From Puniceicoccales bacterium (GTDB lineage Bacteria; Verrucomicrobiota; Verrucomicrobiia; Opitutales; JAIRLM01): DNA of 35,876 bases. The translations under genes and the position numbers were made by a program. Shown here in pieces: positions 1-35,876 of this stretch. The stretch spans positions 1 to 35,876 of the forward strand of contig JAITDL010000044.1 of assembly GCA_031282565.1 (NCBI GenBank), written 5' to 3'. Positions within the stretch are counted from its first letter, which is position 1, and each line of letters starts with the position of its first letter. Below the pieces are notes generated by a model. It had not been told where the DNA came from. It worked only from the letters and a program-made list of their open reading frames with translations, and ran no database searches.

Positions 1-119
1 TGCAAACAGTTGGCGTGCGCATACTTGACCACATCATCATCGCTGGAAACTGCGCCTTTTCCACCGCAGAACAGCGCGAAATCGTCAAAAATGAAACACT
101 CCCCGGCGAAAATTTGTGA
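1..119 (+). CDS. radC: 3' end of a RadC-like JAB/MPN-domain protein (partial, runs off the left edge)
   Basis: Frame 3 is open from the window edge to TGA at 117-119. The translation QTVGVRILDHIIIAGNCAFSTAEQREIVKNETLPGENL matches the conserved RadC C-terminus (hydrophobic-LDHIIIG...S). Only 38 codons are visible. Confidence 0.55.
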   Translation, partial: QTVGVRILDHIIIAGNCAFSTAEQREIVKNETLPGENL

Positions 120-198
120 GAGATCAAGCATCTATTATGTTCTGCGAAAAGCAGTTGTGCCGTTGAGCGAACGCTAAAGTTTGCTGCTAAGAAATATT

Positions 199-1122
199 TT
201 AATTGTGCACAATATGGTGAATGAAGTTTTCTAGCGCATCGAATTCCACTGGAGGATTTTTTGCGATGAAGTGTCTTCTGTCGTCCAATGGATACGGTCC
301 GCAGCGCAGTGGATCAGTTCTTAAGAATATGCCCAGGACTGGTTTAGTCATTGCTGCTGCCATGTGCATGCAGGCGCTGTCGTTGGCTATTGTGCCGCTG
401 CAGTGCTCAATCAGGCTAAGTAGCTGCGGCAGAGAGGTTTTTCCGCGAAGATCAAAAAAATTAGCAAATCCCACCGGTGCAGACTGGCCGTTTTTTCCGA
501 GGCCAACCCAAATAAATCGCCAGTCTGGGAATCGGCCGCATAATTTTGCCGTAAGTTCTTTGTAGTGTGGCCATTCCTTATTTTTCCCACGGCTCTCGGG
601 AGCCAAAATTATTGACCGGCCATTTGCTGGCAAATCGATTGGAAGTGGTTCAGCAACCGTGAACTTGATAGGGCGCGTAGCCTTTGCCTCGACGGACAAG
701 GTTGGTAAAAATTGACTAAGTATCTCAACGGCATGTGGATTGCCCGCTTTTGCCGTGCATTCTCCGTAGAATAATGTGGAAAATTCGCGGCCATCGTAGC
801 GGCCGATGCGGCGCAAACCCTTGGCACAGCGTGTCATGATGGCACTCCGCAGCAGTCCCTGCATATCCCAAACTGCGTCGTATGTGCCACTTCTGCCAAT
901 TTCACGGCAGCATCGAAAAAGGTCGCCGAGTCCTGCACGTTTGAATGCTATGATGTTCTCGACGAGGCTGCTGCAGGCAACAACCGGTGAAAAAATATCT
1001 CGCACAACCCAGTCGATGGCGATTTCAGGACGTTTATTTTTCAGCGTGGCAGCGACTTGCAGCGCATGAACAATGTCCCCGATGGATGAAGGTTTCACTA
1101 TGAGAAGTCGAAATGATTTCAC
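199..1122 (-). CDS. Glycosyltransferase family 9 (LPS heptosyltransferase-like)
   Basis: 307-aa ORF with a GTG start. The N-terminus MKSFRLLIVKPSSIGDIVHALQV is the typical GT9 opening (ILIIR-SSLGD). The C-terminal half has the RfaF/WaaC-like ...LRGKTSLPQLLSLIEHCSGTIANDSACMHMAAAMTKPVLGIF... motif. Which heptosyltransferase subtype it is cannot be told by eye. Confidence 0.8.
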   Translation of the reverse strand: MKSFRLLIVKPSSIGDIVHALQVAATLKNKRPEIAIDWVVRDIFSPVVACSSLVENIIAFKRAGLGDLFRCCREIGRSGTYDAVWDMQGLLRSAIMTRCAKGLRRIGRYDGREFSTLFYGECTAKAGNPHAVEILSQFLPTLSVEAKATRPIKFTVAEPLPIDLPANGRSIILAPESRGKNKEWPHYKELTAKLCGRFPDWRFIWVGLGKNGQSAPVGFANFFDLRGKTSLPQLLSLIEHCSGTIANDSACMHMAAAMTKPVLGIFLRTDPLRCGPYPLDDRRHFIAKNPPVEFDALENFIHHIVHN

Positions 1123-1146
1123 GGCAAAGTGCTAGTAGTCTGGAAG

Positions 1147-2589
1147 ATGATGCTTGCCGATCCAGCAAAAATTTCCAACACTCGGACTGTGGCTGACGCG
1201 GCAGGAGAAAAATTGGATATTTCCATCCCCTGCAGTCGCTACCGCATTGTTCCGCGCGAACAATCTGGCTGTGAAGGAGTTCTGCGATTTTACATCGAGG
1301 AGGGGCGTGATTGTTTGGAGATCGCACACGAGCTCCGCTTCATCTGGGGGCTGGATGCGATGTTCGTTCAAACTCCGCTGGAAGAATTTGCAAAACATTG
1401 GGAAAGCTTTACCGCCACGCTCCCAAAGGGCGATTGCGCGTGTGACGGCGCTGATGTTTTTCAAAATGTTGGAGTTGAGCCATCTGCATTGAGTAGGATG
1501 CTTGGCAATGTTTTCATCCGCGCCGTGAATTCGACCGCATCGGATATCCATTTTGAAAGTTTAGAATCAGCGTTTCTCATTCGCACGCGGGTAGATGGCA
1601 CATTGCGCGAGGAGGTGCGTCTGCCGGCGGAGATGTTGGCTCCGCTATCTGTCCTCCTTAAAACATTGGCCAAGTTAGACATAGCAGAGCATTTCATGCC
1701 GCAGGACGGACGATTTGGGCTTAAAATTGGCGGCGTGAGCGTGGATTTTCGCATCTCGGTCCTGCCGACCAAGTTCGGTGAAAGCATCGTGCTGCGCGTT
1801 CTCGATCGCCGCAGACTTTTCCACGGTCTAGGTGACCTATCAATCGATCCCGCAACTGTTTCGCGAATTCGAGGAGCGATCTCGGCGCAGTCTGGGCTTT
1901 TTTTGGTCACGGGGCCAACTGGCAGCGGGAAGACGACGACGCTCTACGCGGCGCTTGGCGAAATGGATCGCGGCAGCATAAAAGTGCTAACTATCGAAGA
2001 CCCAATTGAATACGAACTGCAAAATTGCATGCAGGCGTCCGTCGATTTGCCGATCGGCCGCACATTTTCGGCGGTCCTGCGCTCATTTCTGCGCCACGAC
2101 CCTGACAAAATTTTTATTGGTGAAGTCCGCGACGAAGAAACTGCACAAATCGCGCTCAGAGCGGCACTTACGGGCCATCTTGTCATTAGCACGCTGCATA
2201 CGGCGACGCCGCAGGAGGCCATTGTGCGGCTCGTTGAGATGGGATTGGAGAAAAATTTGCTAATCAGCTGTTTGCGTGGCGTGTTGAATCAGAGATTGTT
2301 GCGGCGCAATTGCGCACACTGTTCGACGGAGCATGTGGTCGATGGCAAGTTGCCTCAACAGCTTAACATGTTAAACGGGAAGAAGCTTCGCCGCGGCACT
2401 GGATGCAAGCACTGCGGTGGAAGCGGTTACGAAGGGCGGCGAGCATTTTTTGAATTTCTTTCAATTGAAGAGCTTACGACTGATTCAAACTGCCACCTTG
2501 GCACAATGGTCGCCGAAGGTTTGGAGGCAGTTATCGGCGGAGATATTGCCCTTGAGGAATTTATGAATCAAATGCCATGGAATCGCTAA
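1147..2589 (+). CDS. gspE: Type II secretion / type IV pilus assembly ATPase (GspE/PilB family)
   Basis: Walker A VTGPTGSGKTTTLYAAL, an Asp box and Walker B (KIFIGEVRDEETA), a His box (LVISTLHT), and a tetracysteine cluster CAHC...CKHCGGSGYEGR. The N-terminal region resembles the T2SSE_N domain. The longest ORF starts at GTG 1129, and ATG 1147/1150 is the more likely start. Only 24 nt separate it from the divergent GT9 start. Confidence 0.9.
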   Translation: MMLADPAKISNTRTVADAAGEKLDISIPCSRYRIVPREQSGCEGVLRFYIEEGRDCLEIAHELRFIWGLDAMFVQTPLEEFAKHWESFTATLPKGDCACDGADVFQNVGVEPSALSRMLGNVFIRAVNSTASDIHFESLESAFLIRTRVDGTLREEVRLPAEMLAPLSVLLKTLAKLDIAEHFMPQDGRFGLKIGGVSVDFRISVLPTKFGESIVLRVLDRRRLFHGLGDLSIDPATVSRIRGAISAQSGLFLVTGPTGSGKTTTLYAALGEMDRGSIKVLTIEDPIEYELQNCMQASVDLPIGRTFSAVLRSFLRHDPDKIFIGEVRDEETAQIALRAALTGHLVISTLHTATPQEAIVRLVEMGLEKNLLISCLRGVLNQRLLRRNCAHCSTEHVVDGKLPQQLNMLNGKKLRRGTGCKHCGGSGYEGRRAFFEFLSIEELTTDSNCHLGTMVAEGLEAVIGGDIALEEFMNQMPWNR

Positions 2590-3809
2590 AAAAATTCACC
2601 TATTTTGGCCGAGGCAGTGGCGGTGGCTATGCGTGTGGAGAGTTGATGGCGAAGGACATGGCGGACGCTCGCCGCATTCTTTCCGAACGGCGCATTGCCA
2701 TTGATTTTTTGGCGGAGAAGAAATTGTCGCTGTGGCGGCGCAATTTGCACTTCGGAAAAAAAACTCGCGTAAGTGCCGAGCAGCTAGTGTCTTTTACTAG
2801 ACAGCTTGCGCTCCTGCTCCGCGCTGGAATTCATCTGATCGATGCGCTAGAGATGTTGGGGCAGAGGGACAAAAAGTTGCCGCTTGCCGGTATTTTGCAA
2901 TCCGTTGCAGCGGAGGTGCGTGCCGGGCGGTTTTTGTGCGAGGCCATGGAGTTGCATCCCAATGTTTTCAATGAGACATATAGAAATCTCGTGCGCGCGG
3001 GGGAGGCGTCCGGCGATTTAGCTGTTGTGCTGGAGTCGATTGCGTCAGCCCGTGGCCGCGAGCTGCGCAGTAAGACGAGGGCCGTGTCGGCATTAATTTA
3101 TCCTGTAACTGTCTTAGTGGTAGCACTTTTGGCCATAATGTTCCTCACTGGACGTGTCATCCCGCGTTTCCAGAATGTAATCCAGGGCGACGGTTCCACG
3201 ATGGCCATGCCGACCGTCACCAGGGTTGTGATGTCATTTTGTCAATTTATTAGGACGCAGCAACTTAGGATCTTTTTTTCGCTAATTGCAATCCCGCTCG
3301 CAATTGCACTATGGGCAAAAACGGAGCGGGGGCGCAAACTTTGTTCGGCGGCGATATTGCGCATACCGTTGCTGGGGAAGCTGATACTGCGGCAAAATCT
3401 CGTACTATTTTTCCGCACATTCGGGTCCGTCCTCGGCCACGGAGTCCCCTTCTCCGAGTCCCTCAGACTCTCCTGCCGTGCAGTCTCCAACGCAGCACTG
3501 CGCAACTATTTCGAAATCATCACCATCCGCGCCGGAGAGGGCGTTCCCCTCGGCGAGCTCCTCGCACAGACAGCCACAATCCCCGCATCGGTCCGCGGAC
3601 TTATCGCCGTTGGAGAGCGAAGCGGAACTCTCGCTGTCATGGCTACTTACGCCGCAGACATCCTCGAAGAAGAGCTTGGCAATGCCGTCGACCGCGTCTC
3701 CGCAATCCTGCAGCCTGCAACAATTCTCATCCTCGCCGGCGCCGTTGCCATCGTCGCTGCAGCTATGTTCCTCCCCATGACTCAGATGATCCAGCTCCGC
3801 TCCATTTGA
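2577..3809 (+). CDS. gspF: Type II secretion / type IV pilus platform protein (GspF/PilC family)
   Basis: 410 aa with two T2SS-F repeats (...LVSFTRQLALLLRAGIHLIDALE... and ...LFFRTFGSVLGHGVPFSESL...GLIAVGERSGTL...), three hydrophobic segments and a typical C-terminal FLPMTQMIQL. It overlaps the gspE stop by 13 nt, which suggests an operon. Confidence 0.9.
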   Translation: MESLKKFTYFGRGSGGGYACGELMAKDMADARRILSERRIAIDFLAEKKLSLWRRNLHFGKKTRVSAEQLVSFTRQLALLLRAGIHLIDALEMLGQRDKKLPLAGILQSVAAEVRAGRFLCEAMELHPNVFNETYRNLVRAGEASGDLAVVLESIASARGRELRSKTRAVSALIYPVTVLVVALLAIMFLTGRVIPRFQNVIQGDGSTMAMPTVTRVVMSFCQFIRTQQLRIFFSLIAIPLAIALWAKTERGRKLCSAAILRIPLLGKLILRQNLVLFFRTFGSVLGHGVPFSESLRLSCRAVSNAALRNYFEIITIRAGEGVPLGELLAQTATIPASVRGLIAVGERSGTLAVMATYAADILEEELGNAVDRVSAILQPATILILAGAVAIVAAAMFLPMTQMIQLRSI

Positions 3810-5720
3810 CTTTTCTTCGCCTTTGCGTCCACCGCCGCCACCGGGCCTCCCAGCTTCGGGCTTTTTCCCGTGCACAAGCAGCGTGCCATCCTCAAATTCG
3901 GCAACGTATCCTTCTCCGAGGAGCCACGATAGAGATTTTAGCAGCTCGTCTCTGTCGGCGCCTTCGGAGCCGAGTTTGATGCAGAGCTCCAGTTGGCCAA
4001 TGTATGGATTTTCTTCGATGATGGTGATAAGTTTCTCCAGCTCAGGCGTGAACGCGGTGCTGCTGTCGCGTATTTTTCGTGGAACCGGTGAGACGTAGGA
4101 TTGGCCGCGCTTGCCTAGTTTGTAGCTGTGTAGGTTGTGGCGCTTGAACTTACCGCGCATTGCGTTGGCTGTGTCGAGCGGGAAGCGCCGCTGCCTTTCG
4201 AGGCAATATTCAACAAATTCGCGGATGTCTCTGTCGCTGATGGCGCTAATGTCTTTGCCGGAAACTCGAACTGAATCTGCCTTTTTCAAGAAACGATCTG
4301 CGTTCTCCGCCAGGTAGATGCGCACGTCTCCGATGGAATTAAATATCTTTGGTTCCTCATGCTGTGAGCTTTCTGCGTTCTCGCACTGGGCTGAGATTGT
4401 TTCACTTTGCTCGGCAATTTTTGACGCTTGGTCTTCGCAGTCTGCAATTTCCGGTTCGTTGGCGGTTTCAATGGCATCTAAATTTTTCAGGCGGTACCTG
4501 TAGCGTTTTTTCATGCGCTCCAGCCACGTAGCTATGTCGGCGGCGTCTTTGCTGAACTCAAGTCGTTCGCAGTAGCGGTCGAATGGCATGTTGCGCACGT
4601 GACTTAGGTAGTGCTCGTTTAATAAGTCTTTGTAGCTGTGATGGTTTGGAGCGCCAATTATGATTTTCGTGAACGGGCAGCGGGCGACCTGTTGAAAATT
4701 TCCGCTGGGCGCGGCGCACTCCTCTTCGATTTTTTCAAAAACGCGATCCAAATGATTGCGTATGAGGTGGTCTAGAGCTCCATCGGCGCTGAAAAATGGC
4801 ACGCCGTCGAAGGCCGTTCTGTGGAATTGCCGCTGGCACTCCGGGTTGCGGCGTAGAGAAAATACAAATCGTTCCGGGTCAGCCAGAAACGTTTGGGCCA
4901 CGTGGAAAACATCGTAGGTCTTTCCCGATTTGCGGATCATCTCGGCAACGGGTGCGAACGCGTCGTCGGTGGCATAGAATGTCACCGTAAAGTCTTCGCG
5001 TGGAGGAGTAAATCGCCTGTTTGAATCGCGCTGTCCGCCTCTCCATTCGCGGCGAAATTGGTGTCCTTCAGCCGTCCCACTACGTTCCCGTTCGCGATTG
5101 AATCCGCCTCCGCCGCCGAAACTTGGCCTGCGACCGTAGCTTCCGTAGCCGCCGCCCTCCCGCCGTTCCTGGCCTGCGTGACGAAATCCGCCTTCCGCCG
5201 CCGGGCGCCGATCTTGGAAGCGATTTCCTCCGCCGTAACGTCGCTCGCCGTAGGAAGTTCTATCGCTTGGTTGCCCGTAGCCGGTTGGCCTTTCTCCGTC
5301 GCGTGCACCGCGGTCAAAGGGAGCCCTGCCACGGCTAAATGTACTTCTGCCGAAACTGCTTGGTCCGTCTCCAGTCCGCCGCTGTCCGCCGCCAAACTGC
5401 TGTCCCTGCCCCTGCCCCTGGAATCTGTTGCCGCCGCCGGCATAATCCCTTCTGCCGCCGAATGTTCTCCCTCCACGGAATTGTCCGCCACCCATTCCGC
5501 CGCCGGGCTGCCTCCTGAAACCGTCTCCGCGATCGCCGCCGCGTTGATTCGCGTAATTTCCGCCGCCACCGTTACTTGGCCTGCTTCGTTGCCGTTCGCC
5601 ACCGCGCTGAAATTCGCCACCTCTGTCCGATTCCCAGGCCGTGCCGAAAACAAAACTCGAGAAATCCTTCAAAAGGTCACCATTGCCATTTGCATTTTTA
5701 CTACCACCGCCGGCATCCAT
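3405..5720 (-). CDS. Orphan protein: N-terminal RGG/RG-rich low-complexity region plus an uncharacterised globular region. The C-terminal tail is encoded antisense to gspF.
   Basis: 771-codon ORF with an ATG at 5720. Residues about 31-236 are Gly/Arg-rich (DRGGEFQRGGERQR...FRGGRTFGGRRDYAGGGNRF...WRGGQRDSNRRF). Residues about 245-630 have normal globular composition. No stop occurs before 3405, so the last ~135 codons overlap gspF on the opposite strand. The true 3' end is uncertain. Confidence 0.65.
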   Translation of the reverse strand: MDAGGGSKNANGNGDLLKDFSSFVFGTAWESDRGGEFQRGGERQRSRPSNGGGGNYANQRGGDRGDGFRRQPGGGMGGGQFRGGRTFGGRRDYAGGGNRFQGQGQGQQFGGGQRRTGDGPSSFGRSTFSRGRAPFDRGARDGERPTGYGQPSDRTSYGERRYGGGNRFQDRRPAAEGGFRHAGQERREGGGYGSYGRRPSFGGGGGFNRERERSGTAEGHQFRREWRGGQRDSNRRFTPPREDFTVTFYATDDAFAPVAEMIRKSGKTYDVFHVAQTFLADPERFVFSLRRNPECQRQFHRTAFDGVPFFSADGALDHLIRNHLDRVFEKIEEECAAPSGNFQQVARCPFTKIIIGAPNHHSYKDLLNEHYLSHVRNMPFDRYCERLEFSKDAADIATWLERMKKRYRYRLKNLDAIETANEPEIADCEDQASKIAEQSETISAQCENAESSQHEEPKIFNSIGDVRIYLAENADRFLKKADSVRVSGKDISAISDRDIREFVEYCLERQRRFPLDTANAMRGKFKRHNLHSYKLGKRGQSYVSPVPRKIRDSSTAFTPELEKLITIIEENPYIGQLELCIKLGSEGADRDELLKSLSWLLGEGYVAEFEDGTLLVHGKKPEAGRPGGGGGRKGEEKSNGAELDHLSHGEEHSCSDDGNGAGEDENCCRLQDCGDAVDGIAKLFFEDVCGVSSHDSESSASLSNGDKSADRCGDCGCLCEELAEGNALSGADGDDFEIVAQCCVGDCTAGESEGLGEGDSVAEDGPECAEK
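5013..5630 (-). repeat. Low-complexity GC-rich (ccgccgcc-type) DNA encoding the RGG/RG-rich region
   Basis: The plus strand is a C-rich simple sequence (ccgcctccgccgccg, ccgccgccgg and similar). All six frames are open here, which produces shadow ORFs 4982-5653(-) and 5058-5825(+). Confidence 0.7.
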
Positions 5721-5839
5721 GGTGCCGATTTAATTGGCCGCCGTTTGAGTTTTGCGAGCACAAAACGTAGCATTTTTGACGAATCTTCGTTTCTTTTTCC
5801 TTGCCATCGCTTTTTTGCTTTTTGAAGTGGCCAAGTCGT

Positions 5840-5921
5840 GCTCAGGTGGTGGAATCGGTAGACACACACGTTTGAGGGGCGTGTGCCGCAAGGCGTATGG
5901 GTTCGAGTCCCATCTTGAGCA
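5840..5921 (+). tRNA. tRNA-Leu (anticodon GAG), class II with a long variable arm
   Basis: Hand-folded cloverleaf. Acceptor GCTCAGG/CTTGAGC (one G-U pair). D arm GTG-GAATCGGTAGA-CAC. Anticodon arm CACGT-TTGAGGG-GCGTG (T33, GAG at 34-36, G37). 13-nt variable arm TGCC-GCAA-GGCGT. T arm ATGGG-TTCGAGT-CCCAT. Discriminator A. CCA is not fully encoded (ACCG). Confidence 0.93.
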
Positions 5922-5977
5922 CCGATAAGTTGTTGGCTTTGAGTAAGTTGTGCGCCGTTCATCGGCCTGCGCCGCTC

Positions 5978-7570
5978 CTAGCAGGGATCAACGACGGTTT
6001 TTTCGCAAATGGTTTTCGGAGAGATGCCGATCTCCTTTCGTATGTAGCCAAGGCTTTTCATAAATTTTGCCGGGTCGGCCGTGAAAATGCAAAATTCCAC
6101 CTCGCTGCGACTCCGTTTGCCGCCGCATTTTGAAAATTTCGGCCCGCTCCATTGGCAATCGGTTAGGTTGTTAAGGGCGCTACCCCAGCGAGTTGCGAAA
6201 TTTTTTAGCCCATCCCCATCGCCGCTGGAAAAATTTTGCACAACTAGGTGGCGGTACGGAGGATAGCCCAATTGGCGACGGGCGACCAATTCCTCTTCGC
6301 AGAATGACGTGCGACTGCCGCCTAGAAAATGTTTCAGCGGTGCGCATTCTGGCTTAGTTGTTTGCAGAAGAAGTTCTCCACCTTCGCCGATGGCGTCGAA
6401 AATGCGCCATAGCAGTTGGTGTGCCCGTTCGTTACTGCGAAAACTACGTCCACAGAATAGGTTATCGCCGTCGAGAAGGGCCACGGTGGCTGGACCTATG
6501 CGTTCGATTGCTGCCGTGTCGATGTTTTCCGCCAGCAAGATATCGCAGTCCGCCGTGGCGTCTCCGCTGTCTGATGATCCGAAAATGGCCGATGGGAAGT
6601 ATTTGTGCAGAAGCGATTTCACTTTTCCGATGCCGGCACCGATCCTCCTAAGCCTTCCGCGACACCTATGGCAGCGCTGATTTGGCGGGCATTCCGTTTT
6701 GCAGCGGTTGCAGATGTGGCCTCCGCGCAGAGCGACGCAGGTGAGCGGAGTGTCGCACTGTGGACAGCGGAAAAGTTCTTCGCAGCGTGGACAATAGGAT
6801 CGCGAAAATCCTCCGCGCGGGTGGATCAGCAAATTTTTTTTGCCAGTTTCCATGGCATCCTCAATTTTTCGCAAAATCTGCGGCGAAAGCAGCCGCTTGC
6901 CGGGATCTAGCCGCGATTGGTCAATGATGGAAACCGTTGGTCCGCTGCGACATTCATCTTTTTCCACTTCCATTTTAATGGAGCCGCAGATCGCAGCGTG
7001 GTACATCTCGACGGAAGGAGATTGGCTCAGCAGCAGGCATTTGATGTTCTCCAGTTTTGCCCGCTCAATGGCCACATCTCTGCAGTGGAAGTGCATGCCG
7101 TGGCGGCTGTGGAAATGGGCTGGATTTTCTTCGCCGCAAACAACTATGGCGCAGAGATTTGCCGCCGGAAGAAACACCGCCGGACCGGTGCCAACTACAA
7201 TGGAAATTTCCGATGAGCGGAACCCGTTGAGAACGCTGTCGCGTTCACACTCTTCCATGGCGCCGTGCCATTTCGCAACGGAAACGCCGGGGCAGGATTC
7301 GCGAATGACCTCGAAAAAATGATCTACTTCTCCGCTACTTTCGTGGAGCAACAGCAGCTGACAATTAACATTAATCTTGCGCGCTGTCGCCGAACAATCC
7401 ATCTGGAGCGACAGGATGAGGTGGTCTCTTAGTGTTTGGTGCGTGCGGGTACGAGACGGTTGTATCAATTCCATCAGCAGGCGCAGGCTGTCTGCCGGCT
7501 CCTCTAAGCGGTCTTTCATCAATGACCTGGACCCTACCAGTAGCGTTAGCGTTTTCTGGGAGTTGGTCAT
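5978..7570 (-). CDS. priA: PriA-like primosomal protein N' with degenerate helicase motifs and no N-terminal DNA-binding domains
   Basis: 530 aa. It has the PriA-specific Cys-rich zinc insert CPRCEELFRCPQCDTPLTCVALRGGHICNRCKTECPPNQRCHRCRG. It also shows collinear similarity to PriA lobes 1 and 2 and the C-terminal domain (...IVVGTGPAVFLP...CRDVAIERAKL...LLSQSPSVEMY...LLIHPRGGF...GELLLQTTKPE...RRQLGYPPY). See the findings for the motif degeneration. Confidence 0.75.
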   Translation of the reverse strand: MTNSQKTLTLLVGSRSLMKDRLEEPADSLRLLMELIQPSRTRTHQTLRDHLILSLQMDCSATARKINVNCQLLLLHESSGEVDHFFEVIRESCPGVSVAKWHGAMEECERDSVLNGFRSSEISIVVGTGPAVFLPAANLCAIVVCGEENPAHFHSRHGMHFHCRDVAIERAKLENIKCLLLSQSPSVEMYHAAICGSIKMEVEKDECRSGPTVSIIDQSRLDPGKRLLSPQILRKIEDAMETGKKNLLIHPRGGFSRSYCPRCEELFRCPQCDTPLTCVALRGGHICNRCKTECPPNQRCHRCRGRLRRIGAGIGKVKSLLHKYFPSAIFGSSDSGDATADCDILLAENIDTAAIERIGPATVALLDGDNLFCGRSFRSNERAHQLLWRIFDAIGEGGELLLQTTKPECAPLKHFLGGSRTSFCEEELVARRQLGYPPYRHLVVQNFSSGDGDGLKNFATRWGSALNNLTDCQWSGPKFSKCGGKRSRSEVEFCIFTADPAKFMKSLGYIRKEIGISPKTICEKTVVDPC

Positions 7571-7865
7571 TGCTGTGACTTTCTTTTTTGTGCTGAATTA
7601 TGAAGTAGGCAATCCCGCAGGCTGCCGCTGCAATTGCTGCCGCTGCCAGGATGTAAATAAAAAATTGCACAATAACGAGCACGATGACAACAGCGACAAA
7701 CGCGGTGAAGATTAGTCCAAAGGTCAAACAGTTCACGTACGGCAACGGCACAATGTCAGGGTCAGGTGTCACGGTGCAATATGTAACTTTTTCCACCGTG
7801 CCACGGCCAGGGTGGTAGATGCTATGGGTTTCGCGAGAAGTATACGGAGGGAAAGGCTGACGCAT
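7371..7865 (-). CDS. Small membrane protein with a ~45-aa bilobed hydrophobic domain. The 3' part overlaps the priA-like 5' end out of frame.
   Basis: ATG at 7865 (MRQPFPPYTS...). The longest ORF reaches 7958. The hydrophobic block is LTFGLIFTAFVAVVIVLVIV-Q-FFIYILAAAAIAAAACGIAYFII (about 7596-7730). The reading frame continues 200 nt into the priA-like ORF, so one of the two gene boundaries is uncertain. Confidence 0.5.
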   Translation of the reverse strand: MRQPFPPYTSRETHSIYHPGRGTVEKVTYCTVTPDPDIVPLPYVNCLTFGLIFTAFVAVVIVLVIVQFFIYILAAAAIAAAACGIAYFIIQHKKESHSNDQLPENANATGRVQVIDERPLRGAGRQPAPADGIDTTVSYPHAPNTKRPPHPVAPDGLFGDSAQD

Positions 7866-7990
7866 GGTGTTCTCTAAGCAAAATATTTCCGGCGAGTCAA
7901 GATTTTTTTTGCGCGATTTGATTGAGTTTGGGTCGAGTGCGATGAATAAATCTCGCACCGCCGTGGAAAATTATCCACCATGCTGCGGCC

Positions 7991-9859
7991 GTGGACGAAA
8001 AAGATGTACTAGCAAAGACGGTGAGGAGCGTGCAGCTAGGCAATGCCGCCGCCGCTGCCAGGGTTGACGAAAAAAAGAAGGATACAATCCCTTTTGTGCC
8101 AAGTGCCAATGCAATGGCCGTCTCGGAAGCGAGAAAGCGCGAAAGAGATAGTGTGACCGTCGCTCCCGATGGCAGGCGGTCGGAATTGCCGGGGCGCAGC
8201 CAAAATTTGGTTGCGGAGCAGAAAAAGGCTCAGCTGGCTGGCGAATTTGCTCAGCTCCTTCACCTGCCAAGTGATGTGAAATCTGGCGCCGCACCGGGAG
8301 TCTATGTCAATTTTGCGAAGAAGCTATCCAACATCTTCCAGCGCAGGCAAAGTTCATCGGCAAAAAAAACGGATCTGCGCAGCAGCGACGATGAAGATGA
8401 CGATGATGCTCTGCCGCTCTCACTTGGTGTTGATGAGCCGGACGACGGTGGCGATGGCGATGATTTCCACGAAGAAGGTGAACTGGAATCGGATGAAGAT
8501 GGAGAATTGGCTTCCGCCGGCGGCGCGGAGGTTGGCCGCGAAGACGTTGCCATTGACAGGGCAAAAGCCGGTGGCAGCGGAGAGCGCAAAACTGTCACAT
8601 GGAAACAACTTTGGTCCAGGCACGCCGGCGATCTTGAAAACTATCCGCCACATCTGCTGCGACTTCTCGTTGCCGCGGAAAAGCAGTCGAAGTCCGTGGC
8701 CGAGCAGCACAATCTGCTAAACTACGCCAAGCAATGTGCGAAAATTGACGTCGAAATGCTTGGCTCCCAGGAGGCCGCCGCGGAAAAGCAATTGGATATT
8801 CTCAAGACAAGGGAAGACGAATTCAGTAAAAAGCGCTACGAGCGCACGAAAAAACTTCTGGCTGCGATCCGCCGCGATAGACGCAGCGCCGAACAATTTC
8901 TGGCGCAGGTTGAGTCGGCGATCGGCGTCATCGAAAGGGAAAGGGGAGACCAACTTCGCGACGAATACAAAATAGTTCCGAAGGCACGCTTTGTTAGCTC
9001 CGAGATGGGATGGAGCGGGTTCGACGCCGGTGCTGAACTCGCCGTCGACTACGTCAGTGACGTTTTGGCCATCGATGGCGCAAGTTTGTTTTTTGAAAAC
9101 TTCATAGGCAAACACATGGCCATGGGGTTTGAAACGTACTTTGACGCCATGCTCAAACTTCTCGGCGCCGACATTGCTTCGATCGATCCATCCAGGGAAG
9201 TAGCTCATCTATTGGCGGTTAGACAGGCATTGTTCGACGCCGAAATATCGCACCAAATCTACGATAGCGTAGTGCTAATTGATCAAAAACTCGAGCACAT
9301 TGGCATCATGCTCGAGCGGGAGAGCGGCTACTACGAACCGGTCTGGATGAAAATTGAGGTGGATGAAGATATGCTAACTGTTTCAACGGCAAGAGGTTAT
9401 GGCCCAATGGAGCCCGTAAAAACAATCGCGGTCTCCAATAGAAGTAACCATTTTGCAGAGCTTACGAAGCTTGTCAACAGCCTGCATGCGGACGGCATAT
9501 ACATGGAAAACTGCGCAACTGGCTGGGGCCGCGATCTCTTCTACGGCGTTCGCGTTCGCTACGGTTTGCCAATGCTGCGCAGGGAGTTGCCAGGTTGGAG
9601 GAGTGGCGCCACTAGAAGCGTCGCCCCATCGATTCCCGTGGCGAGGTTTTTTGGAGATCGTTCCGACAAAGCGCCAAGCCAAATAGAATTGAGACCGGCA
9701 TTTAGAAAAAATTTTGGCCGTTCGCTGCCTGTTCTTGGGAATAGGCCTGCATTTTTAAATCATTTTTTGTGTGCAGCCGTTCCGGATCCGCGTTCGACAC
9801 AAATCGCACCGGTAACAATTTGCGCCGGTATTTTTGCGCCAAGATCAGTTCGCTCCTAG
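7991..9859 (+). CDS. Orphan 622-codon ORF with an acidic tract. Possible T3SS gatekeeper (SctW/YopN/CopN)-like central region, a weak call.
   Basis: GTG at 7991, first ATG at 8117. Acidic tract SSDDEDDDDALPLSLGVDEPDDGGDGDDFHEEGELESDEDGE. The central helical region contains ...YFDAMLKLLGADIASIDPSREVAHLLAVRQALFDAEI..., which resembles the FLxKaLsADLxSxxPSxxxxxLxxvxxDLxxL block of YopN/CopN. The last ~95 codons are Arg/Pro/Ser-rich and may not be genuine coding sequence. Confidence 0.55.
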   Translation: MDEKDVLAKTVRSVQLGNAAAAARVDEKKKDTIPFVPSANAMAVSEARKRERDSVTVAPDGRRSELPGRSQNLVAEQKKAQLAGEFAQLLHLPSDVKSGAAPGVYVNFAKKLSNIFQRRQSSSAKKTDLRSSDDEDDDDALPLSLGVDEPDDGGDGDDFHEEGELESDEDGELASAGGAEVGREDVAIDRAKAGGSGERKTVTWKQLWSRHAGDLENYPPHLLRLLVAAEKQSKSVAEQHNLLNYAKQCAKIDVEMLGSQEAAAEKQLDILKTREDEFSKKRYERTKKLLAAIRRDRRSAEQFLAQVESAIGVIERERGDQLRDEYKIVPKARFVSSEMGWSGFDAGAELAVDYVSDVLAIDGASLFFENFIGKHMAMGFETYFDAMLKLLGADIASIDPSREVAHLLAVRQALFDAEISHQIYDSVVLIDQKLEHIGIMLERESGYYEPVWMKIEVDEDMLTVSTARGYGPMEPVKTIAVSNRSNHFAELTKLVNSLHADGIYMENCATGWGRDLFYGVRVRYGLPMLRRELPGWRSGATRSVAPSIPVARFFGDRSDKAPSQIELRPAFRKNFGRSLPVLGNRPAFLNHFLCAAVPDPRSTQIAPVTICAGIFAPRSVRS

Positions 9860-9873
9860 TTGCTCCATAAAAA

Positions 9874-10869
9874 ATGCCATTGACAAAGGCACGCGCCGCG
9901 CACAGCAACCGTTCCATGTTAAGTCCATTAGCAAATAGCGCGGATAGCGTAAAATCAATTCGAGCTTATTTCCCAGATGGCGGTAAAAAAATCGATCCGA
10001 GTAAAACCACTGAGGATAGATTCAATCCAGATGCCGCGAAGGTGTATAAGTACAACGGCAGTCTTCTGACTGCCGATCAGTTTCGCGACATTGAAGCGCA
10101 TTTAAAATTGAACGAATTCCCAGATGGACATTTGATTATGGCTGGCGTGCCGGATATTTTGTCTACCCATGCATGGTTCGCTAACTTCGGTCAGGGCGCA
10201 AAGATTGCAATTACGCCCATTGCTGGCCTGGACGCTAGGGAAGTCGATCCCTTTATTTGCGCTACAAAAATTGCTGGGTTTTTGAATCTTTTAGTCGAGC
10301 GCCCGTTGACGCAGGATGAGCGGGCTGATTTTGGCGGAGTACTTGCCGATTGTGCTAGTGTTATTTTACACGGTCTTGGCGATGATGGACTTGGCTTGTT
10401 TGGTAGCCGTAGGGTGCCGCAGGCTGATCCCCAAAAGGACGGCGCTGGCGTAGTCGAATTTAGCTCTAAAGACAGAGGGAGAAACCGCCTTGCGCATATT
10501 GGATACATAGCAGCTGTAATTGCGAATCGGTTCACTGATAAGCTCCATGAGCTGCGACTTACGTCCGGGAAAGCCTTGCTGAAAGAAAAATTTCCTGGGG
10601 TGGCGTTTGAAGTCAAATTGTATCGTGACTGCGCCGATGAAGCAAGAAGAATTGCTGCGGATCCGAAGTCGCCGCGTGTGATGCAGATTTTTGCGCCAGT
10701 TAAGGACGATAGTAAAACTGATTCCTATTCGACGCAATGGCTCGTTTTTTATTGGGATGGTGATAAGTTTCGTCCAAATCCATGCATCAAGAGAAGGACG
10801 AAAGTAGAATTTGCCAATTTGCTCATGGCAATGAAGAAACGGGTGCCACCCAATGCCGTGGCTGTTTAG
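9874..10869 (+). CDS. Orphan protein (331 aa), probably co-transcribed with the upstream ORF
   Basis: ATG at 9874, 14 nt after the upstream stop. An alternative ATG lies at 9916 (MLSPLANS...). Composition is normal and globular, with no motif I recognise. Its stop overlaps the stop of the convergent methyltransferase gene by 4 nt. Confidence 0.65.
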   Translation: MPLTKARAAHSNRSMLSPLANSADSVKSIRAYFPDGGKKIDPSKTTEDRFNPDAAKVYKYNGSLLTADQFRDIEAHLKLNEFPDGHLIMAGVPDILSTHAWFANFGQGAKIAITPIAGLDAREVDPFICATKIAGFLNLLVERPLTQDERADFGGVLADCASVILHGLGDDGLGLFGSRRVPQADPQKDGAGVVEFSSKDRGRNRLAHIGYIAAVIANRFTDKLHELRLTSGKALLKEKFPGVAFEVKLYRDCADEARRIAADPKSPRVMQIFAPVKDDSKTDSYSTQWLVFYWDGDKFRPNPCIKRRTKVEFANLLMAMKKRVPPNAVAV

Positions 10870-11648
10870 TGTCCGGTGCGCTTTGCCTCGTAGATGAAAA
10901 GGGCAGCTGCCGTTGCGGCGTTTAGCGAGTCTGATCCGCTGCCGCACATCGGTATGCGCAGGCACAGGTCGACGTTTTCCATCCAGAAGGCACTGAGTCC
11001 ATTGTGCTCATTTCCTATGGCAATTGCAAGTGGGCCCATGGGCATCGAATCCCAGTAGCACTTCTCGGCGCTGGGGCCGGTTCCAACAATGAAAATGCCG
11101 TTATTGCGGAGAAACTTAAGCGCATCTCCGTTGTCGCAGATTGCCGCTGGAACGGAAAAAATCGCCCCCTGTGAGGCGCGAATTGCGTTTGGATTCCAAA
11201 AATCCATGAGCGGATCGGTTGCGATTAGGAGGTTGCAGCCGGCGGCATCTGCTGTGCGGAGGATCGCCCCCAGATTTCCGGGTTTTTCGATGGATTCCGC
11301 GACTATGACCAGCGGGTTTGGCGCAAGTGATTTAGGGAGTTTCATCTCAGGGATTTTAGCCAGTGCTAGCACGCCATCGGGGTTTTCTCTCAATGAAATT
11401 TTTTCAAAAACGCTGCTGGGCAGCATAAAAACACGGCAATTCCCGGAGAATATTTTAACAAATTCGCCGTCGGCAGCTGCAGATTCATCCAGATAAATTT
11501 CCAAGAGATTAATGCCGTTTCCCTTCGCTCGCAGGCATTCGCGGCGCCCTTCTATGAAAAAATGTCCACTGCGCCGCCTGGCGTCGGCCTTTCTCAGCTC
11601 AACCAGGTGCAAAATGCGGCCGTTGCGTCTGCTTTCGATGCGTTCCAT
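10866..11648 (-). CDS. TrmH/SpoU-family RNA 2'-O-ribose methyltransferase (RlmB-like)
   Basis: 260 aa. SPOUT motifs LIVAESIEKPGNLGAILRTADAAG, IAIGNEHNGLS and IPMCGSGSDSLNAATAAALFIYE, plus an N-terminal substrate-binding-type extension. Confidence 0.85.
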   Translation of the reverse strand: MERIESRRNGRILHLVELRKADARRRSGHFFIEGRRECLRAKGNGINLLEIYLDESAAADGEFVKIFSGNCRVFMLPSSVFEKISLRENPDGVLALAKIPEMKLPKSLAPNPLVIVAESIEKPGNLGAILRTADAAGCNLLIATDPLMDFWNPNAIRASQGAIFSVPAAICDNGDALKFLRNNGIFIVGTGPSAEKCYWDSMPMGPLAIAIGNEHNGLSAFWMENVDLCLRIPMCGSGSDSLNAATAAALFIYEAKRTGH

Positions 11649-11705
11649 TGTGTTAGCGCTGGCTGCGCCAATCGAAAAGCCAATGGCGGAACATTGGCAA
11701 GATTA

Positions 11706-14700
11706 CTATGCAGTATCTTCTTCAGGTTTTTCTTTTTTCGTATCTGGAGTGATTCCAGGTTTCGGCTTGGGAAGCTTTTTCGTGACTTCCTGTCTCTTGC
11801 CGGCAATTTTTAGACCAACTTTTGCAACTTCTGCCGCTTTTTGGCCCATTGTTAGGACGGAAAACACGAGCCACGTGATTTCGCGCATTGTCCTAAATAG
11901 GAATCCGAAAAAGAATATGATGAAAATGCAAATAATGCAATAGCCGGCTACGGATTTGCCGTTTTCGGCGGCGTCCATGGCTCCTCGCAGAATTGCAAGT
12001 CCACTTTCATAGCGTTCCAAATTTAGTTTTTTGAGCGTTGATGTTCCGGCTATAATGTGGACTCTGGTTGCCTGATCGATGCCGCCGTCGTCCGGCGATT
12101 GGTAGGCAATCAGGATATTGCCACTTCTCCCGGTTCCGGCCGTTAGTTTAGCAAGTAGTGTGAAATCGGCGGCGGATTTTGTTGCAGAAGACGATGTTGG
12201 CTGTGATGCGTCCTGGTCGCCAGTCGGTTGCTGTTGGCTGCCGTCGCCGGCAGGAGACGCTGTTATGGCGGCCATGACCGGCTTGACAAACGGCGTAATG
12301 GCATGCTCTGCGAGCATCTCAACAACAGCTTGGCGGAATTGCGCACAATCCCCATCGGTTAACTCGTAGATGGCGTCTGCCATCGTTTTTTCGCCGTCGC
12401 ATCCAGCCGCTATATTTCCAAGGCAGGAGATAATTGTAAGTGGCGCATCGTCAACCGATTTTAGGAGAGATGGCTTACTGAAAACAATGTGATAGCAAGC
12501 GGCATTGATGATATCATTTTTTTGTGGAGGATGTTCTGGCATATTTTCAATATTCAGCTGATCGACTATTGATAGTAGGTCATTGTCGTCCGCGGTCTTT
12601 ATTATGTTGAGCGCAGCGGAAAGCATTTTCTCTCCAATAGTACGACTCGCGCAGTCACGCACACATTCAGCCAATTGCGCCAGCGGCATCAGACCGCTAC
12701 CATAGGCAATTTCCAGCAGGGCAGGCAGTGCTTCACTATGCTTTTCGAGAAAGGTAATGTGTCTATTCACAGATTCTAGTATTTTGCATATGGCTGCGGC
12801 GTAAAATTCAGCAGCTCTTGAATTGCTTTCCACGGATGCAGCAGTAAGCGGCGGCAGTGTGGCAAATATTTCTTGCAGGCGCTTTGCTTCCAATTTGGCT
12901 ACTAGCTCACCCGCCGTCGACGGCAAGCCGTTGTCGGCAAGCTTTTGAGCATAACTTTGGTCAAGCGTTAACTCTATGGCGTTGGTGAAATTGATCGTTT
13001 TTTTAAGCACAATATCAAACAGCGCTACGTCTTGACCGTTAAGTTTGATCTTCTTTGATGGATTTGCCAAAATGTATGCGAAGACTCCAATGGCCGTTTC
13101 TGGAGTTTTAGCGCCTGCTGTTTTAACGTCATTCAGTGATTTGATCCAGTCAGAAATCACCTCGATTGCCACAGGTGGGCCACCATCGGAAAAGACAATA
13201 TCAAGCGCGTCACTGAAACGTCGGTCTCCGGCGGCATAAATGGCATCTAGAATTGGTTTTATATGTGCTTTGCGAAGGTATTTAGCCGCCTGTTCCGCAT
13301 TAAAAAAGATGTCAACTAATTGGTTGATGTGCGCGGCGATTTGATTTTTCGTTTCATATGTAGTAACTATGGCGGCGACATTGTCGTCAATGGTGTCCCG
13401 TGCGGCTGACGTTGCGGAAGTTAATCCCGAGTCGCCGGCATGTTTTGTGCGTACCGGCCGTCTAGTAAGTGCTTCGTTGAGTTTAGCACTGCCGCTATTT
13501 TGTGCCGGCTTAGCGTCCTTGATATATGCGACGTATCGACTAAGTGCTTCTGTGCCTCTGATTGATTTACGCATGTCGGCAATTGTGAAATCACCAAAAG
13601 CCTTCGTCAAAACTGCAGCTGTTGCGAAATCTGAGCCAGGCACGGATGTACTTTCAATGGCGTTTGCTACCGCGGCAATTTGTTCTCCTGTGACGCATTG
13701 CCGAATGAGCTCTGCGGATTTATCTTTAATTCTCTGATCATTCGAATGTTGCGCTCCAAATATGGCAACCATGGCGAATGCAAGGCACGATTTGCTGGAT
13801 TTGTCGTCAATTACTAAGCGCTCAAAGTCGATGGAGCTAATGACTTCGAGTAGTCGAGCCGAATCTCTAAGCATAAATATTCCATAGTTATCGTTGGCGG
13901 CATTTAAAAATCTTGAAGCACAATTCCGCAGTAGATGTTTGCAAATCGCCGAGTTGTAATGGTCGTTCGTAAGTGAACTAACTCTGATGGCAAAGTCCTT
14001 ACCGATTTTATCTTCGTAGCTAAGCGCACTATTCTCACTAATTTCTGTGCCAATTGAATTTAGTAAGGCATTAAATGAATCTCTTTTGAATTCCGCCAGA
14101 GCATCGAGTTGTTCATTTGTGATGGCGGCGATTTGCTCTGCGGTGCCGTATGTCAAAACACCTGCCAAAATGTGCAGCACTGTGTAATTTCGAGCCTGTC
14201 CGTTGGGGGCAGTCAGACTGCCAACGATATTCTTCGGAATGGATTTGTAGGCCTCGTTGACACCCCTACACCTGTGGCGGGCGGCCTTTGATGCGGCATC
14301 ATATCCGCCAAGACATGACACGTCCTCAAGCCATTTTGGGTTTATTGCCTCCAGTTGCTTGGCTGAACAATGCTCAAACATGTGTTGAAACAGAGGCAGC
14401 TCGACATCTCCAGATTCCGTTTTGGCGCAACGGTTTAGCAGCCCAAAGAACTCAACCGGCAGCGCCTCTAGCAGCTTTTCAATTTCGGATCCAGTCAATT
14501 CTTCTTTGATGATCATTCTAGTGAGTAGCTCTACCCACTCCTTCTTGACGTCGTCAGCACTGGCAGAGAACAGTTTACCAAGGAGTGCTGGACTATTTCT
14601 AGCTAGGATTTTCAGATTTTCGCCGACCCCATCATTGAGTTCTGGGCCAAGCCCACATCTAGCATTTGGTTTGAAAGTTAGATATCGCGAAAGAAATCCA

Positions 14701-15491
14701 TTTGCGTCGATTGATTTTGACGCATCTCCAACCAGCACATCAATTCGTCTGTCGGAATTCAATAGTGAATCAAGATCAGCTTGCGGAATTCGCAATTGAC
14801 CTACCGCAGAAACAATAGCATCATCTCCTGATAGCAATGCCATCCACAGCAATATTGTGCCAACATTCATGCACCTGGTAGATTCGTCGCCGTAGCCCTT
14901 TGATTGCATTGCTTTCGCCAGACTAATTACGCCTTCAATGGCTCTGGCATTTGCCGCATTAAGTGCCGCTTCAAGTGGAATTTCGGTCGCCGACGAAAAA
15001 TGGCTACCACTCGGTAAGGATTTTATACCGGCGCATAGTTTCAAGCTGCCATGAATTAGTTCGCACAAGTACCAGGGGCTGATGAAGTCAGAGAAACGCG
15101 TTGGTTCATCTAGGTCGCTGAAGTACACCGAGGTGTTTGCGGACAGCAAATACAGAATTACTGGGCTTAAATTGCCATTGTATTCAATTTGCTTGCCGTC
15201 ATTGCTGTCGACGAGGTGCAATTCGAGCCTGCTCGAACTATCAGCACTGTCAGGGGAAAGTGCGATGGAACGAATTGCGACAAGAAATTTATCGCAAGCT
15301 GAGTCAACTCTAGGTAGCGGATCGAACTCGGCGATTTTTTCCAAGTCCCCTGAGTTCAGTATTTCTTTGACGGCATCAAAATATCGCTTTGGTAGCTCAT
15401 TTTGTTCGACTACAGCCGCAGCAGGTGCTGCTTCAGGACTGCCTTGTTGCCGACTGACTGCTGGATCGCCCATTTGCCCACATGGAAGCAT
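11706..15491 (-). CDS. Giant orphan protein A (paralogue of B). Helical-repeat-like, with a C-terminal hydrophobic anchor.
   Basis: The maximal ORF is 11706-15617 (1303 codons). The likelier starts are ATG 15491 (MLPCGQ) or 15473 (MGDPAV), because the first 42 codons look non-coding. No enzymatic motif is visible. C-terminal module ...YCIICIFIIFFFGFLFRTMREITWLVFSVLTMG... followed by a Lys/Pro-rich tail. Confidence 0.8.
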   Translation of the reverse strand: MLPCGQMGDPAVSRQQGSPEAAPAAAVVEQNELPKRYFDAVKEILNSGDLEKIAEFDPLPRVDSACDKFLVAIRSIALSPDSADSSSRLELHLVDSNDGKQIEYNGNLSPVILYLLSANTSVYFSDLDEPTRFSDFISPWYLCELIHGSLKLCAGIKSLPSGSHFSSATEIPLEAALNAANARAIEGVISLAKAMQSKGYGDESTRCMNVGTILLWMALLSGDDAIVSAVGQLRIPQADLDSLLNSDRRIDVLVGDASKSIDANGFLSRYLTFKPNARCGLGPELNDGVGENLKILARNSPALLGKLFSASADDVKKEWVELLTRMIIKEELTGSEIEKLLEALPVEFFGLLNRCAKTESGDVELPLFQHMFEHCSAKQLEAINPKWLEDVSCLGGYDAASKAARHRCRGVNEAYKSIPKNIVGSLTAPNGQARNYTVLHILAGVLTYGTAEQIAAITNEQLDALAEFKRDSFNALLNSIGTEISENSALSYEDKIGKDFAIRVSSLTNDHYNSAICKHLLRNCASRFLNAANDNYGIFMLRDSARLLEVISSIDFERLVIDDKSSKSCLAFAMVAIFGAQHSNDQRIKDKSAELIRQCVTGEQIAAVANAIESTSVPGSDFATAAVLTKAFGDFTIADMRKSIRGTEALSRYVAYIKDAKPAQNSGSAKLNEALTRRPVRTKHAGDSGLTSATSAARDTIDDNVAAIVTTYETKNQIAAHINQLVDIFFNAEQAAKYLRKAHIKPILDAIYAAGDRRFSDALDIVFSDGGPPVAIEVISDWIKSLNDVKTAGAKTPETAIGVFAYILANPSKKIKLNGQDVALFDIVLKKTINFTNAIELTLDQSYAQKLADNGLPSTAGELVAKLEAKRLQEIFATLPPLTAASVESNSRAAEFYAAAICKILESVNRHITFLEKHSEALPALLEIAYGSGLMPLAQLAECVRDCASRTIGEKMLSAALNIIKTADDNDLLSIVDQLNIENMPEHPPQKNDIINAACYHIVFSKPSLLKSVDDAPLTIISCLGNIAAGCDGEKTMADAIYELTDGDCAQFRQAVVEMLAEHAITPFVKPVMAAITASPAGDGSQQQPTGDQDASQPTSSSATKSAADFTLLAKLTAGTGRSGNILIAYQSPDDGGIDQATRVHIIAGTSTLKKLNLERYESGLAILRGAMDAAENGKSVAGYCIICIFIIFFFGFLFRTMREITWLVFSVLTMGQKAAEVAKVGLKIAGKRQEVTKKLPKPKPGITPDTKKEKPEEDTA

Positions 15492-15818
15492 TTTTTTTTG
15501 TAATGTCAAGGGTGTCCGAATGGCGATTGCGTGTATTTGAACTAATTGCCGGCCGCCATTTCGCTTAAAAAGCAAATTGCGCGCGAATTCGCAGTGCGGC
15601 GCAAATGGCTGAGTCAAAAAAACTCACAGGAAAATTTGCCGCAGACATTGACGAACAGCTAAAATGCCAATGCGCGCCACAAAAAACCTTAACTAGCGGC
15701 TGTAAAATTTTTGCGCGTCGCCATTTTCAGCGGAGGCTTCCGCAAATCGAGCGATTTTGCATTTTTTTACCTTTACTTCGCTGGCACATTGGGCAACCTA
15801 TTGATCGTGGTATCTGCT
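15492..15818. promoter_or_regulatory. Shared divergent control region between giant paralogues A and B
   Basis: About 330 bp without convincing coding sequence between the likely starts. It contains four GCAAAT/ATTTGC boxes (15573-78, 15602-07, 15635-40 inverted, 15742-47), a 10-bp palindrome GCGAATTCGC (15584-93) and TTGACA at 15503-15508 on the minus strand. Promoters are assumed rather than demonstrated. Confidence 0.4.
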
Positions 15819-18782
15819 ATGACAGGTATGGATAGTGGCAACGTAAAGCAGGCCGATGATTGGGCTGTTGACTCGAATATTGCTGTTTTTTTGGCACTTG
15901 TTACCACTCAGCTCTCCATTGGCTCCCCCAGTAAAATCGAAGACGATGAAAAAAGCCTTAGTGGTGCGATCATAGCTAGTGCGCACGCCACATTGGGTGG
16001 CTATTCGCTTTGCACTTTGAGCGGCCTAACACCAAGCGACGCTAAATTTAATAGCTGCTTCGTTGGCAATCCATATGCGTTCATGTTTGCACTGGCGAAT
16101 GGCTGCGACATTAATGCAGAAGGTGGCGCTACGGAGAATATTAGTTTGGCGTGCAAACTAGACGACAATTCCGTATTTACGCTTATTTGCAAAAGTCTGC
16201 CAACCATAGCGGAAGCTGCATGCCTCGCAAGAGATGATGGCAATACCGATCTTGCGAAGGAAATTGATGAGGCTAGCACTAGGATGTTTGCGAAGGTTGA
16301 CTTTGAAACTGCAAAACGCTGGGCTAGCATTATCAGGAAAAGGGGATCCGCCAATTCGGCGAACTACGAAAAGCACATTGCGACATTTCTCGCGAAGCTG
16401 TTTTGTGGAGTATTCATATACGGCAGCCAAGAAACAATTAAATCATACGACGGAAGTGGGGCTGATTTTTTTGCGCCCATTTCCGGTCCGATTTTTGATT
16501 TCGGCTTCGAAGAGAGAATAAAGTCCAGCCAGGAGGAGGAAATACGCGGTGACTCGTGGGTCATTGCTGCGGTCGGTGACCGTGCTATTCCAGGAAGACA
16601 CGTCGATGATTTTGCAAAGTCGATGCGGGCGAGCCCTGAACTTACAGAATTTTTACTTGAAGTAGCCGACGGAAAAAACGCAGATCAAGTGGCAAGGGCC
16701 GTGCGTGAAGTTCCATCGCAGCTGACAGGTGCGGGCGCCAGATATGAATCATTTGGCGAAAACTCCAAACTGCTAGTCAATCTGTCACTTACTGCGGAGA
16801 ACGCCCAACAAGTGTTTTCCACAGCAAATGGCACGCAAATTGGCGGGATTAACTATTTGGAGCTAACTAAAACTGTAGACGATGGATATAATGCTGGATG
16901 CCAATGTCCTTTTATAGATACATTGCCTGCTCGGCAGGCCATAGCTGCGGCAGGTCCGGCCATAGTTGCTGGGCTCGAAACTGGGCCCGAAAAGTTCACA
17001 GGGTCATTGGTGGCGATGGCAATTCTGCGGTTTGGTGGTGTGGAAGCAGTTAACGCGCTAACTAGGGAGCAAATCGACGGTGCGATAGAAGGTGTTACTG
17101 CCGCAGAAAATCAGCGAAGGATACGTCTAGGAAGCCAGCATCAAGAAGTGGTTAGTGGAGTAACTTGCGGCGTGTCGTTTGCAAATTTCTATGGAGCCAG
17201 ATTGCAACCGGCTGCCGCTGGACCTGTGACTGCCGAAGAGGAAAAAAAGTTAATCAACGATACGGCACATGCCATTGGCTCTGCGGTATGTGATCGGGGA
17301 AGTGCAGCGTCCGAAGTGCATGGCAATGGGTTTTCCAATCACCCGAGAGAAGTTAAATTTTCGCCAAACTATAGAAGGATTGTGCAGGGATTGAGCGGAA
17401 ATTCCTGTGCTTTAGCTTTTCTTGCCGAGGAAGCTCCGCGCGAAGTGTTGCAGTTTGTTCGTCTGAGCCAGGCCACTGATGGCTGCAAAGGCGAGATGTT
17501 TAAAAATTTTGCCAAGGTAATTGGCCCCGACGAAGTTAGAGGGCTTTTCACTGAAAATGAGGAGACATTGGATCCGCAGCTGGCTAGATCCGACTATCGC
17601 CCAGACCATGCTGCGCGCGATCTTTTCTTTGGATACCTGCTCATGTGCGGTTCAGATAGCCAGCGCAGAGCTCTCAGTGAGCGGCAGTTGGTTCTTGGGT
17701 TGAATGCCATAATGAAGTACAACGAAACTAGTGTTTTGCCTCTCGCCGGCTTCCCGACTGCCGCCGTGTGCCGCGAATTGTTCAGCAGGTTAAGTGATGA
17801 TGTTTTGGTAAAATTGGAACCGCAGCTCGATGCCGAACGTAGCCAACTGGATCAGCAAATGCGCATTGCCATTCAGCATCACATATTCTTCAGCGCCAGG
17901 GGGAAGCTTTCAGATAATCTCAGCGGCGAGCAGCTATTCGAGGTCATGCATGCAATCGCAATAAGCGGTGCCGCGGCCGCTGTGCGCGATGGCTCGACGA
18001 ACCTAACTGACACGAGATTGGATGACAGCGGAGATACTTTTCGCCGCGACAGGACAATTGTTGAATTTGTTGCCACACTCAGCAAGGCGCAGGCCAAGAA
18101 GTTGGTTCTAGTAATCAATAATGCTGCAGCGGATGGAAATGGCGGCAGAGAGAAAATCAAAGAGATTTTGTTTGGCTTCGCAGATCAGCCGGCGAACGCA
18201 TTTTGCGTCCTTGCTCCGCGGCAAACATTTCCCGTAAATATCCAGCTACTTGGCATTTCCCGCGGCGTGCCAGACTCCATTTCCGCATTCCCGACGCTGG
18301 CTGCGCTGATTGAAAAATCCGGCAAATCGATGTCAAATGATGTCGTTGAATTGCTGATTGCGAATAGTTTGCCGGCAGATGATATAAGTAAGGATTTGGT
18401 GGCAACGGCTGTGAACATAGTTAACCACGTGGCACTGTTGACGGTTTTCTCCGTGGAGGAATTGCTGCCGCAGATTTCGGATTCAAGTAAATCGTCATTT
18501 TGGCGCATCACCGAACTTGCCAATGATCCCAATAGAAGCCTCATTGGCGTTCGCATCATAGTGCTTCTGCAGCTGATCTTTTTCGGATTTCTTTTTCAGG
18601 AAATTCGCGCGCAATTTTTCATCGCCTGGCGCGTGTTCTACGCAAGCAACGTGGTAGCAAATGAAATTCTAACTGCCGTACTGTTCGCCACCGCCATAAG
18701 CTCCCATGGATTCCATGCCGTATACGAGAAGTCCGGCATAGGCGGCGCCGTTGGTAAAGATGCGTTTGTGCCAATTGAGTAG
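15819..18782 (+). CDS. Giant orphan protein B (paralogue of A). Helical-repeat-like, with a C-terminal hydrophobic anchor.
   Basis: The maximal ORF starts at TTG 15711 (1023 codons). The first ATGs are at 15819 and 15828 (MTGMDSGNV). No enzymatic motif is visible. C-terminal module ...RIIVLLQLIFFGFLFQEIRAQFFIAWRVFYASNVVANEILTAVLFATAISS... Confidence 0.8.
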   Translation: MTGMDSGNVKQADDWAVDSNIAVFLALVTTQLSIGSPSKIEDDEKSLSGAIIASAHATLGGYSLCTLSGLTPSDAKFNSCFVGNPYAFMFALANGCDINAEGGATENISLACKLDDNSVFTLICKSLPTIAEAACLARDDGNTDLAKEIDEASTRMFAKVDFETAKRWASIIRKRGSANSANYEKHIATFLAKLFCGVFIYGSQETIKSYDGSGADFFAPISGPIFDFGFEERIKSSQEEEIRGDSWVIAAVGDRAIPGRHVDDFAKSMRASPELTEFLLEVADGKNADQVARAVREVPSQLTGAGARYESFGENSKLLVNLSLTAENAQQVFSTANGTQIGGINYLELTKTVDDGYNAGCQCPFIDTLPARQAIAAAGPAIVAGLETGPEKFTGSLVAMAILRFGGVEAVNALTREQIDGAIEGVTAAENQRRIRLGSQHQEVVSGVTCGVSFANFYGARLQPAAAGPVTAEEEKKLINDTAHAIGSAVCDRGSAASEVHGNGFSNHPREVKFSPNYRRIVQGLSGNSCALAFLAEEAPREVLQFVRLSQATDGCKGEMFKNFAKVIGPDEVRGLFTENEETLDPQLARSDYRPDHAARDLFFGYLLMCGSDSQRRALSERQLVLGLNAIMKYNETSVLPLAGFPTAAVCRELFSRLSDDVLVKLEPQLDAERSQLDQQMRIAIQHHIFFSARGKLSDNLSGEQLFEVMHAIAISGAAAAVRDGSTNLTDTRLDDSGDTFRRDRTIVEFVATLSKAQAKKLVLVINNAAADGNGGREKIKEILFGFADQPANAFCVLAPRQTFPVNIQLLGISRGVPDSISAFPTLAALIEKSGKSMSNDVVELLIANSLPADDISKDLVATAVNIVNHVALLTVFSVEELLPQISDSSKSSFWRITELANDPNRSLIGVRIIVLLQLIFFGFLFQEIRAQFFIAWRVFYASNVVANEILTAVLFATAISSHGFHAVYEKSGIGGAVGKDAFVPIE

Positions 18783-19071
18783 CGGCAGACCTCGACTTCC
18801 GGAGAGAGCGTTCCACCGATTTGCATTTCTGTGCCTGTTTTATGTGCAGGTGGGAGCATCTATTCATGCTGCCGTAGCGACCCTTGGGTCACGCCTTTGC
18901 ATGAAGTTCAACGCACCCTTTGTTGTAATGTCAGGAGAAGAATGCGTGCCGGCGAGCTCGACATCCTCCAGAAGCCAAATGAGATGCTGTGAGCGATATT
19001 GCGGATGTCAATGAAAAATATCCGGTGGCGCACAATTCCCTAGGCATTCGCAATTAGTCTTTGTGGCAGAT

Positions 19072-20595
19072 CTATTTATCGCAGTTGTTTTCACCAACTT
19101 CTTCGGACGTCATTGATCTGGTTGACGTTTCTATTTGTTCGAGTGGCTTAGGTTCTTCGCTGCGAAGCGATTTCATTCGTGAAAAGTTTTGTAGCGTCGG
19201 CCGAAGGCGGCTTTCGATGGACGCGACGGTGCCGTTGTAGGAATCGACGGTGCGGCGAAGATGTCTGCCCGTATCTGATAGCTTTTCCCAAACAACTTGC
19301 GTGCGTTCAATTAGGACCTTTGCGAGATCAACTATGGCGTTGGCTTCTCTCGCCGTTGCCGACTGTGCCCAGCCGCTGGCGATTGTTTTTAGGAGGGCAA
19401 GTAGCGTCATCGGAGACGCTAGTAGGACATGGCGCTCGACGGCCTCGTCGAACAGTTCCGGTCTGACCTCCAGGGCTGCAGCGTATATGTTATCACCTGG
19501 GAGAAAGAGAATTACGTAGTCGAATGTGGCTGCAAAGAATTTCCAATAGTTTTTCCTGCCGAGCTCCTGGATGCGGGAAAAGACATTTTGCCCGTGCTGC
19601 TTGCGCAATTCCATCCGCCGTTCGCTGCTGTCCGCTTCTTCGGCCGCCGCGTAGGCTTCCATTACTGCCTTGGCGTCAACGATTACATTGCGGCCGTCTG
19701 GCAAGTGGATGACCATGTCGGCGCGCAAAGTTCCGCTGTCGGCTGCAACGGCCACCTGCTCGTCGAAGTCGACATGTTCCCGCATTCCAGCCATTTCCAC
19801 CAAACGACGCAGGTGAAGTTCGCCCCAGCGGCCGCGGAGATGGGACTGGCGCAGCGTGCGGTTTAGCCGTTTGGCTTCAATGTCTAATTCTTTATTGCTG
19901 AGCAGCATCTGTCGAATTTGCTCCTCAAACCTAGCCATCGATTCGTTCCATTGGCGATCGTTTTGCTGCACGCGACCTTCGAGCCGATCCACGCAGTCGC
20001 GCATAGGCTTCAGAACGTTTTCCAGCCGTTCCCGTTGGGCAACTCCATTCACCGCATTGCTTTCCTGCAGTTTGGCCAATGCTTCGGCCGATGCCTTCGT
20101 TGCCGCTGCGCCAAATGCCGTCTCCAGTTCTTTGCGAACTTTCTCCAGGAGAGCTATTTTTTCGTCGTTAATCTGCCTTCGTTCGCTGTCTCGTCCTCGA
20201 AATTCGGCATATTCGCGGTCTAGGGCATGAAATTTTTCTACGAGTTCGCGGAGATCGGTTTCCGCGGCTTCGCGGAGATTACGTTCACTGATAAGTTCTT
20301 TGCTGCGCGTGCGGAGCACTGCGAAAAGCCATGCGGCGGCCGCGCAAAGTGCCGCTGCGAGAAATAGCGAAATTATTGGGCACCAATTCACGCAGCCCGT
20401 TGAGAGATTTTTCACGATCTGCGCAATGGAAAACTGCACATTCCACGGCGGGATAAAAAAAGTGGATTTGCGCAAACGCTTCGCACAATGGCAGTTTGAA
20501 TAATTCAATTTTTCGCAGTTGACTGCTTCGCCATAGCTGCTAAAATAACCCAATGGCAAATCCACCGCACAGCGTAGGTTCCAGCGATGAACCAC
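19072..20595 (-). CDS. rmuC: DNA recombination protein RmuC
   Basis: N-terminal TM segment (CPIISLFLAAALCAAAAWLFAVL), a long coiled coil, and the RmuC nuclease-like C-terminal domain (...RGRWGELHLRRLVEMAGM...DMVIHLPDGRNVIVDAKA...DYVILFLPGDNIYAAALE...). ATG 20595 overlaps the divergent ORF at 20553 by 43 nt. Internal GTG starts at 20415 or 20391, just before the TM segment, are plausible. Confidence 0.85.
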   Translation of the reverse strand: MVHRWNLRCAVDLPLGYFSSYGEAVNCEKLNYSNCHCAKRLRKSTFFIPPWNVQFSIAQIVKNLSTGCVNWCPIISLFLAAALCAAAAWLFAVLRTRSKELISERNLREAAETDLRELVEKFHALDREYAEFRGRDSERRQINDEKIALLEKVRKELETAFGAAATKASAEALAKLQESNAVNGVAQRERLENVLKPMRDCVDRLEGRVQQNDRQWNESMARFEEQIRQMLLSNKELDIEAKRLNRTLRQSHLRGRWGELHLRRLVEMAGMREHVDFDEQVAVAADSGTLRADMVIHLPDGRNVIVDAKAVMEAYAAAEEADSSERRMELRKQHGQNVFSRIQELGRKNYWKFFAATFDYVILFLPGDNIYAAALEVRPELFDEAVERHVLLASPMTLLALLKTIASGWAQSATAREANAIVDLAKVLIERTQVVWEKLSDTGRHLRRTVDSYNGTVASIESRLRPTLQNFSRMKSLRSEEPKPLEQIETSTRSMTSEEVGENNCDK

Positions 20596-21809
20596 CTTCC
20601 ATGTTTAACGATAACTGGGTGGTAGGTATTGAGCCAACCACGGCTCCAGGCGAATTTGACACGCTATTGGAGAAAAAAGGCCACTATTCATGGGGCAGAC
20701 CTGGTGTGCCGATTGTTTTTAGAAAAGGCTTCCACATGAAAGGTGGCGATGGAAGTATCGCAATGGAGTTCGCCTCACGGTTTGTGGATGCGAAGGTTGG
20801 AGAAAGTGTTCATCTTGAAATGGGCGCTAAAAATAGGAAATTGACTGTTGTAGTCAATAAACAGACGAAAAGCTTCGTTGCCAATGTCGATAGGCTTGTC
20901 AGAGGAGATAAGCCAGACCGGCGCGAAATCGTCATATGGTGGGCCCTGGCAATTATCACCTGTGGAATTTATGTCGCGCTAGTAAATAAAAGCACGCTCG
21001 CCAAATCCTATAATGTGCTGCAGTCGAGAATTGAAAAATTTCCTGGAATGGCGCGCGAAATGCAGGTAGTTGCCTGCTTGCTCGATATGGTTGCCGAGAG
21101 CGCCACCCCCATCTGTCGCAGCCAAGACTTGCCGGCAATGTTTGCGGACATACTAAATACGTACTACGCGCGGGTCCGCAATGAAGGAGATTTTACGCAC
21201 ATAGAGGAAGCCAGGGCATCGGTCGCGATTGTTGCAAATGTCCTTGGGGGATATGGCTGTGCAGATGCCTTTTTACAGCGCGTTGTGCTGGATATTCAAC
21301 CGCGCAAAGACGAAACTAGTGGAAAATATTTGCCCGTTGAACGAGTAGTTCCTGCTCCCGTTGTGCCAGCGGAACTTCCTCCGGTGCCCGAATGTGCCGC
21401 TACGTCGGAGTTGCCGGATGTGCGAGAGCTGGAGGATATGCCGGAGAGGCCTGGTATATTTATGCCAAATGGTCGGCGGTTGCGGAGGGACGTTCCGGGC
21501 AATGCGAGGTTTATTTTGCCGCAAAGACAGGGTGAGGGTGGTGCCGTTTCCGCCTGGCGGCGTGAAGAAAATGCAAGGAGGCGCGCAGCCGATGCCCCAA
21601 CGCCACCTGCATCGGAAGAGCAACATGACGCCGACGCGCCGTCACCGGAAGATGATGCGTTGATTAATTTGGCGAATGAAGATCCAATGAAACGTATCCA
21701 GGAAGAGATGTTGGGGGTTGTCGCGAAAGCTCAATTCGATGGGCCTAAACCGGCGACGGATGGTGATCCGTCCGTATTTAGGACGCCTCCCACTAAAAAA
21801 GGCACGTGA
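20553..21809 (+). CDS. Orphan protein (418 aa) with one TM segment and a Pro-rich, charged C-terminal half
   Basis: ATG at 20553. TM segment IVIWWALAIITCGIYVALV. C-terminal ...VVPAPVVPAELPPVPECAATSELPDVRELEDMPERPG...APTPPASEEQHDADAPSPEDD... No recognisable family. Confidence 0.6.
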   Translation: MANPPHSVGSSDEPPSMFNDNWVVGIEPTTAPGEFDTLLEKKGHYSWGRPGVPIVFRKGFHMKGGDGSIAMEFASRFVDAKVGESVHLEMGAKNRKLTVVVNKQTKSFVANVDRLVRGDKPDRREIVIWWALAIITCGIYVALVNKSTLAKSYNVLQSRIEKFPGMAREMQVVACLLDMVAESATPICRSQDLPAMFADILNTYYARVRNEGDFTHIEEARASVAIVANVLGGYGCADAFLQRVVLDIQPRKDETSGKYLPVERVVPAPVVPAELPPVPECAATSELPDVRELEDMPERPGIFMPNGRRLRRDVPGNARFILPQRQGEGGAVSAWRREENARRRAADAPTPPASEEQHDADAPSPEDDALINLANEDPMKRIQEEMLGVVAKAQFDGPKPATDGDPSVFRTPPTKKGT

Positions 21810-24693
21810 GCGACACCTCCAGTGACCCGCTGGTGTACTCTTTCCTGGAGAACTTTCCGGTGCCGTACATGGCGAGTTCACACTGGCGACCTATGCCAGT
21901 TTTTGCGCCGACTGTTGCCACGGCTTTCCCCTTGCGGCAGTGGTCGTTGACTTTTGCGATGAATGGATTTTCCAAGTTGTCAGCCGATCCAACTGCAGTC
22001 GTATGGCGTTGCTTCTGTTTTGTTTCAAATCCTGCGCGGACGAATAGCCGCGATTTTAAGTCCGGATCAATGCTAGGCTGTCCAAATTCCAGGTTTATGC
22101 CTACGATGGCTACTCCGATGTCGTGGCTGACTTCCGATAGACTTGCCCTGCTCGGGCCGCTGCCGGTTTCTTCGTATTTTTTGTGGCGGACGTAGTTGTA
22201 GCGCGCTTCAGCCCAGGGGCCAAATTGCACGGAGCCGAAGCGTAGGACATTCTGCGATAAAAGAATGAAGCAGTGCCCGCCGAAATCGTTGAACCTTGCC
22301 AGGTATTCGTCGCCCTGGACGCTGATGCGGGCGGAAGAATTCTTGCCTCTGCTGCAGCCGCACAGTACGTTAAGTGTCGTGCGCTTTTTGTGTGCACTCA
22401 TGTGGTCGAAGTGTGATGCCACAGCTGCGAAACAGGAATCGTGCTGCGTTGTCTTTATGCCGAAGTTTATTGTTTCGCCGGCGCAATCGACTCTGTTTCT
22501 GCCGCAGCCAACTAGGATTCCATAGCGCATGGAGCTGTTCATTGAGTGTGACACATAGGCTTCTCCAAGTACAAGCCCGTGGAATTTGCCGTCCAGCCAG
22601 AAGTCGCTGTCGTCATCATAGGGCTCATAGCGCGTTGTGCCGGCGAAGGCTGAGACAAACATCCCGCTGGCGTATGAGTTTGCCACGTGCTGCGTGCCGG
22701 AGTGGAGGCCAACTTCGAGCAATTCAAGTTTGGCCCGCGTAAGGTCGCCGTGGGGGAACACTTCCGCGTAGCGCTGGTACCTAGCAGGCGAGGCTCCAAC
22801 GATTTGGCCGTGCAGCGCATCATATGCGTTTTGGAGTTTCGCCACATTTTCGTAGAATTCTGCAAGCTTAGCAAAATTCGAGCTGTGTATGTCTGTGGTG
22901 CTTTCTAACGTGGAAAGTTTTTCTGTGAGTCCTGTTACTATTTCGCTGAGTGCAGAAAGGTCCTCCAGCGTGGCCAACACCCTATCGCCTCCATCCTCAA
23001 TGGTACCATTTTTGAGCTGTTCTTTCAGGTTTTCAAGGTCGCCGCTATTGGTTGGGCTACTTTGCAGGTCGCTCTTTTTCGCAAAATTCTCTTCAGCATC
23101 ATTTTTGCTGAGATAGTCGCTAAGGCTGTTGTTTAGTGCCTCCGTAGTCGCGTAGGTGTTGAGCTCGCTTTTCGTTGCAAATGTATCAGTTAAGTCGTCC
23201 GTTGCAGCATAGTTTGTGAGGTCATTTTTCGTTGCATAGGCGCTGAGGTCTTCTTTTTTTACGTATGTGCCATCTAAGCCGTCCGTTACAGCATAGTTTG
23301 TGAGGTCGCTTTTCGTTGCATAGCTATTTAGATCTGCCACCGTTGCGAGATATTGCGTGCTGCCATTTTTGTAAATTTTCCCCTCTTCCAACTTGGCCCT
23401 AAGAATTTTCAACTTAGCATCTAATGCGGCGACGTCTGACTTTAGGGCCAAAGTCGGCTGCCCACAGTGGCAGTTGCAATCGCCTGCCGTGCAGCACACT
23501 TCCTCCGTTGCGGCACCAACCGTGCAATCGCATGCCTGAAATCCGTCACAGCCGTGGACGTGGCTGCATCCGATTAGTCTATTTAGCAGATCAATGGTCA
23601 CGAGAGCATTTTTGCTGTCGATTTTGCCATCCTTTAGGTCCGCCTTTAGTGCGTCGATGGCATTGCCAACGCTATCGGTCACCGATGCCGATGTGGCATA
23701 GGTTGCTTGCGCTTCCGTCTTGCTGAGGCAGCTATCTTCCAGGGCAGTAAGGTCATCCGTTTTTGCCAGAACCTGTGCTTCGCAATGGGGAAGCTTCCCC
23801 TGTTTCAGTGCATTTTTTAGGGATTTGAGGTCGCTGTTTGTGGCAAGGATCTTGTTTCCGCAGCCTGGAGTATTGGTCAATTTGCCGCTCTCAAGAGCTT
23901 CTTTTAGGTCTCTAATATCTTCCACCGTTGCCAATTTTTGCTGCTTCCAAAAATCAATTTTTCCTCTTTCGAGTGCATCCTTCAGTTTTTCAAGATCCGA
24001 GTGCAGTGCAAGTATTTGCGCCGCTCCATGTTCGGGACTGAGCTTGCCATGGTTTAGCTGCCCAATAAGATTGTTTAATCTTTCCGTTGTCACTAGTTCC
24101 GGACCGGTCCTGTTGCCATTTACTTCGCCATTTTGCAAATTTTTGGCGAGATTCCCAATCGCATCGTCGACGTATTTCTGGACCGACGAAAGATCAATTT
24201 CGCCGCCGCCGCCATGCTCCTGGATGTAACCGATTAAATCGCTTTTCACGCTTTTAATTTGCTCTCCAAGAGCTGCCAGCTCACCATCTGTCGCGAGATA
24301 TTTAGTGTCATTGATGGCGCCGGTTTGCAAAAGTTCATCGGCTGAATCCATGGCGGCATGTATGCCGACTTCGCACCGCTGGATGTACTTCGGCATCCAG
24401 TTTAGGTATGCGTATAGCGCATCAAGATTGGCAAAATTTTCGAGGCCGTGAGCTAAATATGTGATCTCTTCCCTTGACAGCGGACCCGAATAATCTCCTG
24501 GGGCGAGGTAGCGCTCATCGACGTCATTGTATTTCTTGTAGCCTTCCCTAAACGTGTCGAAATCTACTTCATATGCCGGCGGCACCTGTGCCGTGTCATC
24601 TGCGAATGCCGGAGAAGATCCGGAAAATATCGGCGCCAAGGCTAGTGCGGCGGCTAGGAGGATTCGACGCCTGGTGGTGCAACAGGTTCCCAT
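21793..24693 (-). CDS. Type Va autotransporter-like outer-membrane protein with a repeat-rich, coiled-coil-like passenger
   Basis: Signal peptide MGTCCTTRRRILLAAALALAPIFSGSSPAFA-DD. The C-terminal ~290 aa show an alternating beta-strand pattern and end in ...SLEVSLTCLF (terminal Phe), as in autotransporter beta-barrels. The passenger carries LATxxDLxxLKxALxxGK modules, a 9-Cys cluster and YATKxDLTNY repeats. Confidence 0.78.
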   Translation of the reverse strand: MGTCCTTRRRILLAAALALAPIFSGSSPAFADDTAQVPPAYEVDFDTFREGYKKYNDVDERYLAPGDYSGPLSREEITYLAHGLENFANLDALYAYLNWMPKYIQRCEVGIHAAMDSADELLQTGAINDTKYLATDGELAALGEQIKSVKSDLIGYIQEHGGGGEIDLSSVQKYVDDAIGNLAKNLQNGEVNGNRTGPELVTTERLNNLIGQLNHGKLSPEHGAAQILALHSDLEKLKDALERGKIDFWKQQKLATVEDIRDLKEALESGKLTNTPGCGNKILATNSDLKSLKNALKQGKLPHCEAQVLAKTDDLTALEDSCLSKTEAQATYATSASVTDSVGNAIDALKADLKDGKIDSKNALVTIDLLNRLIGCSHVHGCDGFQACDCTVGAATEEVCCTAGDCNCHCGQPTLALKSDVAALDAKLKILRAKLEEGKIYKNGSTQYLATVADLNSYATKSDLTNYAVTDGLDGTYVKKEDLSAYATKNDLTNYAATDDLTDTFATKSELNTYATTEALNNSLSDYLSKNDAEENFAKKSDLQSSPTNSGDLENLKEQLKNGTIEDGGDRVLATLEDLSALSEIVTGLTEKLSTLESTTDIHSSNFAKLAEFYENVAKLQNAYDALHGQIVGASPARYQRYAEVFPHGDLTRAKLELLEVGLHSGTQHVANSYASGMFVSAFAGTTRYEPYDDDSDFWLDGKFHGLVLGEAYVSHSMNSSMRYGILVGCGRNRVDCAGETINFGIKTTQHDSCFAAVASHFDHMSAHKKRTTLNVLCGCSRGKNSSARISVQGDEYLARFNDFGGHCFILLSQNVLRFGSVQFGPWAEARYNYVRHKKYEETGSGPSRASLSEVSHDIGVAIVGINLEFGQPSIDPDLKSRLFVRAGFETKQKQRHTTAVGSADNLENPFIAKVNDHCRKGKAVATVGAKTGIGRQCELAMYGTGKFSRKEYTSGSLEVSLTCLF
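23059..23355 (-). repeat. In-frame tandem repeats inside the autotransporter passenger (YATKxDLTNY-type)
   Basis: Protein sequence YLATVADLNSYATKSDLTNYAVTDGLDGTYVKKEDLSAYATKNDLTNYAATDDLTDTFATKSELNTYATTEAL... At the DNA level, two 49-nt copies lie 84 nt apart (23191-23239 and 23275-23323) and differ at 4 positions, with a degenerate third copy near 23163-23183. Confidence 0.75.
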
Positions 24694-24894
24694 GGGCCAA
24701 GTTTTGCTGTGAATCTGCTGTAGAGCAAGATATTTTTTACAAATGGTGAAGGATTTGCAAAGTTTGCCGCAAAAAGCGAAAGAAAAGGACTTGACTCGGT
24801 GCCCTCAGCCTGAGGATATGGCCGCGACGAGCTTTGGCGGCGATGTTGGTCAAATGATTTTGCCGTCGCCGGTTGATGTCCAGAGGAAAGTAGG

Positions 24895-25329
24895 ATGAGC
24901 ACGAGCACATTGGCCAAGAAGGAGCAGCACGGCGCTGCCACGAAGAAGTGGTATCTCTTCGACGCGTCCGAGGAGATTTTGGGTCGCATGGCGGTGCGCG
25001 TGGCCAACATCCTGCGCGGGCGCCACAGGCCCACCTACACGCCCCACGTCGACAGCGGCGATTTTGTAGTCGTGGTCAATGCCGACAGGGTGCGCCTCAG
25101 CGGAAAGAAAGATAGCCGAAAGAAATATATGTTCTATACCGGCTACATGGGCAACGAAAAGTATCGCACGCCGGCGCAGATGCGCGTCCGTGACCCGCGT
25201 TTTGTCGTCGAGCACGCCGTTAGGGGGATGATGCCGAAAAATCGTCTGGCAGACGCCGCCATCAAGAAACTTAAGGTCTACGGTGGACCGGATCACCCAC
25301 ACGCGGCGCAGAACCCGGAAAAACTTTAG
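24895..25329 (+). CDS. rplM: 50S ribosomal protein L13
   Basis: 144 aa. WYLFDASEEILGRMAVRVANILRGRHRPTYTPHVDSGDFVVVVNADRVRLSGKK...YTGYMG...AVRGMMPKN is canonical L13. GGAAAG/AGG purine-rich stretch upstream of the ATG. Confidence 0.97.
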   Translation: MSTSTLAKKEQHGAATKKWYLFDASEEILGRMAVRVANILRGRHRPTYTPHVDSGDFVVVVNADRVRLSGKKDSRKKYMFYTGYMGNEKYRTPAQMRVRDPRFVVEHAVRGMMPKNRLADAAIKKLKVYGGPDHPHAAQNPEKL

Positions 25330-25341
25330 GAGATTGCAACG

Positions 25342-25752
25342 ATGTCACCGTCAACCACAGCAAAACCGGAAGAATTCATAGCCACCGGTCGCCGCAAGAC
25401 CGCCGTTGCGCGTGTGCGCATTGTCCGCGGGACTGGAAAGATAACGATCAATGGCAAGCCGGCCAGCGGCTACTGCCCGCAGGATGAATTTCTGCGCGTG
25501 GCATTTGCACCGGCAAAACTCGTCGAAATGGATGCCATGCTAGACATGCGCATACGGGTCGAGGGCGGTGGAATAGTTGGCCAGGCTGGTGCCATCGCCC
25601 ACGGCGTCGCCCGTGCCCTGGCTGCCATGCAGCCTGAATTGCGGCCGGACTTGAAGAAGAACAAAATGCTCACCCGCGATCCACGCATGAGGGAGCGGAA
25701 AAAATCTGGACAGCCGGGCGCCCGCAAGCGCTTCCAGTTCTCAAAGCGCTAG
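25342..25752 (+). CDS. rpsI: 30S ribosomal protein S9
   Basis: 136 aa. ATGRRKTAVARVRI..GTGKITINGK...GGGIVGQAGAIAHGVARAL...LTRDPRMRERKKSGQPGARKRFQFSKR is canonical S9. It starts 12 nt after rplM. Confidence 0.97.
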   Translation: MSPSTTAKPEEFIATGRRKTAVARVRIVRGTGKITINGKPASGYCPQDEFLRVAFAPAKLVEMDAMLDMRIRVEGGGIVGQAGAIAHGVARALAAMQPELRPDLKKNKMLTRDPRMRERKKSGQPGARKRFQFSKR

Positions 25753-25808
25753 ACCGTTCCAGATCTGCCTTGACTGCGGCCGGCGCACCGTCACAGTTGT
25801 GCCATTCC

Positions 25809-26102
25809 ATGGCGCTCACAGAGGAAAAACGGTTGGCCGTCACGCGCGAGCTGCTTCGCACGGTCCAGGGTTCGTCGCCGAGCATATCGCAGATTGAGGG
25901 CATTTTGTATAATTTTGACCTCCAGGTCGACGACGTCGAGAGTCGCATCTTTATCCTATCCCGCCTCGCGGAGCTTGTGCGGGAATTGTCGGTTAAACTG
26001 TTCCGCTCCACAGATCAGCGCTTTGACGTCATCGACATCGTCCAGGAAGTTCTCGACCACTACATCGAGGTTGAGGACATCATAACTGACGAAGTTTCCT
26101 AG
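25809..26102 (+). CDS. Small acidic orphan protein (97 aa from ATG 25809)
   Basis: The ORF opens at TTG 25770, and ATG 25809 (MALTEEKR...) is more likely. By my count there are about 20 Asp/Glu against 10 Lys/Arg. It is predicted helical and has no known motif. It lies directly downstream of rpsI and upstream of the repeat-flanked cassette. Confidence 0.45.
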   Translation: MALTEEKRLAVTRELLRTVQGSSPSISQIEGILYNFDLQVDDVESRIFILSRLAELVRELSVKLFRSTDQRFDVIDIVQEVLDHYIEVEDIITDEVS

Positions 26103-26123
26103 AGCTATGACCCATTGCCACGG

Positions 26124-26210
26124 CAGCAGATCGGCTTTTTGCTGAAGAGGCGCCGCGAAATGACATTTTGTCAGCGGCTCAGCACTGCACCGCGGCGCCT
26201 GGCCCCGCCG
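26124..26210 (+). repeat. 87-bp direct repeat, copy 1
   Basis: cagcagatcGgctttttgctgaagaggcgccgcgaaatgacattttgtcagcggctcagcactgcaccgcggcgcctggccccgccg. It is identical to 27016-27102 except for one base (G/T at repeat position 10). It contains a perfect 10-bp inverted repeat AGGCGCCGCG (26148-57) / CGCGGCGCCT (26191-200) around a 33-nt loop, which itself holds TGAC-ATTTT-GTCA. Confidence 0.95.
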
Positions 26211-26393
26211 CAACAACAAAAATTTTAGAATTTTTTTTAGACCCTCCACCAATTTTTTTGCGAACCGAGTGCCGCATGTTGGCCTATTTTTTCACTGTCT
26301 GAGTGACTGAGCTGGAGGGAAATAGGCAAAAATGCAAAAAAATTACAAATTTTTATTGCGCCTATTTTTTTACATTTCATCCCATGCGCTGCT

Positions 26394-26978
26394 ATGCTAT
26401 TTGACCCAGGAAGCCCTTCTGATGCCATATGGCTGGCTACGCGTGCTGGAAGTGGTAGCGACTCATTCGATGAGCGCGTTGTTTCGGTAGTCACGAAAAT
26501 TGGGGAGCTGAAAATTGTCTGTGGAAGAATTGTTGCACATGGGGGTGTGACCGCGGTCGGCGTCCCAGTCCCAGTCAGAAGGGATGTGCAAGCTTACGTT
26601 GCAGATCTTTTCCATCCAGGTGCCGGCCAACTGATTCTACAGACCACTGAAGGTGAAACAATTTTCTTTTCGGCATTTTGCAGCATTGGCGATCCTCTCA
26701 AACTTGCCACAGATAAGAAAAGAATTAGTCGATTCCATAAGGCATGCGTAAATGGGTTCTTCTATCTCATCCCTAGCCGTAGCGCAACGCGAAAAAGGAA
26801 AAGTGCATATGACAAATTTGTGGAACGCAAGCGCCTGGATGGATCGGCAACCATGAAGAGAGCGGGAGATGGGTCTGGCATGGAGGCCGTTGACGAGGAA
26901 GGAGCGCCTATTAAACGCGTGCGGACTGTATCAGCGAAAGCTCGTGAGATTATTGCTTCTTATTGGAGAGGCAACTAG
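26394..26978 (+). CDS. Orphan protein (194 aa) with C-terminal NLS-like basic clusters, bracketed by the 87-bp direct repeats
   Basis: ATG at 26394, preceded by a ~160-nt AT-rich stretch. The C-terminal third reads ...SATRKRKSAYDKFVERKRLDGSATMKRAGDGSGMEAVDEEGAPIKRVRTVSAKAREI... No recognisable family. Confidence 0.6.
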   Translation: MLFDPGSPSDAIWLATRAGSGSDSFDERVVSVVTKIGELKIVCGRIVAHGGVTAVGVPVPVRRDVQAYVADLFHPGAGQLILQTTEGETIFFSAFCSIGDPLKLATDKKRISRFHKACVNGFFYLIPSRSATRKRKSAYDKFVERKRLDGSATMKRAGDGSGMEAVDEEGAPIKRVRTVSAKAREIIASYWRGN

Positions 26979-27015
26979 CTAACGAAATGTACAACCTCCT
27001 TCGTGCCAGCGACTT

Positions 27016-27102
27016 CAGCAGATCTGCTTTTTGCTGAAGAGGCGCCGCGAAATGACATTTTGTCAGCGGCTCAGCACTGCACCGCGGCGCCTGGCCCCGC
27101 CG
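27016..27102 (+). repeat. 87-bp direct repeat, copy 2
   Basis: 86/87 identical to 26124-26210, offset 892 bp. In this copy the 5' end forms a perfect 12-bp palindrome AGCAGATCTGCT (27017-28) that runs into a T-tract. The 10-bp stem halves are at 27040-49 and 27083-92. Confidence 0.95.
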
Positions 27103-27186
27103 TAATTTTCGGCGGCGGCAGCAAAGAAGTGTTGCAAGGCGTCCAATGGCCCCTAGAGCATGGCGGACTGTGGCCAGGGACGGACG

Positions 27187-29988
27187 ATGGAGCTGAAAGA
27201 CACACTGAATCTTCCAAGAACTAATTTCCCACTTCGGGCGGATCTTGTTCGACGGGAGCCGCTTAGGCGTGCTCATTGGAAGAAGATTGATCTCTACGGC
27301 AAAATTGGGAGGGCGAGGAGCGGCTGCAAAAAGTTTTTTCTGCACGACGGACCGCCATTCACAAACGGCGATGTGCACATAGGCACAGCCTTCAATAAAA
27401 TCCTGAAGGACATCATCATCCGCCACAGGACACTGCTCGCCTACGACGCCCCCTACGTTCCAGGATGGGACTGCCACGGACTTCCCATCGAGCACAAAGT
27501 TTCCAAGTTAATGCACGGCAAGGGTGAAAGCTTTGACAGGCTGCAAATGCGCCGCGCCTGCGCAGAGTTCTCCAAAAACTACAGCGCCAAGCAGCGGGAA
27601 CAGTTCGAGCGGCTCGGCCTCCTCGGAGACTGGGACAGGCCCTACCGCACGATGGATCCGGCCTATGAGGCTGCAGTGTTGCAATTTTTCGCTTCCTGCG
27701 TGGACGGAGGCATCGTCTACCGCAGTAAAAAACCTGTCTATTGGTCGATTCCATGTGCTACGGCATTGGCGGAAGCCGAGATAGAATACAAAGATTGCGG
27801 CGCAACGGCCATCTGGGTGAAATTCCCTCTGGATGAGGAATCTAGGAAAAAACTGGCGATCTCCGGGCGCCCATCGGTGGTCATTTGGACCACAACGCCC
27901 TGGTCAATTCCTGCGAATTTGGCAATCGCAGTTAACGAAACCTTTAGCTACCAAGCACTTTCGTCGGGCGACGAAACCTTCATAGTCGCCGCGTCGCGGG
28001 CCGAGCAATTTGCTTCGGAATGCGGCTTGGAGCTTGGATCTGTCGGGACTTTTAGAGGATCAGAATTGGTTGGCCTATGTTGCCGCCATCCGTTCATAGA
28101 CCGACCCAGTCCAGTTCTCGGAGCGGACTTTGTAACATCCGATGCTGGAAGTGGTTGCGTTCACTGCGCTCCCGGACATGGCATGGAGGACTATCAACTT
28201 GGATTGCGTCACGGATTGGAGATTTACTGCCCCGTTGACGACGGCGGCTGCTACGTGGACGACGGCAGAATGCCGAGGGAATTAGTTGGACTGCAGTTGC
28301 TTGACGGAGATGGTCACTGCCCCGCCGGCGACGGCGTCATGGCGCTGCTTCGAAGTGGAGGGAATTTGCTCGGCGCGAAGCACATCGTCCATTCCTACCC
28401 GCACTGCTGGCGCTCGAAGACGCCGCTCTTCTACCGCGCCATGGACCAGTGGTTTTTCCGCCTCGAAGATGAGCTGCTGCGGGAGAAGGCGCTCCGCGAA
28501 GTCGATCGGGTACAATGGATTCCCGAATGGGGCAAAAATCGCATGCGGGGATTTTTGGAAAACCGGCCGGACTGGTGCATAAGTAGGCAGCGCTGCTGGG
28601 GGATTCCGCTGCCGGTGTTTTTCGACGGTGCGGGCCGCGCGCTCCTCAACGGAGATGTGATTCGCGCCGTGGCTGAAAAAGTCCGTAAATACGGTTCCGA
28701 CTGCTGGTTCGAGCATGATGCCAGGTGGCTCCTCGACGGTGTCCAACTTGCAAGTTCTTGGAGCGTCGACGATTTGCGTCCTGGCACTGACACCATTGAC
28801 GTCTGGATCGATTCGGGATGCAGTTCCTACGCAGTTCCGGCGAGCGCCGGTGCCGTGGAATTTCCCGCGGACTTATACGTTGAGGGGAGCGACCAGCACC
28901 GCGGATGGTTTCAGTCATCTCTTTGGTGTGGAATCGTTGGCCCAGCAGGCCGTGCGCCCTACCGCGCCGTCTTGACCCACGGATTCATCGTCGGCGAAGA
29001 CAGGAAAAAAATATCAAAGAGCTCCGACAAGCCACAATCGGCCGACGACTACGTGCTCCGCTACGGTGCTGATGTTGTGCGCCTGTGGGTTGCGTCGGAA
29101 GACTTTCGCGGAGACATAGCCATTTCCGACGGCATCATGGAGCACGTCTGCGGCGCCTACGGAACAATTCGCAATGCGCTCCGGTTTCTGTTGGGCAACC
29201 TCCACGACTTCAACGCGAAACGTGATGCGATTCCATTCGGTGAACTGCTTCCACTCGATTGCTGGGCACTTGCTAAGCTGGGCGAGCTAATTGCTGAGGT
29301 CTCATGTTCCTACGAAGCTTGCGAATTCCACAGGGCGCAGCGTGCATTGCTAAGTTTTTGCACTTCAACACTATCAGCCCAATACCACGACATTCTCAAG
29401 GACCGCCTCTACACATTTTCAGGGACGAGCCACGGGCGACGGTCAGCGCAAACGGCTCTGGAAGAAATTCTAATGGCGCTGCTTGCCATGTTGACGCCGA
29501 TTCTAACGTTCACAGCCGATGAAGCATACGCCCATAGACAGACGGGAGAAGATTTTGCGGAAAATCCGGCCCATCTAATCCAGTGGCCGGACGCTGGCCG
29601 CTTCGACTGCTGCAAAGAAATTGCAAATGAGGTGGATGAGCTGTTTGCGTTGCGGGCGCTGGTCTATAGGAAGCTCGAAGACGCTCGCCGGGATAAAATA
29701 ATTGGAAAATCACTGGAAGCTTCTGTCACTGTGACCGTTGGCGTTGATAGTCCATGGCGCGGTTCCGCTGCAAAGCACTGCGACCAGCTGGCTGAACTTT
29801 TCATCGTATCTTCCGTGGAGATTGTTGAATGCAAGGGCGATGGCGTTGACGTGGCCGTTGTCCGTTCCGCCGGAGAGCGCTGCGATCGCTGCTGGCGCCA
29901 TGTAAATGATTTGCTAAGTGAAAATTCTTGGCACGTTTGCCGCCGGTGTCAGAAAGTGTTACTTGAATTTGCGCGCCATGTCGGCTAG
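27187..29988 (+). CDS. ileS: Isoleucine--tRNA ligase (type 1, C-terminal zinc finger)
   Basis: MELKDTLNLPRTNFPLRADL... is the typical IleS N-terminus, so ATG 27187 is preferred over the ORF start at 27160. HIGH-type motif PPFTNGDVHIGTA, KMSKS-type KKISKSS, the CP1 editing domain, and C-terminal CDRCWRH...CRRC. Confidence 0.97.
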   Translation: MELKDTLNLPRTNFPLRADLVRREPLRRAHWKKIDLYGKIGRARSGCKKFFLHDGPPFTNGDVHIGTAFNKILKDIIIRHRTLLAYDAPYVPGWDCHGLPIEHKVSKLMHGKGESFDRLQMRRACAEFSKNYSAKQREQFERLGLLGDWDRPYRTMDPAYEAAVLQFFASCVDGGIVYRSKKPVYWSIPCATALAEAEIEYKDCGATAIWVKFPLDEESRKKLAISGRPSVVIWTTTPWSIPANLAIAVNETFSYQALSSGDETFIVAASRAEQFASECGLELGSVGTFRGSELVGLCCRHPFIDRPSPVLGADFVTSDAGSGCVHCAPGHGMEDYQLGLRHGLEIYCPVDDGGCYVDDGRMPRELVGLQLLDGDGHCPAGDGVMALLRSGGNLLGAKHIVHSYPHCWRSKTPLFYRAMDQWFFRLEDELLREKALREVDRVQWIPEWGKNRMRGFLENRPDWCISRQRCWGIPLPVFFDGAGRALLNGDVIRAVAEKVRKYGSDCWFEHDARWLLDGVQLASSWSVDDLRPGTDTIDVWIDSGCSSYAVPASAGAVEFPADLYVEGSDQHRGWFQSSLWCGIVGPAGRAPYRAVLTHGFIVGEDRKKISKSSDKPQSADDYVLRYGADVVRLWVASEDFRGDIAISDGIMEHVCGAYGTIRNALRFLLGNLHDFNAKRDAIPFGELLPLDCWALAKLGELIAEVSCSYEACEFHRAQRALLSFCTSTLSAQYHDILKDRLYTFSGTSHGRRSAQTALEEILMALLAMLTPILTFTADEAYAHRQTGEDFAENPAHLIQWPDAGRFDCCKEIANEVDELFALRALVYRKLEDARRDKIIGKSLEASVTVTVGVDSPWRGSAAKHCDQLAELFIVSSVEIVECKGDGVDVAVVRSAGERCDRCWRHVNDLLSENSWHVCRRCQKVLLEFARHVG

Positions 29989-30003
29989 GGTGTGGGGAAT
30001 AAC

Positions 30004-30774
30004 ATGGCAGCTCAGCAGGATATAGGTAGGCGTCAGTCTTCCGCCGAAATGTTCACATTGGATGACGTGCGCGAGGTTTTGCGCGAGAGGGAGCAGAAAG
30101 TGCAACTTCTTGCGGAACAGGGCGTTGTCGGCGATGAGGCCCGTGACAGGGTGAAGGTTGATAGTAAGCGACAGGGAAGGCCGAAGCAGCAGAAAAAAAT
30201 TGAGCCCAGTGGACCGCGGAAACGGTCGGCGGCGTCGATAGTTGATATTTTGGGATTTGATCCCGGTGGAAGTGCCAGTGAGTCAGTGCCATACGATCGC
30301 AGCGCAGTCCGGCCCGAATGGCTGGAAAACTACGACGTGCTAGTTTCCATGCGGGACGAGCTCCAGGCGCGCATAGCGGCACACAGGGCCGAGACGCTCT
30401 GCAGCGATGACGGCGATCAAAGTGAACGGCTGCGCATTCTTGGGCAGAATACGGCAGACGGCGCCGCAGACCACGCTGACCTGGAGCGTGCCCTAACTTT
30501 TGTGGAAAATGAGCGCGAATTGCTCGACGAAGTTGTCGGCGCATTGGGAAGAATTTTTTCCGGCACCTACGGTGTCTGTGCGCAGACCGGCAAACCAATT
30601 GATCGCAAACGCCTCGCAGCCATACCGTTCGCAAAATTTTCACTCGAAGGCCAGCGGGAAATTGAGGAGATGCGTAGGCGGTCAGCGCCGCAGCGCAGTG
30701 ATCAGGGTGCGCTGTTTGTGGCCGGCGACAGTGACGGCGATTCACTGATGGGCGGCGAGGATGGCGACGACTAG
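30004..30774 (+). CDS. DksA/TraR-family protein with a long N-terminal extension and no C4 zinc finger
   Basis: The C-terminal ~110 aa resemble DksA: a coiled coil plus ...ELLDEVVGALGRIFSGTYGVCAQTGKPIDRKRLAAIPFAKFSLEGQRE. Only one of the four usual Cys positions is kept. ATG 30004 is preferred to GTG 29992. Its end overlaps the lspA start by 14 nt. Confidence 0.65.
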   Translation: MAAQQDIGRRQSSAEMFTLDDVREVLREREQKVQLLAEQGVVGDEARDRVKVDSKRQGRPKQQKKIEPSGPRKRSAASIVDILGFDPGGSASESVPYDRSAVRPEWLENYDVLVSMRDELQARIAAHRAETLCSDDGDQSERLRILGQNTADGAADHADLERALTFVENERELLDEVVGALGRIFSGTYGVCAQTGKPIDRKRLAAIPFAKFSLEGQREIEEMRRRSAPQRSDQGALFVAGDSDGDSLMGGEDGDD

Positions 30775-31234
30775 CAATCGCCAACTGCTTAGGGTGTCGC
30801 TATTTGCAGTGGCAATTGCCTGCATTGACCAGATTGCCAAGGCTTTCGCGAGGGCCAATGCCGGTTGCCGCTTTGATTTGATCGATGGATTTCTCGCACT
30901 GAGCTACTTGGAAAACTCCGGTGCGGCCTTTGGAATTTTTCCCGGATGCCGCATTTTTTTTTGCACAGTTGCCTTTACGGCTCTCGCAGCTGGCGTACTA
31001 TGGCGACGGAGACTTCAGCTTGGTAAACCGTTGAATGCCATCTGTTTCGGACTTATCGGCGGCGGCATTATCGGCAATCTGGTTGATCGTCTGCGCTTTG
31101 GCTATGTCGTCGATTTCATTGCCATGGGCCTGCCGCCATTCGGTTGGAACACTTTCAACCTGGCCGACAGTGCGCTGTGCGGCGGCGTAGCCATTTACAT
31201 TTGCTGTGAACTGCTGCGCGGGAAGCCTAAATAG
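30761..31234 (+). CDS. lspA: Lipoprotein signal peptidase (signal peptidase II)
   Basis: 157 aa with four hydrophobic segments. Conserved LSYLENSGAAFG, GGIIGNLVDRLRFGYVVDFI and FNLADSAL motifs, including both catalytic Asp contexts. Confidence 0.92.
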   Translation: MATTSNRQLLRVSLFAVAIACIDQIAKAFARANAGCRFDLIDGFLALSYLENSGAAFGIFPGCRIFFCTVAFTALAAGVLWRRRLQLGKPLNAICFGLIGGGIIGNLVDRLRFGYVVDFIAMGLPPFGWNTFNLADSALCGGVAIYICCELLRGKPK

Positions 31235-33055
31235 TCAGCTCGACAGCTCGATGATATCAGGCGTGGTAATGTCCGGCCTGGCAACTGCTATGACGCAATT
31301 TCCCGGAAGAGGAAATATCACCTTACCGTATTTCAATGTCAGATATTCCGACAAAGCTGACATCGGGACTGCATCGAATTTATTGCCATTGCAACTACCG
31401 ACGACGGTGAGTTGAGCGCGCTCATCACTTCCAGACGCAATGGCGCACACAAATGCGAAGCGTTCAGACGGAGGCAGTAACTCAAATGCTTTGTCGAAAC
31501 GGAGAAAGGAAAAACATTCATCCTCGGATAACATGAGCTGGAGTCGAGAGATTTCGATGGCAGATTGTCGGACGGCAGAGGTTTGCGTGCGAATTAGTGT
31601 AACAGTGCCATTTGGATATGGTGAATCCACTATGACTCCGCAGCAGCTGTGGCCGTAGGCGGGCGTTTGCATTTCGTCGTTTGCCTCCATGGATATGCCC
31701 AGCATTACAAGTTCGCCACCTGCCAAATTGAACCTTCTACCGCAACGAAACAAGGCCGCGCATAGAAGCTGCGGAGTAGCATTTGCTAGAAATTCCGCAT
31801 CACATTGCGGAATTTCCGGTGAACCTGAAAATGCCATATCCCTTTTTCCAGTAAATTCATCGGCCATGGCACGGCCCATCATAAATTGTATAACAACCGG
31901 CGTTGTCATGAAAATGTAAACATTTGGCCGGGAAGAAGTTTCGCCGAATGATATAATGGCGGTTATGGTGCCAAAACGGCGAAGAAGTTCCAATTGCGGT
32001 TTGTGTTCAACGATGCATTCTTCGAATAGTATGCCGCCGTAGATGTTGTCCACGACAATCCTTCTTGCATTTGGAGTAAAAAGCATGACGCGGCGCATGA
32101 GATGCGCCCTTTGGACGGTTAGTTCGTTGCAGCCTGTGTGGTGGCAATCCGCGATAATTCTTTGCATTGGCACAAGACGGTCCACAACCTTTTGGTCTGC
32201 GCCTGCCATAAGCATTGAAATGGCGTCGATGGCAATTGCAATGAACACCCTTTTGTCGATTAAGAATAGGGATTTTTTTAGAAAAACTTTCCTCAGTGCA
32301 GCCAGCGGCGAGTGAATGCTCGCGAATTCGGCTGGAATTTCGATGGAATCTGCCATTGGGCCATTGTCTAGCGAGGCATAGTGCACGACCAATTGCTTCC
32401 CATCGCCGTCGCTTGCGAATTCAAGCACCAAATTCCAACGGTCCATGAGCTGCTCGAGAAGTCCATCGCCGCTGCGTGTCGCCATGCAGTGGAAAACACA
32501 TTCCATTGAATATTCATGGTCTAGATCACAAAGTCGATGATAGCCAATGGTTGACGTGTATCTTTCTCCGGAGAGTTTCCTTGCAAGTTCTCCGAGTCCG
32601 ATTTTTTCAAATGCCGGTAAAAGTTGGACGCGCAGTGTGATTTCACCGGCGTGGCGTAGGATCGTTGTCCTGAGTATGGCAATGGGAGGAGGTCCCAGCC
32701 GCATGTCCCCAATTGGGAAATTGAATGAGGCTGGCATGCGCTGTGGGTCTCCGCCTGGAAATTGCAGAACGAGTTCTCCGCGACCAATTAAAACGACAAT
32801 CATGTTTGCGTAGAGTTGCATGTTGTTGTGGCGCAAAAATATCAACCAAGACAGGACGCTGCAGTCATCGGCCGTATCCTGGATGATTTCGTAGGACAGC
32901 GCCGTGATCGCTGCGCTTCGGAACATTTCTGGCGTCCGAATGGCGCAGATATCAAAAATGCGACTAACTGTTGCTGTCCGTTGGTCTTCCGCTAATGGGG
33001 GATAGAGTTTAATTGCCCTGTCGACTATCGCTACGTATGCTAACGGTTTATCCAT
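31235..33055 (-). CDS. Orphan protein (606 aa)
   Basis: Long ORF with an ATG at 33055 and ordinary globular composition. I cannot place any signal peptide, TM segment or catalytic motif. Its stop codon (31235-37) directly abuts the lspA stop (31232-34). Confidence 0.7.
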   Translation of the reverse strand: MDKPLAYVAIVDRAIKLYPPLAEDQRTATVSRIFDICAIRTPEMFRSAAITALSYEIIQDTADDCSVLSWLIFLRHNNMQLYANMIVVLIGRGELVLQFPGGDPQRMPASFNFPIGDMRLGPPPIAILRTTILRHAGEITLRVQLLPAFEKIGLGELARKLSGERYTSTIGYHRLCDLDHEYSMECVFHCMATRSGDGLLEQLMDRWNLVLEFASDGDGKQLVVHYASLDNGPMADSIEIPAEFASIHSPLAALRKVFLKKSLFLIDKRVFIAIAIDAISMLMAGADQKVVDRLVPMQRIIADCHHTGCNELTVQRAHLMRRVMLFTPNARRIVVDNIYGGILFEECIVEHKPQLELLRRFGTITAIISFGETSSRPNVYIFMTTPVVIQFMMGRAMADEFTGKRDMAFSGSPEIPQCDAEFLANATPQLLCAALFRCGRRFNLAGGELVMLGISMEANDEMQTPAYGHSCCGVIVDSPYPNGTVTLIRTQTSAVRQSAIEISRLQLMLSEDECFSFLRFDKAFELLPPSERFAFVCAIASGSDERAQLTVVGSCNGNKFDAVPMSALSEYLTLKYGKVIFPLPGNCVIAVARPDITTPDIIELSS

Positions 33056-33204
33056 CTTGGCCTCGGCAGCATCTTAACTGGTTGCTGTCAATGGCAAAAT
33101 GTCTCGGCAAACGGTGCAATCGTTTTGCGGTAAATTGCGAAAGTGGATGCTTTTTTTAATTTTCGCTTGCGGAGAGCTTTGCCGCTTGCTAATCTGCAGT
33201 CACA

Positions 33205-33741
33205 GTGGCTGATGATCAATCTGGAAGGCGTCGCGCTTCGTCGACGCGGAAAACGGTCCTCGTCGTTGCCGGCGGCTTTGTTGCTCTCGCGCTGGCTCTT
33301 GGCATTTTTGCAATTCGGCGATCCATACGGAAATCGCAGGATGAACGCTTTTTCCGCGAAATTATGCTGATGCAGGAGGCGCTGGAGCAGTACGCCAATC
33401 AGAGCGGCCGGGGAGAGCCATCCTATACAACTCTGCGGCATGCCGATGTCCATGATGACGTCTCGAAAACGCCGATTAGCGGCAAATGGCGCATCAGGCA
33501 CAGCGGTAAGGGGAAAAATCGGGCATCTACGGAAATAATTGTGGAGCAGCCAGATAGGACGTTGAAGCAGATGGAGAAAATTGATGCAACCGTTGACGAC
33601 GGTAACCTGGCGACTGGAAATTTTCGTCTCGTTGCGCCAGACGACTATGCAATTAAGCTGCTGGACAGCGATCCGACGGATTCGGATTCATCAGGGTCAG
33701 ACGGCGCTTCGACGGCGAAAACAAAGCGCGGTACAAAATAG
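33205..33741 (+). CDS. Membrane-anchored orphan protein (178 aa), faintly pseudopilin-like
   Basis: GTG start. Basic N-terminus, then one TM segment (TVLVVAGGFVALALALGIFAI), then ...ERFFREIMLMQEALEQYANQSG...EPS and ...IDATVDDGNLATGNFRL. These recall the N-terminal helix and body of GspG-type pseudopilins, but the G/FTLxE prepilin cleavage motif is missing. Acidic, Ser-rich tail. Confidence 0.5.
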   Translation: MADDQSGRRRASSTRKTVLVVAGGFVALALALGIFAIRRSIRKSQDERFFREIMLMQEALEQYANQSGRGEPSYTTLRHADVHDDVSKTPISGKWRIRHSGKGKNRASTEIIVEQPDRTLKQMEKIDATVDDGNLATGNFRLVAPDDYAIKLLDSDPTDSDSSGSDGASTAKTKRGTK

Positions 33742-33783
33742 CTGGCGGCAACTATCGACTGCGGCGGTTTTTGATTTTGTGAC

Positions 33784-35799
33784 TTAATTGTGCTCTTGCC
33801 GAGTAATCATGTAGAGATAGTTAAATCCGCCGCCGTCTTTCCCAAATGATCCGCATTGAAAGCCGCCTCGCGTCGAAAAAAACGTGCACGGGATGGGTTT
33901 CCCATCAAAACCACAGCAAAATCCAGCGGAAACTGGTTGATATAATTTCTCGTCAGATGATCCGCCGCCGGCATCCGTAGCTCTGTCAAAATTGCGCCAT
34001 CTGTCTATGTAAATTGGCACGATGTCGAGCGCAATAAGCTGCTCAATGATAAAATCTCCCACGGTGCCACGGGTCATGCTGCGTGGAGCTAATGTGTCTG
34101 CGCTTGAAAGTTCTTTCCCCCTAGCACAACATGAAATCTTCGCGGTTCTGGTCCACGTATCAATTTTGCCGCCATCCCGTAATAGATCTTCAATCGACAT
34201 GGCTTCATTCATGTACTCGAGCAGTTTTCCACGGAGTTGTGTTCCATCGTGGTCACCGAAGTGATAGGCGGCTTTCGTCGCAAATTGATCAACGGAGAGG
34301 TTATCTCCAAGAATCTCCGCCAATGACTTTTGCTTAAGTGCCAGCATGTGCGCGCCCATTGCATCGCAGATATCTTGCAGCGGAGATTGGGCGCCAATTC
34401 GTCTGCAGCCATCAGCCGACACTAGTGGAGGTCCTGAAGTTGATTTTTCCATCCATAAATAGTGCTTATCTATTCCTCCAAGGAAACCGATTACACTGGG
34501 ATTCCCTGCTTCATCCATCACTATCGCATCAATTGTTTTTTCTTCATTGAAGTCTTGGGTATGACTTGATTTTTTGTCTGGGAGCTGGTAAACTCTTGTA
34601 ATGGCATATCCATCTCCAAGGTATGCCGGAATGATCTCCGTGTAAATTTCAAACGAAATCCCGAAGGCATCTGCTTCCTGGTCAAAATTTTCTATTCCTC
34701 CAACGGCAAGCGGCACAAAATCTTTCTCCAATGGGTTCGCGCGGCGGTATGCTGCCGCTGCTGCGGGAGCGGCGGCACGTACTGGTTCCATGGCAGTCCG
34801 TTCCCATGCGCCTTGTAAATGGCATGGATGTCCTTTCCGCGGAGCCATTGCCGCAATTTTTACTATCTTGCCATCTATTACAATGTATATGCAGCCCTCT
34901 TCAACAAGACTCTTCAGCTCCGCGAACATGCGCCGCGGGTATTTGAGCTGTATTAGGGCAATGATGCTAATGATGCCGCAATTGCCGTCGGCGTACTGCA
35001 TAACGGGCAAAAGCGCGGCGGTAAGTACTTTCACTCGAAATTCTTGGAGAACATCTTCGATGGATTGTGGGTTCGCCAGCAGTGCCAGTAGGACGCTGCG
35101 CGTTACGCGGCAGCAATCTTCTGGAACAAGCAGCGCGAGAAAGCATTCGGCCTTTGCGCGCTGGAATTTTCCATCGCCGCCGATGCAGGCCGCTGCAATT
35201 TTTCCGGCGAGTTCAAGTGAAACGCCGCACACAGCGTCCGGCGCAAATTCTATGGGTCCATCAACTGATGTATTACTGGCTATAACTGACAATTTAACGA
35301 AATCAATGCATTCCTGGCGACTTAGCACCATGTTATCTGGCAGGTTGCTTGCTAATTCACCGAAATTCAATGTGGCTAGGACACTATCTGGATCCAGCCA
35401 CGAGGAACGACCCAGCTTCCGCCCAATTTGAAGGTTGAACCCAGCATTGCTAAGACGCATATTTTGCCGTATTCGTGCGAGGTTCAATTCGGCGAAATTG
35501 CGCAGTGCGTCGTAGTGTTCACGGGGTAAAACTGTTTGGACGCTCAATTCAACGTGCGCCGGCACGTCTGCCGCGTCATCTTCCGGCGGAACTTCTGGCG
35601 TCGCTGCAGGTACAGGCGTGGAAGCAATTGGCGGCGTTGTACTAGCAGCCTGCTTGCCAACATTCGCCGCGGGACCTTGGCTTTCCGGCTCGTCATCAGC
35701 CGCCACTGCTGGTTTGCCGACAACTTCTGCCGTTGCCGGGTCCACTTTTGCCGCTGTGGCATTTGTTTGTTTGCGTTGAATTGCAGGCACATGGACCAA
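33784..35799 (-). CDS. Orphan protein (671 aa) with an OTU-like cysteine-protease signature. Candidate deubiquitinase-type effector.
   Basis: ATG at 35799. The first ~85 aa are Ala/Pro/Thr-rich and look disordered. ...VMQYADGNCGIISIIAL... gives Asp271/Cys274, and ...FLGGIDKHYLWME... gives His446-Tyr447, 172 aa downstream. This matches the OTU arrangement of DGNC plus H followed by an aromatic residue. The C-terminus is Cys/Gly-rich. Confidence 0.7.
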   Translation of the reverse strand: MVHVPAIQRKQTNATAAKVDPATAEVVGKPAVAADDEPESQGPAANVGKQAASTTPPIASTPVPAATPEVPPEDDAADVPAHVELSVQTVLPREHYDALRNFAELNLARIRQNMRLSNAGFNLQIGRKLGRSSWLDPDSVLATLNFGELASNLPDNMVLSRQECIDFVKLSVIASNTSVDGPIEFAPDAVCGVSLELAGKIAAACIGGDGKFQRAKAECFLALLVPEDCCRVTRSVLLALLANPQSIEDVLQEFRVKVLTAALLPVMQYADGNCGIISIIALIQLKYPRRMFAELKSLVEEGCIYIVIDGKIVKIAAMAPRKGHPCHLQGAWERTAMEPVRAAAPAAAAAYRRANPLEKDFVPLAVGGIENFDQEADAFGISFEIYTEIIPAYLGDGYAITRVYQLPDKKSSHTQDFNEEKTIDAIVMDEAGNPSVIGFLGGIDKHYLWMEKSTSGPPLVSADGCRRIGAQSPLQDICDAMGAHMLALKQKSLAEILGDNLSVDQFATKAAYHFGDHDGTQLRGKLLEYMNEAMSIEDLLRDGGKIDTWTRTAKISCCARGKELSSADTLAPRSMTRGTVGDFIIEQLIALDIVPIYIDRWRNFDRATDAGGGSSDEKLYQPVSAGFCCGFDGKPIPCTFFSTRGGFQCGSFGKDGGGFNYLYMITRQEHN

Positions 35800-35876
35800 T
35801 GTGACGAAGAAAACGCGCAGTGGACGGATTAGTACGATGTCGCATATGGTGCGGCGGAAGGAGTTTTTGCCGTCCA

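Follow-up and report, generated by a model that had tools for sequence, protein, structure and literature searches.

Silent sites of a gspF gene as a probable code for the acidic tail of an opposite-strand protein in a Puniceicoccales genome

The locus and the two convergent genes

The window analyzed here is the whole 35,876-nt stretch of contig JAITDL010000044.1 from a Puniceicoccales bacterium, the genome of which (G000 below) is a draft of ~1.04 Mb in 96 contigs. Near one end of this window, a gspE-gspF pair on the plus strand converges with a long minus-strand gene (Table 1), and gspF shares 405 nt with the minus-strand frame. Because 2577 and 3405 are both multiples of 3, the codons of the two strands pair one to one, with codon position 3 of gspF facing codon position 1 of the tail; Ser638 of the minus-strand protein (TCA) faces the gspF stop codon TGA. 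The coordinates and the codon-aligned register that a preliminary description of this DNA had assigned to the overlap were both confirmed.

Table 1. Genes, protein segments and sequence features around the convergent overlap
Feature	Position	Strand	Remarks
gspE-type secretion ATPase gene	1129..2589	+	PF00437 T2SSE, E 7e-102; leads the gspE-gspF pair
gspF/PilC-family inner-membrane platform protein gene, 410 aa	2577..3809	+	PF00482; intact, under purifying selection
Codon-usage switch and antisense stop	3396..3407	.	Best split at gspF codon 274; TAG opposite gspF CTA (codon 277), 3405-3407
Minus-strand ORF, 771 codons/aa	3405..5720	-	From the open-reading-frame list
Putative overprinted acidic tail, residues 638-771 plus stop	3405..3809	-	Antisense of gspF codons 277-411
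Gly/Lys-rich short linker, residues 624-637	3810..3851	-	Sole tail stretch outside gspF
Winged-helix domain (predicted), residues 552-623	3852..4067	-	Final folded domain; pLDDT >90; ends in the family motif
Conserved globular core, residues 246-623	3852..4985	-	Predicted confidently by AlphaFold, pLDDT >90
Arg/Gly-rich disordered N-terminal region, residues 1-245	4986..5720	-	66 Gly, 43 Arg, net charge +18

The product of gspF matches PF00482 (T2SS-F) in two stretches (E 2.8e-44) and is encoded next to a GspE-type ATPase, the two features by which a GspF/PilC platform protein is recognized, and the gspE-gspF gene order is unchanged in every relative examined. Its C-terminal residue coincides with that of its orthologues, and the overlap therefore stems solely from the run-on of the minus-strand frame. 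In the overlapped part, comparisons of species pairs gave dN values of 0.07-0.27 versus dS values of 0.44-1.3.

The minus-strand gene belongs to a conserved, Verrucomicrobiota-wide protein family for which neither Pfam nor NCBIfam has a model. Searches of these two collections assigned the protein to no family, the NCBIfam match being at chance level only, and a search of the ESM Atlas returned unnamed verrucomicrobial clusters only. Its database homologues are labelled Puniceicoccales and Opitutaceae. Both partners of the overlap are independently supported, gspF by PF00482 and the minus-strand gene by homologues in 38 of 41 related genomes together with its confidently predicted core. Two short motifs are conserved in the protein, namely F-x-F-x-T-A-W in the N-terminal region and W-L-x-x-E-G-Y-V-x-E, the family motif that closes the winged helix. 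In the predicted model, the three-helix bundle and beta-hairpin wing of this last domain superpose on the solved winged helices of MecI, MarR, RPA32C and Z-alpha (VIA-align; Z 8-9.5, rmsd 1.6-2.4 A over 57-66 residues), and Foldseek gave similar matches for it; this is a likeness of fold only and does not imply function. Foldseek found nothing in the PDB at E <= 0.001, and the N-terminal folded domain, when folded alone, gave no structural match above Z 3.0. Weak Foldseek matches to the tandem winged-helix "kite" proteins Nse1/3, JetB, ScpB and MukE were also seen and are leads only.

Past the winged helix, residues 624-771 are predicted to be disordered (AlphaFold pLDDT 30-43) and carry a net charge of -28, and the part that lies opposite gspF contains 35 Asp and Glu versus 5 Lys and Arg. 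No alternative stop was found in the frame after the folded core. An acidic end is also a feature of the family at large. In other genera of the same family, as in distant homologues including those of free-living Opitutae, the protein ends 30-175 residues past W-L-x-x-E-G-Y-V-x-E in an acidic, low-complexity tail of its own (net charge -3 to -27), and in those other genera gspF lies on a different contig. In the genus of the present genome, only ~15-28 tail residues are separately encoded, and the remainder is written on gspF. Sequence comparison thus points to an acidic tail already present in the ancestor of the family, and this genus appears to have swapped its own tail for one overprinted on gspF. 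One metagenome scan for closer relatives returned only distant homologues, with 22-36% identity.

Codon choice in the overlapped part of gspF

The preliminary description had drawn attention to a change in codon usage just past the antisense stop, and this change was found to be both strong and sharply placed. The share of C-ending codons (C3) in gspF rises from 0.22 in the 276 upstream codons to 0.55 in the 134 overlapped codons, and in 30-codon windows it is 0.43-0.67 across the overlap and 0.10 directly outside it. The best split lies within 3 codons of the antisense stop. Leu codons change from TTG12/CTG8/CTT6/CTC6/CTA5/TTA3 upstream to CTC12/CTG2/CTT2 in the overlap, where CTC accounts for 12 of 16, and the Ala codon GCG, used 12 times upstream, is absent. 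When corrected for amino-acid content, this is the strongest within-gene C3 switch of the 514 genes in the genome (z 6.5). Genome-wide C3 is 0.30 and the 99.9th percentile of 135-codon windows is 0.556; the overlapped part of gspF ranks 8th of 22,226 windows overall and 1st for C3 at NTN codons (z 7.7 versus 4.6 for the next gene). Such a bias is thus not typical of many genes in this genome. The earlier caveat that C3-rich patches occur elsewhere was nonetheless right: ileS is a milder case (peak 0.48), and further C3-rich stretches are found in dnaK, rpsA, adhE, gyrB, an LptF/G permease, an MFS transporter and a Pmp-repeat protein. Highly expressed genes probably favor the C-ending codons, and the shift is therefore unlikely to be costly for gspF.

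What the shift does to the opposite strand was assessed in five species, namely this genome and four congeners (G001-G004), by simulations in which the synonymous codons of gspF were resampled with the ordinary usage of each species. The simulated antisense frames contained 3.5-6 stops and 10-22 Asp and Glu and had a net charge of +14 to -4, with a probability of being open of 0.001-0.02 per species (the five species are kin, and here and below the per-species P values are not fully independent). The real antisense frames of all five contain no stop and 29-38 Asp and Glu and have a net charge of -20 to -30.

Both properties can be traced to particular codons. The antisense-stop codons TTA, CTA and TCA do not occur among the Leu and Ser codons of the overlap (0/25 to 0/45, depending on the species), whereas 12-30% of the codons of other four-fold families there still end in A, a contrast with Leu and Ser that is significant in each case (Fisher P 0.0008-0.013); in G000, A-ending codons of these other families are even commoner in the overlap than upstream. 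The C3 rise likewise depends on the codon class. In the pooled gspF genes, C3 increases from 0.31 upstream to 0.67 in the overlap at NTN codons and from 0.43 to 0.58 at NCN codons, and the corresponding values are 0.54 and 0.57 at NGN codons and 0.23 and 0.28 at NAN codons. The three GC-richer species show no C3 rise at all in classes other than NTN and NCN, and the interaction between the C3 rise and NTN has a z of 3.7 over the three deep lineages G000, G001 and G003. Use of ATC, GTC, TTC and CTC, the codons that generate Asp or Glu on the other strand, increases in each of the five species, from 0.21-0.42 upstream to 0.62-0.78 in the overlap (P 2e-10 to 0.03), and that of codons generating Lys or Arg decreases from 0.25-0.36 to 0.08-0.16. 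In G000, NCG (antisense Arg) falls from 27/63 to 1/42 and NCA is kept or increased; a GC or C3 mutational patch would not produce this combination, which thus argues against such a patch.

None of these shifts was seen in eight control gspF orthologues from other genera, in which there is no overlap. In the same 134 codons, seven of the eight have 2-8 antisense stops, and the eighth, from G014, which is uniformly C3-rich, has none. A further comparison is provided by gspF alignment columns 259-275, which are overlapped only in G002-G004: A-ending NTN codons are present there in G000 (ATA three times) and in G001 (antisense stops), and there are almost none in G002-G004. Taken as sequence statistics, these patterns indicate that selection on the second frame is detectable beyond what the gspF frame imposes.

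Conservation of the overlap within the genus

A convergent, in-phase overlap is present in all four congeners, where it is 384 nt long in G001 and 459 nt long in the other three (G002-G004), and two database proteins, P0004 and P0006, carry a homologous tail when compared as proteins. Across the genus there are four different antisense stop positions, and at least 127 overlapped codons are open in every case (range 127-152). From the last folded domain to the gspF stop, each species has a linker of its own, different in both length and sequence. Because the synonymous sites of the upstream part of gspF are saturated between the deep lineages (pS 0.70-0.82), the overlap reflects long-term retention and not recent common descent. 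The comparison with relatives that had been proposed earlier, namely whether the minus-strand gene has a stop near 3.82 kb, has a clear outcome: such a stop is absent in 4/4 congeners and the long tail is kept.

What is retained is the character of the tail more than its sequence. Tail identity among congeners is 36-71%, slightly under that of the core; the tail is open and acidic in all five species, and its Cys residues and many further positions are not conserved. The question of a depressed synonymous rate in the 3' third of gspF has a similarly divided answer. Apparent synonymous divergence is lower in the overlap than upstream in 10/10 species pairs (e.g., 0.44 versus 0.79 for G000-G001), but this mostly reflects shared codon preference rather than site-by-site conservation, because within-amino-acid codon shuffles left a site-specific excess identity of only 0.04-0.10 (z 1-2.3 in deep pairs) that reaches marginal significance at best and is not clearly above that upstream. 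We therefore do not claim sequence-specific synonymous constraint. The small site-specific excess and the variable tail positions suggest that the constraint acts on composition and openness and not on sequence, as expected for a disordered region.

Dual coding, its alternatives and related systems

A frame that is open and conserved across the genus, a charge-specific shift in codon use that the outgroups lack and an acidic tail found throughout the family together argue that the 405-nt overlap is genuinely dual-coding and that the disordered acidic tail is under selection, a reading to which we assign a probability of about 0.8. Of the three explanations put forward in the preliminary description, a genuinely dual-coding segment is thus the one that the present results favor, given its conservation in 4/4 congeners and a charge-specific bias that is atypical of the genome. 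Translation of the tail would follow from the absence of any stop.

Under dual coding, the following course of events may be envisaged. In the ancestor of the genus, the gspEF pair would have come to lie convergent to the minus-strand gene; synteny around gspEF differs outside the genus. The gene would then have lost its own tail and stop, and its frame would have run into gspF. Since the gene lacks a stop beyond the winged helix, ribosomes would continue into the antisense of the final 127-152 gspF codons. As gspF encodes a hydrophobic membrane protein, it has many NTN codons, which become NAN on the other strand: the C-ending CTC, ATC, GTC and TTC yield Glu or Asp, and the G- and T-ending ones yield Gln, His, Lys or Asn. 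TTA, CTA and TCA yield stops. Selection on the tail may then have fixed the C-ending choices and purged the codons generating stops, Lys and Arg, and the outcome would be a tail of ~150 residues with a net charge of -20 to -30 in place of the separately encoded acidic tail of other family members. A membrane-protein gene would be an unusually good substrate for an acidic tail, because its three antisense-stop codons can be replaced synonymously and its C-ending NTN codons give Asp or Glu. As a broader reading, it seems reasonably probable that the ancestral acidic tail disappeared from the ~1-Mb genome of a bacterial lineage and that an equivalent was rebuilt there by overprinting a membrane-protein gene, with the silent gspF sites serving as a charge code. 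Because the protein combines the tail with an RG-rich, basic N-terminal region and a winged helix, we speculate that the most likely role of the tail is the electrostatic modulation of the basic, nucleic-acid-binding parts of the protein or self-regulation of binding.

The main alternative is that the high C3 of the 3' third of gspF has nothing to do with the other strand and stems from codon preference in translation, a mutation bias of the region or the like, that the loss of antisense stops is a coincidence, and that any tail produced is an unselected by-product. When a gene such as dnaK has a strong codon bias, a long antisense frame free of stops opposite it is a recognized kind of artefact (bioRxiv 10.1101/724807), represented in Pfam by PF10712, "NAD-specific glutamate dehydrogenase". 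Such shadow frames have the same -1 codon-aligned register as the gspF overlap, and in them antisense stops vanish mechanically once A-ending Leu and Ser codons are avoided; the dnaK gene of the present genome also has a stop-free antisense frame. C-ending codons are enriched in dnaK, rpsA and adhE as well, these three genes, gyrB and ileS contain C3-rich stretches in which antisense stops are few or absent, position-specific synonymous constraint is weak, and part of the C3 rise in G000 and G001 (logOR ~0.8-1.1 in non-NTN classes) could be unrelated to the tail. The bias in gspF, however, is not a whole-gene bias of the kind that produces shadow ORFs; it is restricted to the overlapped part, and no other gene of the genome switches as sharply. 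The bias is also specific for charge and stops, affecting NTN but not NGN or NAN codons and removing NCG but not NCA; its boundary shifts with the antisense stop between species; it is missing from the eight non-overlapped orthologues; and the antisense frame is no free-standing ORF but the continuation of a real gene for which there is no other stop. A compositional patch, the third of the earlier explanations, is thus rejected as sufficient on its own, and we regard it as unlikely.

A little less probable still is the idea that the tail is not produced because the transcript ends or translation aborts near the gspF stop, with the codon shift serving some purpose at the RNA level. Convergent transcription over ~400 nt is unusual, and there is one weak terminator-like hairpin at 4052-4071 on the plus strand, but terminator-like sites in 2400-6200 occur at chance level (6 found versus 6.4 expected), and nothing in a promoter and terminator scan of this region exceeded chance. 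Moreover, an mRNA ending without a stop would yield non-stop products, and a purpose at the RNA level predicts neither the Asp/Glu preference, nor the avoidance of Lys and Arg, nor the match to the acidic tails of the family. The earlier suggestion of an assembly indel or a lost stop near 3.82 kb, private to this genome, takes its only plausibility from the fragmented state of the 96-contig draft. Five species-level assemblies, obtained independently, and the proteins P0004 and P0006 all read through, with linkers that differ in length and sequence, and this explanation is rejected. Misannotation by a 3'-end extension (group iii of Palleja et al., 2008) was also considered and rejected, as orthologues carry tails of 30-175 aa past the same motif and the extension is conserved within the genus.

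The gspF case shares features with several known systems. Long antisense genes backed by expression and selection tests, such as olg1 and olg2 of Pseudomonas aeruginosa (PMC8850804) and ano, nog1 and others of E. coli O157:H7 (PMC5960689, PMC9927249, PMC4683798), also encode opposite-strand proteins over hundreds of bases, with overprinting and evidence from frame conservation. They are, however, young stand-alone ORFs embedded in an older gene, whereas the gspF case involves two old, conserved genes. In addition, only a C-terminal disordered tail is overprinted on gspF, where it substitutes for an ancestral, separately encoded one, and the signature is a charge-directed choice of synonymous codons in the host gene. 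Viral overprinted disordered proteins (PMC6195259, PMC3744397) resemble the present case in that the newer frame is of low complexity or disordered and its composition is carried by the silent sites of the older frame; the gspF case differs from them in residing in a cellular bacterial genome and in placing an acidic tail on the hydrophobic codons of a membrane protein.

With regard to orientation, Palleja et al. (2008) concluded that convergent genes are the only ones in which overlaps of more than 60 bp may be real and listed, out of 3,035 convergent overlaps, 54 candidates, most of them shared by very close species only (PMC2478687). The gspF overlap has the same convergent orientation, and its 384-459 nt far exceed the 60-bp cut-off for long overlaps in that survey, which gives size figures for co-directional error classes only. 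Unlike those candidates, it spans a genus with saturated synonymous sites, and the extended gene is no longer than its orthologues. Overlaps are already known to arise through the loss of a stop or by overprinting (PMC2268670). What is new relative to known antisense overprinting is the combination of two old genes, a genus-wide overlap of 384-459 nt, the replacement of an ancestral tail and charge-directed synonymous codons.

When long antisense overlaps are met in bacterial genomes, they are mostly written off as faulty annotation or as shadows of codon bias, and the ones that have been accepted involve young orphan ORFs. The present locus offers a natural experiment, with gspF available both with and without the overlap, a boundary that differs between species and an ancestral family tail that is separately encoded. 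It makes synonymous choices dictated by a second frame visible and indicates that selection can act on composition, that is, on charge and openness, and not on sequence. For annotators, this means that automatic trimming of such 3' extensions is unsafe, and for codon-usage and dN/dS analyses, that silent sites may be constrained by a second frame. A design rule for engineered convergent overlaps may also be derived, in which hydrophobic helices with C-ending codons are placed opposite an acidic disordered region. If the broader reading of a lost and rebuilt tail is correct, the locus would clearly exemplify, in a cellular genome, a dual coding that is compositional and has been maintained through a long stretch of evolution, and it would point to a way in which compact genomes might generally retain disordered regions.

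A search of this genome for convergent overlaps of at least 120 nt gave a single further case, 363 nt on contig C49, and its minus-strand ORF looks spurious; the gspF overlap is the longest convergent overlap that the genome contains.

Start and N-terminal part of the minus-strand protein

The conserved minus-strand protein has seven database entries, and six of them place the start at an internal GTG (V-T-F-Y-A-T-D-D), which omits the 245-residue Arg/Gly-rich N-terminus. The reading frame is nevertheless open, and an F-x-F-x-T-A-W motif at the N-terminus is kept across genera; the GTG start is probably a gene-caller error. In the N-terminal folded domain, Cys, Asn, His, and Tyr residues within R-C-P-x-T-K ... 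G-x-P-N-H-H-S-Y are invariant throughout the family. Structural comparison of this domain gave no match above Z 3.0, the weak matches being small zinc fingers, and the domain may have a new fold or may bind metal as a module.

Features and their coordinates (G000, source genome; C34 and C49, its contigs)
Feature	Location	Strand
Arg/Gly-rich N-terminus	window 4986-5720	-
N-terminal folded domain	window 4446-4985	-
Tail	window 3408-3809	-
gspE/gspF overlap, same direction, 13 nt	window 2577-2589	
dnaK (L086)	G000:C34:15737-17815	
Second in-phase convergent ORF overlap of the genome, 363 nt	G000:C49:30085-32073 (beyond window)	

Cysteines of the tail

The tail overprinted on gspF contains 13 Cys residues in the source genome and 12 in its congener G001, in stretches such as C-G-D-C-G-C-L-C and Q-C-C-V-G-D-C, but only 3-5 in the other three species (G002-G004). 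These residues arise from GCA and ACA codons of gspF on the opposite strand. Because they are not conserved, they probably do not form a metal site and are simply tolerated as a by-product.

Control and comparison loci

The C-terminal third of dnaK, a classic case of a codon-bias "shadow ORF," served as the negative control for the gspF antisense tail: its C frequency at third codon positions is 0.55, and a stretch of approximately 135 codons lacks antisense-stop codons. In the C49 overlap, a plus-strand ORF of 511 aa faces a minus-strand ORF of 271 aa; the latter is rich in Arg, Ser, and Leu and looks non-coding, and third-position C rises only mildly in the plus-strand gene.

The short gspE/gspF overlap is ordinary operon coupling.

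Follow-up and report, generated by a model that had tools for sequence, protein, structure and literature searches.

What do two very large genes, pointing away from each other in the genome of a Puniceicoccales bacterium, encode, and are the two related? The window, meaning the whole stretch of DNA analysed here, is 35,876 nucleotides long. Termite-gut flagellates and their intracellular bacteria form symbioses of ecological importance, yet very few molecules have been described by which the verrucomicrobial partners interact with their protist hosts.

Gene A (P0001) occupies positions 11706..15473 of the minus strand and encodes 1255 aa from an ATG start at 15473. Gene B (P0002) occupies positions 15807..18782 of the plus strand and encodes 991 aa from a GTG start at 15807. 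These internal starts are those of public gene calls. The first-pass annotation had described a divergent pair of open reading frames (ORFs) of 1303 and 1023 codons, and both are found exactly as given: the longest ORF of A runs from 11706 to 15617 (minus strand), with an extended TTG start at 15617, and that of B from 15711 to 18782 (plus strand). The IMG gene call for B uses the TTG at 15711 (P0003, 1023 aa). Between the annotated starts lies a spacer of 333 bp (15474..15806; GC 0.456). A promoter scan of this spacer yields one weak sigma-70-like match, at 15636-15665 (plus strand), that is no better than chance.

Searches of Pfam, NCBIfam, PHROGs, and PDB sequences match A and B to zero known families, in agreement with the initial view that neither contains a known motif. 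In word-index homology searches, each query retrieves only itself, and at this level the proteins deserve the label "orphan" that they had been given. The label does not survive when HMMER is run exhaustively over 1.84 billion representative proteins: five true relatives (P0004-P0008) are recovered. All five come from metagenome-assembled genomes (MAGs) and are annotated as "hypothetical protein [Puniceicoccales bacterium]", and a Pfam search of them gives no match. The family is therefore undescribed, as had been supposed. A sixth listed match, P0009 (E 3.4e-4), is a leucine-rich-repeat-like protein and is read as spurious. The sole PADLOC match, to CARF (13.9 bits, E 0.0044), is taken as chance, as is a match to FliQ (E 1.1) in the PDB-sequence profile search. 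A 28-residue match to "HeliScrew4" in the PDB-sequence profile search (E 5.8e-5) is read as a common helix-capping motif, not homology. Phage and defence-system readings were dropped, the CARF match being all that PHROGs and PADLOC return. Metagenome contigs scanned with the core motif G[VI]Lx[YF]G[TS]A[ED]Q or with the FFGF anchor motif contain no confirmed relatives; the relatives' own contigs are unmatched as well, and the collection evidently lacks the relatives' samples. The remaining orphan ORFs of the window and of the fetched loci include no additional family member.

Compared directly, A and B are weakly similar (BLASTP E 4e-5). Their local alignment scores 105 vs 47.7 +/- 5.7 in shuffled sequences (z 10), and 67 when the hydrophobic module is left out (z 3.2, p ~0.01). 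The decisive support for paralogy, which had been proposed by eye, comes from intermediate sequences. A profile of the ~260-aa core, made only from the external relatives (n=5), detects A at 2.5e-42 and B at 2.5e-15, and a profile of the C-terminal module, made only from P0004 and P0006, detects A at 1e-20 and B at 1.5e-10. The similarity beyond the C-terminal motif is thus weak in the direct comparison and strong by core profile. Because relatives-only profiles detect both proteins, A and B are, on this sequence evidence, old paralogues, with A-type and B-type orthologues present in other MAGs.

The closest relative of A is P0004 (E 3e-53 in the exhaustive search; 3e-36 and 1e-22 in a separate comparison). 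The closest relative of B is P0006 (2e-21 and 3e-19), with a match that spans about 630 residues. Identity between MAGs within the family is only 25-36%. Judged from its sequences, the family is small and fast-diverging, and all members found so far come from termite-gut "Puniceicoccales" (Opitutales) MAGs. A, B, P0004, and P0006 are complete, and P0005, P0007, and P0008 end at contig edges. In the loci of the relatives, each family gene is solitary amid unrelated housekeeping genes, and the divergent pairing of A and B, which had been put forward as a co-regulated pair, is absent there.

The conserved helical core covers residues 284-540 of A (13854..14624, minus strand), as defined by family alignments, and includes the SGYD..RW..K motif. 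In B, a diverged core covers residues 248-559 (16548..17483, plus strand) and is located by a BLASTP HSP, alignments, and the external profile. The family signature combines ...SGYD..(6)..RW..K.VR..Y..IP... with G[VI]Lx[YF]G[TS]A[ED]Q[LI]xAxTxEQ[LI], and both A and B fit it by profile. Family alignments place the core motif of A, GVLxYGTAEQ[IL]xAxTxEQ[IL], at 14097-14162 (minus strand) and that of B, AILRFGGVEAVNALTREQIDGA, at 17019-17084 (plus strand). The first pair of blocks aligned by eye (...GVLTYGTAEQIAAITNEQLDAL in A with the B motif) coincides with the second BLASTP HSP (E 0.008) and is the most conserved motif of the family. No member is more diverged than B, from which several core motif residues have been lost. 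A catalytic set does not emerge from the residues that are invariant in the core: G, P, F, Q, Y, L, G, A, Q, and G.

AF2 modelling of the core of A with a 7-sequence MSA gives pLDDT 74-94 over roughly residues 284-474. The model is all helical with a small beta-hairpin and is assembled from short units of three helices, each about 40 aa long. For B, AF2 on the single sequence reaches pLDDT 38, and the one usable outcome is that the model is all-helical. Foldseek finds no significant match for the core model in PDB or BFVD. The best neighbours are ARM/HEAT-like solenoids, i.e., importin-alpha, beta-catenin, PP2A-A, and designed armadillo proteins, at E >= 7e-3, TM 0.19-0.30, and rmsd 13-21 A. 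Unlike ARM/HEAT proteins, A and B have no Pfam ARM/HEAT hit (E <= 1), and the ~90-aa module of the family exceeds ARM and HEAT repeats in length. The alpha-solenoid that had been suggested fits the models, which are all-helical with a solenoid-like core and have neighbours, none of them significant, of the solenoid class only. As modelled, the core appears to resemble this general class and no particular member of it. The motif [ST]x[ER]Q[ILV] is enriched, with three copies in A and three in B vs ~0.12 expected (P <= 0.0005), but to call the proteins "peppered" with it was an overstatement. Helix-capping motifs of the form [ST]xxE/Q recur in the family.

The family also carries a module of ~90 aa, with the consensus ...R.AvL...f.....f......LTaEQiveLLN.... 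A profile search finds the single clear copy of A at residues 569-636 (13566..13769, minus strand), with an iE of 0.015 in the first iteration, when A was still outside the profile. Two copies are present in P0006, five in P0007, and at least five in P0004. The second block aligned by eye corresponds to this module; the A side is clear, but the B side (residues 599-639, iE 0.22) is weak. Ahead of the anchor module, A has a Ser/Gln/Pro/Thr low-complexity linker at residues 1073-1100 (12174..12257, minus strand), and P0004 has a similar S/T/A/P-rich linker ahead of its own.

The anchor module lies at the C-terminus and is placed by the P0004 and P0006 profile at residues 1132-1230 of A (11784..12080, minus strand) and 864-966 of B (18396..18704, plus strand). 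The shared hydrophobic module reported for the pair is real, and its IFFGF motif serves as the family marker that had been envisaged, in that it defines the part of the family to which P0004 and P0006 also belong. All four complete members have the signature S...(13)...FFGF.F...R, and the conserved positions within the TM segment are S43, F57, F58, G59, F60, F62, and R66. By a crude Hessa-scale sum, each of the four has one TM-competent segment, at the C-terminus. In A it is VAGYCIICIFIIFFFGFLF (residues 1175-1193; 11895..11951, minus strand), with a KD19 of 2.74 and a crude Hessa sum of -3.8, within a range of -3.3 to -3.8 for A-type segments. The main hydrophobic segment of B, LIGVRIIVLLQLIFFGFLF (residues 912-930; 18540..18596, plus strand; KD19 2.52, crude Hessa sum -0.6), has R and Q inside it and is less hydrophobic than that of A. 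The predicted membrane segment near the C-terminus is thus borne out by one strongly hydrophobic segment per complete member. Each complete member is, as modelled, a giant all-helical protein with a hydrophobic segment near its C-terminus, and membrane anchoring and a helical scaffold character are what sequence and model together predict.

The hydropathy of the anchor module looks bilobal. Lobe 1, of 19-21 residues, is clearly TM-competent. It is separated by a polar loop of 5-6 residues (RTMRE in A, QEIRAQ in B) from lobe 2, which has 10-13 hydrophobic residues and then a charged or Gly break. No other 19-residue stretch has a crude Hessa sum <= 3. The anchor had been drawn as a possible hairpin, which is not established because lobe 2 is too short or too charged for a confident TM helix. 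FFGFLF begins 68 (A) and 67 (B) residues before the C-terminus, leaving 62 and 61 residues after FLF. This agreement had been taken as identical placement; it is a coincidence, since family members differ in the length that follows FFGFxF (62, 61, 39, and 46 aa). From member to member, these C-terminal tails show no conservation. The tail of A is basic (K+R 14), highly charged, and ends in ...KKEKPEEDTA. The 13-mer TCTTTTTCGGATT is present as reported, only at 11902-11914 (minus strand) and 18577-18589 (plus strand), with 0 expected. It consists of in-frame codons, xTC-TTT-TTC-GGA-TTx, for [I/F]-F-F-G-F in both genes, and the DNA match around it extends to 33 nt at 79%, so the identity adds no evidence independent of protein similarity.

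With tail-anchored proteins the family has in common one strong TM segment and the lack of a signal peptide. In tail-anchored proteins, however, by definition no more than about 30 residues separate that segment from the C-terminus, whereas in the family 39-62 residues follow it, and this region holds the second hydrophobic lobe and, in A, the highly charged tail. PVC bacteria also have "membrane-coat-like" proteins, which are large and membrane-associated and combine a beta-propeller with an alpha-solenoid. The A/B family is alike in being made up of large PVC proteins with a solenoid-like core and a predicted tie to membranes. It differs in being all-helical as modelled, with no beta-propeller, in its integral hydrophobic anchor, and in having no known sequence relation to them.

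At the other end of the proteins, no family member has a signal peptide. The N-termini are polar or disordered, with no Sec signal and an unremarkable composition; the longest ORF of B, with its TTG start, would add a hydrophobic N-terminal segment. Adhesin, autotransporter, and enzyme readings were dropped, as signal peptide, beta structure, and invariant catalytic residues are all missing.

The RmuC of the window and all family relatives point to Puniceicoccales/Opitutales, Verrucomicrobiota. The genomes nearest to the window are MAGs obtained from two lower termites, Cryptotermes cavifrons and Calcaritermes temnocephalus, and the window is placed in the endosymbiont clade by one marker, RmuC, at 63-71% identity. 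In the two MAG loci closest by RmuC, tblastn finds no A or B relative; these loci end too early or have other genes flanking rmuC. Among termite Opitutales, the families LL51 and UBA9783 are described as putative endosymbionts of flagellates, in a group to which the endonuclear Ca. Nucleococcus also belongs (PMC11257099, PMC8204192). P0008 (contig L045 of MAG GCA_031282685.1) lies 4.7 kb from the injectisome genes sctK (33.1 bits vs a Pfam cutoff of 22) and sctL (50.4 bits vs 23.3). That is one instance only, and in a compact genome such closeness may be accidental. With relatives from termite-gut Puniceicoccales MAGs, one of them adjoining sctK/sctL, the host-associated setting proposed in the first-pass annotation is plausible. 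T3SS genes are absent from the window, and T4SS genes from the window and every fetched locus. The secretion machinery seen consists of sctK/sctL in the lineage and a T2SS/T4P-type ATPase and platform in the window, and nothing else. The neighbours of family genes are housekeeping genes (SpoU methylase, RmuC, yebC, CTP synthase, miaB), with no conserved secretion or chaperone neighbour.

The reading favoured here, tentatively and at somewhat less than even chances, is that the family consists of exported, host-membrane-anchored, non-enzymatic scaffolds or effectors, with export and target membrane drawn from context. The proteins would serve as non-enzymatic scaffolds or adaptors. The bacterium would export them, most plausibly via the injectisome-type T3SS of its lineage, and the C-terminal hydrophobic module would insert into the host (flagellate) membrane facing the symbiont. 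The huge helical domain would stay in the host compartment and bind host factors, and paralogues and repeat numbers could give differing binding specificities. Clade restriction, the lack of a signal peptide, the single C-terminal TM segment with its bilobal-looking hydropathy and conserved positions, the helical core devoid of a catalytic set, the variable module number, the sctK/sctL genes near P0008, and the termite-gut origin of the nearest genomes speak for this reading. The unremarkable N-terminal composition, the hydrophobic N-terminus of the longest B ORF, the doubtful second lobe, the single marker behind the clade assignment, and the absence of T3SS genes from the window speak against it. 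That a large effector can work with TM segments at its C-terminus is shown by Legionella SidF and LegC3 (PMC11602083). T3SS membrane substrates are reported to be moderately hydrophobic, which avoids SRP targeting (PMC6110835). The A-type TM segment is very hydrophobic, and this makes insertion into the inner membrane of the bacterium itself more likely, be it only as an intermediate step.

The Inc proteins of Chlamydiae offer a model of such a strategy, and Inc-like translocation of A and B is something we infer by analogy. Incs bear an N-terminal type III secretion signal and sit in the host-derived membrane around the bacteria, as A and B would on this reading. Like Incs, the family is lineage-restricted and multi-paralogue, is largely alpha-helical without an enzymatic signature, and has a hydrophobic domain with a polar break. 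It likewise belongs to a PVC-superphylum bacterium, whose lineage has an injectisome and probably lives inside host cells. Unlike Incs, the proteins are far larger, their hydrophobic domain lies 40-60 residues from the C-terminus with no confident TM helix in lobe 2, and there is no sequence homology. Because Incs are described as Chlamydiae-specific (PMC3048545) and the organism is of the phylum Verrucomicrobiota, A and B are "Inc-like" at most. A bolder and, in our estimate, unlikely version holds that they are the first identified host-membrane-inserted effectors of verrucomicrobial protist endosymbionts, Inc-like but arisen independently of Chlamydiae within PVC, with an ARM/importin-like scaffold and an FFGF tether. 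A-type, B-type, and third-type paralogues would then each recruit different host factors, and for endonuclear relatives such as Ca. Nucleococcus the membrane could be the nuclear envelope. If translocation is true, Inc-like strategies would have arisen at least twice within the PVC superphylum. As very large proteins with a predicted membrane anchor, restricted to one clade in which an injectisome occurs and present there in several copies, the family members are concrete candidates for symbiont-host interaction, and the profiles of the core, the ~90-aa module, and the FFGF anchor are tools for tracing such interactions.

The main rival to export is that the proteins are cytoplasmic scaffolds anchored in the bacterial inner membrane, with the helical domain organising a lineage-specific envelope- or division-related process. 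The very hydrophobic A-type TM segment should insert readily in that membrane and, with no signal peptide, the N-terminal domain stays cytoplasmic by default. The housekeeping neighbourhood, with its lack of a conserved secretion or chaperone neighbour, fits as well, and the conservation of FFGF.F...R could reflect packing on a bacterial membrane partner. However, housekeeping scaffolds are usually more widely and strongly conserved than a family of one clade at 25-36% identity, and multiple paralogues with variable repeats are typical of host-interaction proteins. The post-TM tail of 39-62 aa, basic in A, is atypical for tail-anchored proteins and, with a single span, would need to cross the membrane. 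We regard this explanation as a real prospect, if on balance a doubtful one. Should the proteins remain in the bacterium, they would form a lineage-specific giant envelope scaffold, of narrower interest.

A different export route, either a T4SS with an inner-membrane intermediate or a PVC-specific system, with the C-terminal tail as export signal, is improbable. Its model is the Dot/Icm T4bSS substrates SidF and LegC3, which are Nin-Cin with a short periplasmic loop and a C-terminal signal (PMC11602083). A and B parallel them in layout, with a large soluble part at the N-terminus, hydrophobic segments toward the C-terminus, and a short tail, and in a strongly hydrophobic TM segment that would insert in the bacterial inner membrane first (PMC11602083). 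Such hydrophobicity suits the two-step T4bSS route and suits T3SS less, and the A tail with its ...KKEKPEEDTA ending is charged. Against this, no T4SS gene is seen in the fetched DNA of the lineage, where T3SS genes (sctK/sctL) and the T2SS/T4P-type ATPase and platform are the only secretion machinery, and the tails lack conservation between members. There is also no sequence or fold match to SidF or LegC3, and SidF has a defined phosphatase domain, whereas the A/B family has no catalytic signature.

Convergence or chance between unrelated ORFs, or ORFs that are not real genes, deserves almost no credence: F-rich hydrophobic segments align readily and the direct similarity outside them is weak, but this reading is already refuted by profiles that exclude A and B yet find both in two separate regions in collinear order, by the long match of B to P0006, and by the ORFs themselves, which are intact over 991-1255 codons and have conserved counterparts in other MAGs.

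The longest open reading frames of A and B, two giant divergent genes, lie at 11706-15617 on the minus strand and 15711-18782 on the plus strand, exactly where the first-pass annotation had put them. Public gene calls use internal starts, ATG 15473 for A (P0001, minus strand, 1255 aa) and GTG 15807 for B (P0002, plus strand, 991 aa), and the spacer between these starts is 333 bp. An IMG call begins B at TTG 15711 on the plus strand (P0003, 1023 aa). This start would add an N-terminal hydrophobic segment, FAFFYLYFAGTLGNLLIVV, with a hydropathy of 1.86 over a 19-residue window. The added sequence (15711-15806, plus strand), MRVAIFSGGFRKSSDFAFFYLYFAGTLGNLLIVVSA, resembles a signal anchor or a signal peptide, with VSA as a cleavage-like site; a comparable in-frame upstream extension is found in none of five relatives (P0004-P0008). 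A (0.474), B (0.496), and the spacer (0.456) are all poorer in GC than the remaining contig (0.528), the window being the entire contig (35,876 bp). In a promoter scan, the A/B region did not exceed the site count expected by chance. The spacer (15574-15589, AAATTGCGCGCGAATT) and the B coding sequence (18602-18617, AATTCGCGCGCAATTT) share a perfect 16-nt inverted match, which in B sits directly past the FFGFLF codons (EIRAQF); the chance estimate is roughly 0.01-0.03 per 7.8 kb.

A and B have no match in Pfam, NCBIfam, PHROGs, or PDB sequences, in agreement with the earlier report of no catalytic, nucleotide-binding, or known repeat motif in either. A CARF match in PADLOC (13.9 bits) was taken as chance. 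Direct BLASTP aligns A to B in two collinear HSPs, one over the C-terminal 121 residues (31% identity, E 4e-5) and one between A 411-509 and B 366-460 (E 0.008); the latter contains the first of two A/B blocks previously aligned by eye. The local score is 105 vs 47.7 +/- 5.7 for 300 shuffles, and is 67 (z 3.2, p ~0.01) without the hydrophobic module and tail. The pentapeptide [ST]x[ER]Q[ILV] occurs three times in each protein vs ~0.12 expected. The proposed paralogy is settled by two profile tests that are non-circular because A and B were kept out of the profiles. With a core profile from the five external relatives only, the E-values are 2.5e-42 for A and 2.5e-15 for B; with a C-terminal profile from P0004 and P0006 only, they are 1e-20 and 1.5e-10. 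Chance similarity is excluded. A 13-mer at the FFGF site occurs only at the two A/B positions, and its match stretches to 33 nt at 79%. It consists of in-frame codons of [I/F]FFGF, so the DNA match merely repeats the protein similarity.

The A/B family is undescribed as a sequence family. Word-index searches with A and with B returned only the queries themselves. Exhaustive phmmer with A residues 56-1255 against 1.84 billion representatives gave five true relatives, P0004 (2580 aa, E 3e-53), P0005 (973 aa, E 3e-13), P0006 (1064 aa, E 2e-6), P0007 (1309 aa, E 2e-6), and P0008 (509 aa, E 6e-6), each annotated as 'MAG: hypothetical protein [Puniceicoccales bacterium]'. P0005, P0007, and P0008 are interrupted by contig ends. 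A further match, P0009 (906 aa, E 3.4e-4), has leucine-rich-repeat-like units throughout and was rejected as a spurious repeat match. By sequence comparison, the pairwise network is tight: B-P0006 (E 2e-21 and 3e-19, together ~630 residues), A-P0004 (E 3e-36 and 1e-22), A-P0006 (E 2e-10), P0006-P0007 (E 3e-29), and P0006-P0008 (E 3e-42). The C-terminal end of P0004 (...LIFFGFAFRKMREIAW...) is A-like and that of P0006 (...LQLIFFGFFFASIRAQFY...) is B-like. A groups with P0004, and B with P0006 and P0008, which indicates that the duplication took place before these MAG lineages separated. Two paralogues, P0006 and P0007, are likewise present in one other MAG (locus-tag prefix LBF24). The window and the fetched loci contain no additional members.

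The N-terminus is polar and weakly conserved across the family, and a Sec-type signal is absent from every member. The conserved core (A residues 284-540) contains the motifs SGYD..RW..K.VR..Y..IP and G[VI]Lx[YF]GTAEQ[LI]xAxTxEQ[LI]. Its invariant positions (G, P, F, Q, Y, L, G, A, Q, G) include no nucleophile or acid-base set. An AF2 model of A 205-650 from a 7-sequence alignment (mean pLDDT 66, pTM 0.65; pLDDT 74-94 over roughly residues 284-474) is made up of short helices and one small beta-hairpin. Foldseek against PDB returned only armadillo, importin-alpha, beta-catenin, PP2A-A, and PUF solenoids (E of at least 7e-3, TM 0.2-0.3), which for this model suggests a fold class, not a match; BFVD returned nothing. 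With no significant profile or fold match, the family is not a member of ARM/HEAT. The best-conserved family motif, GVLxYGTAEQLxAxTxEQLD, corresponds to A residues 438-459 (14097-14162). A 28-residue profile match links this region to PDB 9zem 'HeliScrew4' (E 5.8e-5), whose name suggests a designed helical protein; the match was read as a common helix-capping pattern, not homology.

A repeat module of ~90 aa (consensus LDEDVRLAVLAAAFSNPQAFFG....LTAEQIVELLN...) is present in five copies in P0007, at least five in P0004, and two each in P0005 and P0006. The second block aligned by eye is this repeat; it is clear in A as one copy (569-636), but in B the copies (599-639 and 699-728) are all weak. 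Repeat E-values are circular past the first iteration, in which sequences not in the seed scored 7e-13 to 3e-5 (P0005, P0004) and 0.015 (A). A low-complexity linker (A 1073-1100, similar in P0004) lies ahead of the C-terminal anchor module. By a crude Hessa-scale sum, a single TM-competent 19-residue window is present in each of the complete proteins, four in all (A -3.8, P0004 -3.3, B -0.6, P0006 +0.1). This is followed by a polar turn of 5-6 residues and a weaker, broken hydrophobic lobe. S43, F57, F58, G59, F60, F62, and R66 are invariant in or beside the TM segment, which suggests that, beyond simple anchoring, these residues serve specific packing or recognition. The anchor had been described as identically placed, and the tails past FFGFLF do measure 62 (A) and 61 (B) residues. 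That agreement is coincidental, since the tails past FFGFxF are 39 and 46 aa in the other two complete members.

RmuC, which converges on B, is 63-71% identical to proteins of two 'Puniceicoccales bacterium' MAGs, Cc175_bin8 and Ct408_bin89; the next matches are below 40%. Mies et al. 2024 (PMC11257099) give the lower termites Cryptotermes cavifrons for Cc175 and Calcaritermes temnocephalus for Ct408. The termite Opitutales families LL51 and UBA9783 have reduced genomes, are putative endosymbionts of gut flagellates, and are linked to the endonuclear Ca. Nucleococcus (PMC11257099). The 'Nucleococcus cluster' comprises nuclear and cytoplasmic protist endosymbionts (PMC8204192). From one marker and the family distribution, we place the window, by inference, in this endosymbiont clade. 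GC of the relatives' contigs (0.52-0.54) is like that of the window (0.52).

Each relative stands alone among unrelated housekeeping genes, so the divergent A/B pairing is not conserved. Neighbours are GH77, ferredoxin, MiaB, and PPDK at one locus, CTP synthase and a sigma-54 activator at another, and a sigma-70 factor and aminotransferase at another; yebC is divergent from both B-type P0006 and P0008. The P0008 contig (GCA_031282685.1, JAITDG010000037.1) encodes SctK (YscK/OrgA family, 33.1 bits against a Pfam cutoff of 22) and SctL (50.4 bits against 23.3) at 25-1415 of the fetched locus, 4.7 kb upstream of P0008. They show an injectisome-type (non-flagellar) T3SS in this termite-gut verrucomicrobial lineage. 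An 845-aa ORF without a family match follows (1929-4466). About 7.5 kb downstream of P0004, a giant orphan gene called at 5442 aa (20999-23543 of that locus, minus strand) runs off the locus; it has no Pfam match, and its fetched part matches none of three family profiles.

The family is clade-restricted, multi-paralogue, giant, helical, and non-enzymatic-looking, with a conserved C-terminal hydrophobic anchor and no signal peptide. Tentatively, its members would be exported from the bacterium, most plausibly by T3SS, and anchored in a host membrane, where the helical scaffold would bind host factors. The narrow distribution, rapid divergence, paralogy, and modular repeat variation favour export, as do the probable host-associated lifestyle and the injectisome in the lineage. 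Proximity to sctK/sctL is known from a single case, which weakens this reading, and the lack of conserved chaperone or secretion neighbours of the family genes counts against it. T3SS membrane substrates are reported to have a typical hydrophobicity below that of the A-type TM segment (PMC6110835), which also weakens it. The main rival has the scaffold remain in the bacterium, tethered to its own inner membrane, and is a serious if somewhat doubtful alternative. T4SS-like two-step export, as in Legionella SidF and LegC3 (PMC11602083), fits the family's architecture but has no genomic support here and is improbable. Legionella TM effectors are alike in design only, as are Inc proteins, for which this is the wrong phylum; the tail is too long for classical tail-anchored proteins. 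As a kind of system, the family is best seen as a putative variation on the 'membrane-anchored helical-repeat host-interaction protein' theme. The outcome is a solid new family and a hypothesis open to testing, in a symbiosis that has received little study.

The genes flanking A and B are ordinary. An SpoU-type rRNA methylase (10866-11648) lies past the 3' end of A on the low-coordinate side. Elsewhere in the window are a T2SS/T4P-type ATPase and platform protein, a heptosyltransferase, ribosomal protein S9, a class I tRNA synthetase, a DksA-type zinc-finger protein, and LspA, along with numerous ORFs without a family match. A 966-aa autotransporter (21793-24693, minus strand; C-terminal beta-domain PF03797, E 3e-10; passenger uncharacterised) is a candidate surface or adhesion protein near A/B. 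A PriA-like helicase of 530 aa (5978-7570, minus strand) scores 179 bits to TIGR00595, under the 230-bit cutoff, and its alignment begins only at model position 51. Possibly this replication-restart helicase has been shortened or has diverged, as would suit a reduced or fast-evolving genome. Six more large ORFs (331-771 aa), at 3405-5720(-), 7991-9859(+), 9874-10869(+), 20553-21809(+), 31235-33055(-), and 33784-35799(-), have no Pfam or NCBIfam match and no likeness to A, B, or one another. Lineage-specific coding sequence is a large share of the contig. The ORF at 3405-5720 overlaps a T2SS-F-like gene by ~400 bp, so its true start is probably further downstream.

Follow-up and report, generated by a model that had tools for sequence, protein, structure and literature searches.

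A structured non-coding repeat, conserved in a relative, encloses a single orphan gene between tyeA and ileS of an uncultured Puniceicoccales bacterium

The window examined here, i.e., the whole analysed stretch of 35,876 bp, comes from an uncultured Puniceicoccales/Opitutales bacterium (Verrucomicrobiota). Two near-identical direct repeats enclose an AT-rich leader and a single orphan ORF (ORF194), as had been claimed from the letters alone [Table 1]. The original prediction placed this arrangement between the rpsI region and ileS; the downstream side holds, but copy 1 is directly preceded by a gene of the TyeA family that had gone unrecognised, and not by rpsI. Against TIGR02511, this gene scores slightly below the cutoff (25.1 versus 25.9 bits), homologues of its product are found at 73-86% identity, one of which carries the NCBI name TyeA, and the order rplM-rpsI-tyeA is kept in four related contigs. 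Our search for published literature on Puniceicoccales with type III secretion found none. The only tRNA of the window lies at 5840-5923, and no transposase or integrase Pfam domain was detected among the ORFs scanned (ORFs of at least 100 aa in a non-overlapping greedy set, together with tyeA; the 410-aa ORF at 2577-3809 lies outside this set), in agreement with the earlier statement that neither such genes nor a tRNA fragment adjoin the repeats.

Table 1. Features of the tyeA-ileS interval and its flanking genes (positions in the window).
Feature	Position	Strand	Evidence and remarks
tyeA-family gene (type III secretion gatekeeper subunit), 97 aa	25809..26102	+	Pfam PF09059, E 8.5e-10
Repeat copy 1 (element E)	26117..26213; near-identical core 26124-26210	+	Family D2; model R1 121.9 bits; orthologue in L083
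Core hairpin, copy 1	26148..26200	+	10-bp GC stem AGGCGCCGCG/CGCGGCGCCT, 33-nt interior; model R2 82.8 bits; 9 invariant and 1 compensatory pair
AT-rich leader of ORF194	26214..26393	+	T/A tracts; internal inverted repeats; GCCTATTTTTT motif twice
Orphan ORF (ORF194), 194 aa	26394..26978	+	Basic NLS-like clusters near C-terminus
Repeat copy 2 (element E)	27009..27105; near-identical core 27016-27102	+	Family D2; model R1 123 bits
Core hairpin, copy 2	27040..27092	+	Fold; stem search; model R2 82.8 bits
Extra hairpin, copy 2 only	27094..27119	+	CCGCCG-TAATTTT-CGGCGG; fold of 27009-27125, z -5.4
ileS (isoleucyl-tRNA synthetase)	27187..29988	+	First gene of conserved ileS-dksA-lspA block, downstream of copy 2

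A repeat search of the window returned one long two-copy repeat only (family D2; 97 nt, 95% identity, spacing 892), which contains the 87-bp direct pair first read from the sequence (86 of 87 positions identical, spacing 892 bp). The lone mismatch inside the 87-nt core is G26133 versus T27025; a perfect block of 77 nt (26134-26210) follows, and then the mismatch C26211 versus T27103. An 86/87 match cannot be a chance product of 36 kb of sequence. Copy 1 starts 14-21 nt past the tyeA stop codon and copy 2 starts 30-37 nt past that of ORF194, and the DNA between the repeats amounts to 795 bp. A coding unit was considered for the repeat and rejected, as the small ORFs that cross it differ in frame between the two copies and the substitutions relative to the closest relative (L083) lack a 3-nt periodicity; the unit is therefore non-coding. 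This unit of about 90 nt, hereafter element E, consists of three parts: a CAGCAGA...CTTTTT head, a hairpin whose 10-bp GC stem surrounds a variable 33-nt interior, and a GGCCC tail.

The stem and interior described in the original prediction are present in both copies, the small inner hairpin appears in the MFE fold as TGACA-TTT-TGTCA, and the reported 5' palindrome (AGCAGATCTGCT) is perfect in copy 2 only. When local folds were ranked by stability among ∼7,000 windows of 60 nt (mean -13.3 kcal/mol, sd 4.5), the one over the hairpin was 7th (-28.4 kcal/mol) and the one over the copy-2 tail was 2nd (-30.2 kcal/mol), and these two are the sole intergenic entries among the 15 most stable. The extra hairpin of copy 2 has its 5' arm within the repeat and its 3' arm outside, with the 3' repeat boundary at the start of the loop; with this downstream hairpin, copy 2 folds with a z of -5.4, versus -1.55 for copy 1. 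A canonical intrinsic terminator has a GC-rich stem, a 3-8-nt loop and then a U-tract, whereas the interior of element E is 33 nt and its T-tract stands before the large hairpin, not after. Since the large hairpin is not followed by a U-tract, whichever strand is read, and a terminator scan of the plus strand from 25300 to 27600 returned no intrinsic terminator, the large hairpin is not a canonical intrinsic terminator. In an Rfam 15 covariance scan of the window only a tRNA passed the gathering score, and no match overlapped the repeat even at E≤10.

ORF194 is a strict orphan: no homologue was found in 5.8 billion proteins or in 1.84 billion representatives, and no match in Pfam, NCBIfam or PHROG. 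Its codon score is 0.076 (the other frames are below 0), its GC3 of 0.44 is the minimum of the window, and its AlphaFold2 model has a mean pLDDT of 36. The leader contains two inverted repeats (26274-26289/26320-26335 and 26330-26343/26364-26377), and the GC content at 26200-26399 is 0.395 versus 0.52 for the whole window. It is possibly the promoter region, and the sigma-70-like match at 26369-26398 is weak and at chance level. Judged by its orphan status, the lowest GC3 and a leader GC of ∼0.40, the cassette of leader and ORF194 looks foreign or young in composition. Neither its DNA nor its protein matched the plasmid collection, the rest of the window or the related loci, and its DNA gave no match in the phage collection.

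We then compared the element with its counterparts in relatives. In L083, an orthologous element begins ∼19 nt past the tyeA stop codon (47.2 bits, E 1e-10, with model R1, whose sole input was the two window copies), and the core hairpin follows that stop at 45 nt, matching the offset in the window. DNA identity between the window and L083 is 83% for rplM, 83% for rpsI and 78% for tyeA among the coding regions, and 72% for the element, 48% for the rpsI-tyeA spacer and 24% for the post-tyeA spacer among the non-coding ones; the element is thus conserved well above its non-coding surroundings. The limits of the block conserved with L083 are approximately the limits of the duplicated unit, and this coincidence of boundaries argues against a random segmental duplication. 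A third member lies on the minus strand of a related MAG (L082:8360-8415; R1 19.4 bits, E 0.0017) and has GAGGCGCCGCGAAA...CGCGGCGCCT in common. It follows the stop codon of a 475-aa orphan gene by 35 nt on the same strand, between convergent genes, within a 6-kb orphan-gene block that separates rpsI from tyeA and holds five called orphan genes and one element. The R2 scores of the L083 (72.7 bits) and L082 (68.9 bits) members are circular, since both are in the R2 training alignment, and the independent support is that of R1.

All four copies are in sense orientation and begin 14-37 nt after a stop codon (35-61 nt for the core hairpin), and the signature proposed for the element E family, (A/G)GGCGCCGCG ... 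CGCGGCGCC(U/C) with a 31-34-nt interior, in sense and shortly after a stop codon, is found in them. The outer stem comprises nine invariant pairs and one compensatory closing pair (A-U to G-C), and the inner hairpin adds two more compensatory pairs; with just three distinct sequences, this covariation support is thin. In L082, neither of the two inner hairpins is conserved. The large hairpin is absent from the tyeA relatives L084 and L085 and is thus not essential to tyeA.

With filters off, an R1 scan of the window (35.9 kb) found the two adjacent copies only; the related MAG (L082 and L206, ∼36 kb) has one copy, and L207, L084 and L085 have none. On this density, estimated from ∼36 kb here and ∼60 kb of relatives, the element family is low-copy; tens of copies in unrelated contexts, the outcome named earlier as the mark of a generic REP, were not encountered, and the lack of further copies in these sequences suggests that element E is not a high-copy REP. 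An exact 22-mer of the element was absent from the genome contig collection and from the JGI metagenome contigs. Loosened stem patterns were also tried and discarded: at least 120 loci in GC-rich soil and other contigs reached R1 scores of at most 22 bits and are chance matches, and four matches in viral contigs were a dead end.

The earlier inference that near-identity of the copies reflects recent duplication or gene conversion gains support from these comparisons, as the copies are 99% identical to each other versus 72% to the L083 orthologue. Among the options listed in the original prediction, a pre-existing structured element or gene-end module is the best-supported part, for a relative has conserved the unit after tyeA, and a third MAG carries a paralogue after another gene; the high-copy REP version of that option finds no support in the sequence scanned. 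Taken together, this looks like an older conserved module that usually follows tyeA and that underwent a recent local duplication tied to gene gain, and not like a new kind of mobile element. As to which copy is ancestral, the offset from tyeA favours copy 1, and the 5' flank of copy 2 is nearer to the L083 spacer (14/21 versus 8/21 positions by eye), a difference that is not significant (p about 0.07). Upstream of copy 2, longer flanks showed what looked like a leftover of the tyeA 3' end, as from a longer and older duplication, but this was dropped, the match being within shuffled controls (p 0.46-0.59).

Several known repeat families share traits with element E. REP sequences are classically credited with the stabilisation of mRNA 3' ends. 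ERIC/IRU, Correia and BOX/RUP elements are multi-copy structured intergenic repeats of ∼100 nt that are transcribed together with the adjacent genes and can influence the ends of the transcripts, and Correia and RUP elements have terminal inverted repeats and target duplications. REP, BIME and REPIN elements are RAYT-associated intergenic palindromic elements of Proteobacteria (PMC3116915, PMC3337134). Element E is like them in being extragenic, in lying just past gene ends as a GC-rich hairpin and in the conservation of its stem within a lineage. However, REPs are imperfect palindromes of 20-40 nt (a REPIN being two inverted REPs), dispersed in hundreds of copies, with a conserved GTAG-type 5' tetranucleotide and a RAYT (Y1 transposase) partner, whereas element E is ∼90 nt long with a perfect 10-bp stem and a 33-nt interior, has a very low density in the sequence scanned, shows no such head common to the three loci and no RAYT among the window ORFs scanned by Pfam, and has a verrucomicrobial, not a proteobacterial, host. 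It is likewise a structured intergenic unit on the ∼100-nt scale of the ERIC/IRU, Correia and BOX/RUP elements, but it differs in having no target-site duplication, very few copies and near-identical copies that are adjacent. CRISPR arrays have at least three repeats of ∼25-40 nt and similar-sized spacers, and here there are two repeats of 87-97 nt with a 795-nt ORF-coding gap.

The reading that we prefer, with slightly less than even confidence, is that element E is a gene-end module that was recently duplicated, or homogenised, when the orphan gene was gained. Element E would then be a discrete non-coding module, low in copy number and maintained by selection in a single uncultured clade of Puniceicoccales, and sited in the rplM-rpsI-tyeA neighbourhood, in sense and soon after stop codons. 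Its transcript could form a 3'-end hairpin that stops or stabilises the RNA, and it is probably bound by a protein in a sequence-specific manner, as the stem has kept its actual sequence instead of co-varying. An AT-rich leader with one orphan ORF may have been gained beside the resident element, and if this gain was coupled to the duplication, tyeA and the new gene would share the same end module. The second copy could have arisen as a long target duplication, when a circle of leader, ORF and element recombined with the resident element, or through an older duplication later homogenised by gene conversion. As the two copies have 77 nt in common without a mismatch and in direct orientation, homologous recombination should be able to delete or amplify the cassette.

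Other explanations were weighed against this reading. It is unlikely that the interval from 26117 to 27105, or element E by itself, belongs to the non-autonomous mobile units, either of the MITE/REPIN kind or of the palindrome-associated IS200/IS605 type with similar hairpins at the two ends, mobilised in trans by a transposase from elsewhere that recognises the stem. A protein-recognised site would be expected to have a stem that is conserved and not co-varying across three lineages around a variable interior, as is seen; hairpins in direct orientation bound the cargo at both ends, a related copy sits at another position in L082, and the contigs L081 and L083 break at or just past the element, L083 10 nt beyond it, as is typical for repeats. 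Nevertheless, the scanned window ORFs encode no transposase, RAYT or integrase domain, the copy density is very low, the identity extends over all 87 nt and beyond the hairpins, and the element already follows tyeA in a relative for which the database lists no homologue of ORF194. MITEs have terminal inverted repeats and target-site duplications, whereas element E has inverted arms but no duplicated flank around the core hairpin or the 90-nt unit at any of the three loci (window, L083 and L082). Somewhat less probable still is an assembly problem, i.e., a contig mis-joined via the shared repeat, or an 892-bp tandem array or small circle collapsed to one copy. The tyeA-ileS adjacency occurs in no relative examined (tyeA-DeoC, tyeA-peptidase M3, orphans-ileS and gapA-ileS were seen), the 77-nt identical core exceeds small assembly k-mers, and the exact ORF194 protein is missing from the Logan source, in which the TyeA of the same organism is present. 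Conversely, the distinct end variants (G/T at 26133/27025 and C/T at 26211/27103) lie 78 nt apart and can be phased by ordinary reads. The Logan contig L081 (SRR14710905), which is 100% identical to the window, ends at 26163, exactly where the two-copy structure predicts: this is 30 nt past the G/T mismatch, a k=31 graph branch point if both variants exist, and gives independent assembly support. Even with wrong joins, the four flanks seen here require two or more near-identical copies.

That the repeats are attL/attR sites of a decayed integrative element, an island that integrated at the element and then lost all but the leader and one ORF, appears improbable. Direct repeats of tens of bases (∼90 nt) around compositionally atypical DNA resemble such sites, and in relatives both the rpsI-tyeA neighbourhood and the DNA upstream of ileS vary and are rich in orphans; yet neither an integrase or remnant nor a tRNA target was detected, the segment of 795 bp carries the orphan ORF only, and near-perfect repeats are unlikely to persist long after such decay. 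We consider it very improbable that the element is a 5' regulatory leader (of ileS, and of ORF194 after duplication) or a small RNA gene in its own right. Together with the hairpin downstream of it, copy 2 is far more stable than its shuffles, and the two candidate starts of ileS (27160 and 27187) follow it at 55-80 nt, but the element, unlike a T-box or other ileS leader, is missing at the ileS loci of 80+ relatives (a blastn search of 80 such loci with the unit gave short chance matches only), including the two closest (IleRS 74% and 69%), and has no Rfam covariance-model match; besides, the L083 orthologue follows tyeA, and the genes on either side of the L082 copy converge. That the element serves as an attC-type folded recombination site of an integron-like gene cassette is scarcely credible. 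The orphan cargo followed by a palindromic site in the same orientation, with conserved stems and a variable centre, recalls such cassettes, whereas there is no intI-like gene among the window ORFs scanned, the unit has no RYYYAAC/GTTRRRY core sites (nor GTT), two sites do not form an array, the cassette has its own long, promoter-like AT-rich leader, and the 6-kb L082 block holds its five called orphan genes with a single element.

If element E is indeed a gene-end module duplicated along with gene gain, it would be a small non-coding module, specific to its clade and under selection, in a verrucomicrobial lineage that is poorly known and probably host-associated, and would provide a clean case of an orphan gene that acquires a ready-made gene-end module via local duplication. 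From the perfect direct repeat of 77 nt one would expect the possible effector gene to be polymorphic (on/off) or amplified. The finding would have no bearing on long-standing open questions unless the element were a recombination site. In that case, which we regard as quite improbable, element E would be the site at which an unrecognised system for the capture of single genes recombines, inserting promoter-bearing orphan genes beside tyeA and duplicating the site each time. Analogies to such a system are the attC cassettes and the duplication of the CRISPR repeat upon spacer integration. The captured genes would possibly be type III secretion effectors, as suggested by their place beside tyeA and, for ORF194, by an NLS-like tail.

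A repeat search of the window, a whole MAG contig on record at both NCBI and JGI, returned one long two-copy repeat, a 97-nt pair with 95% identity at a spacing of 892 nt (element E). The original prediction of two near-identical direct repeats was confirmed by direct sequence reading as well as by this search: the cores are identical at 86 of 87 positions, the sole mismatch (G26133 vs T27025) being followed by a 77-nt perfect block and then by C26211 vs T27103, and identity at both outer flanks is at background level. Both copies carry the perfect 10-bp GC stem AGGCGCCGCG/CGCGGCGCCT with a 33-nt interior, and the small inner hairpin (TGACA-TTT-TGTCA) is part of the MFE fold, as had been proposed. 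Copy 2 runs on into an extra hairpin (CCGCCG-TAATTTT-CGGCGG) whose 3' arm lies beyond the repeat; the fold z was -5.4 for the copy 2 region including this hairpin and -1.55 for copy 1. By a 60-nt sliding fold across the whole window, the two element E regions ranked 2nd and 7th among ~7,000 positions and were the only top-ranked folds outside coding sequence. Likewise confirmed, the repeats enclose only an AT-rich leader and one orphan ORF of 194 aa (ORF194).

Window features; rows from the autotransporter gene to lspA follow gene order
Feature	Coordinates (strand)	Length	Remarks
Autotransporter gene	21793-24693 (-)	966 aa	beta-domain PF03797; internal 84-nt tandem-like repeats at 23147-23371, 62-75% identity
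rplM			
rpsI			
tyeA	25809-26102	97 aa	TyeA family, Pfam PF09059, E 8.5e-10
Element E copy 1	26117-26213	97 nt	core 26124-26210
AT-rich leader	26214-26393	180 nt	between copy 1 and ORF194; two nested inverted repeats, 26274-26289/26320-26335 and 26330-26343/26364-26377
ORF194	26394-26978 (+)	194 aa	
Element E copy 2	27009-27105	97 nt	core 27016-27102
ileS			
dksA-like gene			
lspA			
ORF after T2SSE-type ATPase gene	2577-3809	410 aa	
Large ORFs without any Pfam domain	3405-5720, 5978-7570, 7991-9859, 11706-15617, 15711-18782, 31235-33055, 33784-35799	530-1303 aa	

The IleRS of the window shares 74%, 69% and 60% identity with MAG proteins labelled Puniceicoccales and ~50% with those of other Opitutales, which places the organism as an uncultured verrucomicrobium of the Puniceicoccales/Opitutales. 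The order ileS-dksA-lspA is kept in all 77 verrucomicrobial loci fetched, across which no conserved content was found upstream of ileS; the closest relatives carry divergent orphan genes (contig L206) or gapA (contig L207) there. The order rplM-rpsI-tyeA is kept in the tyeA contigs L083 and L084, and in L082 with a 6-kb orphan-gene insertion, and the gene 3' of tyeA varies each time (DeoC, peptidase M3, or a 429-aa gene). In this clade, synteny therefore breaks on either side of the cassette. The L082 insertion between rpsI and tyeA (4147-9878, ~6 kb) comprises five called genes without a Pfam match and contains the third element E member; orphan-gene gain seems to have a hotspot in the rpsI-tyeA neighbourhood. 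Several Puniceicoccales contigs (the window, L082-L085) have a lone gene of the TyeA family (type III secretion gatekeeper) directly behind rplM-rpsI, and no further recognisable T3SS genes were found in the window. Such components are uncommon in Verrucomicrobiota, and the gene is a hint of a host-associated lifestyle.

No Rfam family matched element E, whether at gathering thresholds or with the cutoff relaxed to E<=10. With filtering switched off, a covariance model of both window copies (R1) gave no additional hit in the window; it also gave none among 80 ileS loci from relatives, which rules out a conserved ileS leader. The informative comparisons came from contigs of TyeA homologues. In L083, the closest relative by tyeA contig (TyeA 86% amino-acid identity), element E follows tyeA with the unit ~19 nt and the core hairpin 45 nt past the stop codon, matching the window (R1 47.2 bits, E 1e-10). 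The genes of the two contigs are 83% (rplM), 83% (rpsI) and 78% (tyeA) identical, and element E, at 72%, is conserved far above its non-coding surroundings, since the rpsI-tyeA and post-tyeA spacers reach 48% and 24%. The limits of this conserved block are approximately those of the duplicated block. Nine pairs of the outer stem are unchanged while the closing pair is altered on both sides (A-U to G-C), and two inner hairpin pairs are changed on both sides. In L082, a third MAG (TyeA 74%), GAGGCGCCGCGAAA...CGCGGCGCCT, enclosing an interior that is still recognisably related, occurs at 8360-8415 (-), 35 nt past the stop codon of an orphan gene (475 aa) on the same strand within the rpsI-tyeA orphan-gene block; the inner hairpins are not kept. 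All four copies in the three genomes are in sense orientation shortly past a stop codon. By eye, GGGCAGCAGTCTGCC after tyeA in L085 (440-465) resembles the element head CAGCAGATCTGC, the large hairpin being absent, and L084 (2085-2100) and L085 share TGGCAATT(A/G)CG ahead of the next gene.

A core-hairpin model (R2), run over the window, L084, L085, L206, L207 and four additional loci from Puniceicoccales/Opitutales, detected no new members, which makes a classical high-copy REP unlikely; over the sequence searched, element E is a low-copy, clade-specific family, with no sequence relatives detectable outside this clade. ERIC and Correia elements are larger intergenic palindromic repeats. By function and position, the REP/BIME type (PMC3116915, PMC3337134) and such larger repeats are the closest known systems, from which element E differs in copy density over the sequence searched and in architecture. 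We rate it as a structured gene-end or intergenic element specific to this clade, recently duplicated locally around an orphan gene, a case less out of the ordinary than a new mobile cassette, yet not trivial. Mobilisation in trans, as a MITE, REPIN or IS200/IS605-type element, would fit the conserved stem sequence and the two similar hairpins in direct orientation around cargo, but is unlikely: copies are very few in the sequence searched, no target duplications flank the element, element E is present after tyeA in a relative, and no transposase was found among the scanned window ORFs (a non-overlapping set of those of at least 100 aa, plus tyeA). Readings as attL/attR sites left by a decayed island, as an sRNA gene or ileS leader, or as an integron-like cassette each fail at least one defining feature.

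An assembly error, or a collapsed tandem or circle, could also produce an apparent cassette, and is in keeping with a tyeA-ileS adjacency seen in none of the relatives and with the exact ORF194 protein having no record from the Logan source, although TyeA is recorded there. We consider this rather unlikely; the 77-nt identical core is bounded on either side by copy-specific variants, which ordinary reads can phase. Logan contig L081 from an independent assembler (SRR14710905) is 100% identical to window 24058-26163 and ends exactly 30 nt past the G/T difference, at the last 31-mer with the copy-1-specific base; this break fits two copies because a k=31 graph must branch there given both variants.

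A discrete conserved module follows tyeA in at least two lineages, and the window has a second, 99% identical module 892 bp downstream, after a lineage-specific orphan gene. As mutual identity is 99% against only 72% to the L083 orthologue, the copies separated very recently or were homogenised by gene conversion, and to this extent the original interpretation is supported; among its options, a pre-existing structured element or gene-end module has the best support. In RNA, element E may serve as a gene-end hairpin that forms or protects a 3' end, and protein recognition is probable, given a stem whose sequence stays invariant instead of co-varying. A canonical intrinsic terminator was rejected (33-nt interior, no U-tract after the stem). 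The duplication was possibly coupled to the gain of the leader and ORF194, whether by a long staggered target duplication, by recombination inside E that integrated a circular leader-ORF-E unit, or by an older duplication with later gene conversion. Its position relative to tyeA makes copy 1 the likelier resident; at the 5' flank, copy 2 looks more like the L083 spacer than copy 1 does (14/21 vs 8/21), but not significantly so. An apparent tyeA 3'-end remnant upstream of copy 2 failed shuffling controls.

Searched against 5.8 billion clustered proteins, and against 1.84 billion representatives in a full phmmer scan, ORF194 recovered nothing but itself, and it had no Pfam, NCBIfam or meaningful PHROG match. 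Its leave-one-out codon score (+0.076) is at the bottom of the range of window genes (0.075-0.216), its five alternative frames all score negative, and its GC3 (0.44) is the window minimum; a genuine gene is probable, though one of recent or foreign origin. A single-sequence AlphaFold2 model was unusable (pLDDT 36). Basic, NLS-like clusters (RKRK...RKR, KRVR) were seen by eye in the C-terminal part (residues ~132-180; window 26790-26960), and could be compatible with a secreted effector. The leader (GC ~0.40) is the most AT-rich intergenic stretch of the window and contains two direct copies and one inverted copy of the motif GCCTATTTTTT, which together with its inverted repeats may represent operator or promoter architecture. 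Elsewhere in the window, a 771-aa Pfam-less ORF is RGG-rich at its N-terminus and overlaps, by its 5' part, with the 3' end of the opposite-strand 410-aa ORF.

Follow-up and report, generated by a model that had tools for sequence, protein, structure and literature searches.

A gene at the end of a contig from a Puniceicoccales bacterium encodes a protein in which a D-G-N-C tetrapeptide is followed, far downstream, by a His-Tyr pair. This arrangement raises the question of whether the protein is a bacterial member of the OTU family of cysteine proteases, as the initial annotation had proposed, a cysteine hydrolase of a different kind or not an enzyme at all. The window analyzed here is the whole stretch of 35,876 nucleotides, and the gene lies at its far end on the minus strand.

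Gene structure and reading frame

The gene occupies positions 33784 to 35876 on the minus strand, with its stop codon at 33784-33786, and no stop closes the frame before the contig runs out, so that it spans at least 696 codons. The public gene call for this locus (P0001) is a partial protein of 696 aa. The open reading frame 33784-35799(-) measures 671 aa, the length first given for it, if it is counted from the TTG codon at position 35799. As no in-frame stop is found upstream of this TTG and the frame remains open up to the contig end (35874), the gene is 5'-incomplete and the N-terminus of the protein is probably missing. Homologues of the same length are collinear with the product along its whole length, which shows that the minus-strand frame is coding. 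The locus is a real gene for a multi-domain protein of approximately 700 aa. A promoter scan near the gene yielded no promoter-like site and a terminator scan yielded scattered terminator-like sites (8 versus 3.3 expected).

The first 85 residues of the 671-aa frame (35545-35799, minus strand) form a low-complexity segment rich in Ala, Pro, Val and Thr (A19, P13, V11, T7). The composition initially reported for this segment was thus found again, but, since the frame continues upstream of the TTG, it is probably an internal linker and not the N-terminus. At the same position, the homologues carry a linker rich in Lys, Ser, Glu and Asn. The 25 additional N-terminal residues of the partial protein were compared with the N-terminal hydrophobic segment of the homologues and scored no better than shuffled sequences. 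At the other end of the protein, aa 575-671 (33787-34077, minus strand) constitute a beta-rich region with many Gly, Phe and Cys residues and a P595-I-Y-x5-N603-F motif that is invariant across all five relatives. The last 60 residues contain G12, F7 and C4, in agreement with the Cys/Gly-rich C-terminus described earlier and with Phe as a further enriched residue.

Members and distribution of the protein family

Searched exhaustively with phmmer, 1.84 billion representative sequences yielded four real but distant relatives, so that the protein is not an orphan in the strict sense in which it had been introduced. All four originate from termite-gut metagenomes and two of them are paralogues in a single Puniceicoccales MAG. 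The metagenomes behind P0002, P0003 and P0006 are IMG 3300042612, 3300042636 and 3300042596. Three relatives are full-length (703-707 aa) and form a four-sequence alignment together with the window protein; as only four full-length sequences are available, all conservation statistics below are thin. Pairwise identity among the members is only 21-35%. A word-indexed homologue search returned only the query and the relative P0005, regardless of whether the single protein, the alignment or P0003 was employed as query. One further candidate, P0004, was rejected as a false match on a repeat protein.

The scan of GTDB genomes with the family alignment (A3) produced a match only in the Puniceicoccales MAG bin Gsp477_bin156, and the same genomes gave no match with the single window protein. 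No family match was obtained in JGI metagenome contigs or in IMG/VR, tblastn against plasmids and phages gave no match and no paralogue of the gene was found within the window. The label Gsp477 denotes a metagenome of Glyptotermes, a lower termite (PMC11707648), and a verrucomicrobial cluster of protist endosymbionts is known from termite guts (PMC8204192). The family exists, is very small and fast-evolving, and has to date been observed only in Verrucomicrobia-type bacteria of lower-termite guts. Conserved neighbouring genes were not found across the loci, except for IleRS-DksA-LspA synteny with contig L007. The genes beside the one in the window are contained in the reads of SRR14710905.

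Conservation of the cysteine and histidine blocks

The residues on which the initial annotation was built are located as it had described. In the frame 33784-35799(-), the stretch VMQYADGNCGIISIIAL contains D271 (34987-34989) and C274 (34978-34980), and GGIDKHYLWME contains H446 (34462-34464) and Y447, which places the His 172 aa from the Cys. The bare motif is within chance, as a six-frame translation of the window contains two instances of DGNC and five of DG[NASH]C. Both C274 and H446 had been selected beforehand from the single sequence, and in the alignment both proved invariant in all full-length homologues, with the His always followed by Tyr or Phe. It is this conservation among the aligned proteins, and not the motif itself, that lifts the Cys-His observation above chance.

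The Cys block AALLPVMQYADGNCGIISIIALIQLKYPRRM (aa 261-291, 34927-35019, minus strand) contains the invariant residues Q268, G272, C274, G275, Q284, R290 and M291. A block of 21 aa centred on residue 282 is the best-conserved part of the family (top of 566 such blocks), and the locus-finding tool likewise chose the Cys block as the most conserved pattern. The Gln at position -6 relative to the Cys (Q268-x5-C274) is invariant in the three full-length relatives and the window protein, and the literal D-G-N-C tetrapeptide is present in three of the four members. The His block GGIDKHYLWME (aa 441-451, 34447-34479, minus strand) contains the invariant G442 and H446; the residues around the His are conserved only to an average degree (rank 234 of 566). 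The four members read HY, HF, HY and HF at this site, Leu, Val, Met or Glu stands at +2 from the His, and the Cys-His spacing varies between 170 and 191 aa. Further conserved elements are a helical region preceding the Cys block (aa 145-265, 35005-35367, minus strand) with the invariant C205, K216 and E253, a LQGAWERTAM motif in a predicted long helix (aa 328-337, 34789-34818, minus strand), whose residues L328, Q329, T335 and A336 do not vary among the five relatives, and a YLGDGY motif (aa 393-398, 34606-34623, minus strand) with the invariant L394, G395 and Y398.

In the four-sequence alignment, two of 17 Cys residues (C205 and C274) and a single one of nine His residues (H446) are invariant, together with the Glu residues E94, E253 and E495. 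None of the 40 Asp residues is invariant, and no invariant Asp or Asn that could complete a triad follows within approximately 40 residues of the His. D271, which the initial annotation had named as the Asp three residues before the Cys, is replaced by Lys in P0005. The second invariant Cys and the three invariant Glu residues could form a metal site, which would suit a protein that is not an enzyme. In that case the conserved Cys, His and Gln residues (e.g. C205, C274 and H446 together with Glu) would be structural or metal-binding, the protein would be a scaffold, an adaptor or an envelope-associated protein specific to the lineage, and the protease look would be coincidental. Such a coincidence would have to be a specific one with three parts, because the strongest conservation of the family falls exactly on Q-x5-C-G, a hydrophobic helix follows and a His-aromatic pair lies at a papain-like distance. 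We regard this non-enzymatic explanation as possible but rather doubtful.

Comparison with known cysteine protease families

The protein was compared with the OTU family (PF02338; MEROPS C64/C65/C85), represented by OTUB2 (1TFF), Cezanne (5LRU) and A20 (2VFJ), and including the bacterial ChlaOTU, the Legionella Lot proteins and SnOTU. It shares with them the order of Cys before His, the literal Cys-loop tetrapeptide in most members and the His-aromatic pair, and its Cys-His distance of 172 aa is close to that of OTUB2 (173 aa). When hhalign is run with greedy extension, it can pair the Cys and the His of OTUB2 collinearly with C274 and H446, which are both conserved. A divergent but genuine OTU deubiquitinase effector with the triad D271/C274/H446 would also have precedents for its deviations: some OTUs lack the third acidic residue or can do without it (PMC10643670), and bacterial OTUs can be highly divergent, with one Legionella family only just passing p<1E-4 in a published screen (PMC7391069). 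Nevertheless, the Pfam OTU model misses all four members at E<=10, whether whole or trimmed proteins are used, and hhalign probabilities reach only 0.1-0.3% for OTUB2 and 0.3-0.5% for Cezanne and A20. Default hhalign with the full-length-based profile (A6) does not pair DGNC with DGNC, nor does the trimmed domain against A20-type OTUs; against OTUB2, the trimmed domain pairs DGNC over only 11 columns (P=0.18).

The sequence around the Cys differs from the OTU pattern as well. The family reads C-G-[IV]-[IV]-[AS], whereas the solved OTUs that were compared follow the Cys with [FL]-[YLM]-[RH]-A (CFYRAL, CLLHAA, CLMHAT); where the family has its invariant Gln at -6, OTUB2 has a Thr, the Asp of the proposed triad is not conserved and OTUs contain nothing comparable to the large conserved flanking regions of the ~700-aa protein. 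The His-aromatic pair does not point to OTU either, because USP, UCH, OTU, Josephin, MINDY and CE-clan enzymes all have it (PMC7391069). The catalytic layout of an OTU protease claimed in the initial annotation is supported in part, by the conserved Cys, His and aromatic residue; the comparisons do not place the protein in this family, and such membership appears highly unlikely.

Slightly better scores were obtained for MINDY-type references (P of 0.03 versus 0.12-0.18 for OTU), none of them significant. MINDY enzymes (PF04424/PF13898; MINDY-1/2, 5JKN and 6Z49; MINDY-3, 9RMD) share with the family a Q-x3-G-x-C followed by a hydrophobic helix (ITQNENGPCPLLAI and LEQFEGGPCAVIAPVQ compared with VMQYADGNCGIISIIALIQ). 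The Q-x5-C spacing of the MINDY-1/2/3 sequences equals that of the family and hhalign pairs Gln with Gln and Cys with Cys. In addition, MINDY-1/2 has a His-Phe pair and the Cys-His spacing of MINDY-2 is 182 aa. Although these references gave the best hhalign P-values of all that were tried (P=0.03-0.05, probability 1.1-1.6%), the values are not significant and concern only about 20 columns around Q...C. A full-length hhalign comparison with MINDY-3 resulted in a spurious C-terminal match, and the MINDY Pfam models did not match the family. It was stated in 2023 that MINDY has no known non-eukaryotic members (PMC10643670).

The wider searches for a known family were negative. Neither an OTU nor any other peptidase model matched in a Pfam-A hmmscan at E<=10 that covered the window protein, all five relatives and the Cys-His segments trimmed from four members, and NCBIfam, PHROGs and PADLOC yielded nothing for the whole protein, its relatives or the trimmed domains. 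Searches of PDB sequences with phmmer and the family profile gave no match, and the short Cys-block profile found only chance-level matches there. The single protease among these was the papain-like protease of the coronavirus IBV (PLpro, 4X2Z, with a USP-like fold), whose catalytic-Cys motif 'ILEWRDGNCWISSAIVLLQ' aligns exactly with the profile; nothing else aligns, and its E-value of 0.59 over 21 residues is at chance level. Across all hhalign references (MINDY-1/2, MINDY-3, OTUB2 and Cezanne/A20, default and greedy), whose sequences were checked against PDB, the probability never exceeded 1.6%. No profile, sequence or structure search ties the protein to any peptidase family, and the lack of detectable homology to any catalytic family favours the non-enzymatic explanation outlined above. 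A precedent for such divergence is RavD of Legionella, a bacterial protein with the papain fold typical of deubiquitinases that cannot be assigned by sequence to a eukaryotic deubiquitinase family (PMC10643670), but no PDB chain is similar by sequence to the window protein, RavD included if it is present in the copy searched.

Predicted structure

AlphaFold2 was run twice, first on the core (aa 86-671) from three sequences and then on aa 145-480 from four. The mean pLDDT was 41 and 51, respectively, and the Cys-His region remained below 50 in both models; only aa 145-265 were modelled with moderate confidence (pLDDT 66-88). In the low-confidence model 1, C274 is located just before a helix that starts at residue 275 and H446 lies in a beta-strand, while the second model places H446 outside any strand. 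Most of the protein is predicted to be helical in these low-confidence models, which is a further point for a scaffold or adaptor. Foldseek comparison of the low-pLDDT models with PDB gave best E-values of 0.85 and 0.77 and nothing at E<0.7. The OTU entry 5lru appears in the Foldseek lists and was dismissed as noise (E=3.3, TM 0.07-0.11, rmsd 16 Å, pLDDT-41 model); it lends no support to an OTU fold.

An orthologue lacking the histidine block

The closest relative is the syntenic orthologue P0002 on contig L007, with neighbouring genes that are 57-69% identical. In this protein, the segment corresponding to aa 405-561 (34117-34587, minus strand), which comprises the His block and the helical region that follows, is replaced by 14 residues. 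This in-frame loss takes away H446, yet LQxxWERTAM, YLGDGY and P-x-Y...N-F on either side of it are kept, which suggests that the parts retained in all five relatives exclude the putative dyad. The observation fits a non-enzymatic role of the family. On the other hand, the contig is a 2.9-kb metagenome fragment that is cut inside the gene, and P0002 may be a decaying copy.

A candidate papain-like hydrolase

The Gln, Cys, His and aromatic residues are conserved throughout the full-length proteins, and the combination of Q-x5-C with a His-aromatic pair looks, at the level of sequence, like that of a papain-type cysteine protease or deubiquitinase. Features of clan CA are present in the position of the Cys before the His, the invariant Q268-x5-C274 and the helix from residue 275 (low-confidence model 1). 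We tentatively propose, with a probability of about 0.45, that the proteins represent an undescribed family of papain-like cysteine hydrolases, possibly specific for Gly-Gly (ubiquitin-like) substrates; the fold, the catalytic activity, the substrate and a possible effect on a eukaryotic host (a gut protist) are what we infer. A central alpha+beta module (approximately aa 260-470) would constitute the clan CA hydrolase domain, in which C274 at the start of the helix would serve as putative nucleophile, H446 as putative general base and Q268, six residues before the Cys, as putative contributor to the oxyanion hole. The aromatic Y447 after the His may act as a 'gatekeeper' that limits substrates to a Gly-Gly-type C-terminus, as found in ubiquitin and ubiquitin-like proteins. 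Relative to other cysteine proteases, deubiquitinases and ubiquitin-like proteases show a 477-fold enrichment of a conserved His-[FYW] (PMC7391069).

The same constellation of Cys, His and Gln would fit equally well with papain-fold enzymes that are not ubiquitin or ubiquitin-like proteases, such as a deamidase, an enzyme of transglutaminase or acyltransferase type, a double-glycine leader peptidase or a self-processing domain, with substrates from the bacterium and not from a host. Gln-x5-Cys-Gly and a His-aromatic pair are likewise found in double-glycine (C39-type) leader peptidases, and such an enzyme would agree with the lack of a visible secretion signal or a host link. However, the Cys-His spacing in C39 or NlpC/P60-type domains is far shorter than the 170-191 aa of the family, Pfam searches gave no match to C39, transglutaminase-core, NlpC/P60, CHAP or similar models, and transporter or bacteriocin-like neighbours are missing at the four loci. 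We therefore consider a papain-fold enzyme of this type improbable.

Secretion of the protein and a eukaryotic target are hypothetical. The N-termini of the homologues (VKIFLNLSSSTG..., MMEISLLVNGES..., MKEISKLESTSK...) contain no Sec-type signal by eye, and their best hydrophobic segments reach Kyte-Doolittle values of 1.3-1.6, at the limit of what a membrane helix would show. A reading of the segment 'FIAFFIWIF' of the homologues as a membrane anchor or Inc-like element was dropped because of this borderline hydropathy. Linkage of the gene to a secretion system was not found. Elsewhere in the window, unlinked to the gene, T2SS E/F genes and an autotransporter are encoded.

In its most far-reaching form, the proposed hydrolase family would comprise the founding members of a new papain-fold class of Gly-Gly-specific (ubiquitin or ubiquitin-like) proteases, unrelated in sequence to OTU, MINDY, UCH, USP, Josephin, ZUFSP, VTD and CE-clan enzymes. 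This class would have evolved in Verrucomicrobia that inhabit termite-gut flagellates or their surface, and it would serve to manipulate the ubiquitin system of the protist host, a scenario that we consider unlikely. If the signature is not catalytic, the gene is another lineage-specific orphan, and it illustrates that DGNC...HY found in one sequence alone does not identify an OTU protease. If it is catalytic, the proteins would form a new sequence family of clan CA hydrolases and maybe a new deubiquitinase-like class, in a phylum and habitat (Verrucomicrobia with termite-gut protists) without characterised host-directed effectors of such kind. The family would then also allow the 'aromatic gatekeeper' rule to be put to a useful test in the search for deubiquitinases that are invisible to profile methods.

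The cysteine and histidine motifs of a 671-aa protein

The ORF at 33784-35799 (-), the last gene on the window contig, encodes a protein of 671 aa (counted from TTG), which the initial annotation had proposed to be an OTU-like cysteine protease with D271, C274 and H446 as catalytic triad. Both motifs were verified at these positions: the sequence VMQYADGNCGIISIIAL contains D271 and C274, and GGIDKHYLWME contains H446 and Y447, with 172 residues from C274 to H446. The DGNC tetrapeptide by itself is weak evidence, and a six-frame translation of the window has two occurrences of it and five of DG[NASH]C. The gene is 5'-incomplete, as no stop is found 5' of the TTG at 35799 and the frame stays open up to the contig end; the public gene call is a 696-aa partial protein. 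A disordered N-terminus had also been described. Its composition was confirmed, with residues 1-85 rich in Ala, Pro, Val and Thr, but since the frame is open to the contig end this segment is probably an internal linker. The last 60 residues are rich in Gly, Phe and Cys.

A word-indexed search of 5.8 billion proteins matched the window protein to itself alone, while phmmer, run exhaustively over 1.84 billion cluster representatives, yielded four real relatives. Another candidate, P0004, is a repeat protein and was rejected as a false match. One Puniceicoccales MAG (GCA_031268315.1, isolate Gsp477_bin156) carries two of the relatives, the paralogues P0003 (707 aa) and P0005 (703 aa), which are 35% identical; the label 'Gsp477' stands for a Glyptotermes (lower termite) metagenome (PMC11707648). 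P0006 (705 aa) stems from IMG metagenome 3300042596, and P0002, a 217-aa fragment cut by the contig end, from IMG 3300042612. Among 185,579 GTDB species genomes, relatives were present in MAG Gsp477_bin156 only, and none were detected in the JGI metagenome contigs, IMG/VR, plasmids and phages searched. With so few relatives and a single GTDB MAG, the family is tiny and, on present sampling, limited to Verrucomicrobia of termite guts. The three full-length relatives share 21-23% identity with the window protein in alignments that are collinear end to end, which shows the minus-strand ORF to be a genuine gene. The protein belongs to a small, fast-evolving and lineage-restricted family.

Conservation within the family

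The four-sequence alignment contains 40 invariant columns among 586. C274 and H446 were both found to be conserved, C274 being with C205 one of only two invariant cysteines out of 17, and H446 the single invariant histidine out of nine. The proposed D271 is replaced by Lys in P0005, and not one of the protein's 40 Asp residues is invariant. Q268, six residues N-terminal of C274, is invariant, H446 is followed by Tyr or Phe in each of the four sequences, and the Cys-to-His distance ranges from 170 to 191 aa. At the level of the alignment, Gln-x5-Cys-Gly and a His-aromatic pair are thus invariant at papain-like spacing. The highest-ranking of 566 windows of 21 residues is centered at residue 282 in the stretch around C274 (aa 261-291), which by this measure is the most conserved element of the family; the window of this size around H446 is no more than average (rank 234 of 566). 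Three further motifs are invariant even when the P0002 fragment is included, namely LQxxWERTAM (aa 328-337), YLGDGY (aa 393-398) and P-x-Y-x5-N-F (aa 595-604).

Comparison with OTU and other deubiquitinases

The proposed membership in the OTU family did not stand up to the available tests. No OTU or other peptidase family of Pfam-A was matched, even at E<=10, by the window protein, any of the five relatives or the Cys-His segments trimmed from four members; NCBIfam, PHROGs and PADLOC contained no match for the target, and neither phmmer nor the family profile matched PDB sequences. hhalign was employed with OTUB2, Cezanne, A20, MINDY-1, MINDY-2 and MINDY-3 as references, whose sequences were read from printed alignments of PDB searches, and no comparison was significant. 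OTUB2 reached a probability of 0.13-0.3%, with DGNC placed on DGNC over 11 columns for the trimmed domain (P=0.18), and Cezanne and A20 reached 0.3-0.5% with the best local alignment away from the Cys. MINDY-1/2 and MINDY-3 gave 1.1-1.6% (P=0.03-0.05), with Q on Q and C on C over approximately 20 columns. The solved OTU enzymes examined read CFYRAL, CLLHAA or CLMHAT from the Cys onwards, whereas the window family has G-[IV]-[IV]-[AS] after it, and OTUB2 carries Thr at position -6 in place of the Gln. A His followed by an aromatic residue is not peculiar to OTU enzymes: the motif is common to USP, UCH, OTU, Josephin, MINDY and CE-clan enzymes, and its enrichment among deubiquitinases and UbL proteases is 477-fold over other cysteine proteases (Hermanns et al., PMC7391069). 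Despite the shared DGNC, a genuine OTU family member is very improbable.

AlphaFold2 prediction of the core (aa 86-671) from a 3-sequence alignment resulted in a mean pLDDT of 41, and prediction of residues 145-480 from four sequences in a mean of 51, with the Cys-His region below 50 and confidence limited to a helical region (145-265, pLDDT 66-88). In both low-pLDDT models the Cys is followed by two helices and a hairpin, then by helices at 327-354 (a long one) and 383-394, and finally by a strand at 398-405; in the first model only, C274 sits at the N-terminal end of a helix and H446 is part of a strand. Foldseek searches of the PDB with both models gave a best E of 0.77. The OTU domain 5lru in the list is noise (E=3.3, TM<=0.11, rmsd 16 Å).

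Genomic context

From the target inward, the window has a 178-aa gene convergent with it, then an orphan of 606 aa, and beyond these the genes for LspA, DksA and IleRS. Contig L007, which holds P0002, has the same IleRS-DksA-LspA-small-gene-target order, with neighbors 57-69% identical and the target orthologue 39-46% identical, indicating that the target evolves faster than its neighbors. In this orthologue 14 residues replace aa 405-561 in frame, and H446 is thereby lost. A non-catalytic protein, whose Cys and His would be structural or metal-binding, is a possible, if less probable, alternative to a hydrolase. The loci of P0003, P0005 and P0006 share no neighbors with the window or one another, and a conserved operon partner is therefore absent.

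The 178-aa ORF (33205-33741 (+)) shares 69% identity with a 154-aa gene in the same place in L007, carries a hydrophobic helix (VLVVAGGFVALALALGIFAI) at its N-terminus and is without family assignment. The 606-aa ORF (31235-33055 (-)), between lspA and the 178-aa gene, has no match in Pfam, NCBIfam, PHROGs or PADLOC; it was found in a Logan contig of SRR14710905 and is missing from the otherwise syntenic L007, which points to a lineage-specific insertion or loss. Directly upstream of P0005 (contig L003, 4259-9687) are three orphan genes in tandem, which encode 568, 600 and 568 aa and are related to each other (blastp E 3e-34 to 2e-7), none with a Pfam match. P0006 is followed (contig L006, 3322-3952) by a putative toxin-antitoxin pair, consisting of a YoeB-type toxin gene and the small partner upstream of it, with a 1151-aa orphan beyond.

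Other features of the window

Two giant, divergently oriented ORFs, 11706-15617 (-) with 1303 aa and 15711-18782 (+) with 1023 aa, contain no Pfam domains; weak similarity over about 120 aa near their C-termini (blastp E=5e-4) suggests that they may be distant paralogues. A 966-aa protein (21793-24693 (-)) carries a C-terminal autotransporter beta-domain (PF03797, E=3e-10) behind a passenger region without family assignment. The PriA-like ORF at 5978-7570 (-), with tRNA-Leu(GAG) just upstream (5840-5923), has just 530 aa and matches positions 51-452 of TIGR00595 with 178.9 bits, under the curated cut-off of 230 bits; either this PriA is short or divergent, or the start of the ORF is mis-set. 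The gene for T2SS protein F (2577-3809 (+)) overlaps by about 400 nt a 771-aa ORF (3405-5720 (-)) without family match, in a region of strong negative AT skew. Probably the true start of the 771-aa ORF lies further in, or one of the pair is non-coding. About 1.1 kb (25303-26393) contains no ORF of at least 150 aa on either strand and no Rfam or tRNA match.

Possible role of the family

The homologues' N-termini display no obvious Sec signal, and their hydrophobic segment FIAFFIWIF is borderline as a membrane helix. T2SS E/F and the autotransporter are encoded elsewhere in the window, unlinked to the target. The verrucomicrobial 'termite/Nucleococcus cluster' comprises nuclear and cytoplasmic endosymbionts of gut protists (PMC8204192). 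Such an endosymbiosis could plausibly provide a eukaryotic target, should the window organism belong to that cluster. A papain-fold enzyme with other chemistry or a bacterial substrate is considered rather improbable. At a probability of about 0.45, the window protein is read here as a papain-like cysteine hydrolase that would belong to an undescribed family and may be deubiquitinase-like; the figure is no higher mainly because of the His segment lost in the nearest orthologue and the missing fold evidence. The conserved residues form a suggestive pattern, in an attractive ecological setting; all that goes beyond conservation is inferred, namely the fold, the catalytic activity, a specificity for Gly-Gly (ubiquitin-like) substrates and a possible target in a host. 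If catalytic, the window family would represent a new sequence family in a known kind of enzyme rather than a member of OTU or MINDY.
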